32,000 nt of DNA from positions 6,984-38,983 of the forward strand of contig SVGT01000013.1 in the NCBI GenBank assembly GCA_015056175.1, written 5' to 3'. Under the pieces are notes generated by a model. The model was not told where the DNA came from and did no database searches. It was given only the letters and a program-made list of their open reading frames with translations. Made by a program: the position numbers and the translations under genes. How positions within the stretch are numbered: position 1 is the first letter of the stretch; the number at the start of each line of letters is the position of its first letter. Below are positions 1 to 32,000 of this stretch, in pieces. This stretch comes from Clostridiales bacterium (GTDB lineage Bacteria > Bacillota > Clostridia > Christensenellales > Aristaeellaceae).

Positions 1-67
1 GACCGCCGCCCACGGCGAACAGGCCGGTTTTGAAAAATTCCCAGCACATGATAAGCAAAGTGGTCAT
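1..67 (-). CDS. chromate transporter (CHR) family protein, N-terminal fragment running off the left edge
   Basis: The reverse strand from the ATG at 67-65 reads MTTLLIMCWEFFKTGLFAVGGG. This is the same CHR-domain opening as the neighbouring ORF (FFTIGAMTFGGG). Its ATG overlaps the upstream TGA (ATGA at 64-67), as in paired short ChrA genes. Confidence 0.55.
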   Translation of the reverse strand, partial: MTTLLIMCWEFFKTGLFAVGGG

Positions 68-603
68 GCGTTCTGCACCTTCTTTCCAAAGATCACGCTG
101 AGCACCACGCAGCCGATAACCACCCACACGGGGCTCAAGCCCAGCAGCGCCACCACGGCAAAGGCGCACAGCGCCAGGGCGATATGCCAGTGCTTTTTCA
201 CATTGCTCTTCACAAGCTTCACCACGCTGCTGACAATCAGCGCGCACACCGCCACGCGGATGCCCGCAAAGGCGTGCTGCACCCAGGCGATATGCATGAA
301 GTTTTCCAGCACCATGGCGATGAGCACAATGATGACGATGGAGGGAGAGACGACGCCCAGCGTGGCCGCGATGCCGCCGGCAACGCCCTTTTCCTTATAG
401 CCCACAAAGGTGGCGGTATTGACGGCGATGATGCCCGGCGTGCACTGGCCGATGGCAAAATAATCCAGCAGCTCCTCCTGCGTGCTCCACTTGCGCTTGT
501 TGACCACCTCGCGCTCCAGCATGGGCAGCATGGCGTAGCCGCCGCCAAAGGTCATGGCGCCGATGGTGAAAAACGTGCGGTACAAATCCCAAAGCAGTTT
601 CAT
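64..603 (-). CDS. chrA: chromate transporter (short single-CHR-domain ChrA family) protein
   Basis: 179 aa. The opening MKLLWDLYRTFFTIGAMTFGGGYAMLPMLEREVV matches the CHR domain signature, and the rest is multi-TM and hydrophobic. RBS AAGGAGG lies 5-6 nt upstream (reverse complement of 606-616). Confidence 0.85.
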   Translation of the reverse strand: MKLLWDLYRTFFTIGAMTFGGGYAMLPMLEREVVNKRKWSTQEELLDYFAIGQCTPGIIAVNTATFVGYKEKGVAGGIAATLGVVSPSIVIIVLIAMVLENFMHIAWVQHAFAGIRVAVCALIVSSVVKLVKSNVKKHWHIALALCAFAVVALLGLSPVWVVIGCVVLSVIFGKKVQNA

Positions 604-679
604 GCTTTTCCTCCTTTATACGTACTGCACCCATTATATACGCAAACGGCGTTTTGCGCAACGGCGAAACGCCCTTTTG

Positions 680-709
680 TTGACAGCCGTTTCAGCGGCA
701 TGCTATAAT
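680..709 (+). promoter_or_regulatory. sigma-70-type promoter for the 747 CDS
   Basis: TTGACA (680-685), 18-nt spacer ending in TGc (extended -10), TATAAT (704-709). The ATG at 708 in the ORF track lies inside the -10 box. Confidence 0.6.
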
Positions 710-746
710 GAAATACACCGGCAATGAAGATCGAGAGGAAAAAGAT

Positions 747-1286
747 ATGCGAAAAACGATGATGAAGCTGTGCGCGCTGCTTGCGGCGCTTGTGATGCTG
801 CTTTCCTGCGCGGCGATGGCGGAGGAAACGGCTGCCGCCGAAGAAAACTACTCCTACGAGGGCGTGTGGATCCAGTTCCCCAACGACGGGTTTGAGATGT
901 ACCTGCCGGCCAACTGGCTGATGCTGGAGGTCAACGAAACGCTGCTGGACGCCGGCATCTACTTTGGCATTCTGGACCCGGACAACAACGCCATCCTCAA
1001 CGTGGCCTGGAACAGCCTTCCGGAAAGCATGACGCTGGAAGCTATGCGGGAGGATCTGGCGGTATACTATCCCGAAGCCCAGGTCGTAACGCTGGGCAGC
1101 AATCAGGTGGTGGAATACCTGATCGCAGAGCAGGATCTGTTGACCTTTGCATTCCCCGATCAGACCGAGGCGGGCATGTTTATGATCACTGTGATGCCGG
1201 CGTCCGATGTAGCCATCAATCTGATGGCCCACGAGATCGTATCCTCCATGCGGGCGCTGCCTGTGCAGGATGCGGAAGCAGAATAA
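747..1286 (+). CDS. secreted protein or putative lipoprotein, function unknown
   Basis: Start refined to 747 (GAGAGGAAAAAGAT-ATG). The signal peptide MRKTMMKLCALLAALVMLLSCAAMA has a lipobox-like LLSC. A terminator follows. Confidence 0.7.
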   Translation: MRKTMMKLCALLAALVMLLSCAAMAEETAAAEENYSYEGVWIQFPNDGFEMYLPANWLMLEVNETLLDAGIYFGILDPDNNAILNVAWNSLPESMTLEAMREDLAVYYPEAQVVTLGSNQVVEYLIAEQDLLTFAFPDQTEAGMFMITVMPASDVAINLMAHEIVSSMRALPVQDAEAE

Positions 1287-1292
1287 AAAAGT

Positions 1293-1322
1293 AGCGGGAA
1301 GCGTGCAGCTTCCTGCTTTTTT
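1293..1322 (+). terminator. rho-independent terminator
   Basis: AGCGGGAAGC-gtgca-GCTTCCTGCT hairpin followed by a T-run (1317-1322). Confidence 0.7.
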
Positions 1323-1387
1323 GTATGGAAAAGTCGAAAAAAGTGTGCTATGATGTGGAAAATAATGGATTCCAAGGAGGAAAGCCG

Positions 1388-2629
1388 ATGTTTTCCCGGG
1401 AAGAAAAACAGATTTTGAAGGAACTGGCAGCGTATGTGCATCGCATCGCGCTGCTGCCCGAGCAGCAGGTGAAGCGTGATATGTGGCGCAAACACACTGC
1501 CCTCAAGGGCGGCATTCCGCCCATCTTTGTATCCCCCGAGGGCTCCTGGGCGGAAATCGTGCCCGCAGACAGTCTCCAGTGCACCGATCCCTTTGCCCGC
1601 TATGTGGAGCAGCAATTGCGCTGGCGCATCTTCCGCCATGAGCATATCCACGATGATACGCCCATCGAGATGGATTTTGACATTCCGGTGGGCTGCATTC
1701 CGCTCAACCGGGGCTGGGGCCTGCCCGTGATGCGTCAGGAGGGCACGGAGCGCGGCAGCTGGCACCACAAATGCGTGGTGGAAGAGCCGGAGGACTGGAA
1801 AAAGCTGAAAAAGCCCACCCTGGATGAGGACGTGGATATGGAGGGCGCCCGGAAAAATGCCGAAATGCTCAAGGACGCCGTGGGCGACGACCTGAACGTG
1901 CACGTGACGGGCATCAAGATTTTTGATTTCCATATCGCCCATCTGTACTGCGATTTTCGCGGCCTGGATAATCTGTTCATCGATTTGATCGACGATGAGG
2001 AGATGGTGAAGGACGTATTTGCCTTCATGTGCGAGGGATACGAGGGGCTGGTCAAACAGGCGGTGGATCTGCACCTGCCCCAGAGCAACAACGATTACAC
2101 CTATCATTACACCGGCGGCCTTGGGTACTGCGACGATCTGCCCGCCTATCATGAGGGCGAAGCGCCCCTTTCCCATCTGTGGGGTGCGGCGGAGGCGCAG
2201 GAATATTCCTGCGTATCGCCGGATATGTTCTACGAAACCATCCTGCCCTTTGAAAAGCGGCTGCTGGAGCCCTTTGGTCTCAACGGCTACGGCTGCTGCG
2301 ACGATCTGACGGAAAAGCTGGACGAGGTGCTGAAGATCAAAAACCTGCGCCGCGTGGCGGCCTGCCCATGGGCTAACCTGGGCAAAATGGCGGCTCGCCT
2401 GAAGAAGGACTATATCCTCACCTGGAAGCCCAATCCCGCCTACCTTGCCGGCGAGTATTTTGACGAAGAGGCCGTGGAAAAGTACATGGTGGAAAGCCTG
2501 ACGGCGGCCAAATGCGGCTATCCCGAGATCATTTTGCGCGACACCCACTCCTGCCGCAACGATCCTGCCCGCTTTACCAAATTTGTGGAAGTGACCCGCC
2601 GCGCCATCGAAAAGGTGTACGAGAAGTAA
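1388..2629 (+). CDS. hypothetical protein; the C-terminal half is weakly reminiscent of URO-D/MtaA-like TIM-barrel proteins
   Basis: Start refined to 1388 (CCAAGGAGGAAAGCCG-ATG). Reads MFSREEKQILKEL and has coding-like composition. The motif GYGCCDDLTEKLDEVLKIKNLRRVAACPW is my only family hint, and it is a weak one. Confidence 0.7.
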   Translation: MFSREEKQILKELAAYVHRIALLPEQQVKRDMWRKHTALKGGIPPIFVSPEGSWAEIVPADSLQCTDPFARYVEQQLRWRIFRHEHIHDDTPIEMDFDIPVGCIPLNRGWGLPVMRQEGTERGSWHHKCVVEEPEDWKKLKKPTLDEDVDMEGARKNAEMLKDAVGDDLNVHVTGIKIFDFHIAHLYCDFRGLDNLFIDLIDDEEMVKDVFAFMCEGYEGLVKQAVDLHLPQSNNDYTYHYTGGLGYCDDLPAYHEGEAPLSHLWGAAEAQEYSCVSPDMFYETILPFEKRLLEPFGLNGYGCCDDLTEKLDEVLKIKNLRRVAACPWANLGKMAARLKKDYILTWKPNPAYLAGEYFDEEAVEKYMVESLTAAKCGYPEIILRDTHSCRNDPARFTKFVEVTRRAIEKVYEK

Positions 2630-2635
2630 AAAAGC

Positions 2636-2664
2636 AAAAGCCCCTCCCGGGAGGGGCTTTTTTT
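2636..2664. terminator. bidirectional rho-independent terminator between convergent genes
   Basis: AAAA-GCCCCTCCCGGGAGGGGC-TTTTTTT. The palindromic stem has an A-run on one side and a T-run on the other. Confidence 0.85.
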
Positions 2665-2670
2665 GTGCGC

Positions 2671-3798
2671 TTACAGCTGGGGGAAGAGGATGTGGCGGTG
2701 ATCGGGCAGGAAGTGGGAGAGATACTCCCCTGCTACCACCGCGCCGCCGATGCCGTCCGGATGATCGCCGAAGCGGGCAAGCCCTTCCGTGCCGGGGACG
2801 GCGAGGAGCTCCATATCAAAGATCGCGTCGGCGCCCAGATGATCCTCCCGGATGCAGGCGTTGACCTGCTTGCGCACCCGCTCCTCATCGCCCTGCATGG
2901 AAAAGGGCGGCACGGTGCACAGCACCACGCGGGTGCGGGGCGCGTGCTGTTTGATGAGGCGGACGACGGCGGTCAGATTGCGGATGAGCACGGCGGCATG
3001 ATCCTCCGTATCGCGCATCTGGAAAATATCGTTGACGCCCAGGCACACGTTGACGATATCGGCGCCGGACAGCTTTTGCAGCCATGCGCCGCCTGTTGCG
3101 GCGTCCTGCGCCCGGGCATAGCCAAGCCCCACGTTGAGGCCTGCGATATCGCAGGGCAGCCCCTTGATGATGCGGGCGGCCCACTGCTCCTGCATGTCGG
3201 TGCGGGTCTGGCAGCCCTGGGTGATGCTGTCGCCGATGAAGGCGAAGGTGCAGGGGGCGTCCCGATCCGCCTGCCAGAAGCAGGGCAGCGTGCAGCAATC
3301 ATAGGTATCGTCCGTCACGCGGCGGAGGGGCGCGCCGTGATGGACGTCGCCCTCGCTCACATCGCACAGGGCCATGCTGTCCGGCGTGCCGGGAAGCACG
3401 CAGTTATCTTCCAACGCCTCCAGGCACCAGGTAAACGTCACATAGCCGCCGGGGGCGACGGAAAGGGGCACGGGATCGGAGGCGATGAGGGCGCCTGGGG
3501 ATACGTCTGCGGATTGCGTGCCGCAGAAGGTGACAAAATGGCGCTCCGCAACGGTCTCATCGCCGTCGCAGGCGGCGGCCTCCGCCCAGCGGATGCGGAA
3601 ATGCCCGCCGGGCAGATTGGCGAAGCTGACGGAGCCGTCATCCCAGGTGGAATCCACCGCGTTTTGGTAGCCAAAACGCCAGGAAAACGTACCCGGCCAC
3701 GTGGGGCGCACCAGGGCGCGGAAGGTGCGCGCTTCGCCCTTTTGCAGCAGGGTGTGCAGATTGCAGGAGAAGGACAGGGGGATATTGGAAACGAACAT
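2671..3798 (-). CDS. SGNH/GDSL-family hydrolase with an N-terminal beta-rich domain
   Basis: Has FAFIGDSITQG (GDS block I), GVNDI (block III) and DHPDG (DxxH block V). RBS GGAGG lies 6 nt upstream of the ATG at 3798. Confidence 0.85.
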   Translation of the reverse strand: MFVSNIPLSFSCNLHTLLQKGEARTFRALVRPTWPGTFSWRFGYQNAVDSTWDDGSVSFANLPGGHFRIRWAEAAACDGDETVAERHFVTFCGTQSADVSPGALIASDPVPLSVAPGGYVTFTWCLEALEDNCVLPGTPDSMALCDVSEGDVHHGAPLRRVTDDTYDCCTLPCFWQADRDAPCTFAFIGDSITQGCQTRTDMQEQWAARIIKGLPCDIAGLNVGLGYARAQDAATGGAWLQKLSGADIVNVCLGVNDIFQMRDTEDHAAVLIRNLTAVVRLIKQHAPRTRVVLCTVPPFSMQGDEERVRKQVNACIREDHLGADAIFDMELLAVPGTEGLARFGDHPDGIGGAVVAGEYLSHFLPDHRHILFPQL

Positions 3799-3865
3799 AC
3801 ACGCCTCCGTATTTTTTCATATCGTTTTTTTCATTATACAACAAAAGCGGGCGGGTAGGAAGAGG

Positions 3866-5413
3866 TCAGCGCAATTCCTCCGGGGAGGCTTCACAGAGCC
3901 CCTGTGCGTTCAAAAGCAGGATGCGCCCCGGCCACATGTCCATCAGCTTTCGGTCGTGGGTGACGCAGAGCACCGCGCCCGGGAAGGACACGATCATCTC
4001 CCGGAACACGGGGGCGGACAGGGGCGACAGATTGCGGGTGGGCTCGTCCAGCACCAGCACGTTGGCCTGGGTGAGGATCATGTGCAGCAGAAGCAGCTTG
4101 GCCTTCTGCCCGCCGGAAAGATCCCGGATGGGATGGGTCATTTCGTCCCGCGTCAGCTTCATGGCGCCCAGGTACGTGCGTATCTTGGTCAACTGCTCCT
4201 TATCGCCCCGGGTGTGGAGGAACTGAATGGGAGTATGATCCTCCGGCAGCAGCTCCTCGTAGCGCTGGGGCATGTACACGGCGCGCAGATCCTGTCGGGC
4301 GGTGAGATGGGCGGCGATATGACGCAGCAGCGTGGTTTTGCCGCAGCCGTTGTCGCCCAGGATGATCACCTTTTCCGGGCCGGTCATGCGCAGGAAGATA
4401 TTGTCCGCCAGCAGCCGATCCTCCGTTTCCAGGCGGGGAACATGCATTTCCAGCACCGTTTTGCCCGCGGGGACGGTGTTATCGCCCTCAAATGCGGCGT
4501 CGATGGCGTATTCCACGTTGGGGCGCTGGGTTTGATCCTCCCTTTCCCGTTCAAACCGCTTTTCCAGGGATTTGACGGCCTTCATTTTCTTTTTCAGCAG
4601 CCGCCCGGTGTGGGGATCCTGACGGGAAACGGAGGCCTGCGCGTGCTCCACGGCCTGCTGGATGCGGTCGAACTTTTCCTGACGGATGCGCTCCTGACGG
4701 CGCTCGTTTTGCGCCTGCTGCTCCTGCTGGGCGATGGCGCGGGCACGGGTCGCCATATAGGTATCGTAGGAGGTGCGGGAAAGCGTCCAGCGGGGGGTGG
4801 TTTTATGGTAGGCCATTTCCAGATGCAAAACGCCTGTGGCCGTGCGGGAGAGCAGCGTTTCATCGTGGGAGATAAAGAGCACGGGCAGATGGCAGGTGCA
4901 CAGAAAATGCTCCAGGAAGCGAAGGGTGGGAAGATCCAGATCGTTGCCCGGCTCGTCCAGAAGCAGCATGGTGGGTTCCTGCGCAAGCACCAGCAGCAAT
5001 TGCAGCTTGACCTTTTCGCCGCCGGAGAGCGTTTGCAGCATCTGGGAGGAAAAGGGGAGCGAGGGATCCATGCGGAGCTGGGCGCACAGCCGGTTAAGAT
5101 CAGCTGGCGAGAGCGCCTGGAAGGCGTCGCAGCGCATGCAGTATTCGTACACGGGCAGGGCGCGGCATGCTTCCGGGATCTCCTGGGGCAGGTAGCCCAG
5201 CTTTTCGCCGGGGGTATCGATGCGGCCCGTCACGCGGGCGTAGCCGGAAATCAGATTGGCATCAAAAATGGCCTTGAGCAGGGTGGACTTGCCGTTGCCC
5301 TCCTCGCCGATGAGGGCCAGACGATCCTGCCCGGACAGGGTAAAGGAAAGATCGTCAATGAGGACGCGCAGGTCTTTTTCGTGGGTGAGGGTCAGATTGC
5401 GTACAGAAAGCAT
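3866..5413 (-). CDS. ABC-F family ATPase (two ABC domains, no TM domain); candidate ribosome-protection (ARE) type
   Basis: Walker A GEEGNGKST and GDNGCGKTT; signatures LSGGEKVKL and LSGGQKAKL. A Q/R/E-rich interdomain linker is present (AIAQQEQQAQNERRQERIRQEKF...). 515 aa. An attenuator lies upstream. Confidence 0.9.
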   Translation of the reverse strand: MLSVRNLTLTHEKDLRVLIDDLSFTLSGQDRLALIGEEGNGKSTLLKAIFDANLISGYARVTGRIDTPGEKLGYLPQEIPEACRALPVYEYCMRCDAFQALSPADLNRLCAQLRMDPSLPFSSQMLQTLSGGEKVKLQLLLVLAQEPTMLLLDEPGNDLDLPTLRFLEHFLCTCHLPVLFISHDETLLSRTATGVLHLEMAYHKTTPRWTLSRTSYDTYMATRARAIAQQEQQAQNERRQERIRQEKFDRIQQAVEHAQASVSRQDPHTGRLLKKKMKAVKSLEKRFEREREDQTQRPNVEYAIDAAFEGDNTVPAGKTVLEMHVPRLETEDRLLADNIFLRMTGPEKVIILGDNGCGKTTLLRHIAAHLTARQDLRAVYMPQRYEELLPEDHTPIQFLHTRGDKEQLTKIRTYLGAMKLTRDEMTHPIRDLSGGQKAKLLLLHMILTQANVLVLDEPTRNLSPLSAPVFREMIVSFPGAVLCVTHDRKLMDMWPGRILLLNAQGLCEASPEELR

Positions 5414-5596
5414 AAAAAACCTCCGTTCTCCCGCGGCGGGGCAAACGGAGGATCATAGCACAAAAGACGCGCGGCGCAGGCCGTGCAAAGGGGTGCGAAG
5501 CTCCGTTTATGCCACACAAAATAAACCGCCGTGCGGGGGGCAAATTGTGCAGTGCAAACGGATTACTTCTTCATCTTCCCACTTCCTGTACCTGTT
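5414..5596 (-). promoter_or_regulatory. leader/attenuator of the ABC-F gene: 3-codon uORF plus alternative hairpins; the terminator stem sequesters the SD
   Basis: On the minus strand, the uORF is ATG AAG AAG TAA (5574-5563) with AGGAAG upstream. Segment 1 is CCGTTT (5561-5556), segment 2 AAACGGAG (5508-5501), segment 3 CCTCCGTTT (5451-5443) and segment 4 AACGGAGG (5427-5420). Segments 3 and 4 form CCTCCGTT..CCCGCcGCGGG..AACGGAGG followed by T6 and then the ATG. The GGAGG of segment 4 is the RBS. Confidence 0.6.
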
Positions 5597-5602
5597 TTTT
5601 TC

Positions 5603-5632
5603 AGTATAGCACTGTTGGAACGGGGCTGTCAA
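5603..5632 (-). promoter_or_regulatory. sigma-70-type promoter for the ABC-F leader
   Basis: On the minus strand: TTGACA (5632-5627), 18-nt spacer ending in TGc, TATACT (5608-5603). The -35 box overlaps the stop codon of the upstream gene. Confidence 0.5.
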
Positions 5633-6468
5633 CCCTGCTCGTGCCTGACGACGTCGCGAAGGGCGGCGATATGCGCACAGGTGGTGCCGCAGCAGCCGCC
5701 CACGAAGGAGGCATAGGCAAGCGCCGGGGTCATATCGCGGCCGAACATCTCCGGGGTATAGGGGCTTACCGCCTTGCCGTCCACCATCTGGGGAAGGCCG
5801 GCGTTGGGCTTGAAGAGCAGGGGAAGATCGGTATGCTGGCGGAAGGCTTTGAGCACGGGCAGGCAAAGCTCCGGCCCCATGGAGCAGTTGAGCCCCAGGG
5901 CAGCGGGATGGAGGGGAGCAAGCGCCTCCACCATATCGCAAACGGAATTGCCCATCATGGTTTTGCCCACCTTTTCAAAGCTCATGGACAGGTACAGGGG
6001 AAGATCGTACCTTACGGCGCAGCGGGCGGCCACGGAGAGCATATTGAGGTCGATAAACGTTTCCAGAAAAATGCCGTCGGGCTGCTCTTTGACGCCGGCT
6101 TCCAGCATCTGGGCGTAAATCTCCTCGCACTCGTCCTCTTCAATATCGCCGTAGGGCTCCAGAAGACCGGTCAGCGGGCCTATGTCCAGCAGCACTTTGG
6201 CTTTGCCCTGGGCGGCATCTTTGGCGATGGCCATGCCCTCCCGCACGGCCTGTTCCACCGTGTAGGCGGTGCGTTTGACCTCCGGGCCGTTGGCGCCGAA
6301 GGTGTTGGAGAGGATCATGTCCGCGCCGGCTGCAATCATATCCCGATGCACCTGGTGCACCAGATCGGGGGCAAGCATATTATAGCGCCACACGGGCTGT
6401 TTATCCTCCGTCAGCGCCCACAGGCTGGTGCCCATGGCGCCGTCAAGCAGGGTGATGTGCCGATCCAT
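5629..6468 (-). CDS. homocysteine S-methyltransferase family protein
   Basis: Start refined to 6468 (AAAGGAG, 8 nt, ATG). Reads MDRHITLLDGAMGTSLW, and the C-terminal GGCCGTTCAHIAAL provides the Zn-binding Cys pair typical of Pfam S-methyl_trans. Confidence 0.85.
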   Translation of the reverse strand: MDRHITLLDGAMGTSLWALTEDKQPVWRYNMLAPDLVHQVHRDMIAAGADMILSNTFGANGPEVKRTAYTVEQAVREGMAIAKDAAQGKAKVLLDIGPLTGLLEPYGDIEEDECEEIYAQMLEAGVKEQPDGIFLETFIDLNMLSVAARCAVRYDLPLYLSMSFEKVGKTMMGNSVCDMVEALAPLHPAALGLNCSMGPELCLPVLKAFRQHTDLPLLFKPNAGLPQMVDGKAVSPYTPEMFGRDMTPALAYASFVGGCCGTTCAHIAALRDVVRHEQG

Positions 6469-6484
6469 AAACAAAACTCCTTTG

Positions 6485-8005
6485 TCAGCGGGCGATGATA
6501 TCCACATTGCGCAGAAACACGCCGGGCAGCGAGATGGCCGATACGAAGGTATCCGGCTGGCTGCTGTCGATGAAGAAGCAGACCTGGCTGATATTTTCCA
6601 ATTCCGTCAGGGTATTGACCATGGCGTACACCATGAGCCGCTCCTCCTGCACGGACATGTGGGCGGCGATATCCCGGAAGCGCTGGGTGAGGTTGACAAG
6701 GGCGGTGCCGCCGCTGCAGGCGGTGCCCAGAATATCGCCTGCGCCGGCGCCTGCGGGCATGACGGGGGACAGATGATCGTTTCCGGCGTCGTAATAATCC
6801 GGGCCCTTGATGAGCTGGGTGATGAGGTAATGGGCGTTGGGCGCTTCGTACCAGGGCACGGCGCGGTAGACAGGAGCCAGGGTGTTATCGTCGGAAGCGA
6901 AGTACAGTTTGGCGCGGGACAGAAGGAAAACGCCAAACTGGCTGCGGCGCATCACGCCGTTTGCAAACAGCATGGTTTCGCCGGCGCCCTGATAGGTGCC
7001 CTCGGGGGTGAGGGAGGTGATCTTTTCATCGCCGATGAACATTTCCACGCCTGCGATATTGGGCAGGTACGTGGTCATGGTATAGACCAGAGAGGCCGCC
7101 ATGCAGGAGCGGGTGACGCCCTCGTCCAGCAGCGCCGCGTTCAGATCCTGAGAAAAGCGGAGGGTGAGCACCTTTTCGCCGGAGGTCTCGTTGACGGCGG
7201 GCTCGGTGGCAAGGTACACATGCAGCGGCGGGAAGGCGGGCAGGTCGGTAAGCACCTTGGGGCCTTCGGACAGGGCGTCCAGCAGCGTTCGGGCCATGTG
7301 GGGCAGCGCCGCATTGGAAAAGGCCAGCGTGCGGTTTTCACACAGCACGCCCCGGCCCCCTGCGGCGGGGAAATACAGCGTTACATCCTGCACCAGACGG
7401 CGACTTCCGTCGGCTGCGCTGCGCTGGGAAAGGGCGCGGTCCCACAGGGTGCTCAGATCGTCGGTGGAATTGAGATGCAGCGCACCGGTGGGCGTTTCCG
7501 AGGCTACGTCCAGGCCGGGCTGCACGCCGGCGATAAGGAGATTCACGCTGTCGATGCCGTCGCACCGGCACAGCGTGTTGGCGATGGCCTGGAACACGGT
7601 GTACAATTGCTCGTGGCTCAGCGTCAGCGCCGTGGCGGACAGATTGACCGTGGCAACGCCGCAGGAGATTTCAACCGGGCTTTGCAATTTCAGCGCATCT
7701 GCGCGGGGCAGGGGCTTAGCTTCATCGCCCTCATAGGCAAAGAGCATCTCCAGCAGCGTATCCGCATGCCAGCGGAAGGGGCTCAGCTCCGCTCTCCGGT
7801 TTACGGCCACAAGACGGGTGCCGTCGATGGACGGCAGGTACAATTGCACCGTGGCGGCGCGGGCGTTTTCCATCTGGCCCATGGGCGCCTGGAAGGATAC
7901 CTGCATGGGCGGCAGCGTGGCGCTCTCCTGGGGCAGGGCGTCTTTGGGCGTTGCGCAGCCGGTGAGCATCAGCACAAGGCAAAGGATGGGGATAAGCTTT
8001 TTCAT
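6485..8005 (-). CDS. GerMN-domain lipoprotein (sporulation/germination GerM-like)
   Basis: The lipoprotein signal is MKKLIPILCLVLMLTGC. GerMN-like blocks are present (YRAVPWYEAPNAHYLITQLIKGPD...GGTALVNLTQRF). Confidence 0.75.
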   Translation of the reverse strand: MKKLIPILCLVLMLTGCATPKDALPQESATLPPMQVSFQAPMGQMENARAATVQLYLPSIDGTRLVAVNRRAELSPFRWHADTLLEMLFAYEGDEAKPLPRADALKLQSPVEISCGVATVNLSATALTLSHEQLYTVFQAIANTLCRCDGIDSVNLLIAGVQPGLDVASETPTGALHLNSTDDLSTLWDRALSQRSAADGSRRLVQDVTLYFPAAGGRGVLCENRTLAFSNAALPHMARTLLDALSEGPKVLTDLPAFPPLHVYLATEPAVNETSGEKVLTLRFSQDLNAALLDEGVTRSCMAASLVYTMTTYLPNIAGVEMFIGDEKITSLTPEGTYQGAGETMLFANGVMRRSQFGVFLLSRAKLYFASDDNTLAPVYRAVPWYEAPNAHYLITQLIKGPDYYDAGNDHLSPVMPAGAGAGDILGTACSGGTALVNLTQRFRDIAAHMSVQEERLMVYAMVNTLTELENISQVCFFIDSSQPDTFVSAISLPGVFLRNVDIIAR

Positions 8006-8023
8006 GGCAGACTTCCGTTTCTG

Positions 8024-8983
8024 TCAGTTGGCGGCCGCAAACAGGGCCGTAAGATGATCGTAGGGGATGCGCCACAGGCCGTTTTCCGAAACCAGATGCA
8101 GCGGGAAGGCGGGGAGCATCACGTCCTGCCCGTCCGCATGGAGCACAAGATCGCAGCTGAACACGGCGCGATGGCCGTCGTGGCTGACCACGCCGGGGCT
8201 GAGTGTAAAGGACAGGAGCGCGGGGGACAGATCAAACTGTTCGTAGGCCTGATTCTGCCCCGGGCGCATATCGCCCTGATCGCCCGTGGCGGCCAGATGC
8301 TGGTACAGTTCCTCATGGCTGCGGCGCATCCATGCGTCCAGCACCTGACAGGCGGTATTGTAGGGGGTGAGCAGCACGCTTTCGTCCCGGGTGATGGGGC
8401 CAAGGGGCGTGTCATCCTCCGTATCGCGGAAAAAGGAGGCGGGCAAACGCAGGGAGGTGACGGCGTCGGCGCTGCGGTCCACCAGCACCTGCACCCGGGT
8501 GCAAAGGCCGCACTCGGTGAGGGTATTGACCAGGGACGCCATGCACAGCTTTCGGCGCAGGATGAATTCGTCATTGCCCGTGCCGCCGCTTTCGCCGGGG
8601 TAGCGGGAAAGCAGCGCATCGTTAAAGGTGAGGAACAGCGTGCCCTCCTGCCGGGCGGCGGACAGCACCTGGGTATCCGGCGGGAAGAGGGAGGTGAGGG
8701 ACACGCTCGCCGCCTCGGGGCCATCAATCAGCGCCTCCACCACGGCTTTTTCCGGCGCATCGCTGCGGGCAAGGTCTATTTTCCGCTCCTCGGCAGCCAG
8801 ATAGGCGCTGTCCTGATAACGGAAATAGAGGCGCACGGTCAGATCATCATCCGCAGGCGTCTCCTGAAAGCTTTCGGCAAGGGAGGGCGCGGGGGAAGGA
8901 TCGTGAGGCAGGGAGGCTTGACTTTTACAGCCTGTGAGCAGCAGGCACAAAAGCAGGGGAAGGACAAGGTATATGCGTTTCAT
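8024..8983 (-). CDS. GerMN-domain lipoprotein
   Basis: Start refined to 8983; the ATG overlaps the upstream TGA by 1 nt. The signal is MKRIYLVLPLLLCLLLTGC. The GerMN block reads RLYFRYQDSAYLAAEERKIDL...AVVEALIDGP...GTLFLTFNDAL. Confidence 0.8.
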   Translation of the reverse strand: MKRIYLVLPLLLCLLLTGCKSQASLPHDPSPAPSLAESFQETPADDDLTVRLYFRYQDSAYLAAEERKIDLARSDAPEKAVVEALIDGPEAASVSLTSLFPPDTQVLSAARQEGTLFLTFNDALLSRYPGESGGTGNDEFILRRKLCMASLVNTLTECGLCTRVQVLVDRSADAVTSLRLPASFFRDTEDDTPLGPITRDESVLLTPYNTACQVLDAWMRRSHEELYQHLAATGDQGDMRPGQNQAYEQFDLSPALLSFTLSPGVVSHDGHRAVFSCDLVLHADGQDVMLPAFPLHLVSENGLWRIPYDHLTALFAAAN

Positions 8984-9753
8984 CAGATCTCCGGTTCCTC
9001 TCCGATGCAATAGGTGCGCAGCTTGTTGGCCGTGCGCTCCAAAGACCCTTTGCTGTCGCCCCAGGGCTTGTCCGCATTACGGTAGTCAAACTTGAGGGTA
9101 AAAAACTCCAGATCGCCCTCCAGCTTGGACAGGCTGCGCTCCATGAGCGCCTGGGTATCGCGGGCAAACTGCACAAGCAGATCGCCGGACAGGTGATCGG
9201 CCGCCAATTCCAACAGATCCGCAGCGTCCGGCACGCAGAGAAGGTCGCTTTGCGCATAGGCCGTGCGGAAGGCAGAATCCGTCTTGTACAGGTGCATCAG
9301 GGTGTAGCGGTAGCGCTCCATGTTTTCCTCGATGGAATCGCAAAGCAGGCAGGTGGAAACAGCTGCGCGGATGTGCTCTGCAGCGTCCCGGAGGGCGTTT
9401 TTGCCGTCCTTGTTGCCGGTCAGCTTCTTGCCAAGGGGCGCTTCGGCGCAGCCTTTGGCCGCCTTCTGGGCGTCGGCAAACAGGGGGGAGAGCTTTTTAT
9501 GGTTTTCCAGCAGATGGGTGTGCATCATCAGCGCATGACCCAGCCGGTTGCGCTGGTTGTACAAAAGCACCTGATGACGGGGGCAGAAGCCCTTCCGGTT
9601 TACCTGGATGCGGGTGTCCGGCTCCATCACCGAGCCGCCCAGGCACCGGTCCACGTCGGTGAGCTCAATCTTGTGCTTCAGGGCGCACAGCGGGCAGTGG
9701 CTTTGCTGCTTGAAGGCGTCCCAGACGGGGATGGTATCGATATGGTAACGCAT
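8983..9753 (-). CDS. Cys-rich hypothetical protein (I recall this as the DUF6062 family; needs an HMM check)
   Basis: The ORF-track start at 9759 is GTG. The ATG at 9753 has AGGAG 5 nt upstream. Reads MRYHIDTIPVWDAFKQQSHCPLCAL...GFCPRHQ...CLLCD. It is the first gene of a tightly packed minus-strand operon. Confidence 0.7.
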   Translation of the reverse strand: MRYHIDTIPVWDAFKQQSHCPLCALKHKIELTDVDRCLGGSVMEPDTRIQVNRKGFCPRHQVLLYNQRNRLGHALMMHTHLLENHKKLSPLFADAQKAAKGCAEAPLGKKLTGNKDGKNALRDAAEHIRAAVSTCLLCDSIEENMERYRYTLMHLYKTDSAFRTAYAQSDLLCVPDAADLLELAADHLSGDLLVQFARDTQALMERSLSKLEGDLEFFTLKFDYRNADKPWGDSKGSLERTANKLRTYCIGEEPEI

Positions 9754-9839
9754 AGGCACTCCTTATCTCCCCCAGGAGGGGCATGAATGGGAAAAGGGCA
9801 GCATACGCTGAAGTGAAGCGGAAAAAAAGGGGGATTGAT

Positions 9840-10637
9840 ATGCGCACGCAGTACAAACGCATCCGGGTGCGAAAAAGGCGGCGGGGATGGCTGGTGGCTC
9901 TGTGTATCGCGGTCATATTGCTTGGGGCGTACCGCCTTTTTGCAAGGCAGCCGCAGCCGCTTGCGCTGTCCATGCGATCTGCGCAGACAGAAAGCACGGT
10001 GCGCACCTACACCCTGGAGGGCATGCGCTGGTATGCGCTGAGCCTGGGCGCCTGCGAGGATGGAGCGCAGGCGATAGACATGGCGCAGGCGTATCAAAAA
10101 CGGGGCGCGGCAGGCTATATAGACAGCTTGCATCAGGTGCTGGCTGCGGCCTACGACACCCGGGAAAGCGCCCTATTGGTACAGCAGAATTTGCTCAGGT
10201 ACCACGGGGTGGAAACGGTGGTGCAGGAGATATATTCGCCTTCCGTGACGGTTGAAATGACGGGGCTTGAAAGCAGGAGCCAGGCGCTGTGCGAGGGGTA
10301 TGACCTGCTCTGTGCCATGGCGGGGGAAATGTACCGCCTTTCGCTGCAATTGGACAAAGGCGAAACGGACGCCCCGGCAGCCAAAGAACGGCTGCTTTCC
10401 TACCGGCGCACGGCGCAGGAGCTGTGCGTGAAGCTGACGGCGGCCTTTGGGGGCGATACGCTGCCCAAGGAGGCGTTGCACGTGCACACATTGCTTACGG
10501 ATTTTGCGGACGTGATGCAAAGGGGGATCGACGCGGAAAGCCCGGTGCTGTTGGGAGGCATGGTCAAATACGCGCAGATCCTGTGCATCGCGGGGCTGCA
10601 GGCGCACAAGGATCAGTACCTGATCAGTTCCCGGTAA
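9840..10637 (+). CDS. membrane-anchored protein with a SPOR-like domain
   Basis: Start refined to 9840 (GGGGG, 7 nt, ATG). It has a basic N-terminus and one TM (WLVALCIAVILLGAY). The segment WYALSLGACEDGAQAIDMAQAYQKRGAAGYIDS..VLAAAYDTRESALLVQQNL resembles a SPOR repeat. Confidence 0.6.
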   Translation: MRTQYKRIRVRKRRRGWLVALCIAVILLGAYRLFARQPQPLALSMRSAQTESTVRTYTLEGMRWYALSLGACEDGAQAIDMAQAYQKRGAAGYIDSLHQVLAAAYDTRESALLVQQNLLRYHGVETVVQEIYSPSVTVEMTGLESRSQALCEGYDLLCAMAGEMYRLSLQLDKGETDAPAAKERLLSYRRTAQELCVKLTAAFGGDTLPKEALHVHTLLTDFADVMQRGIDAESPVLLGGMVKYAQILCIAGLQAHKDQYLISSR

Positions 10638-12009
10638 TGACGGGACGGGCGGGCGCATCGCACTTGTGGCAGGCCAGCAGGTTTTTGAAGGTGGTATTGT
10701 TGATATCGGAGAAGTAGAAGGCCTTGAGTGGCAGATATTCCTCCGCAACGGAGTAGCAATCCTCCTTGGCGTGGTAGTACAACCCGCCGTCGGGATTGTA
10801 ATACAGCAGCATATTGGCGGACATGGTGGGCGCTTCCGTAGGCGCCTGGGTGGGCACGAAGGGAATGGTGCCCGCCTCCTGATCGCCGGGCTGGGGCGTG
10901 GTCTGCATCTTGGTGGCGCCCAGGGAGTTGGGATCCACATACCAGGTATCGTTGATGCGCAGCATGAGCACCTGCATCTGGTAATAGGCAGGCTCGCTGG
11001 TGTTCTTTTTGTCAATGAGCACGGTGAGGGTCACGGTGCGGGAGGTATCGGCCTCGCTCCCCGAGATCTTTTCCACGGTGTAGCTCATGGGGGTGCGGTT
11101 GGCCAGGAGGATGAACAGCTCGGACTTGGGATTTTCCAAATTATTCACCCAGGAGGGCAGGCACAACTCCAGCATGGAATCCAGCTGGCTTTCGGCCCAG
11201 TAGTTCATGAAGGTATTCAGGCGCATGGAGGCCATGGAGGCGTCCGGGGAATCCGTGGCGGAAATTTCGGGCACGGAATCCTGGGGGGTATCGTCCGTCT
11301 GGGGGTTCTGGGCGGATACGGAGTTCAGGGCGCTGTCGCCGCCAAAGAGGGCGGAGGCGTCCACATTGCCGGAGGCCGCGAGGCTGTCCCGGGCGGGCAG
11401 GGAAAAGAGCAGCGCCACGGCGATGACCACCAGCAGCGCGCCGTAGATCAGCGCCAGGGTGTAGCGGGCGTTTTTGCTGAAGGGACGGGCAAAGAGCAGA
11501 ATGCCGATGACCGCAAGGGCGCAGGCGATGAACACGCCGTGGAGCACCACATTGCCCATCAAAAGCGCCAGCAGGAACAAAACGGGCAGCGCCAGTGTGA
11601 CCACGGCGATGAGCCAGTTATAGCTCTTGCGGCGGGCGGGCTGCTGTACCTGCTGCTGCGACTGCGCCTGGGAGGTAAAGTGCTGCTGATAGGGCTGCTG
11701 GGGCGCAGGGTTTGCAAACTGCTGCTGGTAGGGGTTCTGGTAGGGCGGCGTCTGGTACGGCTGCCCGTAGGGCTGCTGATAGGGCTGCTGGGGGGCAGGA
11801 TTTGCAAACTGCTGCCCGTATTGCTGCTGCTGGGGATATTGCTGCTGGGGCGCTTGCCCGTATTGCTGCTGCTGCATCTGAGGCGCGTTTTGCGCCTGGG
11901 TCTGCGGCTGCCGGGGCTGCTGGGGCGCGCTTTTTTGCAGGGGTTTATTTTTTAGTCCGTACAGCGGGGCGCTGGTATAGCGGTTGCGGTTGGAGCTCAC
12001 AAAAGTCAT
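10624..12009 (-). CDS. membrane protein with a Q/P/Y-rich repetitive N-terminus and an extracytoplasmic C-terminal domain
   Basis: Starts at the ATG at 12009 (a GTG at 12000 is also possible). Low-complexity QQPYQQ repeats are followed by 3-4 TM helices (NWLIAVVTLALPVLFLLALLMG...) and then a globular C-terminus ending in a CHKC motif. Confidence 0.7.
   Translation of the reverse strand: MTFVSSNRNRYTSAPLYGLKNKPLQKSAPQQPRQPQTQAQNAPQMQQQQYGQAPQQQYPQQQQYGQQFANPAPQQPYQQPYGQPYQTPPYQNPYQQQFANPAPQQPYQQHFTSQAQSQQQVQQPARRKSYNWLIAVVTLALPVLFLLALLMGNVVLHGVFIACALAVIGILLFARPFSKNARYTLALIYGALLVVIAVALLFSLPARDSLAASGNVDASALFGGDSALNSVSAQNPQTDDTPQDSVPEISATDSPDASMASMRLNTFMNYWAESQLDSMLELCLPSWVNNLENPKSELFILLANRTPMSYTVEKISGSEADTSRTVTLTVLIDKKNTSEPAYYQMQVLMLRINDTWYVDPNSLGATKMQTTPQPGDQEAGTIPFVPTQAPTEAPTMSANMLLYYNPDGGLYYHAKEDCYSVAEEYLPLKAFYFSDINNTTFKNLLACHKCDAPARPVITGN
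11683..11815 (-). repeat. intragenic direct repeat (43-nt units, 90-nt period)
   Basis: 11683-11725 and 11773-11815 match at 41/43 nt. Both encode QQFANPAPQQPYQQ on the minus strand. Confidence 0.8.
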
Positions 12010-12091
12010 CCTTTCTTTATGGAAGAAAATGCGTTTTTGCACGCATAAAGCGCATGGGAAAGCCGCCCTCCGACGGAAGGGGGCATCTTCC

Positions 12092-12119
12092 AGTATATCA
12101 TGATTTAACAAAATGTAAA
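12092..12119 (-). promoter_or_regulatory. candidate promoter of the Q/P-rich protein gene
   Basis: On the minus strand: TTTACA (12119-12114), 16-nt spacer, TATACT (12097-12092). Confidence 0.4.
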
Positions 12120-12251
12120 CACTTTCGACTCAAAAAAACCACAATTTCTTGCGTCGGAAAAGGCGGGACAGGCCCCGATCATAGAACGCGGGAACGGGAC
12201 GAAGTTTTGCAGGAGAGCAAAAAATAGTAAGCGGAAAATGCTAAAAACGGA

Positions 12252-12279
12252 TTGTATTCTGATGAAATTGCAGTATAAT
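12252..12279 (+). promoter_or_regulatory. promoter of MATE paralog 1
   Basis: TTGTAT (12252-12257), 16-nt spacer, TATAAT (12274-12279). It is homologous to the promoter at 13852-13879. Confidence 0.55.
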
Positions 12280-12316
12280 GGACATGAAAATTCAAAACTA
12301 AGGAAGGTACGCACGT

Positions 12317-13750
12317 ATGTCGGAACGGACAAAGGCGCAGGGCAGGTTTAACAAATGGCTCTGCGGACTGTTTGACAGTGAGATGTTTACCACCAAGGAA
12401 CTGCTGGGCATGTTTTTTCCCCTTTTGCTGGACCAGTTCTCCATCCACATTATCGGCGTTTTATCCTCCTCGCTGGTCTCCTCGGTAGGCCAGGAAGCCA
12501 TCGCTGCCGTCAGCATGGTGAACTCCATGGGCTTTCTGGTGACGGCCGTCATGTTCGCTCTGGGCGCGGGCGGCGGCGTGGTGATCGCCCAGGCCAAGGG
12601 CAGCGGCGATGAAAAACGGCTGCGCCATGCCGTGGGCAATACCACCATGCTGGCCACCGGCTGCATGCTGGTGCTCTCTACGCTGCTGTACACGTTTGCA
12701 GAGCCTGTGGTGGGGATCATCTACCCCAACGCCGAGCCCATCCTGAAGGAATACGCGGTGCACTACCTGAAGCTGAACATGCTCTCCCAGGTGCCCTACG
12801 CCGTGTTCCACGCCATTTTTACCTCCTTCCGCAGCGTGGGCGACAGCAAATCCTCCCTGGTGCTGACCATCTTCATCAACGTGAGCCATCTGCTTTTGTC
12901 CCTTTTGTTCATCAACGTGCTGGGCATGGGCGTGACGGGCTCCGGGCTTTCGCTGATCGTGGCCCGCTCCATCGGCTGCGTGGTGGCCCTGATCTGGATC
13001 TTCCGTCCCCGGGGCTACCTGCACATTTCCGTGCACGACTTTTTCAAGTGGGATTTGTCCACGGTGAAGCCCATTGTGAAGCTGGGCATTCCCTTCTGCA
13101 TTGAGCAGATTTTGTTCCAGGGCGGCATGCTGATGGTGCAGGGGTATCTCAGCTCCTGGGGCGATACGCCGCAGATGGGCACCATGGCCCTGGCGGCTCA
13201 CGCCGTGGCCTCCTCCCTGATGAACCTGTACCAGGCCAGCGCCAACTGCGTGACCACCATGACGGGCACGGTGTGCGGCCAGTGCATCGGCGCAGGCAAA
13301 ATTGAGCTGTGCAAGCGCTACAACCGCAGCATGATCAAGGGCGGCAGACTGGTGCTGCTCATCACCGTGCTGGTGCTCTTCCCGCTTTCTCCCCTGCTGC
13401 TCAAGCTCTACCACCCCAATCCCGACGCCATGGGCATCATCTACAGCATTCTGGCGGTGGCCGTGCTGCCCATGCCCATCGTGTGGTGCAACGCCTTTGT
13501 GACCCCCACCATGCTGCGCAGCGCAGGCGACGTAAAGTACACCACCTACGTATCGCTGCTGGTGATGGTGATCGGCCGCGTGGTGCTGGGCTACATCTTC
13601 ACCATTGTGTTCAACCTGGGCCCTGTGGGCGTGTGGCTGGGTATGCTGGTGGAATGGCTCATCCGCGTGGTGCTGATGGAAAAGCGCTTCAAGAGCGGAA
13701 AATGGACCGCCTTCATCGAGGAAAAATACAGGCAAAAGCCCGCAGGCTAA
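12317..13750 (+). CDS. MATE family efflux transporter (paralog 1)
   Basis: 477 aa with about 12 TM helices. MATE-like blocks are present (PLLLDQFSIHIIGVLSSSLVSSVGQEAIAAVSMVN, ...VGVWLGMLVEWLIRVV). RBS AAGGAAGG. Confidence 0.9.
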   Translation: MSERTKAQGRFNKWLCGLFDSEMFTTKELLGMFFPLLLDQFSIHIIGVLSSSLVSSVGQEAIAAVSMVNSMGFLVTAVMFALGAGGGVVIAQAKGSGDEKRLRHAVGNTTMLATGCMLVLSTLLYTFAEPVVGIIYPNAEPILKEYAVHYLKLNMLSQVPYAVFHAIFTSFRSVGDSKSSLVLTIFINVSHLLLSLLFINVLGMGVTGSGLSLIVARSIGCVVALIWIFRPRGYLHISVHDFFKWDLSTVKPIVKLGIPFCIEQILFQGGMLMVQGYLSSWGDTPQMGTMALAAHAVASSLMNLYQASANCVTTMTGTVCGQCIGAGKIELCKRYNRSMIKGGRLVLLITVLVLFPLSPLLLKLYHPNPDAMGIIYSILAVAVLPMPIVWCNAFVTPTMLRSAGDVKYTTYVSLLVMVIGRVVLGYIFTIVFNLGPVGVWLGMLVEWLIRVVLMEKRFKSGKWTAFIEEKYRQKPAG

Positions 13751-13757
13751 AAAATCA

Positions 13758-13792
13758 ACGCAGTCTCCCGCAAACGGAGGCTGCGTTTTTTT
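13758..13792 (+). terminator. rho-independent terminator
   Basis: ACGCAGtCTCC-gcaaac-GGAGgCTGCGT followed by T7. Confidence 0.8.
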
Positions 13793-13851
13793 GCACGTGT
13801 CGGAATACGGAAAAATATGCCGAAGAAAGCGGGAAAATGTGGAAATACCGA

Positions 13852-13879
13852 TTGCGTTCCTGCCATAATGCGGTATAAT
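13852..13879 (+). promoter_or_regulatory. promoter of MATE paralog 2
   Basis: TTGCGT (13852-13857), 16-nt spacer, TATAAT (13874-13879). The flanking bases align with the paralog-1 promoter (cgATTG..TATAATGGA). Confidence 0.55.
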
Positions 13880-13915
13880 GGAACTTGCACAATATGATGG
13901 AGGATGAGATTTTTT

Positions 13916-15349
13916 ATGTCCGAACTGACGCCTGCGCGCGGCCCCAGGGGTAAATTCAACGGCTGGCTTCACCGCCTGTTTGACAGCGAAATGTTTACGA
14001 CCGGGGACATCCTGCGCATGTTTTATCCGCTGATGCTGGATCAGTTTGCCATTCACCTGATCATGACGCTGAGTACGTCGCTGGTGTCCTCGGTGGGTCA
14101 GGAGGCGCTGGCTGCCGTCAGCATGGTGAACACCCTTTCCTATGTGGTGACGGCCGTGATGTTTGCCCTCAGTGCGGGCGGCGGCGTGATCATCGCCCAG
14201 GCCAAGGGCAGCGGCGATGAGGACAGGCTGCACAAGGCCATTGCCACCACGGCCATGATCTCCTCTGCCGTGATGCTGGTTTTGTCCATCACGCTGACGG
14301 CGTTGGCAGGGCCTATCATTGAGCTTTTGTATCCCCACGCAGAGCCGCTGCTCAAGGAATACGCCGTGCACTATATGCGCCTGAACATGCTCACCCTCTG
14401 GCCCTTCTCCATTTTCCACGTGATCTTTACCGCCTTCCGCAGCGTGGGCGACAGCAAATCCTCCCTGATTCTGACGCTGTACATCAATATCAGCCATCTG
14501 CTTTTGTCCCTTCTGTTCATCAACGTGCTGGGCATGGGCGTGACGGGCTCCGGGCTTTCGCTGATCGTGGCCCGCGTCATCGGCGCCATTGTGGCCATGG
14601 TGTGGCTCTTTGGCCCCATGGGCAAGCTGCACATGAAGCCCCGGGCGTTTCTGAAGCTGGATAAAAAGATGGCAAGGCCCATCCTGCGCCTGAGCATTCC
14701 CTTCTGCGCAGAGCAGATGCTCTTTGAAGGCGGCATGGTGGTGGTGCAGGGGTACCTGAGCACCTGGGGCGATACCCCCGAAATGAGCACCATGGCGCTG
14801 GCGGCCCATGCGGTGGCCTCCTCGCTGGTCAGCCTGTATCAGGCCACCGGCTACTGCATCACCCAGATGACCAGCACGGTGTGCGGCCAGTGCATCGGCG
14901 CGGAGAAGATCGACCTGTGCAAGCGGTACAACCAAAGCATCATCAAGGGCGGCAATCTGATCTACCTGATCACGGTGCTGGTTTTGTTCCCCCTGACGCC
15001 GCTGCTGATGAAGCTGTACAACCCCAACCCCGACGCGCTGGGCATGATCTACGTGATGCTGATGGTGGGCGTGTTCCCCATGCCGCTGATCTGGTGCAAA
15101 TCCTTTGTCACCTCCACCACCATGTGCGCCGCAGGCGACGTGAAATTTGCCACCTACGTATCCTTTGTGGTGATGCTCATCGGCCGCATGGCGCTGGGCT
15201 ATGTGCTGACCATCACGCTGAACCTGGGCCCGGTGGGCATCTTTATCGGCATGCTGGTGGAATGGCTGTTGCGCATCCCGGCGGTGGAATGGCGCTACAG
15301 ATCGGGCAAGTGGCTGAACTTCCTCAAGCAGGAAAAGGCGGCCGGTTAA
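13916..15349 (+). CDS. MATE family efflux transporter (paralog 2)
   Basis: Start refined to 13916 (MSELTPARG..FNGWL aligns with MSERTKAQGRFNKWL of paralog 1). It is collinear with paralog 1 over its whole length. Confidence 0.9.
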   Translation: MSELTPARGPRGKFNGWLHRLFDSEMFTTGDILRMFYPLMLDQFAIHLIMTLSTSLVSSVGQEALAAVSMVNTLSYVVTAVMFALSAGGGVIIAQAKGSGDEDRLHKAIATTAMISSAVMLVLSITLTALAGPIIELLYPHAEPLLKEYAVHYMRLNMLTLWPFSIFHVIFTAFRSVGDSKSSLILTLYINISHLLLSLLFINVLGMGVTGSGLSLIVARVIGAIVAMVWLFGPMGKLHMKPRAFLKLDKKMARPILRLSIPFCAEQMLFEGGMVVVQGYLSTWGDTPEMSTMALAAHAVASSLVSLYQATGYCITQMTSTVCGQCIGAEKIDLCKRYNQSIIKGGNLIYLITVLVLFPLTPLLMKLYNPNPDALGMIYVMLMVGVFPMPLIWCKSFVTSTTMCAAGDVKFATYVSFVVMLIGRMALGYVLTITLNLGPVGIFIGMLVEWLLRIPAVEWRYRSGKWLNFLKQEKAAG

Positions 15350-15361
15350 TCAAAGATAATC

Positions 15362-15391
15362 AAAAAGGACCTCCTTCGGGAGGCCCTTTTG
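15362..15391. terminator. bidirectional rho-independent terminator
   Basis: AAAAA-GGACCTCC-TTCG-GGAGGCCC-TTTT lies between convergent genes. Confidence 0.8.
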
Positions 15392-15404
15392 ATTTGCGTC
15401 TTTG

Positions 15405-16166
15405 TCAGTTGAACTGCTCCAGTGCAAGGATATTGCCGCCGTCGGTCACAGTGACGCCCATTTCCATGAGCAGCGCGCCGGGGACGAACACCTGAGCGTC
15501 CTCATACAGCGGCATCTGGTCGGGGGAAACGGTATCCAGCCCGGTGACGGTGCAGGCAAGCACCTTTTTGCCGTCGTGGGTGATATCCGCCGTGCGGCCG
15601 TTGAGGGTGAAGGAAAGTTGGGTATCCGTTTCCGCAAAGGAGGCGCACCAGGCGCCCAGCGCCCGGATGGGCAGATACAGGAAGGCGCCTTCGTCCCGGT
15701 ACCAGCTGATATCGGCGTCGCTGCCGTTGACGGCAAGGCGTTCGCCTGCCAGCGTCAGGCGGGATGCGGCGGGCGCGGGGGTTTCCGTTGCGGTGGGTTC
15801 GGGGGTAGCGTAGAGCAGCGTCAGCGTCTGCCGGCCCGCAATGCCGTCCGCCTTGATGCCCATATCCTTCTGGAAGGCCTCCACGGCCTTCTTGGTCTTG
15901 CTGCCAAAGTCGCCGTCCACAGCGCCGTCCAGATACCCCAGATCCTTCAGCTTCTGCTGCAAAGCACGCACCTCATCGCCCATGCTGCCCCGGGAAAGCG
16001 TGGTATAGGATACCGTTTCCTCCGCTTCCTGGGTGGGAGCGGGGGATACATAGGGCGTGGGCGCCGGGGTGGGCGTGGCCGGGGGCGACGTGACGCCCGG
16101 GTTGGCGTCCGCGGCGGAGGACAGGACGATCATCATATAGACCATCAGGGTTTTCAGCAGATCCAT
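15405..16166 (-). CDS. secreted protein with a peptidoglycan-binding domain (PG_binding_1) and a copper-amine-oxidase-N-like stalk domain
   Basis: N-terminal hydrophobic signal, then a P/T-rich linker. [43 protein letters not shown] is the PG_binding_1 signature. RBS AAGGAG lies 8 nt upstream. Confidence 0.8.
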
Positions 16167-16244
16167 TGCGTCAGCTCCTTTTGGGGCGCGCTACAGCGCG
16201 CATACCTATCAAACGGCGGAAGGGGCGGTTTTTATCCTGCCGAT

Positions 16245-17267
16245 TCAGGCCTTCAGGCCGTTGATATGGATAAATTTCTCAAACTCGGGCAAAATGCCCA
16301 CGCCGTCCGGGTAATGGGCGGCAAACTGAGGAATGGCGTGGCTGGGGAAGGAATTGCCCTCGATGAACACGGGGCCGTCTGTCGTGATGGCCACGTCCCA
16401 GGCCACAAAGCGCACCTGGGGCACCTTGTGCATGGCCTCCAGGCACATCTCCCTGGCCTCCTGCCAGTAGGGGATCTCAAAGCCCACGATGGGCGTGCCG
16501 GTCATGGGATGGGTATCAAACACGTTGCCCTGCTTATCGGCGGCCACGGTCTTGAGCACGCCGGAAGCCAGATCCACCCGGGCGGCCATGCCGCCGCAGT
16601 CCACATTATCCATCACCTTGCCGTTGCCGATGCGGATGAAGGCGTACACGATGCCCTCCTGCTTGTCGCCAAGCAGCGTGGCGATGCGGATGGTATTGAC
16701 CGAGGTGGGGCAGAGGGAGGCCATTTTGGGATGCTGGACGACCAGCTCCTCCAGAATGCCGTCGCCCATCGAAACAAGCTGATCGCGGAAGGCGTCCACA
16801 TGCTGCCAGTCATCCTTTGTAAACTTCACAATGCCCTGACCGGAAGAGCCTTCCAGCGGCTTATAGAGGATCACGTCATGACGGCTGAGGAAGGCGGCAA
16901 GCTCATCCGCAGCGGTATCCGCCGTCATTTTCATCCAATCCCGGCGCACCTGCGCGGCAAAGAGCGTGTTGAACTCCGTTTTATCGTCAAAATGATGCCA
17001 GTAGGCCTTATCGTTCATGTTTTTGACGATGCGGTTGGAAATGCCGCGGGTGATCACCGTGCGCTTCTGGGCGTCGCTGAGCCTATACATCTCGGCGATC
17101 TTATAATCCACGTAGCCCGCGTTATAGCGAAGGGCGCAGTTCAGCATGTCCTTCAGCAGCCAGGCCGTGCTTTTGCCCGTCTTTTTGTGCAGCATGCGGG
17201 CGGTCTGCAGCATGCGCTTCCAGTCCATTTTGGCGGCGCGCTTGGCAAGATAGGAAAGTTTGGACAT
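16245..17267 (-). CDS. ATP-grasp enzyme of the sugar-transfer-associated type (ATPgrasp_ST-like)
   Basis: 340 aa. The N-terminus AKRAAKMDWKRMLQTARMLHKKTGKS..LLKDMLNCALRYNAGYVDYKIAEMY and the block SSGQGI...TIRIATL are as I recall for Pfam PF14397. RBS GAGGTG. Confidence 0.75.
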   Translation of the reverse strand: MSKLSYLAKRAAKMDWKRMLQTARMLHKKTGKSTAWLLKDMLNCALRYNAGYVDYKIAEMYRLSDAQKRTVITRGISNRIVKNMNDKAYWHHFDDKTEFNTLFAAQVRRDWMKMTADTAADELAAFLSRHDVILYKPLEGSSGQGIVKFTKDDWQHVDAFRDQLVSMGDGILEELVVQHPKMASLCPTSVNTIRIATLLGDKQEGIVYAFIRIGNGKVMDNVDCGGMAARVDLASGVLKTVAADKQGNVFDTHPMTGTPIVGFEIPYWQEAREMCLEAMHKVPQVRFVAWDVAITTDGPVFIEGNSFPSHAIPQFAAHYPDGVGILPEFEKFIHINGLKA

Positions 17268-17312
17268 GATTTAGTCACCTCTGACGGAGGAAGTTTGATG
17301 GCGTGGGGACTT

Positions 17313-17971
17313 GGGGCTGTCCGCCCCAAACCCCGACCAGGAGGCTGAGCCTCCTGGACCTGCAGTGTTGGACGGACAAGCGTTATCATCCGGATTGCTT
17401 CCCAATGCGGCGGGCACTGTAGGGCGGGGGCTTGCATGCCTTTTTTGTTTGGGAAAAATGAGCGGATTTGTTGGGACATGTTGGAGCGATCCGCCGTTTT
17501 TTCCGTTTACGGAAAAAACGGGAACTTCATCGGCCAAGACCGTGAGAGAATGCATTCTCTCCACGGCTTGGATCGATGAAGGAGGCGCAGACGCGCAAAG
17601 CGCGTCCTGCCCCGGCGGATCGCCGCAGCGATGAATGTTGTTTTCAGATAAAAACAAGGGGACTGGTTGCGATTATAACAACAAGAAATAAGCGGAGCGG
17701 CAGCGGGAAGCTGACAGGAAATGTGTACAACCATGTCCGCTGCTGTGGGTGCAGGGGAACGGAGCCGAAGCGCGCCCTGGCCGGGCGGATCGCCGTAACG
17801 ATGAGTAGGGTTGGGGTATCTTCTCTACTGTTTTATCGGGAAATAGTATGAAATATCTTGTACCTGTGTCCGAAACGGTGGGTCAAGGGTGCTCAGCACC
17901 CTTGTAGGGGTCCAGGGGGCAACGCCCCCGGAAGTCCCTGCCGGGGGGGTGTGGGGCTGAGAAAGCCCCAC
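17313..17971. repeat. copy A of an ORF-free, hairpin-dense intergenic element of about 650 nt (unclassified; structured RNA or MITE-like)
   Basis: It shares ordered blocks with 29821-30461: 43/43 nt (17336-17378), 19/19 nt (17417-17435), 58/60 nt (17472-17531) and the right-end block (17933-17971). It has many perfect hairpins and no RBS-preceded ORF. Confidence 0.75.
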
Positions 17972-18023
17972 AAAGTCCCCGTTACGGGAGAAATGCAATC
18001 CTGATTTGGGCGAAAGCGAAGCG

Positions 18024-19121
18024 TTACACGTTGAAGCGGAACAGGGTGATATCGCCGTCCTGCATGACGTATTCCTTGCCTTCGGAGCGGATGAGGCCCT
18101 TTTCGCGGCAGGCGGCCATGCTGCCCAGCTCGTGCAGCGTATCAAAGGGCACGATCTCGGCGCGGATGAAGCCCCGTTCAAAATCGGTATGGATCTTGCC
18201 TGCGGCCTGGGGCGCCTTGGTGCCGCGGGTGATGGTCCAGGCGCGGCACTCGTCTTCGCCTGCGGTGAGGAAGGAGATGAGGCCCAGCAGCTTGTAGCAG
18301 GCCTTGACCAGACGGTCCAGACCGCTTTCGCCAATGCCCAGATCCTCCAGGAACATGGCCTTTTCATCGCCCTCCATCTGGGCGATCTCCTCCTCGATCT
18401 GGGCGGAGATGACCAGCACCTGAGCGCCTTCTGCATCGGCGGCGGCACGCACCTTGCCGACGAAGGGGTTGTTTTCTTCGGGCTCTGCCACCATATCTTC
18501 TGCGATATTGGCGGCGTAGATCACGGGCTTGGTGGTGAGCAGGAACCAGCCGCGGATGGTTTCCTGTTCTTCCTCATTGCAGGGGAAGGTGCGGCCGGGC
18601 TTGCCTTCTTCCAGATGGGTGAGCAGGCGCTGGGCCAGCTCCGCCTCGATCTGGTACTTTTTATCGCCGGTCTTGATCATCTTCTGGGCCTTTTCCATGC
18701 GCTTCTGCACGCTTTCCATATCGGCGAAGATGAGCTCCAGATTGATGGTTTCCATATCGCGGGCGGGATCGATGGAGCCGTCCACGTGGATGATGTTTTC
18801 ATCCTCAAAGCAGCGCACCACATGCACGATGGCGTCCACCTCGCGGATATGGGAGAGGAACTTGTTGCCCAGACCCTCGCCCCGGCTGGCGCCCTTCACC
18901 AGACCTGCAATATCCACAAATTCGATGACCGCGGGGGTCACCTTCTTAGGATGGTACATTTCATCCAGAACATGCAGCCTTTCATCCGGCACAGGCACGA
19001 TGCCCGTGTTGGGCTCGATGGTGCAGAAGGGATAGTTGGCCGCCTGGGCGCCCGCGCCGGTGATGGCGTTGAACAGCGTGCTTTTGCCCACGTTGGGCAG
19101 ACCTACGACGCCTAATTTCAT
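18024..19121 (-). CDS. ychF: redox-regulated/ribosome-binding ATPase YchF
   Basis: Start refined to 19121. Reads MKLGVVGLPNVGKSTLFNAIT...ANYPFCTIEPN...VDIAGLVKGAS...TAGEDECRAWT...FIRAE, and is full-length and canonical. Confidence 0.95.
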   Translation of the reverse strand: MKLGVVGLPNVGKSTLFNAITGAGAQAANYPFCTIEPNTGIVPVPDERLHVLDEMYHPKKVTPAVIEFVDIAGLVKGASRGEGLGNKFLSHIREVDAIVHVVRCFEDENIIHVDGSIDPARDMETINLELIFADMESVQKRMEKAQKMIKTGDKKYQIEAELAQRLLTHLEEGKPGRTFPCNEEEQETIRGWFLLTTKPVIYAANIAEDMVAEPEENNPFVGKVRAAADAEGAQVLVISAQIEEEIAQMEGDEKAMFLEDLGIGESGLDRLVKACYKLLGLISFLTAGEDECRAWTITRGTKAPQAAGKIHTDFERGFIRAEIVPFDTLHELGSMAACREKGLIRSEGKEYVMQDGDITLFRFNV

Positions 19122-19269
19122 GTGTACATACCTCAATTTTCTAAAGATTACGGCGGCGATGCGCCGGTAAATATCCAACTTATATTATACCGCCTTTCCC
19201 GTTCCGTGGCAAGAGGCGCAATGCAGGAAATGCACAATGTGCAATTTATGACGGAAAAGGGAAAAAGCC

Positions 19270-19298
19270 TTGCAAAGACGGGTGCAATCCCGTATAAT
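19270..19298 (+). promoter_or_regulatory. sigma-70-type promoter for the 19338 CDS
   Basis: TTGCAA (19270-19275), 17-nt spacer, TATAAT (19293-19298). Confidence 0.6.
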
Positions 19299-19337
19299 AA
19301 ACAGAGAAAAAAATCATCTTTTCAGGAGGTTATTTAT

Positions 19338-20186
19338 ATGAAGCCTTTCCATGTGGGCGCGATGCTGGAATCTTTCTGCATGCCCATCCCCGAAGCTCTC
19401 AAGACCGCCAAGGAAATGGGCGTTGAAGGTATCCAGGTGTACGCTTCCTTTGGCGAACTGACTCCCTCCAACATGACCGCCCAGAAGCGCAAGGACTTTT
19501 TGAACCTGGTGAAGGATCACGGCCTTAAAATCTCCGCCCTGTGCGGCGACCTGGGCCACGGCTTTGGCAATGCGGAAGAAAACCCCGGCCTGATCGTGGA
19601 AAGCAAGCGCATTGTGGATCTGGCCAAGGATCTGGAGACCGACGTGATCACCACCCACATCGGCGTGGTGCCCGCAGACCCCAAGCATCCCCGCTACGCC
19701 ATCATGCAGGACGCCTGCGGCCAGCTGGCTGAATATGCCGACAGCGTGCAGGCTCATTTCGCTGTGGAAACCGGCCCCGAAACCAGCGATGTGCTGGGCA
19801 ATTTCCTGGACGGCCTCCATTCCACCGGCGTGGGCGTCAACCTGGATCCCGCCAACCTGGTCATGGTCACCGGCGATGATCCCGCCAAGGCTGTGCACCG
19901 TCTGAAGAAGTACATCGTGCACACCCATGCCAAGGACGGCAAGAAGCTGTTTGACAAGGATCCCGAGATCATCTACGGTCTGGTGAAGGATGACGCGCTG
20001 GTTACCGACGCTGCGTTCATCGAGCTTGCGCTGGGCGACGGCGACGTGCCGTGGGAGCGCTACCTGATGGCGCTGGAAGAGATCGGCTACGAAGGCTTCC
20101 TGACCATTGAGCGCGAAGTGGGCGACAACCCTGTGGCCGATATCCGCAAGGCTGCCGAATTCCTTAAGGCCTATATTGCCAAGTAA
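19338..20186 (+). CDS. sugar phosphate isomerase/epimerase (xylose-isomerase-like TIM barrel)
   Basis: Start refined to 19338 (AGGAGG, 8 nt, ATG). AP_endonuc_2-like blocks are present (ITTHIG, HFAVETGPE, GVNLDPANL, HAKDG, LTIERE). Confidence 0.85.
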   Translation: MKPFHVGAMLESFCMPIPEALKTAKEMGVEGIQVYASFGELTPSNMTAQKRKDFLNLVKDHGLKISALCGDLGHGFGNAEENPGLIVESKRIVDLAKDLETDVITTHIGVVPADPKHPRYAIMQDACGQLAEYADSVQAHFAVETGPETSDVLGNFLDGLHSTGVGVNLDPANLVMVTGDDPAKAVHRLKKYIVHTHAKDGKKLFDKDPEIIYGLVKDDALVTDAAFIELALGDGDVPWERYLMALEEIGYEGFLTIEREVGDNPVADIRKAAEFLKAYIAK

Positions 20187-20194
20187 GTATTCAT

Positions 20195-20226
20195 GCGCCT
20201 CTCCCAAGGAGGAGGGGCGCTTTTTT
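20195..20226 (+). terminator. rho-independent terminator
   Basis: GCGCCTCTCC-caagga-GGAGGGGCGC followed by T6. Confidence 0.8.
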
Positions 20227-20244
20227 CATGAACGGAGAAGCAAA

Positions 20245-21453
20245 ATGGCGCAGAATGTACAAAAAAGCTATACCTGCCCGGTATCCAAGGTCTGCGGCGG
20301 CTGCCAGTGGATGGGCGAAAGCTACGCCCTGCAACTGGAAAAAAAGCAGCGCCGGGTGGAAGAGCTGCTCAAGGGCGTCTGCCCGGTGATCCGCCCCATC
20401 GTGGGCATGGAAAACCCCTGCCACTACCGCAACAAGGTGCACGCCGCCTTTGCGGAGGACGAGCGGGGCCGCATCATCAGCGGCGTGTACGCTCCGGGCA
20501 CCCACCGGGTGATCCCGGTGGAAAAATGCCTGCTGGAGGATGAACGGGCGGACGAAGTGATCGGCGTCATCCGGAAGCTGATGGACAAATTCCGCATCCG
20601 CCCCTACGATGAGGACAGCGGGCGGGGGCTTTTGCGCCATGTGCTGATCCGGGTGGGCAAAAGGACGGGGCAGATGCTGGTGGTGCTGGTCATCGGCAAC
20701 AGCCATTTTCCCGCCCGCAGCGCCTTTGTGCAGCAATTGGTGAAGGAATGCCCCTTTATTACCTCGGTGGTGGTGAATCTGAACGGCTTCAAAACCTCCA
20801 TGGTGCTGGGCCCCTCCTCCCGCACGGTGTACGGCAAGGGCTTTATTGAGGACGAGCTGTGCGGCAAGCGCTTTGCCATATCGCCCCAGAGCTTTTATCA
20901 GATCAACCACAGCCAGACGGAAAAGCTCTATTCCCTGGCGGTCCATTATGCCCAACTGACGGGCAGGGAGCGGCTGCTGGACGCCTACTGCGGCATCGGC
21001 ACCATTGGCTTGGTGGCGGCGGACAGGGCGGGCGAGGTGATCGGCGTGGAGCTGAACAAGGACGCCGCCGAGGACGCCGTGCGCAACGCCCGGCGCAATC
21101 ATGCGGACAATGCCAGGTTCTATCAGGGCGACGCGGGCCATTTTATCCGCGGCATGGCGGCCCGGAAAGAGCATCTGGACGTGGTGATGATGGATCCGCC
21201 CCGGGCCGGCAGCGACGAGAAGTTCTTAAAGAGCGTGTGCATGCTGAAGCCCGAACGGGTGGTGTACGTCAGCTGCATGCCGGAAACGCTGGCGCGGGAC
21301 CTGCGCTACCTGACGAAGAACGGCTACAGAGCCGTGGAGGCCACGCCGGTGGACATGTTCCCCCACACCCATCATGTGGAGACTGTAATCCTCTTAAGTC
21401 GGAAAGATGTCTACGAGCGAATCAAGTTTGATGTGAATGTTGAGGACCTGTAA
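20245..21453 (+). CDS. 23S rRNA (uracil-5-)-methyltransferase, RumA/RlmD family; the last ~25 codons come from AT-rich island DNA
   Basis: Start refined to 20245. It has the N-terminal Cys cluster CPVSKVCGGCQW, the SAM motif LLDAYCGIGTIGL, and MDPPRAG...VSCMPETLARDL...FPHTHHVETV. Base composition drops sharply from about 21380. Confidence 0.9.
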   Translation: MAQNVQKSYTCPVSKVCGGCQWMGESYALQLEKKQRRVEELLKGVCPVIRPIVGMENPCHYRNKVHAAFAEDERGRIISGVYAPGTHRVIPVEKCLLEDERADEVIGVIRKLMDKFRIRPYDEDSGRGLLRHVLIRVGKRTGQMLVVLVIGNSHFPARSAFVQQLVKECPFITSVVVNLNGFKTSMVLGPSSRTVYGKGFIEDELCGKRFAISPQSFYQINHSQTEKLYSLAVHYAQLTGRERLLDAYCGIGTIGLVAADRAGEVIGVELNKDAAEDAVRNARRNHADNARFYQGDAGHFIRGMAARKEHLDVVMMDPPRAGSDEKFLKSVCMLKPERVVYVSCMPETLARDLRYLTKNGYRAVEATPVDMFPHTHHVETVILLSRKDVYERIKFDVNVEDL

Positions 21454-21473
21454 GGCAGGTATGCCATACAACT

Positions 21474-21641
21474 TATCATAGCAAAAATAACTGCATTATA
21501 AATACTGCAAACAAAACTCTTATCGCTGGATGCAAAAATAGCATCATCCCTTCCGATGGAAGTGTGACAATTCTCGGAGATTCTGCATTTATAGATTGTA
21601 GTGCAATAAAAACAGTTGGTCGAGTTGACTTGAAAATTTAG
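21474..21641 (+). pseudogene. start-less fragment of a BspA-type leucine-rich-repeat (LRR_5) surface protein gene
   Basis: The frame open from 21444 to the TAG at 21639-21641 has no ATG. It reads YHSKNNCIINTANKTLIAGCKNSIIPSDGSVTILGDSAFIDCSAIKTV, which matches the LRR_5 pattern (..IP.sVt.IGd.AF..Cs.l..). Confidence 0.4.
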
Positions 21642-21694
21642 ACTTTCTGCAGTATAATATATTATGAATTTTTATGCTTAGGAGGTGACTGCGA

Positions 21695-22777
21695 ATGGAA
21701 TATTTGGTTTCAGAATATCTCGCATCCGAGACCATAGACCCACTTTTCTTGGTGGGAGATGCTCTTGATGTATTAAAAAATATTCCAGATAACAGCATTG
21801 ATTGTTGTATAACAAGTCCTCCTTATTGGAACAAGAGACAATATGCAAATGGCGGAATAGGTCTGGAAAAGGATTACAATGACTATATTTCCGCACTTGT
21901 TGAAATATTTATGGAAGTACACCGAGTATTAAAACCAACTGGTTCTTTCTGGCTCAATATTGGCGATACTTACCACAAAAAATCATTGCTCAATATTCCT
22001 TGGAGAGTTGCAATTGAATTGACTGACCGAGGGTGGATTCTTCGTAATACTGTCATATGGAACAAAGTAAAAGGCGGTTTAGATAATACTGAAGACCGTT
22101 TAAGAAACATCTATGAACCTGTTTTTCATTTCGTAAAAAAAGCAAAGGGATATTATTACGATATTGACAGTGTAAGAAACACACCGCAAAGCACAAAGGT
22201 TGTAAAAGGTGCAGTGGTCTCTGCGACAGGGGTTACGGGTGTTAGCTACAAAAGAAAAATAGAGTTATCAACTGTGCTGACAGATGAGCAAAAGAAGAAT
22301 GCTTATGCAGCACTTGAGGATATGCTGGAAAAGGTCCGTCTTGGCGAAGTGTCAGATTTTAGAATGATAATCAAAGGAGCTCAGCGAACCACTCATTCTG
22401 ATTCTGAAAAGGTTTCCGGTCGTGCAAAGGAACTGCATGAAAAAGGATTCTATTTCTTAAAGTGCAATCCTAAAGGGAGCAAACCCTCCGATGTTTGGGA
22501 TATACTGCCAGAAGATACTCAAAAGCGAACCACTCATTTTGCACCTTATCCAGAAGATTTGTGCCGAACACCAATTATACTTACCTGTCCCAAAGATGGT
22601 GTTGTACTTGACCCATTTGCAGGAACAGGAACCTCTTGTTTGGTTGCATTAGAATACAACAGAAAATCAATCGGCATAGAAATCGCAGATGAATATGTGG
22701 TAGCTGCCAAAGAAAGATGCCAAAAGAAGGTGGAAGATTATGAGCAAAGTCAAAGAACTATTTGGGATTTATTGTAG
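21695..22777 (+). CDS. type II DNA methyltransferase, beta class (N4-cytosine or N6-adenine; SPPY favours m4C)
   Basis: Motif IV is DCCITSPPYWN near the N-terminus and motif I is VLDPFAGTGTSCLVA near the C-terminus (IV before I, so beta order; Pfam N6_N4_Mtase-like). RBS AGGAGG. The DNA is AT-rich. Confidence 0.9.
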   Translation: MEYLVSEYLASETIDPLFLVGDALDVLKNIPDNSIDCCITSPPYWNKRQYANGGIGLEKDYNDYISALVEIFMEVHRVLKPTGSFWLNIGDTYHKKSLLNIPWRVAIELTDRGWILRNTVIWNKVKGGLDNTEDRLRNIYEPVFHFVKKAKGYYYDIDSVRNTPQSTKVVKGAVVSATGVTGVSYKRKIELSTVLTDEQKKNAYAALEDMLEKVRLGEVSDFRMIIKGAQRTTHSDSEKVSGRAKELHEKGFYFLKCNPKGSKPSDVWDILPEDTQKRTTHFAPYPEDLCRTPIILTCPKDGVVLDPFAGTGTSCLVALEYNRKSIGIEIADEYVVAAKERCQKKVEDYEQSQRTIWDLL

Positions 22778-23576
22778 TGAAAATGCAAATGTGACTGGTG
22801 CTCTCGCCTCTCAAATCTGTCCATACTCAAATAAAAAGTGCTATAAAACGAGAAAAAGTGACCCCGATACTGCAATAGGCACTTGTACTGTTTCGTATCA
22901 AAACAAAGACATTATTATCTGTCCTAATCGTTTAACGGAAAACAGTCAAATATTTATGGATTGCATCCATCTCCTCACATTGCACGAACCAGGCAATGAA
23001 CTCTATGTTCTCCCCGAAATTTCAATTCCTGGTGGCAATGTTGACTATTTCCTTGTTTCTGTGAAAGATGGCAAGGTAAAAGATTTCATTGGAATTGAAC
23101 TGCAGACCATGGATACAACAGGCACAGTTTGGCCTGAAAGACAGAAACTGCTTAATGAATACGGCATTGCCGTTGATGAAGCAGATGTTAGAAACACAAA
23201 GTCTTTCGGAATGAACTGGAAAATGACTGCAAAGACCATTCTGATTCAGATGCACCACAAGACAAAAACATTTGAGAATTTGAACAAGCATCTTGTTCTG
23301 ATTATTCAGAAACCGTTTTTTGAATACATGAACAGAGAGTTTTCGTTCGCTCACATAACCGGTGCCAGAATTGGAGACTCCGCACATTTCCATTCTTATG
23401 ATTTTAAGAATATTGGTAATAGATTAAAACTGACCTTGGACACCAGAGTAAGTACAGATTCTGATGGTATTTTTCAATGTCTCGGTCTTAATGCCGAAGC
23501 AAACGTTGCACTCGAAGATATAATTGCAACTCTTGAGAAAAAACTAAGTGAAGAGTATCTGCTCAGACTGCAATAA
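22740..23576 (+). CDS. type II restriction endonuclease, NotI-family-like
   Basis: It overlaps the methyltransferase gene by 38 nt and has RBS GGTGGA 5 nt upstream. The N-terminal Cys cluster is ICPYSNKKCYK...GTCTV...ICPNRL and the block IGIELQTMDTTG follows. These resemble the CPF..C.K..GVC..CPNR and LEIQTMDFHG blocks I recall from NotI. Confidence 0.7.
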   Translation: MSKVKELFGIYCSENANVTGALASQICPYSNKKCYKTRKSDPDTAIGTCTVSYQNKDIIICPNRLTENSQIFMDCIHLLTLHEPGNELYVLPEISIPGGNVDYFLVSVKDGKVKDFIGIELQTMDTTGTVWPERQKLLNEYGIAVDEADVRNTKSFGMNWKMTAKTILIQMHHKTKTFENLNKHLVLIIQKPFFEYMNREFSFAHITGARIGDSAHFHSYDFKNIGNRLKLTLDTRVSTDSDGIFQCLGLNAEANVALEDIIATLEKKLSEEYLLRLQ

Positions 23577-23577
23577 A

Positions 23578-23603
23578 AGCGGGTCCATATGGACCTGCTT
23601 TTT
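23578..23603 (+). terminator. rho-independent terminator ending the R-M cassette
   Basis: AGCGGGTCC-atat-GGACCTGCT followed by TTTTT. Confidence 0.8.
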
Positions 23604-23699
23604 CTATAAATTTCCTCACAAGTTTTTCTGTACATAATATAGGTAAAGCGGAGAGCGATTCTGCAGTTTGCAATCGTGGAATTATCGGAGGATGCGCTG

Positions 23700-24023
23700 A
23701 TGATCGGCAGCATGGTGAAAGTGATCGTGGACAGACCGCTTGGAACTTTTCATCCCAGGCATCCGGACATCTTCTATACCGTCAACTACGGCTATATTCC
23801 CGGCGTCTTTGCGCCGGACGGCGAGGAGCAGGATGCCTACATTTTGGGCGTCCACGAGCCGGTCGGGGAATTTGTGGGAAAAGTGATTGCCATCATTCAC
23901 CGGTTTGACGACGTGGAGGAAAAATGGGTGGTGGCGCCGGAAAATGTTTCCTACACCAAGGATGAAATCATGGAGCAGGTGGCATTTCAGGAGCAATACT
24001 TTCGCACAGAGATCAGAATGTAA
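23700..24023 (+). CDS. short inorganic-pyrophosphatase-like protein
   Basis: Start refined to 23700 (GGAGGA, 7 nt, ATG). DGEEQDAYILG and GKVIAIIHRFDDVEEKWVVAP resemble the DGDPLDVLV and D.KI.AV blocks of family I PPases. At 107 aa it is truncated relative to canonical enzymes. Confidence 0.65.
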   Translation: MIGSMVKVIVDRPLGTFHPRHPDIFYTVNYGYIPGVFAPDGEEQDAYILGVHEPVGEFVGKVIAIIHRFDDVEEKWVVAPENVSYTKDEIMEQVAFQEQYFRTEIRM

Positions 24024-24048
24024 CGGCTCCAAGCGGCAGGGAGAAGCA

Positions 24049-24561
24049 ATGGACAAGGGAAGGATCATCTTTTTGAACGGCGTGACCAGCGCCGGGAAGA
24101 CCTCCATCGTGGAGGCGCTGCAAAACCGGGACGACGTGTTCTTTTATGTGGTGGCCAACGATCTGTTTCAGGAGACGGTGGGGGAAAAATTTCTGCGGGA
24201 AAACTACTGGAAGTACCTGAGCGAGGCGATCCTGCTGATGTATCATACCGCCAAACTGTTTTCCGATATGGGAAAATGTGTGCTCATCGACGGCATACTG
24301 GTTGAGCGGGAGGAGCTCAGGCCCCATTACGGGCAGCTGCTGGAGATCTTAAAGGACAATCCGCTGGACATTGTGGAGGTGTACTGCCCGCTGGACATTT
24401 GCCGTCAGCGCAATATTGCAAGGGGCGATCGGTACGAAAGCCAGTCCCGGGAGCAGCATGACCTGATGGCGAAAGATATCCGCTACAGCATGCGGGTGGA
24501 GACTCATCTGCATACGCCGGAGGAGTGCGCGGAAAAGATCGTGCAGACACTGATGAAATAA
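24049..24561 (+). CDS. P-loop kinase, chloramphenicol-phosphotransferase-like (CPT family)
   Basis: Start refined to 24049. IIFLNGVTSAGKTSIVEALQ (Walker A) and NIARGDR parallel IILNGGSSAGKSGIV and ARGDR of Streptomyces CPT as I recall it. Confidence 0.7.
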   Translation: MDKGRIIFLNGVTSAGKTSIVEALQNRDDVFFYVVANDLFQETVGEKFLRENYWKYLSEAILLMYHTAKLFSDMGKCVLIDGILVEREELRPHYGQLLEILKDNPLDIVEVYCPLDICRQRNIARGDRYESQSREQHDLMAKDIRYSMRVETHLHTPEECAEKIVQTLMK

Positions 24562-24574
24562 GGGGGAAAACTGT

Positions 24575-24871
24575 ATGAAGAATGTGTATATGGTCAGTCT
24601 GTGCCGTCAGGGCGTGCTGGGCGGATGGATCATCGCGGATGAAGCGGGCCTGACCTACCGGACGGGCAAAACGACGGTGGACAGGCGTTTTCGCAACCTT
24701 AACATGCCCTACCGGGACATGGCGGGCTATGAAAAGGGCCGATGGATCCTGTCGCTGCACATGAAAAACGGGGAGACCTTTCCCTTTCTGGTGTTTGCAG
24801 GGAAAAGATTGATCGAACACCTGCACCGCTGCGGCGTGCCGAGGCTTGACAAGCATGCATCGGAAGCATAA
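24575..24871 (+). CDS. hypothetical small protein (98 aa)
   Basis: RBS AGGGGGAAAA precedes the ATG. It is tightly spaced after the kinase gene. I recognise no motif. Confidence 0.5.
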   Translation: MKNVYMVSLCRQGVLGGWIIADEAGLTYRTGKTTVDRRFRNLNMPYRDMAGYEKGRWILSLHMKNGETFPFLVFAGKRLIEHLHRCGVPRLDKHASEA

Positions 24872-24912
24872 GATGAGAAGGAAACATCAGGATAACGTCG
24901 GAGGAAAGAGAT

Positions 24913-25584
24913 ATGACCAAGGAACAACTGGTACGCTTGTTTGACCACACCTGTCTGCATCCCTACGCCACCCATGCGGATATGGAAAAGCTGTGCGCGG
25001 AGGCCAGGGAGCATCATTTTGCCATGGTGGCCATCAATTCCGTGCAGACCAGGTTCTGCAAGGAGCTGCTCCGCGGCACCGACGTGCACGTGGGCGCTGC
25101 CATCGGCTTCCCTTTGGGGCAGACCACGGTGGAAACCAAGGTGTTTGAAACGGAAGACGCCATCCGTAACGGCGCGGACGAGATCGATTATGTGATCAAC
25201 ATCACCGAACTGAAGATGGGCAATCTCGATTACATCCGGGATGAAATGCAGCGCATCGTGGACGTATGCCGCAAAAACAATGTGATCAGCAAGGTGATCT
25301 TTGAAAACTGCTATCTGACGCAGGCCGAAAAGGAAGCGCTGTGCCGCATCGCGCTGGAGGTGAAGCCGGACTTCATTAAAACCTCCACCGGCTTTGGAAG
25401 TGGCGGCGCCACGCTGGAGGACGTGAAGCTGATGAAGCGCATCGTGGGCGATCAGGTGAAGGTGAAGGCTGCCGGCGGCATCCGCGACCTGGCCGCCTGC
25501 CTTGCCATGGTGGAGGCCGGCGCAGAGCGTATCGGCACCTCGGCGGCGGTCAGGATCACCCAGGAGTTTGAAGCGCGCGCATAA
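24913..25584 (+). CDS. deoC: deoxyribose-phosphate aldolase
   Basis: FDHTCLHP...VAINS...GFPLGQ...[10 protein letters not shown]...FIKTSTGF (Schiff-base Lys)...VKAAGGIR...RIGTSA. RBS GGAGGAAAG. Confidence 0.9.
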
Positions 25585-25593
25585 CGCAAAAAA

Positions 25594-25669
25594 GCACCGA
25601 TCCCTTCCCCTTCACATACATTGGTAGGGGCGAAAGATTCGCCCAAGTGAAGGAAGGACGGTGCTTTTT
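25594..25669 (+). terminator. long compound hairpin plus U-tract: deoC terminator that also buries the SD of the next gene
   Basis: The outer interrupted stem pairs GCACCG.TCC.TTCC..TTCAC (25594-25615) with GTGAAGGAAGGACGGTGC (25647-25664). The inner hairpin is GGGCGAA-aga-TTCGCCC (25628-25644). TTTTT lies at 25665-25669 and the next ATG is at 25672. Confidence 0.65.
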
Positions 25670-25671
25670 GT

Positions 25672-26298
25672 ATGGCTCGAAAATGCCATAACGGCTGCGG
25701 ATATGCATGCGGCGGCTTTGTGCCGTGGAACGGCTGCGGGAATACCTGTGGGAATACGTGTGGGAATACCTGCGGGAATACTTGCGCAAATACCTGTGTC
25801 AACGGCTGCACGGAGGCTTTCCGGTTTGATCAGAATTGTCCCTTTCAGGGCAGCTGTCCCTATCCCATGACCTTTGAGGAAATGCTGCAGCTGCTCCGCA
25901 CGCTGCGCTACGGACGGCTTGCGGTGTGCGCAAACGGCCAGAGCTACGTGACGCCGGTGTGCTTTTCCATGCGCCGGTGCGAGGATACGCCCATCTTTAC
26001 TTTGCGGCTGCGCACGGACGGCTGCATCGCCGGACATCTGGAAAACGGCACCCAGGTCACCTTGCAGTTTGACCGGATGGTGAACGGCGGCGTGTGCACC
26101 GTGCAGGCTATGGGTCAGGCTTATGTGACGGGCAGCACGGGGTGCGTGGCCATTGTGGAGGTACGCACGGACAGCATGATGGGCGAGTGCTACCGCAATC
26201 AGGGCTGCGGAAACAACTGCGGCAACAATTGCGGGAACAACTGCGGGAACAATTGCGGCAATAACTGCGGAAATCCCTGCGAAAACCCCTGCAAGTAA
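25672..26298 (+). CDS. pyridoxamine-5'-phosphate-oxidase-like (split-barrel flavoprotein) domain protein flanked by CGNx Cys-rich repeats
   Basis: The N-terminus reads GCGNTCGNTCGNTCGNTCANTCVNGC and the C-terminus GCGNNCGNNCGNNCGNNCGNNCGNPCENPCK. The core (MTFEEMLQLLRTLRYGRLAVCANGQSYVTPVCF...VTLQFD...) resembles the Pyridox_ox_2/PNPOx-like fold. Confidence 0.7.
   Translation: MARKCHNGCGYACGGFVPWNGCGNTCGNTCGNTCGNTCANTCVNGCTEAFRFDQNCPFQGSCPYPMTFEEMLQLLRTLRYGRLAVCANGQSYVTPVCFSMRRCEDTPIFTLRLRTDGCIAGHLENGTQVTLQFDRMVNGGVCTVQAMGQAYVTGSTGCVAIVEVRTDSMMGECYRNQGCGNNCGNNCGNNCGNNCGNNCGNPCENPCK
25746..25820 (+). repeat. 12-nt periodic coding repeat (CGNT x ~6)
   Basis: The units are tgcgggaatacc / tgtgggaatacg / tgtgggaatacc / tgcgggaatact / tgcgcaaatacc / tgtgtcaacggc. 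The differences among the first four (CGNT) units are all synonymous; the last two degenerate to CANT and CVNG. Confidence 0.85.
26206..26292 (+). repeat. 12-nt periodic coding repeat (CGNN x 5, then CGNP and CENP)
   Basis: The units are tgcggaaacaac / tgcggcaacaat / tgcgggaacaac / tgcgggaacaat / tgcggcaataac / tgcggaaatccc / tgcgaaaacccc. Confidence 0.85.
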
Positions 26299-26304
26299 GG
26301 GAGA

Positions 26305-26327
26305 GGGCGGCGCGGCCGCCCTTTTTT
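26305..26327 (+). terminator. rho-independent terminator
   Basis: GGGCGGC-gcg-GCCGCCC followed by T6. Confidence 0.8.
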
Positions 26328-26336
26328 GATGCAAAC

Positions 26337-26358
26337 AAAAAGACGGCGCAGGGCCGTC
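26337..26358 (-). terminator. rho-independent terminator of the ZIP transporter gene
   Basis: On the minus strand: GACGGC-cctgc-GCCGTC followed by TTTTT. Confidence 0.7.
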
Positions 26359-26364
26359 GGAGCA

Positions 26365-27114
26365 TTAGGAAAGGGCTACGTCCAGCGTCATCATGAGGAG
26401 AAAGCCCAGCATCACGCACAGCGCGGGGAGGGGCGATGCATCCTGCCGCGCTGCGTCCGGGATGCATTCCCGCACGGTGACAAACAGCATGCTGCCTGCG
26501 GCCAGCGCCATGAGGAAGGGAAGGTACCGGGTGGCGTACAGAGCAAAAAAGGCGGTCAGCACGCCAAACAGGGGCTCCACCGCGCCGCTTGCAGCGCCCA
26601 GCAGGAAGGCCCTGGGGCGCTTGACGCCGGATTGCAGCAGGGGCAGCGCCGCCGCCGCGCCCTCGGGGAAATTTTGCAGCGCCACGCCAATCGACAGCGC
26701 AATGGCCGCCGGCAGCGTCTGGGGGTTTTCCGCCGCCAGCGCAAAGGCCAGGCCCACCGCCATGCCCTCGGGGATGTTGTGCAGCGTGATGGAGAGATAG
26801 GTCAGCGCCGCACTTCCATCAATGGGGCTGCGCCGGGTGCGGACGGGGCGCTCCAGCAGAAGCATCAGCAGCGTGCCGGCGACGAGTCCCGCAGCGGAGG
26901 GGATCAGGGGCGACAGGCCCTGCGCCCGCGCCCGATCCATGGCGGGAAGCAGCAAACTGAACAGGGAGGATGCCAGCATGACTCCGGCTGCGAAGCTTAA
27001 GAACAATCGGGCGGCGGAGGATTGCTTCCGGACAAAGAATACCGTGCCCGCGCCCAGCGCGGTTAGCAAAAAGGGAAGGAGCGTGCCTGCGCCCGCCCAC
27101 AAAAAGGCTGTCAT
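26365..27114 (-). CDS. zupT: ZIP family metal (Zn/Fe) transporter, ZupT-like
   Basis: 249 aa and multi-TM. HNIPEGMAVG and LQNFPEGAAAA are the conserved ZIP motifs. RBS GAAAGGA. Confidence 0.85.
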   Translation of the reverse strand: MTAFLWAGAGTLLPFLLTALGAGTVFFVRKQSSAARLFLSFAAGVMLASSLFSLLLPAMDRARAQGLSPLIPSAAGLVAGTLLMLLLERPVRTRRSPIDGSAALTYLSITLHNIPEGMAVGLAFALAAENPQTLPAAIALSIGVALQNFPEGAAAALPLLQSGVKRPRAFLLGAASGAVEPLFGVLTAFFALYATRYLPFLMALAAGSMLFVTVRECIPDAARQDASPLPALCVMLGFLLMMTLDVALS

Positions 27115-27267
27115 TGCGATCTTGTCCTTTCCGACAAAGGGTTGTCGGGATCAGTTTATGCGCAGGCGCAGCGGGGGGTGTCAGTTTGCTTTGCCAGGCG
27201 GAGCCGGGAGATGGTTTGCGGATGTATTGAAGTCGACAGGCATCGATTCTGCTTCCGACAATACACG

Positions 27268-27292
27268 AAAAAGGCTCCTTTGGCAAAGGAGC
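27268..27292 (-). terminator. rho-independent terminator (minus strand) upstream of the zupT leader
   Basis: On the minus strand: GCTCCTTT-gcc-AAAGGAGC then C-TTTTT. Confidence 0.65.
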
Positions 27293-27614
27293 TGTCACGA
27301 AGTGACTGAGGATTGTTCTAAGCTGCATATGATGTTTGCTGCACAGGACAATCCCCACCGCTGCGCGGAGCCCCTTTGCCTAAGGGGCCTTTTGGATGGG
27401 CGTGTTTGGTGGGAGAGCGATAGGAGCAGGCTTATCAAGTTACTGGAAGGTGTAATGGAGTCGATGAGTCGCTTCCTTTGCCTAAGGGGGATGGAAGGGT
27501 GTGTTTGGTGGGTTGGCGAGGGGAGTTGAATGTTCAGTTGCGTTAGAAGCACATTGCTTCGATGGGCTGGTATTCCTTTAGCATACGCAATCTGCCCTTT
27601 GACTGCAACCGGGC

Positions 27615-27998
27615 TTAATCGTCATACGTTGTATCAACGCCGGACAGACGAAGCCGAACTTCCTCATCAATCATGGCGCACACACTTTCAAAGTGCAGAC
27701 GGACATCCTGATTGTCAAAGCGAAGCACGCGCAGTCCCAGACTGTTCAGATATTTGGTGCGTTCAAAATCATGCTGATTGACGTGCTCAGAATAATGCTG
27801 AGACCCGTCCAGTTCGACGATCAACCGGGCACGGGCGCAGTAGAAATCAGCAATATAGGAACCGATGATGCGCTGCCGATTAAAACGCACAGGATATGTA
27901 CGCAGATAATCGTACCAAAGGTGATTTTCCTCTTTGGTGGCATGCTTACGCATATGAGCAGCAAAGCCGCTTAAGCTTTTTTCACGGGGAAGCGGCAT
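27615..27998 (-). CDS. DUF559 (Vsr-like endonuclease fold) domain protein
   Basis: LRKHATKEENHLWYDYLRTYPVRFNRQRIIGSYIADFYCARARLIVELDGSQH...LRFDN is the classic DUF559 pattern. GC is visibly lower than in the neighbours. Confidence 0.8.
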   Translation of the reverse strand: MPLPREKSLSGFAAHMRKHATKEENHLWYDYLRTYPVRFNRQRIIGSYIADFYCARARLIVELDGSQHYSEHVNQHDFERTKYLNSLGLRVLRFDNQDVRLHFESVCAMIDEEVRLRLSGVDTTYDD

Positions 27999-28000
27999 AC

Positions 28001-28561
28001 TTAAGGCTTACTGAACAGGAAGAAGGGGCGTTCGCGGCAGTCGTCGCGGATGACCGTCCAGTGGGCATAGGCGGTGGTGCCGTCCATGCGCACCTTTTCC
28101 CTGCGGCCGGGCTTGTCAAAGCGGCCGGGGCGGTACATGGGGTCCAGCACGGAGATGATATCGTCCTCAATGCCGGTGATCAGCACATAATGCCCGCTGT
28201 CGGAGAACACGCCGACGTAATCCTCCCGGTCGCCGTAGGTATTGGCGACCACGAAGCCCTTTTTGTCGCGCAGGAACTGCATGGCTTCCTCGGCGTCCTC
28301 GGTATCGGTGACGTTCAGGTGGAAGTGCTCGGCCAGACCCTTGGCGTAGATATAGAAATTGGTGCCGAAGGTCTCGCGGGCGCCGCAGCTCTTGGCCAGC
28401 TTGGCAGCCTCTTCCGGCGGGAAGGGGATATCCAGCATGCGCTCGATCATCATGGCGGCGGAGCAGGGGCCGCAGCCGTTGTTGGCCAGGTTGCCGTGGG
28501 GGCTGACGGGGGAAACATAGGGGACGTGCTCATAATCCAATTGACAGTAGAAATTTTCCAT
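28001..28561 (-). CDS. papain-like cysteine peptidase, C39-like, no signal peptide
   Basis: Start refined to 28561 (MENFYCQLDY). The candidate triad is NNGCGPCSAAMM (Cys), SGHYVLITG (His) and VLDP (Asp). It starts 5 nt after the M20 gene and ends 2 nt before DUF559. Confidence 0.65.
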   Translation of the reverse strand: MENFYCQLDYEHVPYVSPVSPHGNLANNGCGPCSAAMMIERMLDIPFPPEEAAKLAKSCGARETFGTNFYIYAKGLAEHFHLNVTDTEDAEEAMQFLRDKKGFVVANTYGDREDYVGVFSDSGHYVLITGIEDDIISVLDPMYRPGRFDKPGRREKVRMDGTTAYAHWTVIRDDCRERPFFLFSKP

Positions 28562-28565
28562 ACTC

Positions 28566-29750
28566 TCACTCCCAGTGCGCTTTGGTTTTGTGCATGTGAT
28601 CCAGCACGAACTGTACAAACATTTCGGCGCCGTAGTGCAGACCGCTTTCGTCGATCTGCCACAGCGGGGAATGGGCGGGGTATTTGCAGCCCGTTTCTTC
28701 GTTGCGCAGGCCCAGGCCGAACAGCAGGCCCGGCTTGTGCTTTTCATAATAGGCAAAGTCCTCGCCGCCGGGAGAGGGCTCCAGCACGGCGACCTTGTCC
28801 GTCACCTTGGCGGCGGATTCAAGGAACATATCGTACATCTTGCTGTCGTTATAGGCGGGGGGCAGGGGATCCTGGGCGAAGGTCACTTCGCCCGTGCCGC
28901 CCATGTCGTCACAGACACTTTTCACCAGACGGCGGATGCGCTCCTGCATTTGATCGCGGGTGGATTCCTTGAGGCAGCGCATGGAGCCGCGCATGTGGCA
29001 AAAATCCGGCACCTGGGCGATGGTCTTGCCGCTTTCCATCACGCCCACGCCCAGCACGCAGGTATCAAAGGGGTCTACCTCCCGGCTGATGAGGAACTGC
29101 AGCCCGTCGTAGATCCTGACGCCCATGGCCAGGGCGTCCTTGCCCAGATGGGGCGCTGCCACATGGGCGGCCTCGCCGTGGGTCGTGATCTCAAAGGCGC
29201 AGGAGGTGGCGTTGGTGATGCCGCTGCAGGAATTGATGACGCCGGTCTTTTCCACGCAGTTGACGTGGCACATGATGATGCAGTCGATATCGTCCATCAC
29301 GCCGTGCTTGCACATCACCTGTGCGCCGGAGGGCTTGTTTTCCTCGCAGGGCTGGAACACCAGCCGCACGCGGCAGGCCAGCTTGTCCTCGATTTCCTTC
29401 AGCGCCTTGGCGGCGCCCAGCAGCATGGCGGTGTGGGCGTCGTGACCGCAGGCGTGCATCTGGCCGTCGATCTTCGAGCGGAAGGGCAGGCCGTTTTCCG
29501 CCTCCTGGATGGGCAGCGCGTCCATATCCGCACGGATGCCGATGGTGAAAGCGGCGTCCTGCCTGCCCAGGGTGGCGACCACGGTGTTGCGGCCGTATTT
29601 TTCAAAATCATAGGAAATGCCCAGCTTGTCCATCTCGCGGCGGACAAGGGCGCTGGTTTTGTCCAGATCCCAGCCGAGCTCCGGGTACATGTGCAGCTCC
29701 CGGCGGAGGGCAACAATATAGTCCTGATCGACCTTGAAAGGAATGTGCAT
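28566..29750 (-). CDS. M20/M20D family amidohydrolase (N-acyl-amino-acid/hippurate-hydrolase type)
   Basis: Start refined to 29750 (AGGAGG, 5 nt, ATG). LRRELHMYPELGW...IGIRADMDALPI...HACGHDAHTAMLLGAA...VFQPCEE...HSPLW are the typical M20D blocks. Confidence 0.9.
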   Translation of the reverse strand: MHIPFKVDQDYIVALRRELHMYPELGWDLDKTSALVRREMDKLGISYDFEKYGRNTVVATLGRQDAAFTIGIRADMDALPIQEAENGLPFRSKIDGQMHACGHDAHTAMLLGAAKALKEIEDKLACRVRLVFQPCEENKPSGAQVMCKHGVMDDIDCIIMCHVNCVEKTGVINSCSGITNATSCAFEITTHGEAAHVAAPHLGKDALAMGVRIYDGLQFLISREVDPFDTCVLGVGVMESGKTIAQVPDFCHMRGSMRCLKESTRDQMQERIRRLVKSVCDDMGGTGEVTFAQDPLPPAYNDSKMYDMFLESAAKVTDKVAVLEPSPGGEDFAYYEKHKPGLLFGLGLRNEETGCKYPAHSPLWQIDESGLHYGAEMFVQFVLDHMHKTKAHWE

Positions 29751-29784
29751 AAATGCCTCCTGATATGGTGTTCTTTGTGTGTAT

Positions 29785-29813
29785 ATGATACACCGAAACG
29801 GCAAATTGCGCAA
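29785..29813 (-). promoter_or_regulatory. candidate promoter of the M20 operon, between the gene and repeat copy B
   Basis: On the minus strand: TTGCGC (29813-29808), 17-nt spacer, TATCAT (29790-29785). Confidence 0.45.
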
Positions 29814-29820
29814 GCCTTGC

Positions 29821-30461
29821 GGGGGCGTTGCCCCCTGCACCCCTACCAGGAGGCTGAGCCTCCTGGACCTGCAGTGTTGGACGGACAGGTCTGATCGATT
29901 GAGATGTTTCCCAATGGGACAATACGGGGAAACGGAATGAAAAATGAAGGAATGAAGCGTGCCATGCGGCACATGAAGCACGTTCCTTTAGAACGCGTTG
30001 CGGCTTTACAGCCGCTGTAGGGCGGGGGCTTGCTCCCGCCACTTTGTTTGGGAAAAGCCAATGGGTTGAGTGGGACATGTTTGAGCGATCCGCAGTTTTT
30101 TCCGTTTACGGAAAAAACGGGAACTTCATCACCAAGAGCAGGAGCAAATGAATTTGCTTCCTGCCTTGGTTGATGAAGGAGGCCAGACGCGCAAAGCGCG
30201 CCCTGGCCCGGCGGATCGCCGTATCGATGAGTAGGGTCTCTTTCCGGCAACAGTGTTTCACGGGGAAAATGCATGTGGAACGGTGTACCTGTGTCCCGAA
30301 TGGCGGGTGCAGGGGGACGGAGCCGAAGCGCCGCCGGTGGCGGATACAGCGAGGCGGAGGAGTCAACCGAAACGAGCGATCGACCGGCAGGGAGAGCGCG
30401 ACGATTGAGGTTGCGGAAATCAGTACCCTGCCTGGGGGTAGTGGGGGCAAGGAGCCCCCAC
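29821..30461. repeat. copy B of the ORF-free, hairpin-dense element of about 650 nt
   Basis: It has the same block order and orientation as 17313-17971, with identical 43-mer 29845-29887, 19-mer 30015-30033, 60-nt block 30071-30130 and right-end block 30422-30461. It carries an extra segment of about 90 nt (29917-30014). Confidence 0.75.
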
Positions 30462-30492
30462 AAAAAAACCCCGCCTTCCGAAGAAGACGGGG
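30462..30492 (-). terminator. rho-independent terminator of the ROK gene
   Basis: On the minus strand: CCCCGTCTTC-ttcg-GAAGGCGGGG followed by T7, directly abutting the right end of repeat copy B. Confidence 0.8.
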
Positions 30493-30515
30493 TGAAAATA
30501 CCGCTTGAGGATGAA

Positions 30516-31898
30516 TTAGCCGATGGCGGGCAGGGAGGCAGCAGCCACGCTCTGGCCCACGCGGCGGGACTTTTCGTCCGGGATGTGCAGCTTGCACTTT
30601 GCAGCCAGCTCGGGGAATTCGGCGTCCAGAACTTCCTGAGCCTTCTTCAACAGCAGCGCGCCGCCTTCGCCGGAGGTCACGCGGCCCATGATGAGCACGT
30701 GGTCGATATCATAGAAGCGGCTGTAGTAGGCGATGGCATAGCCGAAGTACACGCCGATGGATTCGTAGATCTTGGCGGCTTCGGGGTTGCCGGCGATCAT
30801 TTCCTTCTGCACGACCTTCAGCTTTTCGGCGGGGGAGAGGCTCTCATCCAGCTGGATACCGGCAGCGGGAGCCAGCTTGATGACGGCGTCCTGAGAGAAG
30901 TACTTCACGCCGCAGCCGTAGTCGCCGGACCATTCGTCCACCATGGCGTTCTTGCAGGCGTCAACGGGGGCGAAGGCCAGTTCGTTCAGCCAGCCGGTGA
31001 TGTTCATGTCCTTGTCCACGAAGCCGGCAGCTTCGGAGGTACCCATGGCCACGCCCAGCACATTGCCGCATTCCAGATCCATAGCGCCGGCCAGAGCGGT
31101 CACGTCGCCGTCGTTGGCCACTTCGATCGGGATGTTTTCGCCGATTTCCTTGGCCACGTCGATGTACATGTTCTTGACCTTCTTGTCAAAGTCTTCCTTG
31201 CCCACCTTCAGGAACAGGGAAGCCACCATGATGCGGTTGTCAATGTACACGCCGGCGGAGGATACGCCGATGGCGTCCACGCGGGGCATATGGGAGGCAG
31301 CGGTCTTCATGGCGTCCAGGATGCCCTGGTAGTGATAGTCGGGATCGGACTGGGTCTTGGGGAACCAGACCACTTCTTCGCTGTACACGCTTTCGCCGTT
31401 GATCACAGCGCTGACCTTGCGGTCGGATCCGCCGGCGTCAAAGCCGATGCGGCAGCCGTCCAGATGACGGCCCACGGAGGAAGCGGCCTCGCGCTTGACG
31501 GAGATGCACTTGGGGCAGGCAGCTTCCAGCACTTCGAAGGGCTTTTCGTACACGGTGGACATGAAATCGGCGTCAAAGTAGCGGGAGCCGCCTTCGGCAT
31601 AAGCAGCCTTCAGGTGCTCGTACACGGCCTTGGAGCCGGCCACGGTGATCTTGTAGCCGCCGCGGGACCACAGCATGGTCTTGATCAGACGGTCCAGCAG
31701 GTCCACGGTGCGCTCGGTTTCCACGCCGTCGGGCAGGATCTGCATGCGGTAGTAGTCGCAGTAGCCCTGGTTACGTTCCACGTTCACGCAGAAGTCCACC
31801 TTTTCGGGGGCGGCGGCCACGTCCTTTTCATACTCGCGCAGCACAACGCTCATGGGCATAAACTGAGGATCGAGCGGGGCCTTCACTTTGAGTTCCAT
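30516..31898 (-). CDS. ROK family sugar kinase-like protein with an N-terminal extension
   Basis: IGFDAGGSDRKV (phosphate-1), AIGVSSAGVY, ANDGDVTALAG and GVAMGTSEAAGF are ROK/ASKHA blocks. RBS GGAGGG. Confidence 0.85.
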   Translation of the reverse strand: MELKVKAPLDPQFMPMSVVLREYEKDVAAAPEKVDFCVNVERNQGYCDYYRMQILPDGVETERTVDLLDRLIKTMLWSRGGYKITVAGSKAVYEHLKAAYAEGGSRYFDADFMSTVYEKPFEVLEAACPKCISVKREAASSVGRHLDGCRIGFDAGGSDRKVSAVINGESVYSEEVVWFPKTQSDPDYHYQGILDAMKTAASHMPRVDAIGVSSAGVYIDNRIMVASLFLKVGKEDFDKKVKNMYIDVAKEIGENIPIEVANDGDVTALAGAMDLECGNVLGVAMGTSEAAGFVDKDMNITGWLNELAFAPVDACKNAMVDEWSGDYGCGVKYFSQDAVIKLAPAAGIQLDESLSPAEKLKVVQKEMIAGNPEAAKIYESIGVYFGYAIAYYSRFYDIDHVLIMGRVTSGEGGALLLKKAQEVLDAEFPELAAKCKLHIPDEKSRRVGQSVAAASLPAIG

Positions 31899-31935
31899 AA
31901 CAAATACCCTCCAAACTTATTGTATAGATGATGGA

Positions 31936-32000
31936 TTACTTTTCAAACTTGCACACGCCGCGGACGAAGGTCTTGATGACCTGGCAGTCTTCATCCATGA
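31936..32000 (-). CDS. 3' end of an unidentified CDS entering from the right edge
   Basis: The minus strand reads ...MDEDCQVIKTFVRGVCKFEK-TAA (stop at 31938-31936). Only 21 codons are visible, so no family call is possible. Confidence 0.3.
   Translation of the reverse strand, partial: MDEDCQVIKTFVRGVCKFEK

What the first reader, a model, noticed from the sequence alone, without database searches (positions are those of the whole stretch)
5414..5632. Four-segment translational/transcriptional attenuator with a 3-codon uORF upstream of the ABC-F gene
The minus-strand leader of about 180 nt follows a TTGACA-18-TATACT promoter.
- A mini-ORF ATG-AAG-AAG-TAA (MKK) is preceded by AGGAAG.
- Immediately after its stop comes segment 1, TCCGTTT.
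- Segment 2, AAACGGAG, can pair with segment 1 (7 bp) or with segment 3, CTCCGTTT (8 bp).
- Segment 3 otherwise pairs with segment 4, AACGGAGG. This forms a GC-rich terminator hairpin followed by U6 that runs straight into the ABC-F ATG and contains its SD.

A ribosome stalled on the uORF would mask segment 1 and favour the 2:3 pairing, which would free the SD and abolish the terminator. This is the induction logic of erm genes and of ARE-type ABC-F genes (msr, vga, lsa, vmlR classes). It suggests that this ABC-F is an antibiotic-inducible ribosome-protection factor rather than a housekeeping ABC-F.
Basis: partly seen in the sequence, partly recalled or inferred. Interest (0 to 1): 0.65.

Follow-up and report, generated by a model that had tools for sequence, protein, structure and literature searches.

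The report
uORF attenuator before an ABC-F gene
The stretch is a genuine, evolutionarily conserved RNA switch of a well-known kind, in which a ribosome stalled on a three-codon mini-gene stops premature transcription termination. It controls a ribosome-binding ABC-F ATPase of the uncharacterised SAF1 subfamily, which is thereby marked as a candidate stall- or antibiotic-inducible factor.

Summary

- **Fold.** The free leader folds into a 1:2 anti-antiterminator plus a 3:4 terminator. Masking a ribosome footprint on the uORF flips the minimum-energy fold to the 2:3 antiterminator.
- **Close orthologs (61-98% protein identity).** Almost all keep the whole design. They have a 3-codon uORF (MKK, MTK, MRK, MRN, MRS; once 2 codons), with the UCCG of segment 1 12 nt after the AUG in 11 of 12 leaders.
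- **Wider family.** SD-preceded 3-codon uORFs occur in 58 of 152 leaders, against 6.6 in shuffles.
- **Covariation.** It supports the terminated-state helices, but not the 2:3 helix, whose sequence is invariant.
A small GC hairpin followed by a TTNTTT pause-like motif sits inside the 1:2 loop.
- **The protein.** It is neither a curated ARE nor a housekeeping ABC-F. It belongs to Murina's uncharacterised SAF1 subfamily.

The mechanism matches vmlR and cplR. This is a new member of a known kind. Antibiotic inducibility and a resistance function are inferred, not shown.

The parts
5627..5632 (-). -35 hexamer TTGACA. It overlaps the TGA stop of the upstream homocysteine S-methyltransferase-like gene.
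   Evidence: A TTGAC(A/G) box is present at the same place in all orthologous leaders.
5603..5611 (-). TG-extended -10 box (TGcTATACT). The transcription start is predicted near 5596 (inferred).
   Evidence: 11 of 12 consensus positions, with TG before the hexamer. Orthologs carry TATACT, TATATT, TACAAT or TATGAT.
5582..5587 (-). Shine-Dalgarno sequence of the uORF (AGGAAG), 7 nt before its ATG.
   Evidence: Orthologs have GGAG or GGGG at the same distance.
5563..5574 (-). Three-codon uORF ATG AAG AAG TAA (MKK).
   Evidence: It is conserved as an ORF with a variable peptide: MKK, MTK, MRK, MRN, MRS, and MR in L173. Family-wide, 3-codon uORFs occur in 58 of 152 leaders against 6.6 expected.
5555..5562 (-). 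Segment 1 (UCCGUUUG), the 5' strand of the anti-antiterminator. It starts directly after the stop codon.
   Evidence: UCCG starts 12 nt after the AUG in 11 of 12 leaders.
5497..5569 (-). Whole anti-antiterminator hairpin (1:2 helix plus the GAAGU/GCUUC extension into the uORF), -28.6 kcal/mol.
   Evidence: Helix 1 is paired in 92% of cells across 9 leaders.
5525..5541 (-). Small GC hairpin at the apex of the 1:2 loop.
   Evidence: one search lists it as terminator-like. Three of its 4 pairs show changes on both sides (helix 2).
5519..5524 (-). TTATTT, matching the TTNTTT NusG-dependent pause motif. A pause function is proposed, not shown.
   Evidence: the motif sits in this loop in 8 of 10 leaders against 0.58 expected. 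The motif and its role in vmlR are described in PMC9226507.
5501..5512 (-). Segment 2 (GCAUAAACGGAG). It pairs either with segment 1 or with segment 3.
   Evidence: duplex 1:2 is -10.8 kcal/mol and duplex 2:3 is -12.4 kcal/mol. The 2:3 pairing is kept in 82% of cells against 35-54% for slid controls, without covariation.
5469..5486 (-). Linker hairpin (CGGC/GCCG core) at the apex of the antiterminator, followed by a U-rich run.
   Evidence: antiterminator-state fold. Four of the 5 pairs in helix 3 show changes on both sides.
5443..5451 (-). Segment 3 (CCUCCGUUU). It is the 5' arm of the terminator and also the anti-SD.
5420..5428 (-). Segment 4 (GAACGGAGG), the 3' arm of the terminator. It contains the ABC-F SD, GGAGG, at 5424-5420.
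   Evidence: Helix 4 is paired in 98% of cells, and 6 of its 10 pairs show changes on both sides.
5414..5419 (-). U6 tract of the intrinsic terminator. It also serves as the spacer between the SD and the ATG.
   Evidence: A U run precedes the start codon in all close orthologs.
3866..5413 (-). ABC-F ATPase of 515 aa, SAF1 subfamily. It has two NBDs, a helical linker at residues 216-293, and no arm or C-terminal domain.

Best explanation
This is a ribosome-dependent transcription and translation attenuator in the 5' leader of a SAF1-subfamily ABC-F gene.

**Layout.** A sigma-70-type promoter gives a leader of about 183 nt. It contains an SD and the uORF AUG-AAG-AAG-UAA. The stop codon abuts segment 1.

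**Default state (no stalling).** The ribosome leaves the uORF quickly. Segment 1 pairs with segment 2 to form the anti-antiterminator. Segment 3 is then free to pair with segment 4. The resulting GC hairpin plus U6 terminates transcription just before the ABC-F ATG. In any read-through RNA the same hairpin buries the SD.

**Induced state.** A ribosome arrested on the uORF, with the AUG in the P site or at codon 3 or the stop, covers the base of the 1:2 helix. Segment 2 then pairs with segment 3. The terminator cannot form, the SD is exposed, and the ABC-F is made.

**Proposed pause.** A small hairpin followed by TTATTT inside the 1:2 loop probably pauses RNA polymerase before segment 2 is made. 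This would give the ribosome time to load.

**Shown here:** the sequence elements, their conservation, the alternative folds, and the covariation of the terminated state.

**Inferred:**
- Stalling is the trigger.
- The natural triggers are inhibitors that trap ribosomes at or just after initiation (lincosamide, streptogramin A, pleuromutilin or nucleoside classes).
- The pause function.
- The SAF1 protein relieves such stalling.
For: **Sequence and promoter.**

**Folding of the window leader.** The free MFE is 1:2 plus 3:4 (z = -3.2). Masking the leader through 5559 or through 5553 switches the MFE to the 2:3 antiterminator and removes the terminator. This holds both before and after segment 4 is transcribed.

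**Folding of orthologous leaders.** All 10 give 1:2 plus 3:4 when free. The terminator is lost in 7 of 10 when masked, with the 2:3 antiterminator in its place in 6 of them.

**Conservation in close relatives.**
- The promoter, SD, 3-codon uORF, UCCG..UUUGAC / GUCAAA..CGGA pairing and SD-containing terminator are present in relatives of 61-98% protein identity.
- These relatives sit in at least three different gene neighbourhoods.
- The spacing from the AUG to UCCG is 12 nt in 11 of 12 leaders. It is kept even where the uORF is cut to 2 codons, in L173.

**Covariance model.** It scores 64 bits (E = 8e-12) on the window. Weaker hits lie exactly upstream of the ABC-F gene in more distant loci.

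**Covariation of the terminated-state structure.** 91% of cells are paired, against 39-51% for slid controls. 18 of 37 pairs show changes on both sides, and 0 of 500 shuffles reach this.

**Wider family.**
- A terminator-like hairpin lies within 90 nt of the start in 138 of 170 loci.
- 3-codon SD-preceded uORFs occur in 58 of 152 leaders against 6.6 in shuffles; 4-codon uORFs occur in 23 against 5.5.
- The uORF peptides include MRK, MIN, MRI and MKL. MRK, MIN and MRI are among the published vmlR/cplR uORF peptides, and MKL fits the VmlR2 consensus MK[L/Q].

**Pause motif.** TTNTTT follows the apical hairpin in 8 of 10 leaders against 0.58 expected.

**RNA evidence from a streptococcal SAF1 locus (L068).** Stranded reads peak at about 60x in the leader and fall to 3-8x around the predicted terminator and start codon. 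In two further runs, short leader contigs are 4-12 times deeper than the gene body.
Against: - There are no expression data for this organism. The only runs holding the window are DNA metagenomes.
- The 2:3 antiterminator shows no covariation because its sequence is invariant. In 3 of 10 orthologs the terminator still forms at equilibrium in the masked fold.
- An automated test across 67 leaders put the best partner of the terminator's 5' arm in segment 2 in only 35 of 67.
- In the streptococcal RNA data, gene-body coverage recovers to leader level. The abundant short RNA ends before the predicted terminator. Attenuation is therefore not demonstrated there.
- The protein misses every curated ARE cut-off. 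SAF1 was not among Murina's predicted AREs.
- From my own knowledge, not tested here: streptococci that carry SAF1 are generally clindamycin-susceptible.
- One close relative (L083) lacks the uORF and segments 1 and 2.
Confidence: 0.75

Rival explanations
1. The switch is the same, but its purpose differs. The leader senses ribosome stalling, while SAF1 is a stress-induced translation factor that rescues ribosomes stalled early on problematic mRNAs or under physiological stress. It would not be an antibiotic-resistance determinant, and antibiotics would be only incidental inducers.
For: - SAF1 clusters with no characterised ARE subfamily and reaches no ARE model cut-off.
- It is not on Murina's list of predicted AREs.
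- No relative above 29% identity is found on any plasmid, so there is no sign of mobile spread.
- The gene is chromosomal, and synteny is conserved within the close clade.
- In one streptococcal RNA-seq run the gene body is expressed at leader level. The growth conditions of that run are not known to me.
Against: - The uORF length and peptides match those of PLSA-type ARE leaders.
- The architecture (no arm, no C-terminal domain, linker of about 97 aa) resembles ARE1, ARE2 and ARE3 rather than EttA, Uup or YdiF, whose linkers are 80-81 aa.
- The best profile match in the PDB is the resistance factor VmlR2, collinear over the full length.
- The best NCBIfam model is the generic ribosomal-protection ABC-F model.
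Confidence: 0.2
2. The leader is not regulatory. The hairpin plus U6 would simply be the terminator of the upstream S-methyltransferase-like gene or an insulator, and the uORF and repeated segments would be chance features of a GC-rich spacer.
For: - The upstream gene ends only 20 nt before the -10 box and has no terminator of its own.
- L083 keeps only the terminator.
Against: - A promoter lies between the upstream gene and the leader and is conserved.
- The leader travels with the ABC-F gene into other neighbourhoods, including one with a divergent upstream gene.
- The uORF start and stop are kept while its codons vary.
- 3-codon uORFs are enriched about 9-fold.
- There is covariation.
Confidence: 0.03
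3. The leader is a ligand- or protein-binding riboswitch-like element (T-box, metabolite riboswitch or RNA-binding-protein target), and the uORF is irrelevant.
For: The leader is structured, conserved and ends in a terminator, as riboswitches do.
Against: - No Rfam family matches, even at E = 10.
- The conserved sequence is fully explained by SD/anti-SD mimicry repeated four times.
- The loops and the apical regions vary freely.
- The uORF with its own SD is the most conserved feature across a family whose leader sequences otherwise differ.
Confidence: 0.02

Closest known systems
cplR leader of Clostridioides difficile (ARE1 ABC-F CplR; Obana et al. 2023, PMC10201436)
   Same: - Three-codon uORF. 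CplR has MR[I/M]. MRI occurs in this family, and MRK, MRN and MKK occur in the close clade.
- A 5' hairpin that includes the uORF.
- A 3' intrinsic terminator whose stem sequesters the SD of the ABC-F gene, followed by poly-U that ends at the start codon.
- An alternative antiterminator.
- Combined transcriptional and translational attenuation.
   Different: - The ABC-F subfamily differs: SAF1 here, ARE1 for CplR. The CplR model scores only 158 bits against a cut-off of 780.
- There is no sequence similarity between the leaders.
- This leader has an apical hairpin plus TTNTTT.
- No experimental data exist for this leader.
vmlR leader of Bacillus subtilis (ARE2 VmlR; Takada et al. 2022, PMC9226507)
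   Same: - Three-codon uORF. VmlR has MIN, with natural variants MDN, MDK and MRK.
- An anti-antiterminator hairpin holding the uORF.
- A pause hairpin with a TTNTTT (TTATTT) NusG motif.
- An intrinsic terminator.
- Induction by drugs that arrest initiating ribosomes.
- At the protein level, ARE2 is the nearest characterised subfamily: VmlR2 is the best PDB match and ARE2 is the best non-SAF1 BLAST hit.
   Different: - In vmlR the SD is sequestered by a separate fourth stem-loop. Here the terminator itself holds the SD.
- In vmlR the NusG-dependent TTNTTT pause hairpin (SL-2) lies between the anti-antiterminator and the terminator. Here the best-conserved motif lies inside the anti-antiterminator loop.
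- The protein is only about 30% identical to ARE2 and lacks the ARE1/2 C-terminal extension.
SAF1 subfamily of ABC-F proteins (Murina et al. 2019, PMC6723617)
   Same: - The window protein is 38-40% identical over 400 aa to the S. mutans and S. pneumoniae SAF1 references (246-264 bits; the next best subfamily scores 124 bits).
- It forms one clade with them.
- It shares motifs such as IIGEEGNGKSTLLK, DEPSNDLDL, GRLLxKKMK and DEPTRxxSP.
- It has the same minimal NBD-linker-NBD composition.
   Different: - The subfamily was defined from 66 Firmicute species, including streptococci, Aerococcaceae and at least one Clostridium ([C.] hathewayi). This member is from a high-GC gut Clostridia lineage and forms its own well-supported sub-clade.
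- No function or regulation has been published for SAF1 in the library I could search.
erm-type translational attenuators (ermC and others)
   Same: The logic is the same: a ribosome stalled on a leader ORF remodels mutually exclusive hairpins and frees the SD.
   Different: erm leaders encode longer peptides (for example 19 aa in ermC, from my own knowledge). They require drug- and peptide-specific elongation arrest by macrolides, and mostly act on translation only. Here the uORF is 3 codons and a full intrinsic terminator is present.

Membership tests
uORF-dependent ribosome-mediated attenuators of ABC-F genes (vmlR/cplR type) | Short (2-4 codon) uORF with its own SD in the leader | tested here: met
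   (AGGAAG, 7 nt, ATG AAG AAG TAA). The feature is enriched family-wide.
uORF-dependent ribosome-mediated attenuators of ABC-F genes (vmlR/cplR type) | uORF conserved as an ORF in orthologs | tested here: met
   Nearly all relatives of 61-98% identity have it. L083 is the exception.
uORF-dependent ribosome-mediated attenuators of ABC-F genes (vmlR/cplR type) | Intrinsic terminator (GC hairpin plus U tract) between the uORF and the main ORF | tested here: met
   (-20.3 kcal/mol, U6). Helix 4 covaries.
uORF-dependent ribosome-mediated attenuators of ABC-F genes (vmlR/cplR type) | Mutually exclusive anti-antiterminator, antiterminator and terminator pairings that switch when the uORF is occupied | tested here: met
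   Masked against free folds. Caveat: the antiterminator has conserved complementarity but no covariation.
uORF-dependent ribosome-mediated attenuators of ABC-F genes (vmlR/cplR type) | SD of the main ORF sequestered in the repressed state | tested here: met
   GGAGG at 5424-5420 lies in the 3' arm of the terminator.
uORF-dependent ribosome-mediated attenuators of ABC-F genes (vmlR/cplR type) | Premature termination in vivo and antibiotic-dependent read-through | not testable with these tools
   No RNA runs hold the window. RNA-seq of a streptococcal relative shows a leader-enriched short RNA but is inconclusive.
Curated ARE ABC-F resistance families (ARE1-8; NCBIfam/AMRFinder models) | ABC-F architecture: two NBDs joined by a helical linker, with no membrane domain | tested here: met
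   (pLDDT 88; helices at 216-261 and 267-293).
Curated ARE ABC-F resistance families (ARE1-8; NCBIfam/AMRFinder models) | Score above the curated cut-off of an ARE model | tested here: not met
   NF000355 scores 276.9 against a cut-off of 380. Vga scores 199 against 725, Msr 187 against 680, Sal 181 against 725, CplR 158 against 780, and Lsa 132 against 750.
Curated ARE ABC-F resistance families (ARE1-8; NCBIfam/AMRFinder models) | Phylogenetic clustering with a characterised ARE subfamily | tested here: not met
   The protein clusters with SAF1. ARE2 is the nearest subfamily but is separate. ARE4, ARE5, ARE7 and ARE8 were not included in the tree.
Curated ARE ABC-F resistance families (ARE1-8; NCBIfam/AMRFinder models) | Extended interdomain linker (ARD) | tested here: inconclusive
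   The SAF1 linker is 97 aa (Murina Table S3). VmlR has 96, ARE3 106 and ARE1 110, against 80-81 in EttA, Uup and YdiF. Whether the tip reaches the PTC was not modelled.
Curated ARE ABC-F resistance families (ARE1-8; NCBIfam/AMRFinder models) | Confers resistance to ribosome-targeting drugs | not testable with these tools
   Needs MIC assays.
SAF1 subfamily (Murina et al. 2019) | Closest similarity to, and monophyly with, the SAF1 reference sequences | tested here: met
   (264 and 246 bits, against 124 or less for all other subfamilies). (one clade; bootstrap 73.5% in an NJ tree on 379 columns of the first 400 aa).
SAF1 subfamily (Murina et al. 2019) | Domain composition of ABC1-linker-ABC2 without an arm or C-terminal extension | tested here: met
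   The protein has 515 aa and NBD2 runs to the C-terminus.
Housekeeping bacterial ABC-F (EttA, Uup, YdiF, YfmM, YbiT, YheS) | Model cut-off reached or clustering with these clades; arm and/or C-terminal domain present | tested here: not met
   (EttA scores 213 against 599; Uup scores 179 against 900).. No PF12848 hit, no arm and no C-terminal domain.

The most novel reading that the evidence does not exclude
SAF1 would be a previously unrecognised stall-inducible ribosome-protection or ribosome-rescue ABC-F subfamily. It is spread through gut Clostridia (Oscillospiraceae, Lachnospiraceae), Erysipelotrichaceae and oral streptococci. Its members would be switched on by the same kind of three-codon-uORF attenuator, and it would confer inducible tolerance to PTC-targeting antibiotics. 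That would add a new ARE class to the commensal resistome.
Probability: 0.4. Interest if true: 0.6.

Novelty: new member of a known kind. Interest (0 to 1): 0.42.

Why it matters
Attenuators with 3-codon uORFs have so far flagged ABC-F genes that protect ribosomes from lincosamides, streptogramins A, pleuromutilins and nucleoside antibiotics.

This design is conserved across SAF1. That subfamily has no assigned function, was not previously predicted to be an ARE, and is annotated only as 'ABC-F family ATP-binding cassette domain-containing protein'. The finding gives a concrete, cheaply testable hypothesis about inducible intrinsic resistance or stall rescue in abundant gut and oral Firmicutes.

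It also exposes a recurrent annotation error. Gene callers extend the ABC-F ORF into the leader.

If SAF1 turns out not to be a resistance factor, it would be an example of this switch driving a different translational stress response.

Tried and rejected
- **Rfam.** A scan of 5200-5900 at E up to 10 gave only two chance hits. No described RNA family matches.
- **MAFFT and RNAalifold.** The MAFFT alignment of 10 leaders mis-registered segment 2, and RNAalifold on it found only 4 pairs. I replaced it with a hand-structured 3-sequence seed and a covariance model.
- **Transcript evidence for the window itself.** Only DNA metagenomes and one run of unknown type held as contigs contain it. This was uninformative.
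- **Closer relatives.** Close orthologs came from exact-protein look-ups instead.
- **Plasmids.** The tblastn search found nothing above 29% identity, so I found no mobile relatives and no named relative.
- **Structure.** The AlphaFold model and Foldseek rank PoxtA, VmlR2 and Uup almost equally. This does not discriminate between subfamilies.
- **Automated antiterminator-partner test.** On 67 leaders it is noisy (35 of 67), and I do not use it as proof.
- **First tree.** The first bootstrap tree script timed out. I re-ran it with a faster distance method.
- **Pneumococcal lead.** The Northern-validated sRNA F43 lies between SP1281 and SP1282 and may be a SAF1 leader transcript. I could not verify that SP_1282 is NP_345746.1.
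- **Amino-acid-sensing attenuation.** Rejected: there are only two sense codons and their identity varies (K, T, R, N, S).
Full report
**1. Observation**

On the minus strand the window reads as follows:
- TTGACA (5632-5627), 18 nt, then TG-extended TATACT (5608-5603).
- About 20 nt further on, AGGAAG (5587-5582), 7 nt, then ATG AAG AAG TAA (5574-5563).
- TCCGTTTG (5562-5555, segment 1).
- AAACGGAG (5508-5501, segment 2).
- CCTCCGTTT (5451-5443, segment 3).
- GAACGGAGG (5428-5420, segment 4).
- TTTTTT (5419-5414), then the ATG (5413) of a 515-aa ORF (3866-5413).

The promoter is the only sigma-70-like site in 3.5 kb and matches 11 of 12 positions. The core hexamer AACGGA/TCCGTT occurs 24 times in 32 kb, and four copies alternate in orientation within 141 nt of the leader. 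The leader folds at -74.8 kcal/mol (z = -3.2; 0 of 200 shuffles fold as well), into a 1:2 helix and a 3:4 terminator.

**2.

- The 1:2 helix extends into the uORF. G5569-U5565 (codon 3 and the U of the stop) pairs with G5501-C5497. The whole hairpin spans 5569-5497 at -28.6 kcal/mol.
- The 1:2 loop contains an inner helix and a small GC hairpin (5541-5525), followed by TTATTT (5524-5519).
- The terminator has 9 outer and 4 inner pairs (-20.3 kcal/mol). Its 3' arm is the ABC-F SD (GGAGG, 5424-5420), and the U6 tract doubles as the SD-ATG spacer.
- The antiterminator pairs G5512-G5501 with C5450-C5441 (7 + 3 bp). The antiterminator region folds at -28.4 kcal/mol.

**3. Does the switch work on paper?**

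I masked the footprint of a ribosome stalled at initiation (through 5559) or with the stop codon in the A site (through 5553). In both cases the MFE changes from 1:2 plus 3:4 to the 2:3 antiterminator with no terminator. This holds for the nascent RNA before segment 4 exists and for the full leader.

Ten orthologous leaders all fold into 1:2 plus 3:4 when free. When masked, 7 of 10 lose the terminator, and in 6 of these the 2:3 antiterminator replaces it. In the other 3 the terminator survives at equilibrium. RNAalifold on a clean 3-sequence alignment picks the 2:3 state as the consensus, so the two states are close in energy.

**4. Conservation**

*Close relatives.* Exact-protein look-ups gave loci encoding relatives of 98, 80, 76, 74, 74, 68, 66, 64, 63, 61 and 61% identity. 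All but one carry the following:
- A TTGAC(A/G)...TAnnnT promoter and an SD.
- A three-codon uORF: MKK, MTK (three times), MRK (twice), MRN (twice) and MRS.
- A stop codon directly followed by UCCG(n)UUUGAC, a matching GUCAAA(n)CGGA, and a terminator whose 3' arm is the SD followed by a U run and the start codon.

In L173 the uORF is ATG CGC TAA TAA. The ORF is one codon shorter, but the 12-nt distance from the AUG to UCCG is kept. This fits sensing of a ribosome held at the start codon (inference).

The leader accompanies the gene in three different neighbourhoods:
- S-methyltransferase / ABC-F / GDSL lipase.
- Acetyltransferase / ABC-F / two-component system.
- Divergent peptidase M1 / ABC-F / two-component system.

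It is therefore part of the ABC-F transcription unit, not the terminator of a neighbouring gene. L083 (76% identity) keeps only the terminator. L177 has the uORF leader about 370 nt upstream.

*Covariance model.* I built a model from three leaders with a hand-given structure. It scores 64 bits (E = 8e-12) on the window. It also finds weaker hits (E from 1e-4 to 0.05) placed exactly upstream of the ABC-F gene in more distant loci.

*Covariation.* On the model-based alignment of 9 distinct leaders, the terminated-state structure is paired in 91% of cells, against 39-51% for slid controls. 18 of 37 pairs show changes on both sides, and 0 of 500 shuffles reach this. The alignment was fitted to that structure, so this leans in its favour. 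The 2:3 helix is paired in 82% of cells against 35-54% for slid controls, but shows no covariation. Segments 1-4 are all constrained by SD/anti-SD mimicry. Qualitatively, L087 and L171 changed segment 3 to GCGCGCCGUCCC and carry a matching ...CGGAUGCGC after segment 2. L175 changed CCUCCG to CUUCCG together with CGGAAG in segment 2.

*Wider family.* I examined 170 loci of 35-54% identity from Lachnospiraceae, Oscillospiraceae, Erysipelotrichaceae and Streptococcus.
- 138 of 170 have a terminator-like hairpin within 90 nt of the start.
- SD-preceded ATG uORFs of exactly 3 codons occur in 58 of 152 non-identical leaders, against 6.6 in dinucleotide shuffles. Four-codon uORFs occur in 23 against 5.5. 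Other lengths are not enriched.
- The peptides include MKN, MNN, MRN, MRI, MLV, MIN, MKL and MYR.
- The same hairpin logic recurs with unrelated sequences.

**5. Pause-like element**

TTNTTT lies directly 3' of the small apical hairpin in 8 of 10 leaders, about 50 nt after the AUG. Composition-preserving shuffles of that loop give 0.58 expected. A second hairpin plus U-rich run sits between segments 2 and 3, and it carries TTNTTT in 5 of 10.

In vmlR, TTATTT is a NusG-dependent pause site. Pausing there limits leaky expression and is proposed to allow uORF translation (PMC9226507). A pause at 5524-5519 would hold the polymerase after segment 1 has emerged but before segment 2 exists. This function is inferred.

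**6. The protein**

- *Family models.* Pfam finds two ABC_tran domains and no linker-extension domain. The best NCBIfam model is the generic 'ribosomal protection-like ABC-F' NF000355. It aligns end to end at 276.9 bits but falls below its cut-off of 380. EttA scores 213, Vga 199, Msr 187, Sal 181, Uup 179, CplR 158 and Lsa 132, all far below their cut-offs.
- *Solved structures.* The best PDB sequence match is the resistance factor VmlR2 (8BUU). It scores 166 bits with the single sequence, and 254 bits collinear over the full length with the family profile. The next matches are YheS (225), ABCF1 (214), VmlR (210) and Sal(B) (209).
- *Predicted structure.* An AlphaFold model (pLDDT 88) shows two NBDs and a helical hairpin linker (216-261 and 267-293), with no arm and no C-terminal domain. 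Foldseek ranks PoxtA, VmlR2 and Uup nearly equally.
- *Plasmids.* No plasmid carries a relative above 29% identity.
- *Subfamily.* The supplementary tables of Murina et al. 2019 give labelled reference sequences. The window protein is 40% identical (264 bits) to the S. mutans SAF1 reference and 38% identical (246 bits) to the S. pneumoniae one. The next best hits are ARE2 (124), YheS (105), VmlR (102) and EttA (100). In an NJ tree the window protein, all fetched homologs and both SAF1 references form one clade on a long stem (bootstrap 73.5%; the close clade has 100%). This clade is separate from EttA, Uup, YdiF, YfmM, YbiT, YheS and from ARE1, ARE2, ARE3 and ARE6.
- *Linker length.* The SAF1 linker is 97 aa. 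This is like VmlR (96), ARE3 (106) and ARE1 (110), and unlike EttA, Uup and YdiF (80-81).
- *What is known about SAF1.* It has no function note in Murina's Table 1 and is not on the list of predicted new AREs. No other paper in the searchable library mentions it.

**7. Transcript evidence from a relative**

For the S. sanguinis-type SAF1 locus L068 (43% identity; uORF MKN), stranded raw reads show sense coverage starting near 3724. It peaks at about 60x in the leader and falls to 3-8x around the predicted terminator and start codon. It then recovers to 25-50x in the gene body. In two other runs, short adapter-flanked leader contigs (3732-3849) are 4-12 times deeper than the gene-body contig.

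The leader is therefore transcribed with the gene and yields an abundant short RNA. However, its 3' end is not at the predicted terminator, and the body coverage recovers. This is compatible with attenuation but does not prove it.

**8. Comparison with known systems**

The design is that of the experimentally dissected cplR and vmlR leaders.
- cplR has the uORF MR[I/M], a terminator that sequesters the SD, and poly-U up to the start codon (PMC10201436).
- vmlR has the uORF MIN, MDN, MDK or MRK, an anti-antiterminator, a TTNTTT pause and a terminator (PMC9226507).

In the published cases, three-codon uORFs are thought to report drugs that block the ribosome right after initiation, with little dependence on sequence context. 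This leader works like those.

As to membership: it meets every sequence-level criterion of that attenuator class. The protein does not meet the criteria of any curated ARE family or any housekeeping clade. It does meet those of SAF1.

**9. Verdict**

The feature is real and conserved. It is a new member of a known kind of switch, attached to an uncharacterised ABC-F subfamily. The attenuator mechanism is well supported computationally (confidence about 0.75). Antibiotic inducibility and a protective function of SAF1 are plausible but untested. The main rival is a stall-induced non-resistance translation factor.

Noticed in passing
L084:475, L085:1501, L171:1501, L172:1501 (called gene starts); true starts at L084:589, L085:1549, L171:1594, L172:1606: Gene callers extended the ABC-F ORF 16-42 codons upstream into the leader (products of 553, 531, 548 and 557 aa). 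The annotated N-termini therefore cover the antiterminator and terminator region. This is a recurrent mis-annotation for the family.
   Followed up: yes
L083:600-710: A 76%-identical ortholog has only the terminator (CCTCCGTTT...AACGGAGG followed by a T6 run) about 100 nt after the upstream gene. It has no promoter, uORF, segment 1 or segment 2. It could be a natural 'locked-off' or read-through-dependent variant, or an assembly artefact.
   Followed up: partly
L173:1339-1350 (also L174): The uORF is shortened to two codons followed by two stops (ATG CGC TAA TAA). The AUG-to-UCCG spacing stays at 12 nt. This suggests the sensed ribosome sits on the start codon.
   Followed up: partly
L177:1075-1330: In this 61%-identical relative the uORF (MRS) leader and a terminator-like hairpin lie about 370 and 200 nt upstream of the ABC-F start. 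An extra spacer of about 190 nt and unknown role follows.
   Followed up: partly
L068:3724-3975: RNA-seq of a streptococcal SAF1 locus shows 5' ends at 3724/3725, only 6-7 nt before the uORF AUG, and an abundant adapter-flanked 118-nt leader fragment (3732-3849). The fragment ends about 90 nt before the predicted terminator hairpin. Whether this reflects processing or a pause site is unexplained.
   Followed up: partly
literature: S. pneumoniae TIGR4 intergenic SP1281-SP1282 (PMC3395615): [quoted passage not shown] It may be the terminated leader of the pneumococcal SAF1 gene. I could not verify that SP_1282 is NP_345746.1.
   Followed up: partly
window 5629-6507 (-), 6485-8005 (-), 8024-9010 (-), 2671-3798 (-), 12317-15349 (+), 21695-22777 (+): The neighbourhood is ordinary chromosomal. 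It holds a homocysteine S-methyltransferase-like gene whose stop overlaps the -35 box, two GerM/Germane lipoproteins, a GDSL lipase, two tandem MatE efflux genes and an N6/N4 DNA methylase. There is no erm or cfr methyltransferase and no mobile-element gene next to the ABC-F.
   Followed up: partly
window 3701-5458 (+), 5509-6498 (+), 6428-9013 (+): Long ORFs run antisense to the real genes (585, 329 and 861 aa). These look like GC-rich shadow ORFs, not genes.
   Followed up: no

Follow-up and report, generated by a model that had tools for sequence, protein, structure and literature searches.

Two intergenic clusters and the blocks they share

The window analysed here, a 32,000-nt stretch of contig SVGT01000013.1 from a Clostridia MAG, contains two intergenic clusters. 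Each fills the whole gap between a pair of minus-strand genes (Pfam labels): cluster A (17313-17972) runs from YchF to ATPgrasp_ST, and cluster B (29818-30461) from ROK to Peptidase_M20. A weak hairpin after ychF borders cluster A on one side, and its other end lies 45 nt upstream of the ATPgrasp_ST start codon. Cluster B is flanked by the M20 promoter region and the ROK terminator. The blocks on which the original prediction was built were recovered in both clusters: a 43-nt block identical at every position (17336-17378 in A, 29845-29887 in B), a 19-nt block likewise identical (17417-17435 and 30015-30033), and a third block, given before as 58 of 60 nt, which we found as 59 nt with two mismatches (17473-17531 and 30072-30130). 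In dinucleotide shuffles the expected number of matches was zero for both a 22-mer and a 19-mer, and the sharing of blocks between A and B is real, far above chance level. An exact 22-mer of the 43-nt block had no match in the genome-contig and metagenome-contig collections, from both of which the source contig is evidently absent.

The order and orientation of these blocks agree between A and B, as had been claimed, but not across the family, in which modules are inverted, duplicated or missing (clusters C and D, and the L003 lineage). Nor does the notion of two copies of a fixed element of about 650 nt hold: at least four intergenic clusters are present in the same MAG and related ones in sister lineages, with module number, order and orientation varying from cluster to cluster. 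Cluster C (L109:1517-2332) is found about 10 kb outside the window, on the 50-kb contig to which both belong, and cluster D (L111:541-1362) on a different contig of the same MAG. Both share the modules M1, R1, X and the core with A and B in differing combinations; cluster C is without the core, has X inverted and carries R1 three times in two orientations. The units are separable: elsewhere in the genome they turn up in clusters that arrange and orient them differently.

Terminal hairpins, the four-hairpin core and strain variation

The left end of cluster A is an M1 module (17313-17378) made up of hairpin hp1 (17313-17327), the linker AAACCCCGA, hairpin hp2 (CCAGGAGGCTGAGCCTCCTGG, 17337-17357) and then ACCTGCAGTGTTGGACGGACA; it contains the 43-nt block. 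Cluster B begins with the same module (29818-29887), consisting of hp1 (GGGGGCGTTGCCCCC, 29821-29835), the linker TGCACCCCTA, hp2 (29846-29866) and again ACCTGCAGTGTTGGACGGACA, and reading GTAG-GGGTGCAGGGGGCAACGCCCCC on the minus strand. A second M1 near the right end of A (17860-17931) is inverted relative to the left one and comprises the compensated hp2 variant CAAGGGTGCTCAGCACCCTTG (17884-17904), TAGGGGT and hp1 (CCAGGGGGCAACGCCCCCGG, 17912-17931). This right-end M1 is about 80% complementary to the left-end M1 of B over 75 nt. M1, with its two hairpins and the 43-nt block, is also present in Roseomonas and in a Puniceicoccales MAG.

Beyond M1, the outer right end of A is an R3 GC hairpin (17949-17972, plus strand; GTGT-GGGGC-TGAGAAA-GCCCCAC). 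The R3 hairpin of B (30438-30461, plus strand; GTAG-TGGGGGC-AAGGA-GCCCCCAC) immediately adjoins the U-tract of the ROK terminator (30468-30493, minus strand). A right-end block common to both clusters had been proposed; what relates the two right ends is solely their GT(A/G)(G/T)-tagged GC hairpins. The GC stems of hp1 and R3 are 6-9 bp long. R3 is tagged GTAG in B and the L003 lineage and GTGT in A, D and L112, and hp1 carries GTAG, GTCG, GTGG or GCGG at the side equivalent to the R1 tag. Most of these tags fall inside the degeneracy published for GTAG REPs, with GTGT outside it (PMC3733652). The terminal hairpins vary in sequence and keep their pairing, and the hp2 stem shows a compensatory change from CCAGG to CCGGG. 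The TIRYT motif GGGGWSAS (PMC3733652) was considered for the cluster ends and rejected, as these read GGGGTGCA or GGGGTCCA.

The 59-nt block opens a 137-nt module of four hairpins, hereafter the core, which is bounded by perfect 11-bp inverted repeats (GCGATCCGCCG / CGGCGGATCGC). In A (17486-17623) the repeats lie at 17486-17496 and 17613-17623, with a T/A-rich hairpin at 17494-17521, a long one at 17525-17581 and a GC one at 17590-17606 enclosed by them; in B (30085-30219) they lie at 30085-30095 and 30209-30219. The perfect 12-bp hairpin ascribed to the opening block exists in A, but in B it is broken by a C-to-A change at its base. Cluster A has a partial second copy of the core (17761-17804, plus strand), namely its 3' part with the GC hairpin region and GGCGGATCGCC, fused to another module. 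In paralog D the core (L111:931-1068) is inverted relative to B between colinear flanks. As the B and D cores are 88% identical, this inversion is old. The core folds better than its shuffles on both strands (z = -9.9 on the plus strand, -8.7 on the minus strand), and its four-way junction is kept in seven distinct copies, in which 8 of 45 pairs are compensatory (two to three lineages). Within the ~580 kb searched, it is restricted to loci of the window's lineage. Module X (30319-30419 in B) has the opposite orientation in C and recurs in L019, L111 and L112.

Among close strains, these clusters are hypervariable intergenic sites. Some sister strains, with a ROK protein from the same 90%-identity cluster, have a ROK-M20 spacer of 861-945 nt and different composition; in others of this group it consists of two ordinary low-GC genes without repeats. 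No precise empty site was found at ROK-M20 among the sister strains compared, and no direct repeats indicative of target-site duplication flank A, B, L057 or L078.

R1, a GTAG-tagged REP, and RAYT-like genes

The 19-nt block is the 5' part of a palindrome of about 27 nt, GTAG-GGCGGGGGC-TT-GCTCCCGCC, which we call R1. Cluster B has a complete copy (30015-30040, plus strand; CT-GTAG-GGCGGGGGC-TT-GCTCCCGCC), and cluster A a truncated one (17417-17435, plus strand) with GTAG at 17419-17422 followed by the 5' arm and loop GGCGGGGGCTTGC, its 3' arm being lost. The stem of the B copy (30021-30040) has nine pairs, one of them G-T; REPs are likewise short (20-40 bp), GC-rich and imperfect palindromes. 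REPs carry at one end an unpaired GTAG (or GYRG/GTMG) tetranucleotide, and so does R1: GTAG precedes the GC-rich palindrome in all eight R1 copies of the lineage (A, B, C, D and L112). R1 also resembles what we take to be the Pseudomonas REP form, TGTAGGAGCGAGCTTGCTCGCG. At least eight copies in at least four clusters, all intergenic, occur in about 55 kb of the MAG and its near relatives; R1 is a singleton in each window cluster, and copy C has it in both orientations.

A scan for GTAGGGCGGGGGYTTRCTCC retrieved more than 120 metagenome contigs, a lower bound. Among the matches listed, R1 contigs range from 35 to 64% GC and have unique flanks on both sides of the repeat. With the window they share just the ~27-nt unit, except for L119, which also has part of module X. 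When two copies lay close together, 15 of 23 such pairs among the matches listed were inverted with GTAG outward, eight of them spaced 54-56 nt. R1 lay within or adjoining RAYT-like ORFs in 18 of 146 occurrences and 11 of 120 loci, again among the matches listed. Against the NCBIfam model NF047646 ('REP-associated tyrosine transposase') these ORFs score 68-70 bits (E ~1e-19), short of the curated cut-off of 80, and three of the five scanned match Pfam Y1_Tnp weakly (20.5-27.7 bits). R1 is a GTAG-tagged REP whose identical sequence is widely dispersed and associated with RAYT-like HUH-Y1 transposase genes.

No RAYT-like ORF was found in the window, on contigs assignable to the MAG or in the sister-strain loci, and mobilisation in the MAG organism is for this reason something we infer. 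The same metagenome (sample 3300031555) does hold a RAYT homolog, on contig L239, which differs in GC content and has only R1 in common with the window. In the Clostridia RAYT family itself, a REP pair lies in frame inside the transposase ORF and not in the flanking extragenic space. This embedded inverted pair brackets the HUH motif and encodes VGRGLAPAE and AGASPRPT.

Origin and significance of the clusters

No known RNA family had been recognised from the sequence, and none emerged here: searches of the window with Rfam (OLE, ROOL, GOLLD, HEARO, raiA, T-box and group I/II introns among its families) at gathering score gave no match, and neither did those of the elements in 14 related loci. 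In E-value mode only weak matches far under the gathering scores appeared, and the best of them (E = 0.0035, 24 bits against 49.5) sits at the ROK terminator beside cluster B. ARAGORN found no tRNA. Hammerhead candidates with CUGAUGA/GAAA-like motifs were rejected because U4 was missing and the motif lay within a stem. Folding energies of the two strands differ by at most 3.3 kcal/mol with inconsistent sign, and an attempt to assign a strand of function from wobble pairs or energies was given up, there being no consistent bias. On the gene strand, no promoter-like site was found inside the elements; on the plus strand, a terminator-like hairpin with a T-run follows R1 in both A and B. The description of the segments as ORF-free needs correcting, since long ORFs cross them, among them one of 206 aa across cluster B (29843-30463, minus strand); one element-crossing ORF is annotated in the MAG as hypothetical protein E7326_01285. 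The copies show no conservation at the protein level, and a protein-coding role was discarded, the ORFs crossing B and the L003 copies being without similarity. The clusters are probably not genes in their own right. The idea of a single large structured ncRNA is not supported: no Rfam family matches, helices differ between copies in order and orientation, neither strand is consistently preferred, and no promoter-like site was found on the gene strand.

We consider it probable that A and B are BIME-like mosaic clusters, composed of short REP-type palindromes that evolve independently and of lineage-specific palindromic spacers, in gaps that reach from a terminator to a promoter or RBS. In BIMEs, REPs alternate in orientation at regular intervals and are joined by a few conserved linker motifs; the clusters have REP-type hairpins in both orientations and recurring modules, with irregular intervals and long linkers peculiar to the lineage. 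Most of the cluster length (core, X, Y and spacers) is lineage-specific and not strictly REP-like. The proposal of a non-autonomous mobile element of MITE, PATE or BIME type survives in its BIME-like form, as indicated by the separate palindromes, the link between R1 and RAYT and the varying arrangement, and not as a single discrete unit.

A different kind of mobility, in which nested MITEs with long terminal inverted repeats are moved as double-stranded DNA by a DDE-type transposase, appears unlikely. It would suit the inverted M1 modules at both ends of A and the complementarity between its right end and the left module of B. It would likewise suit the compact units of about 270-290 nt in MAG RGIG7205 (L057 and L078), in which hp1-ACCCC...GTGTTGG(T/A)C at one boundary faces its inverse at the opposite one, and a multi-copy Roseomonas element of about 250 nt with M1 at its start and an inverted GC hairpin plus GGGGT at its end. 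However, no transposase lies between the inverted M1 pairs of L023 or L063 or in any Clostridia locus, a target-site duplication is not visible, and R1 is clearly an independent unit of about 27 nt. Moreover, the terminal hairpins keep their pairing as they vary, for which a transposase that binds double strands has no need. An autonomous transposon bounded by M1 was also sought in L063 and in L023, whose 4.4 kb have an M1 at each end in inverted orientation, and was dismissed for these loci, where the genes are housekeeping ones only. Local segmental duplication, with the second cluster as its leftover, would explain why one contig has two copies, separated by 12.5 kb, whose blocks follow the same order. 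It is contradicted by the further copies, which other contigs and other lineages carry; the genes on either side are unrelated, and units are common to distant taxa. Of all the explanations weighed here, we give it the least credence.

Two further alternatives concern chiefly the core. A new family of structured ncRNA, encoded by the whole segments or just by the 137-nt four-way core, is consistent with the folding scores, the conserved junction with its eight compensatory pairs and the terminator-like hairpin after R1; the compensatory changes in the core, in hp2 and in the hp2' variant would fit a structured RNA too. Against it, both strands fold equally well, no Rfam family matches, the apparent G-U excess is a product of ambiguous alignment of repetitive arms, and the sample is small (seven sequences from two to three lineages) and limited to the loci of this lineage. 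In D and the L003 lineage, the core is also inverted relative to neighbouring modules and flanking genes, and hence it has no fixed transcript context. This reading is accordingly quite improbable. Slightly less probable still is an inverton, that is, a core flipped at its 11-bp repeats by a site-specific recombinase so as to switch expression of a downstream gene. The perfect repeats at the core edges and the opposite core orientations between colinear flanks, seen on comparing the MAG's paralogs B and D and also on comparing lineages, are what it would predict. Yet each locus has one orientation in all assemblies (two for A besides the window, two for B and five for the L003 lineage), promoter-like hexamers were not found within the segment, no recombinase gene is present in the window or the flanking 18 kb (about 50 kb of contig), and the B/D inversion is an old one.

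Under the BIME-like reading, a tyrosine transposase was probably what spread the REP units, which would have been copied as single-stranded DNA hairpins by a RAYT supplied in trans. Insertions close by, duplications and recombination at short inverted repeats would then have enlarged the clusters and rearranged their parts; the 137-nt core, flipped between its 11-bp repeats, may be an example. If the clusters are transcribed as 3' UTR or inter-cistronic RNA, their hairpins would, by analogy with E. coli REPs and BIMEs, stop or slow read-through and shield upstream mRNA from 3' exonucleases.

The closest known counterparts are the GTAG REP super-family and the BIMEs of Enterobacteria (PMC3733652). 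They share with the window clusters short GC-rich palindromes whose 5' GTAG tag is unpaired, extragenic location downstream of genes and between unidirectional or convergent genes, and occurrence as singletons, inverted dimers and big clusters of variable composition that include spacer DNA, with sub-families distinguished by complementary stem changes. They differ in that REP spacing in the window clusters is irregular, that these consist mostly of long lineage-specific palindromic modules instead of short BIME linker motifs, and that the host here is a Clostridia MAG; Firmicutes are absent from the survey of Di Nocera et al. (2013), in which the hosts listed are Proteobacteria, Cyanobacteria, Chloroflexi and PVC (PMC3733652). 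REPIN-RAYT systems of Pseudomonas and E. coli (Bertels & Rainey; PMC5581495) likewise have inverted REP doublets of fixed spacing, as R1 does at 54-56 nt in metagenome loci, and are tied to a single-copy HUH-Y1 transposase gene. By contrast, the Clostridia RAYT family has its REP pair within the ORF, and the window copies of R1 are singletons in larger mosaics. Neisserial NIMEs/dRS3, Correia elements and pneumococcal BOX are also modular intergenic mosaics with units bounded by inverted-repeat hairpins, module numbers that vary from copy to copy, strong predicted secondary structure and possible effects on the stability of transcripts from the genes between which they lie. However, they have no sequence similarity to the clusters, live in other hosts and are built from defined sets of modules (boxA/B/C; RS/dRS3), whereas the clusters show no fixed grammar. 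OLE, ROOL, GOLLD, HEARO, omega RNA and raiA resemble the clusters in being intergenic, several hundred nt long and rich in stable helices; unlike these RNAs, the clusters have no covariance-model match and keep no helix order, strand preference or gene association.

Literature searches with hairpin, REP or peptide strings, or for MITEs or REPINs in Clostridia, returned no description. To our knowledge, REP and RAYT studies have dealt almost only with Proteobacteria. REP-type clusters are a known bacterial intergenic filler, here in a gut Clostridia genome without earlier description. For annotation, gaps of this kind (0.65-0.8 kb) should not count as ncRNA genes, nor as "hypothetical proteins" of gene callers such as E7326_01285.

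More tentatively, the clusters could have been scattered by a REP-RAYT system of gut Clostridia that is so far undescribed and has the in-frame REP pair in its transposase gene and M1 and the core as further units. If so, a GTAG REP of about 27 nt would be nearly invariant across many organisms of 35-64% GC, the RAYT gene itself would carry the master copy of its enzyme's substrate, and the cross-phylum M1 and the 137-nt core, which occurs either way round, would belong to the same single-strand-DNA mobility system. A REP pair embedded in a transposase ORF is an unusual arrangement. With a REP family common among Clostridia metagenomes of gut and termite gut, the range of hosts known for these repeats would become wider, and there would be a new case of domesticated HUH transposases co-evolving with their hairpin substrates.

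Mosaic clusters and their variation among loci

The window comes from a contig of 49,993 nt belonging to a 'Clostridiales bacterium' MAG (proteins MBE57768xx, locus tags E7326_). Segments A (17268-18023) and B (29754-30515) are intergenic and, as the original prediction stated, lie between minus-strand genes, with YchF and ATPgrasp_ST around A and ROK and Peptidase_M20 around B. Of the predicted shared blocks, one matches at 43/43 nt (17336-17378 and 29845-29887) and another at 19/19 nt (17417-17435 and 30015-30033), while the block claimed as 58/60 nt was recovered as 59 nt with 2 mismatches (17473-17531 and 30072-30130). The shuffled window contained no 22-mer or 19-mer matches, and the block sharing between A and B is real. 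In an all-against-all comparison of clusters, A and B were colinear over M1 (a two-hairpin end module holding the 43-nt block), R1 (a GTAG-tagged REP) and a 137-nt core. A carries M1 at both ends, inverted to each other, and an extra partial copy of the core's 3' part.

The idea of one 650-nt element in a two-copy family did not survive this comparison, as the copies are mosaics whose modules differ in number and orientation, and at least two further clusters exist in the same MAG, in addition to those on an ENA contig (L112) and in sister strains. Cluster C (L109:1517-2332) lies on the same contig, ~10 kb past the right end of the window. Cluster D (L111:541-1362), annotated as hypothetical protein E7326_01285, was recovered by searching a protein collection with the translation of a spurious 206-aa ORF spanning B; the same search gave the two clusters on L112. 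In C, M1 is accompanied by three R1 units of mixed orientation and by an inverted module X (also present in B and D), and the core was absent from C in the all-against-all comparison. Colinearity between D and B extends over 470 nt, yet the 137-nt core of D is inverted.

We compared the ROK-M20 spacer in sister strains, defined by a ROK protein within the same 90%-identity cluster. The spacer is 861, 912 or 945 nt long in one set and includes tandem ~240-nt units plus one or two M1 modules, with the homologous core in opposite orientation relative to the genes. In a second set it is 1588 nt long and contains two ordinary low-GC genes and no repeats. These small genes (L009:9328-10914; also L010-L012 and L014-L017) lie on the opposite strand, encode 195 and 191 aa with signal-peptide-like starts, and have no match in Pfam. 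The ROK-M20 site is a hot spot for turnover, though no matching pair of filled and empty sites was recovered. An M20 promoter-like motif (TTGCGC...TATCAT) and the ROK terminator stand directly outside the cluster and are retained in sister strains with or without repeats.

The Rfam check asked for in the original prediction gave no gathering-score match in the window or at 14 related loci, with the sole exception of a T-box leader (L078:7620-7840, 109 bits) in RGIG7205, a related Clostridia MAG, where it directly adjoins a compact element of ~290 nt bounded by M1. In E-value mode all matches were weak and far below the gathering score of their family, and the best one (E = 0.0035) lay at the ROK terminator beside B. 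ARAGORN found no tRNA, and ORFs crossing the elements had no protein similarity among them. The elements are neither known RNA nor coding.

Several other features of the window were recorded. Adjacent MatE/MurJ-type transporter genes (12317-15349) are diverged tandem duplicates with a spacing of 1608 nt and 73-77% identity. Tandem 12-nt units, first GGAATACCTGTG-like and then GGAACAACTGCG-like, form two runs (25727-25798 and 26210-26281) 447 nt apart, probably inside a repetitive coding region. Imperfect direct repeats of 39-75 nt, rich in CTGCTG/GGGC (11679-11928), are probably translated on the opposite strand as a Gln/Pro-rich stretch of low complexity. Genes for a NotI-like restriction endonuclease and an N6/N4 DNA methyltransferase lie between A and B (21695-23576; L109:18323-20204). 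A DUF559 (Vsr-like) gene is found near B, two genes downstream on the gene strand, right after the M20 and C39-like peptidase genes.

Fold and orientation of the 137-nt core

The 58-nt block leads into the core, whose perfect 11-bp inverted repeats (GCGATCCGCCG / CGGCGGATCGC) flank three hairpins: one rich in T/A, a long one and a GC hairpin. The fold is a four-way junction with z-scores of -9.9 (plus strand) and -8.7 (minus strand), and a covariance model run over ~580 kb found the core only in loci of this lineage. The preservation of this fold in seven distinct core copies, with compensatory changes at 8 of 45 pairs, would fit a structured RNA. However, the energies of the two strands differ by no more than 3.3 kcal/mol with mixed sign, and the G-U pairs are only apparent, being due to ambiguous alignment of the repetitive arms. 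Comparison of D with B also shows the core flipped between its repeats, with the outer flanks (CATCGATAC... and ...TCAAACATGTCCC) unmoved. These observations argue against a strand-specific RNA. Nor is the core likely to be an inverton that is still active, because each locus shows a single orientation across its assemblies, no promoter-like site is present inside the core, and no recombinase gene is nearby.

Palindromic units and RAYT-like genes

The palindromic units that make up these mosaic segments are separable, and one of them is a GTAG REP tied to genes for RAYT-like proteins (REP-associated tyrosine transposases, HUH-Y1) in other genomes. The complete form of this unit, R1, is GTAG-GGCGGGGGC-TT-GCTCCCGCC (30017-30040); the copy in A has lost its 3' arm. 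The tag is present on 8/8 R1 copies of this lineage, and the 19-nt block is the 5' part of this REP. A metagenome scan placed GTAGGGCGGGGGYTTRCTCC in at least 120 contigs. Among the matches listed, the sources were human-gut, sludge and other samples, contig GC ranged from 35 to 64%, and R1 flanks were unique on both sides in nearly all cases; the ~27-nt unit was all that these loci had in common with the window clusters, save for L119, where part of module X is shared as well. Among close R1 pairs in the same matches, 15 of 23 were inverted with GTAG ends outward, the usual REP-dimer (REPIN) pattern (PMC3733652), and 8 of these 15 had a spacing of 54-56 nt.

When E. coli RayT (L233:7638-8135) was used as a phmmer query against six-frame ORFs of every locus, all 10 matching ORFs fell within R1 loci, and none lay in the window or at the other loci assignable to its MAG. 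By blastx with the REP masked, R1 lay in or beside RAYT-like genes in 18/146 occurrences and 11/120 loci among the matches listed. The RAYT-like ORFs matched NCBIfam NF047646 ('REP-associated tyrosine transposase') at E ~1e-19 and 68-70 bits, below the curated 80-bit cut-off, and three of the five scanned matched Pfam Y1_Tnp (20.5-27.7 bits). The family has at least 1437 homologs at E <= 1e-10, the named ones being labelled Clostridia. Inverted R1 units stand on both sides of a RAYT-like gene in L188, and such a gene is followed by a 7-unit R1 cluster in L187; both represent the classical REP-RAYT arrangement.

In this large Clostridia family the R1 pair lies in frame within the RAYT-like ORF, one copy on each side of the HUH motif, where GTAGGGCGGGGGCTTGCTCCCGCCGAA is read as VGRGLAPAE and the inverse copy as AGASPRPT (L234:4121-4140 and 4289-4308, gene 4001-4516; also L226, L228, L235-L237, L239 and L241). 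Across six RAYT-like genes of 39-46% GC, DNA identity is 94.9% in the REP columns versus 66.9% elsewhere. In some members (P0027, P0029, P0032, P0034 and P0035) the segment after the REP, NEAAGASPRPTIMDIVCAYKSLTTRE, is repeated in frame as 2-4 tandem copies, a pattern that looks like tandem duplication anchored at the REP within the transposase gene. A conserved gene of 234-253 aa without a Pfam match is regularly found within ~12 nt 3' of the RAYT-like gene (L234:4528-5232; L235:4515-5276; L236:3021-3782; L237:823-1584), and a second R1 copy lies just past it in L235-L237. Another repeated short hairpin (CCCCTGCCGTCAGGCAGGGG and ATTATGCAT; L239:797-898 and 1720-1745) stands on both sides of a RAYT homolog, on a contig from the same source metagenome as the window.

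Two further GC-hairpin classes, R3 and hp1, are tagged in A and B at the side equivalent to that of R1. For R3 the sequences are GTAG-TGGGGGC...GCCCCCAC (B) and GTGT-GGGGC... (A); those of hp1, given for the minus strand, are GTAG-GGGTGCAGGGGGCAACGCCCCC (B) and GTCG-GGGTTTGGGGC... (A, left end). Besides hp1, the ~55-nt M1 contains a second hairpin that is invariant, hp2 (CCAGGAGGCTGAGCCTCCTGG), along with two motifs, ACCCC and ACCT. Scanning GTDB representative genomes for hp2 revealed six M1 copies on five contigs of RGIG7205 and M1 in many Roseomonas-group genomes (>20 loci in R. populi), with similarity up to 94% over 56 nt across the taxa found. M1 starts a ~250-nt multi-copy MITE-like element in the Roseomonas group and occurs alone, after terminators, in a Puniceicoccales MAG (L018-L108, e.g. 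L060:6100-6450, L018 and L074; L023, L029 and L034); neither had an Rfam match. M1 is thereby conserved in three phyla. The sequence of hp1 varies among copies and taxa with pairing always kept, and hp2 has compensated variants (CCGGG...CCCGG and CAAGGGTGC...GCACCCTTG). The RayT phmmer search found no RAYT-like ORF near M1 in 91 hp2-scan loci, and only housekeeping genes lie between inverted M1 pairs. At three loci of R. populi CN29 (L049, L088 and L098), the Roseomonas element has ~100 C in a row in place of its right half, probably an artefact of assembly or sequencing at this repeat.

Proposed spread of the units and possible effects on neighbouring genes

Among known systems, these clusters come closest to GTAG REPs, to REP clusters or BIMEs, and to REPIN-RAYT systems, and mosaics analogous to them are the NIMEs of Neisseria and the BOX elements of pneumococci. 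A 2013 survey of tagged REPs had no Firmicutes among its hosts (PMC3733652), Group 1 RAYTs in Clostridia were noted in 2017, and our literature search found no paper with these sequences. We infer that in this organism a trans-acting RAYT would copy the palindromic units in the form of single-strand hairpins, as is established for TnpA-REP of E. coli and has been proposed for REPINs (PMC3479197, PMC5581495). Further insertions nearby, duplication, and recombination at short inverted repeats may then have enlarged the clusters.

Cluster A ends 45 nt before the ATPgrasp_ST start codon, and no promoter-like site was found in those 45 nt, indicating that ATPgrasp_ST is probably transcribed through A or from inside it. 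In E. coli, REP and BIME hairpins in transcripts attenuate read-through and stabilise upstream mRNA. By analogy, the hairpins of transcribed clusters may dampen read-through and stabilise upstream mRNA in this organism.

Follow-up and report, generated by a model that had tools for sequence, protein, structure and literature searches.

A fast-changing hairpin forms one arm of a cloverleaf palindrome in a mosaic intergenic repeat of uncultured Clostridiales

Two mosaic elements between genes

Here, we analysed a window of 32,000 nucleotides, that is, the whole stretch of DNA under study, from a Clostridiales bacterium. The window has two related elements, A and B, each located between two genes. 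Element A (17306-17945) fills the intergenic region between ychF and an ATP-grasp gene. The ychF gene (18024-19121, minus strand), which encodes a ribosome-binding ATPase with the Pfam domains MMR_HSR1 and YchF-GTPase_C, is upstream of A on the gene strand. The ATP-grasp (ATPgrasp_ST) gene (16245-17267, minus strand), identical to that of the NCBI MAG protein E7326_05075, is downstream. Element B (29816-30463) is found between a ROK-like gene (30516-31898, minus strand), which is upstream, and an M20 peptidase gene (28566-29750, minus strand; converted from L008:12149-13333), which is downstream. The ROK-like gene has its own canonical intrinsic terminator (30468-30493, minus strand), composed of an 11-bp stem followed by TTTTTTT, just outside B.

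Element A could be described as a series of modules with imperfect inverted terminal modules at both ends. The left terminal module of A (17306-17385, plus strand) consists of two hairpins, GGGGC..GCCCC and CCCCGAC-CAGGAGGC-TGA-GCCTCCTG-GACC. The right one (17861-17945, minus strand) is inverted with respect to the left one; its stem is AAGGGTGC/GCACCCTT and therefore covaries with that of the left-end copy. As terminal inverted repeats, segments 17306-17373 and 17868-17938 match at 69% over 71 nt. Element B has the module order of A plus an extra module, and its right end is degenerate. Its left terminal module (29816-29895, plus strand) is close to the right one of A, with 81% over 67 nt between 17868-17934 and 29816-29882. 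Across the family, the second hairpin of the terminal module has seven different stems of 7-8 bp, each of which is perfectly complementary, and GTAG or GTCG adjoins the hairpin of these modules.

The internal modules are of several kinds. A REP-like palindrome tagged with GTAG, GTAG-GGCGGG-GGCTTGCT-CCCGCC, is found in B (30017-30040, plus strand), where it is followed by ACTTTGTTTG and, judged by its letters, looks like a plus-strand terminator. In A, the equivalent palindrome (GTAGGGCGGGGGCTTGCATGCC; 17419-17440, plus strand) is degenerate and precedes a T-rich run. The 24-nt unit GTAGGGCGGGGGCTTGCTCCCGCC occurs at 30017-30040 and in the loci L008, L020, L021 and L022; all eight distinct copies start exactly at GTAG, with variable preceding bases. 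The extra module of B (29896-30015, plus strand) is 120 nt long and rich in hairpins. L021 and a third locus on the contig (L008:2126-2236) also have it, and A lacks it. Another module, modX (GGGTGCAGGGGGACGGAGCCGAAGCGCCGCCGGTGGCGG..., 30301-30425, plus strand), is shared with L008, L020, L022 and L023, in either orientation relative to the cloverleaf described below. In A, the start of modX is fused to a second cloverleaf 3' end (CCTGGCCGGGCGGATCGCCGTAACGATGAGTAGGG; 17747-17810, plus strand), an internal partial duplication located 170 nt past the first. Module maps of A, B, L008, L020, L021, L022 and L023 show that the order and the orientation of the modules differ among these loci.

On the minus strand, a frame is open in both elements (17271-17657 and 29843-30463), and the two ORFs share a common frame with 58% identity, which could point to a small protein. 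However, this reading is hardly credible. No Pfam domain matches these ORFs, whose frames are interrupted or inverted in other copies. Their only database relatives are likewise spurious ORFs that read the repeat in a shifted or inverted frame. Moreover, where A and B differ, a change on one side of the hairpin is matched on the other, without a bias to synonymous changes, and the source annotation calls no gene in either element. Identities as tRNA and tmRNA were also checked, and both were rejected.

A four-way junction with a variable arm

The cloverleaf is a four-way junction of about 142 nt, in which a closing inverted repeat of 9-10 bp (GCGATCCGC/GCGGATCGC) encloses three hairpins, H1, H2 and H3. 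H2 is the long arm. MFE folding gave the same junction in every full copy and on both strands. In copy A, the 5' arm of the closing repeat (GCGATCCGCC, 17486-17495) pairs with the 3' arm (GGCGGATCGC, 17614-17623) to form helix 1. H1 (17496-17519), which corresponds to helix 2, reads GTTTTTTCCG-TTTA-CGGAAAAAAC. H2 (17525-17581) contributes helices 3 and 4, and H3 (17587-17610) reads GCAGACGCGC-AAA-GCGCGT(C)CTGC. In copy B, the closing arms GCGATCCGC (30085-30093) and GCGGATCGC (30211-30219) pair around H1 (30095-30118), H2 (30124-30178) and H3 (30183-30206), the last of which reads CCAGACGCGC-AAA-GCGCGC(C)CTGG. The cloverleaf itself does not carry the GTAG tag.

The original prediction described H2 as a self-contained 57-nt domain with the same shape and a different sequence in the two copies. 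The likeness in shape was borne out, and the supposed domain proved to be one arm of the 142-nt junction, which is itself part of a mosaic repeat of 650-800 bp. Direct reading gives CTTCATC-g-GCCAAG-a-CCGTGAGAGAAT-gc-ATTCTCTC(C)ACGG-CTTGG-atc-GATGAAG for H2 of copy A and CTTCATC-ACCAAG-a-GCAGGAGCAAAT-ga-ATTTGCT(T)CCTGC-CTTGGT-t-GATGAAG for that of copy B. Both thus show the predicted helices, namely an outer one, a second one and an inner one of 12 bp that has a single bulged pyrimidine on its 3' side. As DNA, each H2 folds on either strand with a minimum free energy of about -20.6 to -20.9 kcal/mol, compared with about -5.5 to -6 for 200 shuffles, none of which folded as well; the z-scores are about -7 to -8 on both strands (-7.2 to -8.0). 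The earlier statement that most positions of the inner arm differ was too strong, given that 5 of the 12 positions have changed between A and B. All five are double changes from one Watson-Crick pair to another. In H3, the expected swap of a G-C for a C-G pair (GCAG/CTGC in A, CCAG/CTGG in B) is present, yet an inner A-T pair of copy A has become A-C in copy B. The bulged pyrimidine was rejected as a feature of the whole family, since in two other copies the bulge is a purine and lies on the opposite, 5' arm (A in L022:9169-9263, G in L038).

Covariation was analysed in eight copies, A, B and six from related metagenome contigs. The search for further homologs in which complementarity is lost ended with all six additional copies retaining the pairing. 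In the model-based alignment of these mutually related copies, which was fitted to the structure, 97% of the pair cells are paired. Changes on both sides are found in 17 of 54 pairs in the eight copies; shuffles gave 7.9 and none of 500 reached 17, while controls with slid partners gave at most 5. On a plain MAFFT alignment, RNAalifold also found 54 pairs, 14 of them with compensatory changes. The closing repeat is 100% paired, with one G-C to C-G swap across the family. H1 has double changes at two pairs and a base pair that is co-inserted in six of the eight copies, and H2 has double changes in 14 of its 24 pairs. These data support conservation of the cloverleaf fold.

When two copies differ by clean compensatory changes, a conserved fold is genuinely supported; a functional RNA does not follow from this alone. 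In one reading, which we regard as unlikely, the cloverleaf is nevertheless a structured non-coding RNA, either a multi-copy sRNA or a UTR element, whose variable H2 possibly bears specificity and whose surrounding repeats are incidental. The strong covariation, concentrated in the stems, would agree with an RNA, as would the great stability of the fold (z-scores of -7 to -10 for whole cloverleaf regions) and the fairly conserved GGGAA junction between H1 and H2 (0.82). H2 varies much faster than the scaffold, like a specificity element. Furthermore, the REP-like unit just upstream resembles a plus-strand terminator, and therefore the cloverleaf could begin a separate transcript.

The details of the pairing speak for a different origin of the signal. 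There are 380 Watson-Crick pairs, 3 G-T pairs and 12 mismatches. G-T pairs number 0-3 per copy on either strand, the contig-truncated L022:9169 copy having up to 6 on the minus strand, and one-sided changes from GC to GU are almost absent. The folding energy is near-equal on both strands, without asymmetry. An all-Watson-Crick stem is compatible with RNA too. However, conservation is distributed differently from what the RNA reading would suggest: it is highest in the stems of the closing helix, H1 and H3 (0.96-0.98) and lowest in the H1 loop (0.57) and at the unpaired internal positions of H2 (0.58). The five copies with an aligning H3 do, however, all have the same H3 loop. Neither a sigma-70-like promoter nor a terminator brackets the cloverleaf. 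Rfam 15 gave no match at gathering thresholds in the window, so that no curated RNA family of Rfam 15 was retained as a candidate, and permissive scans of both regions gave chance-level scores far below threshold.

H2 diverges far beyond the rest of the cloverleaf. Copy B and L021 are 54% identical inside H2 and 95% identical outside. More generally, H2 identity is 54-76% between copies whose scaffolds are 95-98% identical, with differences that are nearly all from Watson-Crick to Watson-Crick. Because of this disparity, the cloverleaf could be the functional unit itself, a new structured RNA or a folded-DNA site for a hairpin- or junction-specific enzyme. The closing repeat, H1 and H3 would then be the handle, H2 the specificity, and the inversion described below a part of the mechanism. 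We consider this quite unlikely. Such fast turnover is, however, not predicted by simple decay, and H2 could carry specificity. It is the one feature, strictly complementary turnover in a near-invariant scaffold, that could point to something more specific.

Inverted, shortened and missing copies

The part of the source genome that was read comprises about 52 kb, i.e. a 50-kb contig and the 1.5-kb contig L020. It has four repeat loci (A, B, L008:1487-2330 and L020), three of which carry the cloverleaf. In L020, which belongs to the same MAG as A and B, the cloverleaf is on the opposite strand from the REP unit, the 5' flank and modX. This inversion has its breakpoints exactly at GCGATCCGC/GCGGATCGC, and both flanks are unchanged. 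The H2 loop reads TGAA in B and TTCA in L020; a nested inversion of H2 alone was rejected. The inversion can be likened to a flip/flop hairpin or to a minimal inverton.

An inverton in the strict sense, whose 125-bp interior, bracketed by the 9-10 bp inverted repeats, is turned over by a site-specific recombinase to switch the expression of the neighbours, would fit these exact breakpoints. Two spurious ORFs, P0006 and P0007, would also agree with it; their sequences suggest chimeric flanks, i.e. further exchanges of flanks at the cloverleaf, or alternatively an assembly chimera formed via the shared repeat. However, no locus was seen in both orientations, and two samples agree fully at locus A and at locus B. 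The interior has hairpins only, with no promoter-like site, and there are several copies of the unit, each set within a mosaic repeat. Template switching during replication can yield a single inversion between short inverted repeats, and the 50-kb contig carries no recombinase gene. We judge an inverton to be very improbable.

Shortened forms of the element are found at the locus of A in closely related strains, in which the ychF-ATPgrasp gene order is kept. L038 has a full, diverged cloverleaf, L024 has the closing repeat and 29 nt, and L025 has GCGATCATCGC only. In relatives at 77% amino-acid identity (L026-L035), which are too diverged for the insertion boundaries to be placed, ychF and the ATP-grasp gene are 16 nt apart. 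The truncation or deletion of the cloverleaf with retention of the gene order, and its inversion against the immediate flanks in L020, both count against a functional RNA. So does the fact that the cloverleaf can point either way with respect to the genes and modules around it.

The elements are always located between genes. The cloverleaf runs antisense to these genes in A, B and L021 and in the sense direction in the two copies of L022, and the genes downstream of it are unrelated (ATP-grasp, M20 peptidase and others). For these reasons, a cis-regulatory leader or riboswitch was rejected. The palindromes could also be kept as transcription or mRNA elements of the host, such as terminators, 3'-end stabilisers or attenuators, as REP/BIME can be. 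The constant intergenic location and the terminator-like REP unit with its T-run would agree with this role, and A separates two genes that adjoin each other in relatives, where they are probably co-transcribed. BIME and BOX repeats are known to alter the expression of co-transcribed genes (PMC3049150). However, we find a host role doubtful: the orientation relative to genes is inconstant, the ROK-like gene is served by its own terminator outside B, and parts or all of the element are missing at the locus of A in related strains.

An integron attC site was rejected as well. The closing arms read GCGATCCGC/GCGGATCGC and not R''/R' (RYYYAAC ... GTTRRRY), there is no integrase, and the flanking housekeeping genes are in conserved order.

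Searches of public data returned few relatives. An exact 20-mer covering H1 and the junction had four matches in 185,579 GTDB species genomes, all of them chance matches that fell in coding or otherwise unrelated sequence. In JGI metagenome contigs, the two-anchor pattern GGGAACTTCATC-N30-60-GATGAAGGAG had ten matches, all in coding DNA, in a search that missed the source contig itself. Pattern GGCGGATCGCCGYANCGATGA had one chance match in viral contigs, in a coding region, and blastn of element A against plasmids and phages returned nothing. The spurious minus-strand ORFs were more useful as queries, and a protein-database search with them led through P0001-P0005 to the loci L020-L023. An exhaustive HMMER search of 1.84 billion representatives returned three proteins only. 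The family is thus rare in public data, with two or three spurious-ORF relatives beyond the seed sequences among about 1.8 billion representatives.

A DNA-level repeat and its relation to known systems

Taken together, these data speak more for a repeat element that works as DNA than for a functional RNA. In our best reading, to which we give a probability of about 0.55, H2 is the variable arm of a cloverleaf palindrome, itself a module of a mosaic repeat that occupies 650-800 bp between genes, is non-coding and multi-copy, resembles BIME, BOX or MITE elements and acts at the level of DNA. A DNA palindrome fits the data at least as well as an RNA because nearly all pairs are Watson-Crick, both strands are equivalent, flips, truncations and deletions occur at the closing palindrome, and both gene orientations are found. 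The repeat family is probably new and belongs to a single lineage of uncultured Clostridiales from the rumen or gut, composed of the NCBI MAG with E7326_ locus tags and its close relatives. If so, a REP/BIME- or BOX-like mosaic family with GTAG-tagged units exists in an uncultured rumen Clostridiales lineage, where it has split the conserved ychF-ATPgrasp gene pair. The original prediction attributed the changes to selection on a nucleic acid fold and not on a peptide. Complementarity is indeed kept through change, and no peptide is encoded; selection on a transcript, however, is unsupported. A family of palindromic DNA repeats that flips, shrinks and reshuffles gives here the same signal as RNA covariation.

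According to this DNA-level reading, the units would act or persist as DNA. Its arms would be kept complementary by a need to fold as single-stranded DNA or as a cruciform, and the fold may be recognised, for example, by a putative hairpin-specific enzyme, such as an HUH/Y1 (RAYT or IS200-like) transposase. Alternatively, or in addition, hairpin-templated correction (quasipalindrome or template-switch) could transfer a change from one arm to its partner. Both mechanisms would replace one Watson-Crick pair directly with another, without G-T intermediates. The dynamics of palindromes would also account for the flip at the closing repeat, the internal deletions and the exchange of H2 variants between copies. 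Any effect on transcripts of the flanking genes, whether termination, stabilisation or attenuation, would be secondary. Mobility and a mobilising enzyme are conjecture, since no transposase (including Y1_Tnp) and no recombinase is found among the Pfam-annotated genes of the 50-kb contig.

Several known systems share part of these properties. Quasipalindrome template switching explains the copying from arm to arm, the Watson-Crick to Watson-Crick changes without intermediates, the loop flips and the inversion at short repeats (mechanism in PMC7202029). However, it is a mutational process and not a class of element, and it leaves the existence and the spread of the family unexplained. Invertons of the fimS type also have short inverted repeats around a segment, which is inverted here in one paralogous copy; they differ in their internal promoter, their adjacent recombinase and their loci found in both states, and the element described here is multi-copy. 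The T-shaped ITR of parvoviruses forms the flip/flop ends of linear single-stranded DNA genomes and is made by hairpin-primed replication. By analogy, the cloverleaf may be compared with it as a branched palindrome, with small palindromes within a longer one and an interior that is found in two configurations relative to its flanks. In contrast to the ITR, the cloverleaf is internal to the chromosome, no replication protein is nearby, and one flipped copy was seen.

The closest likeness is to families of intergenic repeats. REP/BIME units are palindromes of 20-40 bp with GTAG (or CGTC) at one end, often in more than 100 copies per genome, and REP units in clusters make up the bacterial interspersed mosaic elements, or BIMEs. 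REPIN doublets are mobilised by RAYT (Y1/HUH) transposases, and the RAYT gene is typically flanked by the repeats. The units of the present family are much larger, with a 142-nt cloverleaf, double-hairpin ends of 65-80 nt and elements of 650-800 bp, and no RAYT gene was seen on the 50-kb contig. In common with REP/BIME, they are extragenic, non-coding, G+C-rich imperfect palindromes whose order and orientation vary, with inverted terminal modules and hairpins that are kept through compensatory change. Here, we found a 24-nt G+C-rich extragenic palindrome with a GTAG end in a mosaic whose units differ in order and orientation. REP sequences are marked by GTAG as their hallmark (PMC3733652), and one module of our elements begins with it (PMC3733652, PMC2817692). 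Repeats with GTAG are listed for Proteobacteria, Cyanobacteria, Chloroflexi and PVC, and the text of that paper does not mention Firmicutes (PMC3733652); the host here belongs to Clostridiales. With regard to MITEs, the elements have terminal inverted repeats, degenerate at the right end of B, and are small, non-coding and present at no fewer than four loci in one MAG, i.e. at least 4. In contrast to BOX and MITE-like elements, they are G+C-rich and not AT-rich, have no sequence similarity to these elements, and showed neither a target-site duplication nor a cognate IS in the loci examined; a four-way junction with a fast-changing arm is undescribed for BOX. Like the pneumococcal BOX (boxA-boxB(n)-boxC), RUP, Correia and ERIC, however, they are composite, modular and tightly folded with inverted ends (PMC3049150), and as in BOX and MITE-like elements, they are sited between or beside genes and their internal modules are gained and lost between strains (PMC3049150).

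Setting and modules of the two elements

The mosaic repeat elements A (17306-17945) and B (29816-30463) are located in unusually long intergenic regions, of 756 and 766 nt, respectively, between minus-strand genes. Element A is flanked by an ATP-grasp gene (16245-17267, minus strand) and ychF (18024-19121, minus strand), and element B by an M20 peptidase gene (28566-29750, minus strand) and a ROK-like gene (30516-31898, minus strand). Both regions are extremely structured on either strand (z of -7 to -10). Each element holds a cloverleaf, a four-way junction of about 142 nt, in which a closing inverted repeat, GCGATCCGC(C)/(G)GCGGATCGC, surrounds hairpin H1 (GTTTTTTCCG-TTTA-CGGAAAAAAC), the long arm H2 and hairpin H3; in A, positions 17486-17495 of this repeat pair with 17614-17623. 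Both elements have a terminal double-hairpin module of 65-80 nt on the left, which recurs in inverted form at the right end of A (17861-17945). Further modules repeated near the cloverleaf are the GTAG-tagged palindrome GTAGGGCGGGGGCTTGCTCCCGCC, a REP-like unit of which all eight distinct copies begin at GTAG, and modX; a 120-nt module is present in B and absent from A.

The modules also occur in other arrangements. In A, the 3' end of the cloverleaf (CCTGGCCGGGCGGATCGCCGTAACGATGA) is duplicated at 17598-17634 and 17768-17804, 170 nt apart, and the second copy is joined to the beginning of modX; B does not have this internal partial duplication. The window corresponds, in reverse complement, to part of a JGI contig of 49,993 bp (Ga0318466_10015655), the source contig. 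A third mosaic element, which has no cloverleaf, lies on the source contig just past window position 32000 (L008:1487-2330). It comprises the terminal and 120-nt modules, an inverted modX and three GTAG REP-like units; two of these units lie, in the opposite orientation, within a tandem duplication of about 122 nt.

Other features of the window were noted. Between the two elements, at about 21695-23576, Pfam hits on the source contig mark genes for a NotI-like restriction endonuclease and an N6/N4 DNA methyltransferase. Two adjoining MATE/MurJ-like transporter genes (12317-13750 and 13904-15349) are tandem paralogs, with 74-77% nucleotide identity over 300-nt stretches at a spacing of 1608. 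In-frame short tandem repeats with a 12-nt period (GGAATACCTGTG-like) form two blocks 447 nt apart, at 25727-25798 and 26210-26281, and the CTGCTG/GGGCTG-rich in-frame tandem repeats of 39-75 nt at 11679-11928 are probably low-complexity protein repeats.

Pairing and turnover of the H2 arm

The original prediction held that H2 is conserved in shape between A (17525-17581) and B (30124-30178), and the sequences, read directly, match its description. The outer helix CTTCATC/GATGAAG, the second helix CCAAG/CTTGG and a 12-bp inner helix with one bulged pyrimidine on the 3' arm are present in both copies, and the single G-C to C-G swap stated for H3, the hairpin that follows, is seen as well. The statement that most inner-arm positions differ was too strong, since the copies differ at 5 of 12 positions per arm; all five differences are compensated on the opposite arm. 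Folded as DNA, H2 has a minimum free energy (MFE) of about -20.7 kcal/mol in A and B on either strand (z of -7.2 to -8.0), while none of 200 dinucleotide-preserving shuffles (MFE of about -5.5 to -6) equalled the real fold.

Every full copy of the cloverleaf folds alone into the same structure on both strands. With a plain MAFFT alignment of six copies, RNAalifold gave 54 pairs, 14 with compensatory changes and one with a one-sided change. In a model-based alignment of eight related sequences, which was fitted to the structure, 97.0% of the cells are paired versus 88.2% in shuffles, and two-sided changes occur in 17 pairs and 34 cells versus 7.9 and 10.7, a result reached by 0 of 500 shuffles; slid controls had at most 5 two-sided changed pairs. 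Homologs in which the arms had lost complementarity were sought, and the pairing survived across all eight copies. Fourteen of the 17 pairs are located in H2. The closing helix also covaries (G-C to C-G in both copies of the metagenome locus L022), as does H1 (G-C to A-T, C-G to T-A and one co-inserted pair). Compensatory change is seen a second time, independently, in the terminal module of the same elements, CCCC(G/T)AC-[7-8 bp stem, 3-4 nt loop, mostly TGA]-GACC: its second hairpin has seven different stems of 7-8 bp, all perfectly complementary (window 17306-17385, 17861-17945 and 29816-29895, plus L008, L021, L022, L024, L025 and L038).

H2 changes much faster than the scaffold. Identity between A and B is 96% over the 84 positions outside H2 but 75% within it; for B and the metagenome locus L021 the values are 95% outside and 54% inside, with 10 double changes from one Watson-Crick pair to another. 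About three types of H2 can be told apart, and they do not track scaffold similarity. This pattern suggests that cassettes are exchanged at the conserved outer helix or that H2 is the carrier of a specificity. The fast turnover thus leaves room for a cloverleaf that functions as RNA or as folded DNA and has a programmable arm, a reading that we consider unlikely. Three proteins from spurious ORFs over the repeat (P0002, P0006 and P0007, one 90% cluster) have the upstream or the downstream flank of a B-type cloverleaf in common and switch partner at the H2 loop, which points either to recombination among the copies or to an assembly chimera formed across the repeat.

DNA or RNA level

The covariation in the cloverleaf is no evidence for an RNA gene, and the DNA level is favoured by several independent observations. 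A census of its pairs counts 380 Watson-Crick, 3 G-T and 12 mismatches; G-T pairs number 0-3 per copy whichever strand is read, except in the contig-truncated copy L022:9169, which has up to 6 on its minus strand. Pair changes run directly from Watson-Crick to Watson-Crick, and the folding energies of the two strands are practically equal. The best-conserved positions are the stems of the closing helix, H1 and H3 (column identity 0.96-0.98), and the least conserved are the H1 loop (0.57) and unpaired internal positions of H2 (0.58); the H3 loop is invariant in the five copies whose H3 aligns. Structured RNAs usually show mostly the reverse pattern. No promoter-like site or bracketing terminator was found around the cloverleaf, and the gene upstream of B ends in a canonical terminator of its own, located outside the element.

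Orientation is variable. In A, B and L021 the cloverleaf runs antisense to the neighbouring genes, and in the two L022 copies it runs sense; in the metagenome locus L023 it is inverted relative to modX. In L020, a contig of the NCBI MAG "Clostridiales bacterium" (E7326_01285), the REP-like unit, modX and the 5' flank (GGGACATGTTTGA) share one strand, opposite to that of the cloverleaf, with breakpoints, compared with B, exactly at the closing repeat. A contig of 139,877 bp in the MAG also carries the ORF that crosses both junctions, and the 9-bp closing repeat is too short for an assembler to be misled.

A minus-strand frame is open across A and B. A coding region over the element was rejected because this frame has no Pfam match and is shifted or inverted in other copies. 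The proposal of selection on a nucleic-acid fold rather than on a peptide is partly supported, as to the conserved fold and the missing peptide; as a self-contained feature H2 did not stand, being one cloverleaf arm in a mosaic DNA repeat.

Relatives and known repeat families

No matching Rfam family was found, blastn gave no match to plasmids and phages, and exact-pattern scans of genome, metagenome and viral collections returned chance matches only. Relatives were reached by a protein-database search with the spurious ORFs crossing the element, which led to L020, L021, L022 and L023, and through contigs coding for homologs of the flanking ATP-grasp protein, which in the window is identical to E7326_05075 of the NCBI MAG "Clostridiales bacterium". 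A covariance model built on six cores located one further copy (L022:1876-2001). The family is rare in public data, with 3 matching proteins among 1.84 billion representatives. L020 (600-640) and L022 (1275-1300) share ttccttgccatc...GGGGTATAATAAAGTG, which looks like an extended -10 promoter, just ahead of the downstream gene, so the two contigs probably show a single locus from two related genomes.

The gene order AP-endonuclease, ychF, ATP-grasp, PG-binding, MatE is preserved on four other contigs. Of these, L038 has a complete cloverleaf that has diverged strongly, in which H2 is a different one, the H1 changes are compensated and H3 is shorter; L024 is reduced to the closing repeat around 29 nt; and L025, in which only GCGATCATCGC is left, has a deletion inside the palindrome. 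In L036, whose ATP-grasp protein is 84% identical to that of the window, unrelated tandem repeats are found at this place: copies of about 118 nt (GGAAGTGACGAACGTCACAGATGGCATGCTGATATTCTGCATCATGTCGTGGGACGG...) fill the intergenic region upstream of the ATP-grasp gene (512-800). This position seems to be a repeat hot spot. In relatives at 77% amino-acid identity, from bovine rumen metagenomes, ychF and the ATP-grasp gene are 16 nt apart; therefore, the element is probably an insertion into a conserved gene pair.

Two causes could produce the complementary turnover of the arms. One would be selection for folding as single-stranded DNA or cruciform, for instance through recognition by a hairpin-specific HUH/Y1 enzyme; no gene for such an enzyme was seen on the 50-kb source contig. 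The other would be quasipalindrome template switching, in which one arm is copied onto the other (PMC7202029). Template switching would account for the flip between 9-10 bp repeats, the deletions within the palindrome and the H2 loop, which is reverse-complemented between B (TGAA) and L020 (TTCA). Effects on flanking transcripts may be by-products.

We favour, at a probability of roughly 55%, a lineage-specific non-coding mosaic repeat of palindromic units, whose arms turn over by folding selection or template switching. It would be of the same kind as BIMEs, which are clusters of REPs, pneumococcal BOX elements and structured MITEs. A GTAG end is characteristic of REPs, which are often associated with RAYT transposases (PMC3733652, PMC2817692), and BOX elements are composite and tightly folded, with varying module content (PMC3049150).

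Follow-up and report, generated by a model that had tools for sequence, protein, structure and literature searches.

Extragenic palindromic repeat systems have been well studied in Proteobacteria; to our knowledge, as far as a limited literature search goes, none has been described in gut or rumen Clostridia. The TIRtron/TIRYT repeat families were reportedly described by Di Nocera et al. in 2013, and the BOX, Correia and ERIC elements are 100–300 nt long with short plain inverted ends, Correia elements with a TA duplication. The nearest known kinds to the elements discussed here are the REP/REPIN/BIME sequences with RAYT and the TIRtron families (PMC6006769, PMC3733652, PMC3116915). A REP-type unit is defined by GTAG or GTGG placed 0–2 nt 5' of a hairpin with a 7–20-bp basal stem and a 2–5-nt loop (PMC6006769), and a GTAG-tagged REP-type hairpin unit is also defined in PMC3733652.

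The analyses presented here demonstrate that a module with two hairpins forms both ends of a previously undescribed non-coding, hairpin-packed repeat family. Two copies lie in the 32,000-nt stretch of DNA that was analysed (the window), which is part of the 49,993-bp contig Ga0318466_10015655 of JGI metagenome 3300031555. Copy A (about 17300–17975) and copy B (about 29810–30465), both non-coding and roughly 650 nt long, are situated, respectively, between an ATP-grasp gene (16245–17267, minus strand) and ychF (18024–19121, minus) and between an M20 peptidase gene (28566–29750, minus) and a ROK-family gene (30516–31898, minus). Their features are as follows.

17300–17378, + strand: copy A left module, in five parts
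17300–17312, + strand: outer shared tract GGCGTGGGGACTT of that module
17313–17327, + strand: its hairpin 1, GGGGC-TGTCC-GCCCC
17328–17336, + strand: its linker AAACCCCGA
17337–17357, + strand: its hairpin 2, CCAGGAGGCT-G-AGCCTCCTGG
17358–17378, + strand: its tail ACCTGCAGTGTTGGACGGACA
17417–17440, + strand: copy A GTAG-tagged GC hairpin unit (CTGTAGGGCGGGGGCTTGC...), decayed
17486–17623, + strand: copy A core, a predicted four-way junction whose closing helix pairs GCGATCCGC (17486–17494) with GCGGATCGC (17615–17623) and which contains a T/A hairpin TTTTTTCCG-TTTA-CGGAAAAAA, a long hypervariable hairpin and a GACGCGC-AAA-GCGCGTC hairpin
17727–17804, + strand: inside copy A, a degenerate right-type module that lacks hairpin 2, then a repeat unit
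17758–17804, + strand: second GCGCGCCCTGGCCGGGCGGATCGCCG..GATGA unit of copy A, a repeat of 17588–17634
17859–17942, − strand: copy A right module, inverted, the finding of the earlier note
17860–17883, − strand: tail of that module
17884–17904, − strand: its hairpin 2, CAAGGGTGCT-C-AGCACCCTTG
17905–17914, − strand: its linker TAGGGGTCCA
17915–17929, − strand: its hairpin 1, GGGGGC-AAC-GCCCCC
17930–17942, − strand: its outer tract GGAAGTCCCTGCC, inverted with respect to 17300–17312
17950–17974, − strand: outer hairpin TTTGTGGGGCTTTCTCAGCCCCACA, adjoining copy A
29810–29888, + strand: copy B left module (hairpin 1, linker, hairpin 2, tail)
29821–29835, + strand: its hairpin 1, GGGGGC-GTT-GCCCCC, followed by linker TGCACCCCTA
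29846–29866, + strand: its hairpin 2, CCAGGAGGCT-G-AGCCTCCTGG, followed by tail ACCTGCAGTGTTGGACGGACA
30015–30040, + strand: copy B GTAG-tagged hairpin unit CTGTAG-GGCGGGGG-CTTG-CTCCCGCC
30085–30219, + strand: copy B core, a predicted four-way junction with helices as in copy A
30283–30320, − strand: copy B degraded right-type module, hairpin 2 deleted
30312–30465, + strand: copy B distal segment (GGAGCCGAAGCGC, hairpin, ACAGCGAGGCGGAGG...) with terminal hairpin GTGGGGGCAAGGAGCCCCCAC

The long hairpin of the copy B core shows compensatory changes relative to copy A. The outer hairpin TTTGTGGGGCTTTCTCAGCCCCACA also adjoins a related element in locus L094, and the copy B distal segment recurs inverted in a third copy (copy C, below) and in L091, L092 and L094, and in L067 an inverted pair of such segments encloses a gene. 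In this last locus, from a related MAG, inverted units related to window 30312–30358 (at 4590–4740 and 5810–5960) flank a single 292-aa ORF, and tandem hairpin 2-type units are found at 7542–7590 of the same locus.

The window has other features of its own. Two blocks of 12-nt tandem repeats (TGCGGGAATACC-like, 25708–26304) fall largely within an ORF (25672–26298, + strand) of 208 aa, where they encode Cys-Gly-Asn-x runs of an unusual cysteine-rich repeat protein. Tandem paralogous genes (12317–13750 and 13904–15349; 73–77% DNA identity, 1608-nt period) are probably of MATE/MurJ type, as in L001. An N6/N4 methyltransferase gene (21695–22777) followed by a NotI-family endonuclease gene (22740–23576) makes up a restriction–modification pair at 21695–23576, identified from Pfam labels on L001 and L086. 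Within the minus-strand ORF 10624–12111, degenerate 39–57-nt tandem repeats (CTGCTGATAGGGCTGCTGGGG..., 11679–11928) point to a low-complexity domain of Gln-, Pro- and Tyr-rich repeats. No tRNA was found in the window.

The earlier note had seen the right end of copy A as an inverted copy of its own left-end module, and this observation is right and more general than was noted. The reverse complement of 17859–17929 (GGGGGCGTTGCCCCCTGGACCCCTACAAGGGTGCTGAGCACCCTTGACCCACCGTTTCGGACACAGGTACA) agrees with 29821–29869 at 42 of 49 positions without a gap, exactly the count claimed, and six of the seven mismatches (at 18, 27/45, 31/41 and 32/40) do make up three compensatory pairs in the 9-bp stem of hairpin 2. 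Within the window the pattern CCCCNAC-N8-TGA-N8-GACCNNCNGTNTNGGAC is met only at 17331–17373 (+), 29840–29882 (+) and 17868–17910 (−), the degenerate module pattern gave no match in 100 shuffles, and the longest inverted repeat of the window is the arm pair 17868–17934/29816–29882 (67 nt, 81%). The degraded version proposed for copy B at 30283–30320 is also real, keeping CCCCCTGCACCC and the tail GCCATTCGGGACACAGGTAC without hairpin 2, and copy A has a second degenerate version of the same kind at about 17727–17760.

A search for further copies, which the earlier note had proposed, yielded many, in unrelated intergenic contexts and in a phage. Copy C lies on the source contig (L086 1455–2335), in the orientation of A and B once the contig is turned, with an inverted module at each end and an interior arranged differently from both; the three copies stand on one contig between unrelated genes. 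Using the ATP-grasp protein, 80 related-species loci were fetched, all from uncultured Clostridia of ruminant and other guts and several of them labelled Christensenellales. Copies are present in L031, L040, L041, L044, L046 and L050 of related Clostridia (five genomes), and in the metagenome contigs L091–L094, reached via spurious ORFs translated from the elements; besides such ORFs, relatives were reached by following the source contig further (L086, L088) and by a module pattern relaxed to allow gaps of variable length. An iterated nhmmer profile of the module found 27 modules in related loci, and the relaxed pattern about 35 bona fide modules in IMG/VR viral contigs. Most modules form inverted pairs, 100–850 nt apart overall, so that the inverted architecture claimed for copy A holds across the family: it is seen in 11 convergent pairs in bacterial loci, 320–850 nt apart, and in viral contigs, where some pairs are only about 100 nt apart. 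The module positions of the bacterial pairs are as follows.

L031: 3758/4144 and 8682/9120
L040: 5753/6236
L041: 5935 (and 6053)/6254
L044: 5807/6292
L046: 5705/6187
L050: 10835/11239
L086: 1470/2320
L092: 1439/2254
L093: 156/730
Window: 17311/17929

In the viral contigs L113, L102, L131 and L173 the modules form tight inverted doublets, some about 100 nt across, that is, inverted units in many copies forming a hairpin doublet, as in REPINs. One of these (L113 11523–11629) is predicted by folding to be one long DNA hairpin (−60 kcal/mol, z = −9.2), and the smallest versions in the family are plain palindromes of roughly 120 nt. Phage L101 (= L155) carries two elements of roughly 700 nt, imperfect palindromes from end to end, which occupy otherwise unexplained gaps between ORFs whose translations resemble a ParA-type ATPase, a large terminase and a portal protein. 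In L101 the modules point outward and are followed by more inverted repeat, so that an element need not terminate at its modules and its true ends are undefined. No close relative of this phage without the elements was found.

Narrower searches returned little. The exact window-specific module pattern had no true copy in 185,579 species genomes, a weak negative, and in the JGI metagenome set it gave one chance match in AT-rich DNA (L085), a negative that is likewise weak because the source contig itself was also missed. In viral contigs, a strict module pattern gave only three chance matches inside a phage gene and the central T/A hairpin pattern gave none. Against curated phage and plasmid collections, blastn of copy A found nothing and the L113 doublet found only a chance Streptomyces match; a protein search with a 1,288-aa artificial query made of six-frame module translations also found nothing. 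Five database 'proteins' (P0001–P0005) are translations of elements, although for P0004 no contig of origin was found, and the C-terminus (…GLSAPDPDKGHDAP) of a gene called at L086 887–1516 is encoded by the right module of copy C; the repeats therefore contaminate gene calls. A comparison of the ORFs over the elements revealed none common to the copies, and a protein-coding element was rejected on this ground.

Across the family the module is about 65–80 nt long and its order is hairpin 1, ACCCCNAC, hairpin 2 and GACC[C/T]. Hairpin 1 reads GGGGN, loop, NCCCC and is followed by the C-rich linker A(A/G)ACCCCNAC; hairpin 2 reads (C/G)(C/A)AGG..., centre, ...CCT(G/T)(G/C) and is followed by ACC(C/T). 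The centre of hairpin 2 is strand-specific, being (T/C)GA and never TC(A/G) in module orientation. Left-type modules have CCAGG... in hairpin 2 and the tail ACCTGCAGT, and right-type modules have CAAGGG... and the tail ACCCAC; that the two types stay distinct across copies implies that whole two-ended units are copied. The left and right linkers are ACCCCNAC and GTNGGGGT, and L031b, where both arms read ACCTGC, is a case suggestive of covariation between the two within an element. The module pair is the constant feature of the family, and the modules are separated by other hairpin units that add up to between about 10 and about 700 nt, giving elements of up to 850 nt. An interior of the window type comprises a GTAG-tagged GC hairpin, the four-way-junction core and further units in varied order and orientation, with segments shuffled and inverted between copies; the predicted core consists of the closing helix GCGATCCGC/GCGGATCGC, the T/A hairpin, the long hypervariable hairpin and one more hairpin, whose apex reads GCAAAGC. 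Between the orthologous and otherwise near-identical elements of L044 and L046, one hairpin differs at its apex, GCAAAGC in L044 and GCTTTGC in L046, a small loop inversion.

How far do these elements resemble the described systems? Like BOX, Correia and ERIC, they are non-coding, intergenic and transposase-less, with inverted ends, variable inner modules and strong folding, but they show no duplication and their ends are covarying hairpin pairs. With REP, REPIN and BIME sequences they share GC-rich palindromic units that are extragenic, multi-copy and inverted in orientation, inverted doublets folding as one hairpin, mosaic arrangement, and structure kept while sequence changes. The inner unit 30015–30040, with GTAG immediately 5' of an 8-bp stem (one of the eight pairs being G·T) and a 4-nt loop, fits the REP definition, whereas the end module does not, its GT(A/C)G being 7 nt away from hairpin 1 and immediately following hairpin 2 on the 3' side. 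Further differences are that each end here is made of two different hairpins with conserved C-rich linkers, that the elements reach 850 nt with a predicted four-way-junction core, and that the hosts are uncultured Clostridia and viral contigs rather than Proteobacteria, with no RAYT gene found. TIRtrons likewise have terminal inverted repeats, some of them double palindromic, and occur as families with dimers and clusters (PMC3733652), but their GGGGWSAS motif is unmatched by the modules (GGGGTCCA, GGGGTGCA, GGGGACTT) and no TIRYT gene was seen.

The earlier note had proposed a MITE/PATE-like element with hairpin ends of the sort that Y1 transposases recognize. The part that stands is that the hairpin ends are inverted and belong to a repeat family whose mobility, present or past, is probable; PATE is the poor fit. 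PATEs of the IS200/IS605 group do resemble the elements in having hairpin-forming ends and no target duplication, but their left and right hairpins lie on the same strand, whereas the ends here are inverted copies; since IS200/IS605 ends are not inverted repeats, REPIN/BIME or TIRtron is closer. Membership was rejected for this reason and because no tnpA or tnpB relative was found with the ends. A classical DDE-type MITE was rejected too, the inverted ends being present without a target-site duplication and the physical ends being undefined. No tnpA, tnpB, RAYT or TIRYT gene accompanies the ends in the loci examined; a tblastn search of about 1.95 Mb of loci with an approximate IS200 TnpA query gave no credible Y1 match, and a weak one in L109 was dismissed as spurious, the region carrying phage lysis genes. 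A hairpin-recognizing, single-strand transposase is a plausible mobilizer, the link to Y1 enzymes being an inference.

The pairing statistics bear on whether the elements act as DNA or as RNA. One alternative, which we consider unlikely, is that they are a family of large structured non-coding RNA genes of 400–850 nt, comparable in size and habitat to ROOL or GOLLD, in which the end modules would serve as closing stems and side hairpins and the four-way-junction core as the functional centre. Both strands indeed fold far better than shuffles (z −6.7 to −12.5), 11 of the 55 pairs in the consensus four-way junction show compensatory changes, and copies A and B are closely preceded on the + strand by weak promoter-like sites. 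The core is more strongly conserved at its junctions, e.g. AAAAACGGGAACTTC, than in its stems, and its long hairpin varies, which is what a functional folded molecule would show and counts against a DNA repeat. Some known large RNAs likewise occur in rumen Clostridia and viral contigs; ROOL and GOLLD are of similar size, belong to the rumen and to Firmicutes, and are likewise present in phage DNA.

However, functional RNAs are normally rich in wobble pairs, concentrated on the transcribed strand, and in these elements there are hardly any G-U pairs, with neither strand favoured. In the 19 distinct versions of hairpin 2, 96.4% of cells are paired and six of the nine pairs change on both sides (35 cells), with no one-sided or G-U-type change; the covariation score is 0.53, as against 0.12 in shuffles (reached in 0 of 500) and at most 0.08 with the partners slid. 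The stems of 12 elements comprise 836 positions, with 802 Watson–Crick pairs, 10 G·T, 3 A·C and 21 other mismatches, and the core alignment has four G-U cells to four A-C cells. Near-perfect palindromes without wobble fit DNA hairpins better than RNA. Orientation speaks in the same sense: in L091 and L092a the core as a whole runs opposite to the end modules, the orthologous elements of L044 and L046 differ by their flipped loop, elements face both ways with respect to neighbouring genes, and copy C begins 15 nt past a stop codon, leaving no room for a promoter. Considering the few wobble pairs, the variable orientation and the position of copy C, we favour a DNA-level element. The absence of a terminator at a consistent end, the reshuffled and inverted interiors and the minimal versions that are plain palindromes also argue against RNA; while the covariation itself is strong, the elements lack the strand-biased G-U pairs and the fixed orientation with transcription signals by which structured RNAs are generally recognized. 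Nothing in the window and seven related loci matched Rfam 15 (including ROOL, GOLLD, OLE, HEARO and group II introns) at gathering thresholds, and at E up to 10 over copy A only noise appeared.

Three further candidates were set aside: a group II intron (GAGCCG is present, but without domain V pairing or an Rfam match), a 5' leader or riboswitch belonging to the genes downstream (orientation is variable and the neighbouring genes are unrelated), and a T-shaped parvovirus-like terminal repeat (the hairpin pair of a module is not enclosed by a flanking A/A' stem).

Covariation need not reflect selection alone, since template switching between hairpin arms gives a compensatory change in one step, and such one-step creation and repair of perfect hairpins is documented (PMC8794818). 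This lends something to another alternative, to which we give rather low credence, namely that the elements are host-kept, BIME-like clusters of extragenic palindromes that no longer move; their GC-rich hairpins might be kept as transcription barriers, mRNA-end stabilizers or nucleoid-protein sites, and the compensatory changes would then come from templated repair within hairpins and not from selection for transposition. The elements are strictly intergenic, often directly past a stop codon or terminator, and their alternating-orientation mosaic of unit types resembles BIMEs (PMC6006769). Copies within one genome are only about 80–85% alike and rearranged, so that any transposition was not recent, and the same site is occupied in L040, L041, L044 and L046, and another in L091 and L094, which points to long vertical retention. 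What such clusters leave unexplained is the two-ended architecture at many unrelated sites and in a phage genome, and the distinct left and right module types, with the copying of whole units that they imply.

The earlier note had also suggested looking for target-site duplications or a conserved target motif, and none appeared at the ends compared; around copies A and C and the L101 elements there is no direct duplication. Nor did a clean empty site come to light, the orthologous spacers being unalignable. In favour of mobility, ychF and the ATP-grasp gene are separated by a different spacer, of 200 nt, in L002, the closest species (85% protein identity). A tract CGCTTCGCTTTCGCCCAAATCAGGATT just past the ychF stop codon is common to L002 (3700–3900), L094 (1–170) and the window (17997–18023), as is a second tract, GGAATGAAATTTTCATCCG.CGGGACAAGCTCGCCTCC, and L094 has the two in the other order; spacers that look 'empty' therefore also hold repeat units.

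The elements also appear to take part in rearrangement. L091 has one element between relatives of the first gene (3–1289) and the 247-aa ORF (7799–8542) of L092, whereas in L092 these two genes are about 7 kb apart, each adjoined by an element (L092a and L092b), and the 247-aa ORF is reversed. The segment of about 7 kb between two inverted copies (L092 1439–9263) is inverted in comparison with L091 and L094, and it appears that this inversion arose by recombination between the two copies, which would explain the chimeric elements. L091 and L094 share a right flank that is 96% identical and differ beyond the element on the other side. We also considered an invertible DNA switch, in which the inverted modules would be the recombination sites and a recombinase would flip the segment between them. 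Inverted repeats do flank 300–800 bp of intergenic DNA beside gene starts in copies A and B, and the core occurs in both orientations among contigs, but L091 and L092a are inverted only in an inner segment, which recombination between separate copies explains; no recombinase gene lies near the copies, copy C lies between convergent gene ends, and typical invertase sites are much shorter and less structured than the modules. An invertible promoter switch was rejected on the first two of these counts, and we regard a switch of any such kind as very improbable.

Taken together, we suggest, with a probability of about 0.5, that the elements are a non-coding family of palindromic repeats with inverted module ends, acting at the level of DNA, non-autonomous and mobile or formerly mobile, of the MITE or REPIN/BIME kind. 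For mobility speak the dispersed and unrelated sites, the presence in several species and in a phage genome, the variable cargo between constant ends and the minimal doublets; against it speak the lack of a linked transposase, of a target duplication and of a clean empty site, and the age and divergence of the copies. Copying may involve a single-stranded DNA intermediate with both hairpins folded at each end, and the C-rich linkers of one end (ACCCCNAC, GACCC) could base-pair with their G-rich counterparts at the other. This fold would be acted on by a structure-specific enzyme whose gene lies elsewhere in the genome, the likeliest candidate being a Y1 HUH transposase of the RAYT/TIRYT type, and the palindromes may be maintained by selection for hairpin formation, by one-step templated repair of the arms, or by both.

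It is also conceivable, if rather doubtful, that the family represents a new class of large folded nucleic-acid elements of rumen and gut Clostridia and their phages, either a single-stranded DNA substrate of mobilization or a phage-associated RNA unrelated to any in Rfam. Its parts would be cloverleaf-like ends (two side hairpins and a long-range stem) and the four-way-junction core, and the single-stranded DNA substrate would be strand-specific, serving an undescribed mobilization system.

Finally, whichever reading applies, the family is abundant where it is present, with three copies in 50 kb and others on viral contigs, and it appears to drive a genome inversion. The 19 variants of hairpin 2, with no wobble intermediate, provide clear data on perfect hairpins kept during sequence turnover. 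The gaps of 400–850 nt that the elements fill may be mistaken for RNA genes or spurious ORFs, and, if a cognate enzyme exists, it would recognize a two-hairpin end, a new type of substrate for single-strand transposases.

Follow-up and report, generated by a model that had tools for sequence, protein, structure and literature searches.

A Cys-rich split-barrel protein with tetrapeptide repeat tails, a linked ZIP permease gene, and a promoter-like motif within a leader hairpin in an uncultured gut member of the Clostridia

The window analyzed here, the whole stretch of 32,000 nt to which all positions refer, carries on its plus strand a gene for a Cys-rich split-barrel protein of 208 amino acids (25672 to 26298; stop codon at 26296 to 26298), followed by an intrinsic terminator that can be read from the sequence (GGGCGGC..GCCGCCC plus T6; 26306 to 26327, plus strand). 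The protein contains 27 Cys (13% of residues) and has no signal peptide. It begins with a conserved segment, MARKCHNGCGYACGGFVPWNG (25672 to 25734), bearing the motif MAR(N/K)R...F(V/I)PW.G that is found in all full-length relatives, and continues with an array of 12-nt units encoding four CGNT, one CANT, and one CVNG (25735 to 25806; residues 22 to 45), the number of which is polymorphic. A linker conserved in the family alignment, AFxFxxxCxFxxxCxYP (25807 to 25866), leads into a PNPOx-like split β-barrel core with 7 mostly conserved Cys (25867 to 26196; residues 66 to 175; AF2, Foldseek, and hhalign). The C-terminal array, five CGNN followed by CGNP and CENP (26206 to 26289; residues 179 to 206), is missing in the closest strain, L090. 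All of these features lie on the plus strand. TRF placed 12-nt arrays at 25734 to 25796 and 26205 to 26273, and together with the sequence confirmed the open reading frame, the Cys count, and the CGNT ×4 and CGNN ×5 arrays of the original prediction. The two tails together hold 20 of the 27 thiols and contain neither Lys nor Arg (LAVCANGQSYVTPVCFSMR is an example of a core peptide).

The plus-strand frame is the coding frame, since GC3 is 0.74, the frame is kept in the family alignment of homologs, and the core differs from that of the closest strain by 10 synonymous and 3 nonsynonymous codon differences. Contigs matching the window exactly over the 208-aa gene were found in independent faecal metagenomes, and the gene is therefore no assembly artefact. 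Among perfect repeat units, all five variable DNA positions (two in the N-terminal array and three in the C-terminal array) are synonymous third-codon positions (TGC/TGT and ACC/ACG/ACT in the former; GGA/GGC/GGG and AAC/AAT in the latter), an outcome with a chance probability of ~0.0017. The synonymous-only differences that had been predicted were thus borne out and, with Cys-rich tails in 8/8 full-length relatives, support the claim that the peptide is under selection. An alternative raised at the time, that translation truly starts at an internal Met, is contradicted because the MAR..FVPWNG motif is conserved and the upstream frame is open: in L090 as far as the same MARKCHNG start, and in L091 as far as the contig end. 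Three "short" homologs considered as internal-Met starts turned out to be gene-calling or contig-end truncations.

An AF2 model based on the family alignment resolved residues 62 to 175 into seven strands and one helix at pLDDT 72 to 89 and left both tails disordered. The best Foldseek matches in the PDB were 3cp3, 6eci, 3fkh, and 2hq9 (E ~1e-7; target TM 0.7 to 0.85), and the top 50 were all PNPOx-like split barrels of the FMN/FAD/F420/haem-binding superfamily. A sequence-profile search of the PDB gave marginal matches only; those to 2hq9 and 3cp3 (E 0.3 to 1) were later backed by the fold search, and one to the ClpA N-domain (E 0.03) was judged spurious. Against Pfam PF12900 (Pyridox_ox_2), the protein scored 16.9 bits, below the cut-off of 27 and over residues 69 to 109 only; its relative P0004 has only a weak precomputed match to the same family, and a search of the 208-aa protein against NCBIfam returned nothing significant. 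In profile searches, the tier next to the close relatives consisted of 116- to 134-aa proteins (E 1e-11 to 1e-5) that do exceed the PF12900 cut-off, and hhalign matched the family alignment to these Pyridox_ox_2 proteins at 99.7% (E 1.4e-25, 107 columns). The 208-aa protein is a divergent relative of Pyridox_ox_2, with fold and superfamily established. The predicted PNPOx-like core was upheld by the Foldseek and hhalign results, although it spans ~110 to 115 aa (residues 62 to 175) rather than ~130 aa. Compared with members of Pyridox_ox_2 (PNPOx-like/FMN-binding split-barrel superfamily, including Nim proteins), the protein shares the fold and profile-profile homology but differs in its Cys-rich tails at both ends and its 7 conserved core Cys. 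We know of no described Pyridox_ox_2 member with Cys-rich tails at both ends; the absence of significant Pfam and NCBIfam matches and of any named relative is in line with the earlier statement that no family of this architecture has been described.

The label "flavoprotein" did not hold up as well as the fold, given the subthreshold Pfam score and the replacement of two near-invariant residues of the tail-less relatives, S69 and K75, by Leu and by Ile/Leu/Met in the group of the 208-aa protein. Invariant Arg residues of this group (R112 and R114) adjoin the aligned S69/K75 positions, the family alignment contains many invariant Arg and 7 conserved core Cys, and core identity across the family is 62 to 83%. 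Flavin binding by the protein is unproven. A Nim/PNPOx-type redox enzyme with flavin or haem, in which the tails would form a relay for electrons or thiols, provide Fe-S ligands, or serve as sacrificial antioxidants, would suit the split-barrel fold, the best matches to FAD/FMN/F420/haem-binding proteins, and the Pyridox_ox_2 homology; an invariant Arg could hold a cofactor phosphate, and the core Cys are conserved. However, with PF12900 below its cut-off, the Ser and Lys lost, and tails that range from 7 to 93 residues and differ between strains by whole units, a misfit with fixed Fe-S ligand geometry, we consider such an enzyme quite unlikely.

The family is tiny and confined to gut metagenomes. 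A search of 5.8 billion proteins recovered only seven family clusters, all metagenomic and none named, and only four close representative clusters emerged when 1.84 billion representative proteins were searched exhaustively by profile. Scanning GTDB species-representative genomes with the family alignment yielded no relative, and JGI metagenome contigs yielded no family member. The gene comes from an uncultured gut host within the Clostridia. No GTDB species representative has a YchF more than 79% identical to that of the host, and the closest YchF sequences are those of Oscillospiraceae and Clostridia MAGs. All eight full-length relatives start with the MAR(N/K)R...F(V/I)PW.G motif and have an N-terminal tail of 48 to 93 aa, a C-terminal tail of 7 to 62 aa, and 16 to 28 Cys. 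The tails are 19 to 24% Cys, with Gly, Asn, Ser, Asp, and Thr as spacers and some aromatic residues, and those of homologs include CxC motifs (e.g., CGCRC and CNCGNTC). In a sister group of 207 to 290 aa (the insertion group), a Cys-rich stretch ending in C-x3-C-x3-C instead separates the final two strands of the barrel, so that one scaffold has acquired thiol-rich decoration in two ways. Its recurrence at two positions of so small a barrel suggests that the display of thiols on this scaffold has been selected for.

Close strains differ in the number of CGNx units, which is 3, 4, or 6. In runs X11 and X21, one 12-nt unit is deleted at position 25747; X11 appears to be a library of one organism, ~97 to 98% identical to the window. 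L090 carries six CGNx units and lacks the CGNN array, its C-terminal tail being NQGCTGCANNGNTCEDPCR. Slippage therefore does occur, in frame each time, so the original assertion that the repeats are not a slippage artefact stands for the reality of the arrays and fails for their stability. These data also bear on the possibility that replication slippage has added low-complexity sequence of no function to a small barrel protein with a housekeeping role. Unstable unit numbers, the loss of the CGNN array in the closest relative, and the failure of tail sequences from different genera to align are what such a reading would predict, but both ends are Cys rich in every full-length relative, the sister group independently acquired a Cys-rich insert in its barrel hairpin, units differ only synonymously, and Cys periodicity is held while spacer residues vary. 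Functionless tails are therefore very unlikely in our judgment. The exact tetrapeptide arrays are lineage specific and unstable, and what selection keeps is a pair of Cys-dense, Gly/Asn-rich tails and not the particular repeat. What is missing from orthologs, a possibility the original prediction had set against itself, is the exact C-terminal repeat and not the Cys-rich C-terminal tail.

Convergent with the 208-aa gene is a gene for a ZIP (ZupT-like) Zn/Fe permease (26365 to 27114, minus strand; Pfam Zip 2e-23, a weak NCBIfam ZupT match, and synteny). The convergent ZIP importer had been predicted correctly, with a gap of 66 nt in place of the 67 nt then given. Each of the two genes has its own intrinsic terminator, that of the ZIP gene being read in the intergenic region (26332 to 26358, minus strand). 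Wherever a locus reaches downstream (the window, L001, L002, L003, and L006), the 208-aa gene adjoins a ZIP gene or is separated from it by one or two inserted genes, and the upstream neighbor differs by locus (DeoC, an acetyltransferase, or DUF2284). The ZIPs of related loci are only 55 to 60% identical to that of the window, compared with 62 to 83% for the barrel core, and the linkage therefore spans considerable divergence. Conserved adjacency and a common promoter-like motif (see below) establish the link to ZIP as genuine. The paralogs found in L004 and L088 have no ZIP gene next to them, and no Zur- or Fur-like palindrome was seen upstream of the 208-aa gene or the ZIP gene. The 32-kb window also contains two GerM-domain genes and no spo, sig, or cot genes.

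A Peptidase_C39_2 gene lies two genes away, is syntenic, and forms part of the ZIP-side operon. A search with the tails alone gave one marginal protein match, P0085 (89 aa), in which a double-glycine-type leader precedes nine CGxx units; we took it as an analogy rather than a homolog of the tails. These observations, with a weak match to TIGR04117 (Cys-Xaa-Xaa-Xaa radical SAM targets), raise the question of whether the CxxxC repeats are the substrate of a radical-SAM/RiPP-type maturase and become cross-linked, perhaps after cleavage by the C39-like peptidase. The 208-aa protein does resemble TIGR04117 targets in having Cys at every fourth residue, but its score of 6.5 bits (E 8.4) is far below the cut-off of 50, neither the 32 kb of the window nor the flanks of the gene in L001 to L006 contain a radical-SAM/SPASM gene, the C39_2 gene belongs with the ZIP side, and a conserved, folded core of 110 aa is unlike a RiPP precursor. 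We regard maturation of this kind as highly improbable.

Upstream of the 208-aa gene is a promoter-like motif of the σK/σE mother-cell type, consisting of GCACC (the "AC" of a −35 element), N17, and CATACATT (−10) (25594 to 25622, plus strand). Alignment of ortholog upstream regions gave as invariant blocks, in order, GCACC, 16 to 17 variable bases, CATAnnnTG, a small GC hairpin, and an extended Shine-Dalgarno sequence. The small hairpin (GGGCGAA-AGA-TTCGCCC; 25628 to 25644, plus strand) lies where the transcript is predicted to begin (~25628 to 25631) and is present in all orthologous leaders with its sequence changed; the Shine-Dalgarno sequence, AGGAAGGACGGTG (25651 to 25663, plus strand), is 8 nt from the ATG. 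The motif AC-N16/17-CATAnnnT(G) was found 40 to 76 nt upstream of the ATG in 8/8 loci of the target group with enough upstream sequence (the window, L090, L006, L005, L003, L002, L001, and, in the relaxed form, L089). A relaxed form, AC-N16/17-CATAnnnT, is also present upstream of the insertion-group paralogs in L004 and L088 and of a small tail-less relative in L092 (CATATACTA). A motif of the same type precedes the ZIP gene in five loci, namely, the window (CACC-N16-CATAAACT; 27153 to 27180, minus strand), L006, L003, L002, and L001. CACC-N15-17-CATAnnnT occurs three times in the window compared with 0.45 expected occurrences, and two of the three are those upstream of the 208-aa and ZIP genes; even the relaxed motif has only five matches on both strands of the whole 32 kb. 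A match upstream of deoC in the window was not conserved in L005 or L006, was attributed to chance, and served as a negative control.

Promoters of σK have a −35 "AC" and a −10 "CATA," and those of σE have a −35 "ATA," in Clostridioides difficile as in Bacillus subtilis (PMC3789822). No σ70-like promoter was found upstream of the 208-aa gene, and the σE-type pattern (−35 ATA) had no match upstream of any gene in the window. From this short consensus we infer a σK-like, mother-cell sigma factor, with the −10 element ending in TG here and in TA or AT in the model organisms from which the consensus comes. One low-depth gut metatranscriptome contig covers ~25634 to 25817, ending just downstream of the predicted −10 element with none further upstream, which is weakly consistent with a transcript start at this promoter.

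The original prediction had offered metal binding and a spore coat or exosporium role for the Cys arrays, and of these two, the promoter evidence favors the spore-coat idea. It is possible, if somewhat unlikely, that the protein is a cytoplasmic metallothionein-like buffer or chaperone acting with ZIP, in which the tails would sequester Zn, Cu, or Fe and the barrel would deliver it, the common promoter not being specific to sporulation. The ZIP linkage, kept at 55 to 60% ZIP identity while the upstream neighbor changes, and the same promoter-like motif upstream of both genes would fit this role, as would disordered tails of 19 to 24% Cys with small polar spacers and the CxC motifs of homologs. 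Metallothioneins (SmtA/BmtA and fungal Cu-MT) and SlyD/HypB-type tails are Cys/His-rich, Cys-dense metal-binding segments, and the tails described here are like them in being disordered and Cys dense, with small polar spacers and linkage to a metal importer. They are unlike them in being attached to a folded domain of 110 aa, in their CxxxC spacing in the window (not CxC or CxxC), in their aromatic residues, and in matching no metallothionein family (E ≤ 10); by definition, metallothioneins are small and almost wholly Cys rich, whereas this protein is 208 aa long with its folded core included. The two genes are, moreover, convergent and not cotranscribed, neither is preceded by a Zur- or Fur-like palindrome, and the L004 and L088 paralogs lack the ZIP linkage. 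Metal binding would in any case be compatible with, and not exclusive of, a location in the spore.

The promoter-like motif of the 208-aa gene lies within a long imperfect hairpin that extends from the −35 region to the Shine-Dalgarno sequence and is followed by a U-run (25588 to 25669, plus strand; ΔG −37.5 to −39.4 kcal/mol, z −5 to −6). Across target-group loci, its ΔG ranges from −26 to −43 kcal/mol, with z between −4.7 and −7.2 in six loci and at −1.7 in L002, and its 5′ end is within a few bases of the stop codon of whichever gene is upstream. MAFFT and RNAalifold applied to the leaders gave the outer stem only; realignment with a covariance model gave the full hairpin. Constructed from the four closest sequences, this model finds the hairpin again in L003, L001, and L002 and has matches in seven loci. 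In its plus-strand alignment, canonical pairs fill 82% of cells and 8/29 pairs show compensatory changes (e.g., TTCAC/GTGAA versus CAGGC/GCCTG in the inner helix), counts that lean towards structure because the alignment was fitted to the model. Since the covarying hairpin spans the −35 to −10 stretch, that stretch is also under RNA-level selection, which could itself explain part of its conservation, in the target group only. Leaders of the ZIP genes and the paralogs carry the motif without the long hairpin, and the motif is therefore more than a structural by-product. Rfam gave chance-level matches only over 25400 to 26500, so the leader is no known riboswitch.

Taken with the Cys content, this arrangement suggests how the gene might work during sporulation. 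The hairpin would end read-through transcription from upstream and silence its translation by masking the Shine-Dalgarno sequence. RNA polymerase with a mother-cell (σK-like) sigma factor would initiate inside this terminator-like hairpin, so that the sporulation transcript would lack the 5′ arm (25588 to 25612) that masks the ribosome-binding site and would leave the Shine-Dalgarno sequence free. In the protein so made, the compact, conserved PNPOx-like barrel would probably be the assembly or enzymatic unit, and the disordered Cys-Gly-Asn tails would cross-link by disulfides and/or chelate metal, their length drifting through in-frame gain or loss of 12-nt units. The ZIP permease, coexpressed from the same type of promoter, would bring Zn or Fe into the mother cell.

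The likeness of its promoter to the promoters of spore-coat genes makes it probable that the 208-aa protein is a spore-envelope or metal-binding protein not described before. The more specific proposal, a sporulation-expressed, thiol-rich protein of the spore envelope (coat or exosporium) with a cross-linking and/or metal-binding role, we put forward tentatively, as quite possible but a little short of an even chance. We count towards it the AC-N16/17-CATAnnnT motif at the 208-aa gene, the ZIP gene, and the paralogs and its rarity in the window; a Cys content of 13% with no signal peptide; tails that are disordered yet kept in every relative; a core better conserved (62 to 83%) than the neighboring ZIP (55 to 60%); the two GerM-domain genes; and the metatranscriptome contig at 25634 to 25817. 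Against it, we count the TG ending of the −10 element, a window free of spo, sig, and cot genes, L004 and L088 paralogs with no ZIP gene beside them, the lack of sequence similarity to known coat proteins, and a host lineage with no GTDB representative (YchF at best 79%).

Mother-cell regulons of C. difficile include CD1067, the putative Zn/Fe permease CD3483, and feoAB, with CD1067 being σK dependent and listed as a conserved hypothetical protein (PMC3789822). CsxA, ExsY, CotY, and CdeC are mutually unrelated Cys-rich proteins that build disulfide-cross-linked spore layers. We take CD1067 to be cdeC, a gene for a Cys-rich exosporium protein. Like CsxA (Clostridium sporogenes), ExsY/CotY (Bacillus), and CdeC/CdeM (C. 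difficile), the 208-aa protein combines high Cys content and no signal peptide with a predicted mother-cell-type promoter; unlike it, those proteins have neither a PNPOx-like core nor tetrapeptide Cys arrays. No coat or exosporium family in Pfam or NCBIfam matches the 208-aa protein, and the likeness to CsxA, ExsY/CotY, and CdeC is one of analogy, not homology. In BclA-type exosporium proteins, the number of short in-frame repeat units, collagen-like GXX triplets, varies between close strains. Such repeat-length polymorphism is shared by the 208-aa protein, although its units are CGNx and the proteins are not homologous.

A still broader reading would make the family a new class of spore-envelope protein in uncultured gut Clostridia, with the PNPOx-like barrel as building block and hypervariable, metallothionein-like Cys-repeat modules at the termini (or, in the sister group, in the barrel hairpin), a dedicated and coexpressed ZIP, mother-cell promoters, and a promoter placed inside a terminator hairpin such that only the sporulation transcript is translatable. 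In this full form, we consider it doubtful.

The 208-aa protein belongs, as a divergent member, to a known fold family; its architecture and its predicted regulatory setting have not been described before. Spore envelopes govern host-to-host transmission, survival of oxygen exposure, and germination, and in the dominant gut Clostridia, most of which are uncultured, they have, to our knowledge, hardly been characterized. If the spore-envelope reading is true, a thiol-rich envelope component of this kind would be a marker of sporulation in metagenomes and metatranscriptomes, and, with repeats that vary by strain, it would be a candidate for a factor that sets spore resistance or metal loading. 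A promoter inside a terminator would compactly insulate a developmental gene from vegetative read-through, and the protein itself would represent an enzyme fold recruited for structure.

The target gene varies among strains in the length of its N-terminal array, which holds three, four or six 12-nt units depending on the strain (sequencing runs X11 and X21 and the closest strain, L090). Strains polymorphic in unit number otherwise differ by scattered bases only; between L090 and the window, 13 of 127 compared codons differ. Assembly breaks tend to fall within the C-terminal array, and contigs from X11 end at 26221.

A sister group of Pyridox_ox_2-like proteins of 207 to 290 aa (P0012, P0013, P0018-P0021, P0023, P0027, P0028, and P0082-P0084; loci L004, L087, and L088) carries a long low-complexity Cys-rich insert that separates the last two strands of the barrel (e.g., GSCNNSCNCDNGCSCSLNGSCGNHCNGGCNGSC), with a C-x3-C-x3-C motif at the C terminus. 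Genes of this group are preceded by AC-N17-CATAgtaTGG, an upstream motif in common with the target gene. Among the other search hits, an 89-aa peptide (P0085) was found in 14 contigs, the longest of 181 kb; after a double-glycine-type leader (…LINIRGG), it carries nine CGxx units (CGSN, CGMS, CGNS, …). P0085 resembles a RiPP precursor and shares its tetrapeptide periodicity with the arrays of the target protein.

An N6/N4 DNA methylase gene and a NotI-like restriction endonuclease gene (21695-23576, plus strand) have a GC3 of only 0.31 to 0.35, compared with ~0.8 in adjoining genes, and both are missing from the syntenic locus L006; they probably constitute a horizontally acquired restriction-modification island. 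On the ZIP side, a DUF559 endonuclease-domain gene (27615-27998, minus strand) lies between the Peptidase_C39_2-like gene and ZIP. Since the latter two are directly adjacent in loci L001 and L002, the DUF559 gene represents a lineage-specific insertion. A 500-nt noncoding stretch (27115-27614) bears terminator-like hairpins on both strands. The mechanical ORF of the C39_2-like gene (28001-28756, minus strand) overlaps an M20 peptidase gene (28566-29981, minus strand) by ~190 nt and encodes 251 aa, whereas its orthologs have 185 to 186 aa; the true start is therefore probably near 28560 (MENFYCQLDY…). Between the target gene and ZIP, L002 contains one AT-rich inserted gene (1837-2265) and L003 contains two (2575-2994 and 3354-3767), all on the minus strand. 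Their products (137 to 142 aa; N terminus MKS(A/V)YVKP.M) had no Pfam match. All three genes carry a near-consensus sigma-70 promoter (TTGACA-N17-TATAAT) along with a conserved leader. These genes look like a paralog family that is mobile or recently acquired.

Within the window, hints of sporulation or germination functions are confined to two adjacent GerM ("Germane") domain genes (6485-8005 and 8024-9010, minus strand), which follow a DUF6062 gene; neither gene showed a sigmaE/K-like motif when the called starts were used.

A hairpin that resembles a terminator, with a U-run behind it (25588-25669, plus strand), begins directly 3′ of the upstream gene's stop codon; it also precedes the target gene in L090, L006, L005, L003, L001, and L002. 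Promoter-like -35 and -10 boxes lie in its 5′ arm and loop, the Shine-Dalgarno sequence lies in its 3′ arm, and its inner helix covaries between genera. The hairpin may act as an insulator, restricting translation of the target gene to the internally initiated transcript.

Follow-up and report, generated by a model that had tools for sequence, protein, structure and literature searches.

Copy B, a non-coding block of 647 nt at positions 29815-30461 of the window (the whole 32-kb stretch of DNA that was analysed), is probably one copy of a non-autonomous foldback mosaic repeat of the MITE/BIME type that occurs in a narrow lineage of uncultured gut and rumen Clostridiales, and is DNA of that kind and not a gene. 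The repeat family is undescribed; its kind, the bacterial mosaic repeat, is familiar. Its frame would consist of two inverted arms of ~105 nt, with smaller self-folding units sitting between and inside the arms. These interior units would be a three-hairpin junction and one or two X-Y modules, to which copy B alone would add two units of ~100 nt that are related to a phage-borne unit, which we term U.

Borders of copy B and orthologous empty and filled sites

Copy B is flanked by two minus-strand genes, an M20 peptidase gene whose start is at 29750 and a ROK-family gene whose stop is at 30516. The ends of the whole insert, 29815 and 30461, were set by an ortholog with an empty site (locus L057), together with a filled site (L055) and a block alignment to a second copy in the window, copy A; no strand was assigned to the insert. 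The original prediction had drawn the element at 29821-30461, within 6 nt of these borders, and had placed a minus-strand terminator at 30462-30492 and a -35/-10 pair at 29785-29813 beside it, both of which are present in the sequence. They are flanks that lie outside the element. The intrinsic terminator of the ROK gene (30462-30493, minus strand) consists of CCCCGTCTTCTTCGGAAGGCGGGG followed by T7, was reported by the terminator scan as 30493-30468, and is kept in L055, L010 and L057. The M20 promoter-like site (29785-29813, minus strand; TTGCGC-17 nt-TATCAT) matches 8 of 12 consensus positions, which is below what the promoter scan listed, and its -35/-10 pair and 17-nt spacing are kept as TTGCGT/TATCAT in L055 and TTGCAC/TATCAT in L057, with a spacer sequence that has diverged.

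We reached orthologous loci through the flanking proteins, since pattern scans had found no related DNA. In L057, where the M20 protein is 84% identical and the ROK C-terminus is identical, locus B is empty: within a spacer of ~125 nt, the T-run of the ROK terminator is followed directly by CTTGCAC-17-TATCAT and the M20 gene. The same locus is filled by 647 nt in the window and by ~830 nt in L055 (copy C; M20 92% and ROK 95% identical), and the two insertions lie between identical points, which bears out the earlier suggestion that copy B is a self-contained insert. The empty site reads ...GGGGTTTTT|CTTGCAC, as against ...GGGGTTTTTTT|GTGGGGGC...GCAAGG|CTTGCGC at the filled site. No target-site duplication could be identified at locus B, where the comparison comprises one clean empty/filled pair in which the length of the T-run varies. 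More distant ROK relatives had other genes downstream and no element at this place.

Copy A (17303-17975, ~673 nt, no strand assigned) lies between the start of an ATP-grasp gene (17267, minus strand) and the stop of ychF (18024, minus strand). In the window these genes are separated by a spacer of 756 nt, as compared with 328-364 nt in L058/L059; in outgroups locus A is empty and the spacer measures 15 nt (L060-63) or 27 nt (L074). The L058/L059 lineage, one of those with 84% identity, carries short forms of the element (copy D, ~310 nt, and copy E, ~275 nt), and another 84% lineage has an unrelated 87-nt tandem repeat in place of the element. The comparison of the ROK-M20 and ychF-ATP-grasp intergenic regions in relatives, which had been proposed as a check on the original prediction, showed presence and absence at orthologous sites for both loci in addition to the exact borders of B. 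The orthologous copies measure 275, 310, 647, 673 and ~830 nt.

Copy B had been described as an autonomous unit because it falls between a terminator and a promoter, perhaps with transcription of its own. Its self-contained nature stands; the bracketing as a property of the element, and with it the transcription unit, is not supported, as copy A lies inside an operon. We detected neither a terminator nor a promoter on the gene strand in the ychF-ATP-grasp junction, in copy A or in its orthologs D and E. Since copy A sits in an operon junction of this kind, the bracketing is a feature of the landing site at B and not of the element. Within the element copies, too, no conserved internal promoter or terminator was found. 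Both insertions are in gaps where they do no harm to transcription, that of B between a terminator and a promoter and that of A in an operon junction. Since then, nested units have been inserted into the element, parts have been duplicated in tandem or deleted, and segments have been inverted between its own inverted repeats. Copy C has a duplicated left arm (two in tandem), a tandem duplication of 253 nt and an inverted central module, and copy E is without 34 nt that lie between GATC repeats.

These positions bear on the possibility that the element is a cis-acting part of the mRNAs of its minus-strand neighbours, in which its hairpin arrays would serve for insulation, termination, processing or stabilisation, like the REP/BIME sequences of E. 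coli operons, and that it is kept for this purpose. A and B share the same orientation relative to the genes, B abuts a terminator, and copy A, lying in an operon junction where no promoter of the downstream gene could be detected, must be transcribed. Furthermore, the gene-proximal (left) arm of copy A and its 5' flank are 97-98% identical to those of L058/L059, as compared with 83% for the adjacent coding sequence, a contrast that hints at selection or recent exchange and would not be predicted for a purely selfish element. However, a strong terminator precedes B and the M20 promoter follows it, so that B is part of neither mRNA; relatives manage without the element at both loci; and its interior can freely expand, become inverted and lose parts. 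We think it unlikely that a role in the neighbouring mRNAs is what keeps the element in place. Such a role concerns a side effect that is compatible with a mosaic repeat and is not opposed to it: effects of the mosaic repeat on neighbouring genes would be secondary, as would be the case if its hairpins altered the processing or stability of the read-through mRNA at copy A.

Inverted arms and interior modules

Nine arms of ~105 nt, taken from five copies, could be aligned, and the right arms proved to be the inverse of the left arms. Copies D and E show this plan most clearly, as a left arm, a small core and an inverted right arm. The order of parts within an arm is a first hairpin, h1 (GGGGC-n-GCCCC), a spacer (ACCCCTAC), a second hairpin, h2, the motif ACCTGC.GT.TTGGAC, a variable stretch and TTCCCAATG. 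The h2 hairpin is a perfect 9-bp stem with the loop TGA, in which 63 of 63 cells in the alignment are Watson-Crick and none is G-U. Two-sided (compensatory) changes were seen in six of its nine pairs and one-sided changes in none of the nine, and the observed covariation score was reached in 0 of 500 shuffles.

The left arm of B (29819-29918, plus strand) was delimited with the nine-arm alignment and with the arm profile (nhmmer, E 1.4e-26). It begins with h1 as GGGGGC-GTT-GCCCCC (29821-29835) and the spacer TGCACCCCTAC, followed by h2 as CCAGGAGGC-TGA-GCCTCCTGG (29846-29866), ACCTGCAGTGTTGGAC, the variable stretch and TTCCCAATG. The right arm of B is degenerate but recognisable. Its outer end (30419-30461, minus strand) is made up of GTACCCTG, CCTGGGGGTAG and a terminal hairpin, GTGGGGGC-AAGGA-GCCCCCAC (30441-30461), that abuts the ROK terminator; this end matches 29817-29857 in inverted orientation (70%) and shares 91-99% identity with its counterpart in L055. 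In copy A the arm profile matched a left arm at 17308-17410 (plus strand, E 1.4e-25) and an inverted right arm at 17835-17933 (minus strand, E 2.2e-20). At its right end, copy A repeats the left end of both A and B in inverted form, and the terminal hairpin at the right end of B recurs in A at 17951-17971. Direct comparison of the arms gave inverse matches between 17306-17373 and 17868-17938 in A, between 29817-29857 and 30420-30463 in B, and over ~105 nt in D and E. In 464 kb of fetched DNA, the arm profile had no matches outside the element loci.

Alignment of copies A and B gave blocks of 219 nt at 82% identity (E 5e-53), 96 nt at 81% (E 7e-20) and ~145 nt at 70%, a similarity that, judged from these alignments, is far beyond chance. 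Mismatches between them are spread evenly over the codon phases (5/5/6 and 12/11/12) and indels are 1 nt long, indicating that the element is non-coding; ORFs across the element were not conserved between copies. A small conserved ORF (MLERSAVFSVYGKNGNFI...) was considered and rejected, as it has no ribosome-binding site, its reading frame is kept between A and B for only 18 codons, and it shows no codon-phase bias.

The central module, M (30086-30218, plus strand), is 82% identical to 17417-17634 of copy A. An invariant 8-bp closing helix, CGATCCGC (30086-30093) with GCGGATCG (30211-30218), encloses three hairpins: hairpin c (30096-30117), the long hairpin b (30124-30178) and hairpin a (30184-30207). 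A comparative fold had been proposed as a further check, and the RNAalifold consensus of the M modules of A, B and the reverse complement of C comprised 57 pairs, 11 of them compensatory. The orientation of M relative to the arms is opposite in copy C from that in A and B. Next, at 30219-30315 (plus strand; ...ACCTGTGTCCCGAATGGCGGGTG-CAGGG), come module Y and the first part of the degenerate right arm, with 70% identity to 17745-17889 of copy A and 82% to copy C. There is one X-Y module in B and there are two in A, where module X is internally duplicated at 17588 and 17758.

The original prediction had noted about 90 additional nt in B relative to A (29917-30014), between TTCCCAA (29908-29914) and a partner TTGGGAA (30047-30053), and had interpreted them as a variable domain within a conserved helix of one large RNA. 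The additional material is real: copy A is gapped there (an alignment gap of 89 columns between ...CCCAATG and CTGTAGGG, ~98 extra bases in B), and the hairpins GTGCC/GGCAC (29959/29968) and GCGGC/GCCGC (30000/30011) lie within it, as had been described. TTCCCAA is where it was said to be, and TTGGGAA is present 2 nt to the right of its predicted position, at 30049-30055; the two motifs are at 17399 and 17449 in copy A. The interpretation itself was not supported. TTCCCAA belongs to TTCCCAATG, the inner end of a ~105-nt arm that is also found inverted at the other end of the element, so that its partner in D and E is the inner end of the inverted arm, CATTGGGAA; the extra 98 nt resemble a separate unit of ~110 nt; and one lineage has the central module in the opposite orientation.

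As a rival to the mosaic repeat, the element could be a family of large structured RNA genes without coding capacity that lie on the plus strand, antisense to the flanking genes, with the 98 nt of B as a variable peripheral domain. The plus strand folds with high stability (z of -9.3 in B and -6.8 in A), but z ranges from -6.8 to -9.7 over both copies and both strands, and the minus strand falls just as far below shuffled controls. The plus strand is rich in purines and in G (GC skew +0.18 and AT skew +0.13 over 30001-30500), and the helix CTGCAG/CTGTAG has G-U on this strand only. However, mismatches in the inverted repeats are 16 G-T, 20 A-C and 59 other; with G-T and A-C so similar, neither strand prefers wobble tolerance, there is no overall wobble strand bias, and h2 is without G-U. 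In module M, the G-U and A-C cells number 9 to 3 on the aligned strand, a count that is biased because the structure was derived on that strand. Several hairpins differ between A and B in a compensatory manner, and selection on RNA would also produce the compensatory pairing that is seen in many hairpins of the element.

Weak plus-strand promoter-like sites lie just left of A and of B but are not kept in C, D and E, and the only such site next to B mirrors the near-palindromic -10 box of the M20 promoter. Similarly, a terminator-like plus-strand hairpin (30021-30040), which A and B have in common at a homologous place, is absent from C, D and E. The inversion of the central module in L055, modules that are duplicated or missing in orthologous copies, and absence of the element from the same locus in a relative whose flanking genes are 84% identical also count against an RNA gene. 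The original prediction drew an analogy to large RNAs, and the element does resemble OLE, GOLLD, ROOL and raiA in being ~600 nt long and intergenic, with many hairpins and no ORF. In those RNAs, which have Rfam models, a single architecture on a single strand is maintained over many genera, whereas the element is rearranged between sister lineages and absent from close relatives, and a search of Rfam 15 gave no gathering-score match in the window and, with E up to 10 on both copies, scattered chance matches. An ORF-less group II intron after a terminator was likewise rejected, with no match to an intron model at E up to 10. On this evidence we regard an RNA gene as quite improbable. Long, folded and conserved intergenic blocks are easily mistaken for large RNA genes, and the comparison of orthologs, which shows a mosaic DNA repeat, is a caution against calling ornate RNAs from two paralogous copies.

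The inverted module raises the further question of an inverton, in which a recombinase flips segments between inverted repeats to give phase-variable expression of the downstream gene. As in known invertons (PMC11892184), a segment immediately upstream of a gene is enclosed by inverted repeats, here long ones, and one module, that between CGATCCGC and GCGGATCG, is found in both orientations among lineages, being opposite in the window and in L055. In addition, L010 (ROK 95% identical) ends in terminator-T6-CCTTGGG, which equals an internal element junction of L055 in the opposite orientation and is the expected product of an inversion between two inverted copies of GGCGGGGTTTTTT; and two assemblies break inside the element. 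Yet the L010 evidence amounts to 7 nt, the repeats that flank the central module are only 8 bp long, and the inverted modules of B and C are ~67% identical, which indicates an old difference and not a live switch. Assembly breaks are expected at long palindromes anyway. The element also differs from the described invertons (PMC11892184) in that no promoter was found inside it, the M20 promoter being outside, and in that both orientations within one population are not in evidence; nor was an invertase or tyrosine recombinase found in the window or in the L055 neighbourhood, only a large serine recombinase that belongs to a separate island. We consider an inverton very unlikely.

Comparison with known repeats and possible mobility

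The mosaic repeat that we favour shares several properties with bacterial MITEs, such as Correia/NEMIS in Neisseria, ERIC/IRU in enterobacteria and RUP in S. pneumoniae (PMC3184786, PMC2229807). It is small, non-coding and intergenic, has terminal inverted repeats, is present or absent at orthologous sites, and would form a long hairpin if transcribed. It differs from MITEs in its ~105-nt arms with conserved hairpins, in its large, composite build (275 to ~830 nt), and in having no target-site duplication at the one clean empty/filled pair. A Tn3-type miniature element, with ends that start with GGGG, was rejected since there is no 5-bp duplication. To our knowledge, no transposase related to the element has been described, and the window encodes neither a transposase (including the Y1 type) nor a recombinase.

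The BOX elements of Streptococcus pneumoniae, which are built of modules in the order boxA-boxB(n)-boxC, are another point of reference. Like these, the element is a modular, strongly folded intergenic repeat of a Firmicute in which the number of internal modules varies between fixed ends. The two have no sequence similarity, and the modules of the element are larger, its ends are mutually inverted and its internal modules can lie inverted.

REP sequences are 20-40 nt long, a genome carries more than 100 of them, and most known REP/RAYT systems come from Proteobacteria (PMC2817692). With REP, BIME and REPIN sequences the element has in common G+C-rich perfect hairpins after gene ends, alternating orientation, and mosaics with other motifs. 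The alternating, extragenic arrangement was seen in the inverted arms, in the tandem left arms and modules of L055, and in the intergenic position of all copies. As in REP sequences, a GTAG/CTAC tetranucleotide stands beside a hairpin (at the ACCCCTAC-h2 boundary) and there is no target duplication. CTAC is located directly 5' of h2 on the arm strand, and on the other strand GTAG comes after the hairpin, which places it on the opposite side of the hairpin from that in E. coli REP; the unit is also far larger (~105 nt) and the host is a Firmicute. By analogy, the perfectly paired hairpins, the conserved loop and flanks of h2, the CTAC/GTAG motif and the lack of target duplication appear to resemble REP/REPIN-RAYT and IS200/IS605 sites more than the ends of cut-and-paste MITEs.

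In order to be moved or copied, the mosaic repeat would depend on recognition of its hairpin-bearing arms by an enzyme whose gene lies elsewhere. The perfect Watson-Crick hairpins, together with the lack of target duplication, suggest that the arms would be recognised as folded single-stranded DNA, as with REP/REPIN and the ends of IS200/IS605. Since neither a target-site duplication nor a partner transposase was found, it is presence and absence alone that suggest mobility of the element. The copies on which this comparison draws are only the two in the one 32-kb window plus those at the protein-anchored loci. Pattern scans with CTGCAGTGTTGGACGGAC (in genomes) and with its 17-mer (in metagenomes) gave chance matches only, and as this stretch has diverged even in the nearest relative, these scans are uninformative on the distribution of the family. 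Intergenic repeat families have hardly been described in uncultured gut and rumen Clostridiales. A repeat family that combines ~105-nt hairpin-bearing arms with nested units and lacks target duplication would serve well as a marker for genome change at the strain level, and it gives a lead towards a mobilising enzyme.

Extra segments of copy B and a phage-borne unit

Two segments on the plus strand are specific to copy B. Segment 1 (29917-30014), the variable domain of the original prediction, falls in the gap of copy A and has a P1 helix, AAGGAA/TTCCTT, that encloses GAAGCG-GTGCC-ATGC-GGCAC-ATGAAGCACG; the same spot holds 3 nt in copy C and 9 nt in copy A. Segment 2 (30316-30418) is situated inside the second hairpin of the right arm and has GAAGCGCCGCCGGTGGCGGATACAGCGAG (30322-30355), the invariant core of the U unit. 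Where copy C has CAGGGTAC-TTA-GTACCCTG, copy B has CAGGG[about 100 nt]GTACCCTG.

In blastn searches, the 36-nt heart of segment 2 matched unannotated "phage" contigs from human faeces, and copies A, B and C gave nothing beyond this 36-nt core against phage and plasmid collections. The 21-mer GAAGCGCCGCCGGTGGCGGAT was found exactly on 9 IMG/VR contigs and on MT836148, and on 12 IMG/VR contigs when the loop was made degenerate, often several times per contig. The U unit that it marks is ~110 nt long and consists of a variable, covarying helix (P1) round an invariant core, followed by GAGGAAG, a long covarying hairpin (P2) and the tail GACGGTG. Among 11 units, two-sided changes occurred in 23 of the 33 predicted pairs, and several pairs are U-G on the gene-sense strand. 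Neighbouring genes on these contigs encode replication initiation, small terminase, SLT/CHAP lysin and PcfJ/DUF3102 proteins, and the unit lies upstream of replication, packaging and lysis genes. No Rfam model was found for the U unit, and a literature search for its core sequence found nothing. We rejected an identification with the conAn2 antiterminator RNA, since conAn2 regions are 260-600 bp long, poorly conserved and present once per operon (PMC8191782).

A covariance model, R1, matched the core of segment 2 with 37.8 bits (E 1e-7 locally). Its match to segment 1, at 29942-30048, was full length but weak (19.9 bits; E 4e-4 in an 861-nt search and 0.08 in 195 kb). From these matches we firmly assign segment 2, and only tentatively segment 1, as nested copies of the phage-borne U unit. 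Copy A had no significant match to R1, and modules X1 and X2 of copy A were rejected as diverged U units, with only 1.3-1.7 bits for the covariance model. Scans of viral contigs with three other blocks and with the arm pattern gave nothing or chance matches.

A decayed remnant of a prophage or plasmid regulatory region in the chromosome would account for the relation of these two segments of B to a ~110-nt unit that is otherwise found on IMG/VR contigs, but is highly improbable, given that only the two segments (~200 of 647 nt) match and the arms and central module match nothing on viral contigs, that copy A is without a significant U-unit match, that no phage or plasmid genes lie beside either copy, and that the insert has clean ends and inverted arms.

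As a more speculative extension of the mosaic repeat, for which we have limited confidence, the arms may terminate a giant foldback element of Firmicutes that is similar to REPINs, moves as folded single-stranded DNA and acts as a landing pad for smaller structured units, and the U unit (GAAGCGCCGCCGGTGGCGGAT-NN-AGCGAG core in a covarying helix), of which B would have captured two copies, may serve clostridial phages and plasmids as a functional RNA, or as a signal in single-stranded DNA, of a kind not described before. The U unit may be the more valuable lead, as it covaries, stands outside Rfam, is carried on phage-like contigs and could be a new regulatory RNA.

A structured unit on phage- or plasmid-like contigs

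Phage- or plasmid-like gut contigs carry a structured, roughly 110-nt unit, which we call the U unit. We located it in loci L064-L073 and L077-L079, at up to four copies per contig; L066, for example, carries one unit on the minus strand (5197-5306) and one on the plus strand (6296-6405), and L068 has four sites. Its core is also present in the window at 30322-30355, within the second extra segment of copy B, the mosaic repeat between the ROK and M20 genes. A covarying helix encloses the core, which is invariant: GAAGCGCCGCC(R)G(Y)GGCGGAT-NN-AGCGAG. After the helix come GAGGAAG, a long hairpin that also covaries and, last, GACGGTG. Compensatory pairs were observed at 23/33 (n = 11 units). The genes located 3' of the units on the same strand encode a replication initiator, a small terminase, SLT and a PcfJ/DUF3102 cluster. 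The unit had no match in Rfam 15, and a literature search for the core sequence found no paper. Possible identities for the U unit are a leader RNA or a single-strand DNA signal that has not been described before.

Variation at the A and B loci

The ychF/ATP-grasp junction, where copy A of the element lies, gathers different repeats, lineage by lineage. In L075 (513-800), from another 84% lineage and from the same sample as L057, the locus with an empty B site, about 2.5 copies of an 87-nt tandem repeat (GGAAGTGACGAAYGTCACAGATGGCATGCTGATATTCTGCATCATGTCGTGGGACGGCGCATGCAGCAAATCAACAGGGACGAAA) that is unrelated to the element fill the spacer. The ATP-grasp 5' flank and the adjoining arm, the hairpin-bearing inverted end of the element, are 97-98% identical between window 17280-17373 and the loci L058 (2562-2655) and L059 (1460-1553), which hold short forms of the element, whereas the ATP-grasp genes of these lineages share only 83% DNA identity with that of the window. 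This stretch is either under purifying selection or was exchanged recently.

At the B locus, the last 7 nt of contig L010 (ROK 95% identical), CCTTGGG, follow the ROK terminator and are identical, in opposite orientation, to an internal junction (about 9399-9417) of the element in the filled locus L055. If two copies of GGCGGGGTTTTTT in inverted orientation had recombined and flipped the segment between them, this is the outcome that would be expected, although a match of 7 nt is too short to decide this.

Other features of the window

Two genes lie in a low-GC island (21500-23600; 36-40% GC vs about 60%), one for an N6/N4 DNA methylase (21695-22777), the other for a NotI-like restriction endonuclease (22740-23576). 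The island is probably a restriction-modification system gained horizontally. The 12-nt periodic repeats D3 arise because a 208-aa ORF (25672-26298, plus strand), which had no Pfam match, has cysteine-rich tetrapeptide repeats at both its N-terminus (CGNTCGNTCGNT...) and its C-terminus (CGNNCGNNCGNN...), flanking an unrepeated middle. Repeats D1, D2 and D5 correspond to two MurJ/MatE-type transporter genes identified with Pfam on the plus strand (12317-13750 and 13904-15349), which are tandem paralogues with 73-77% DNA identity at an offset of 1608 nt.
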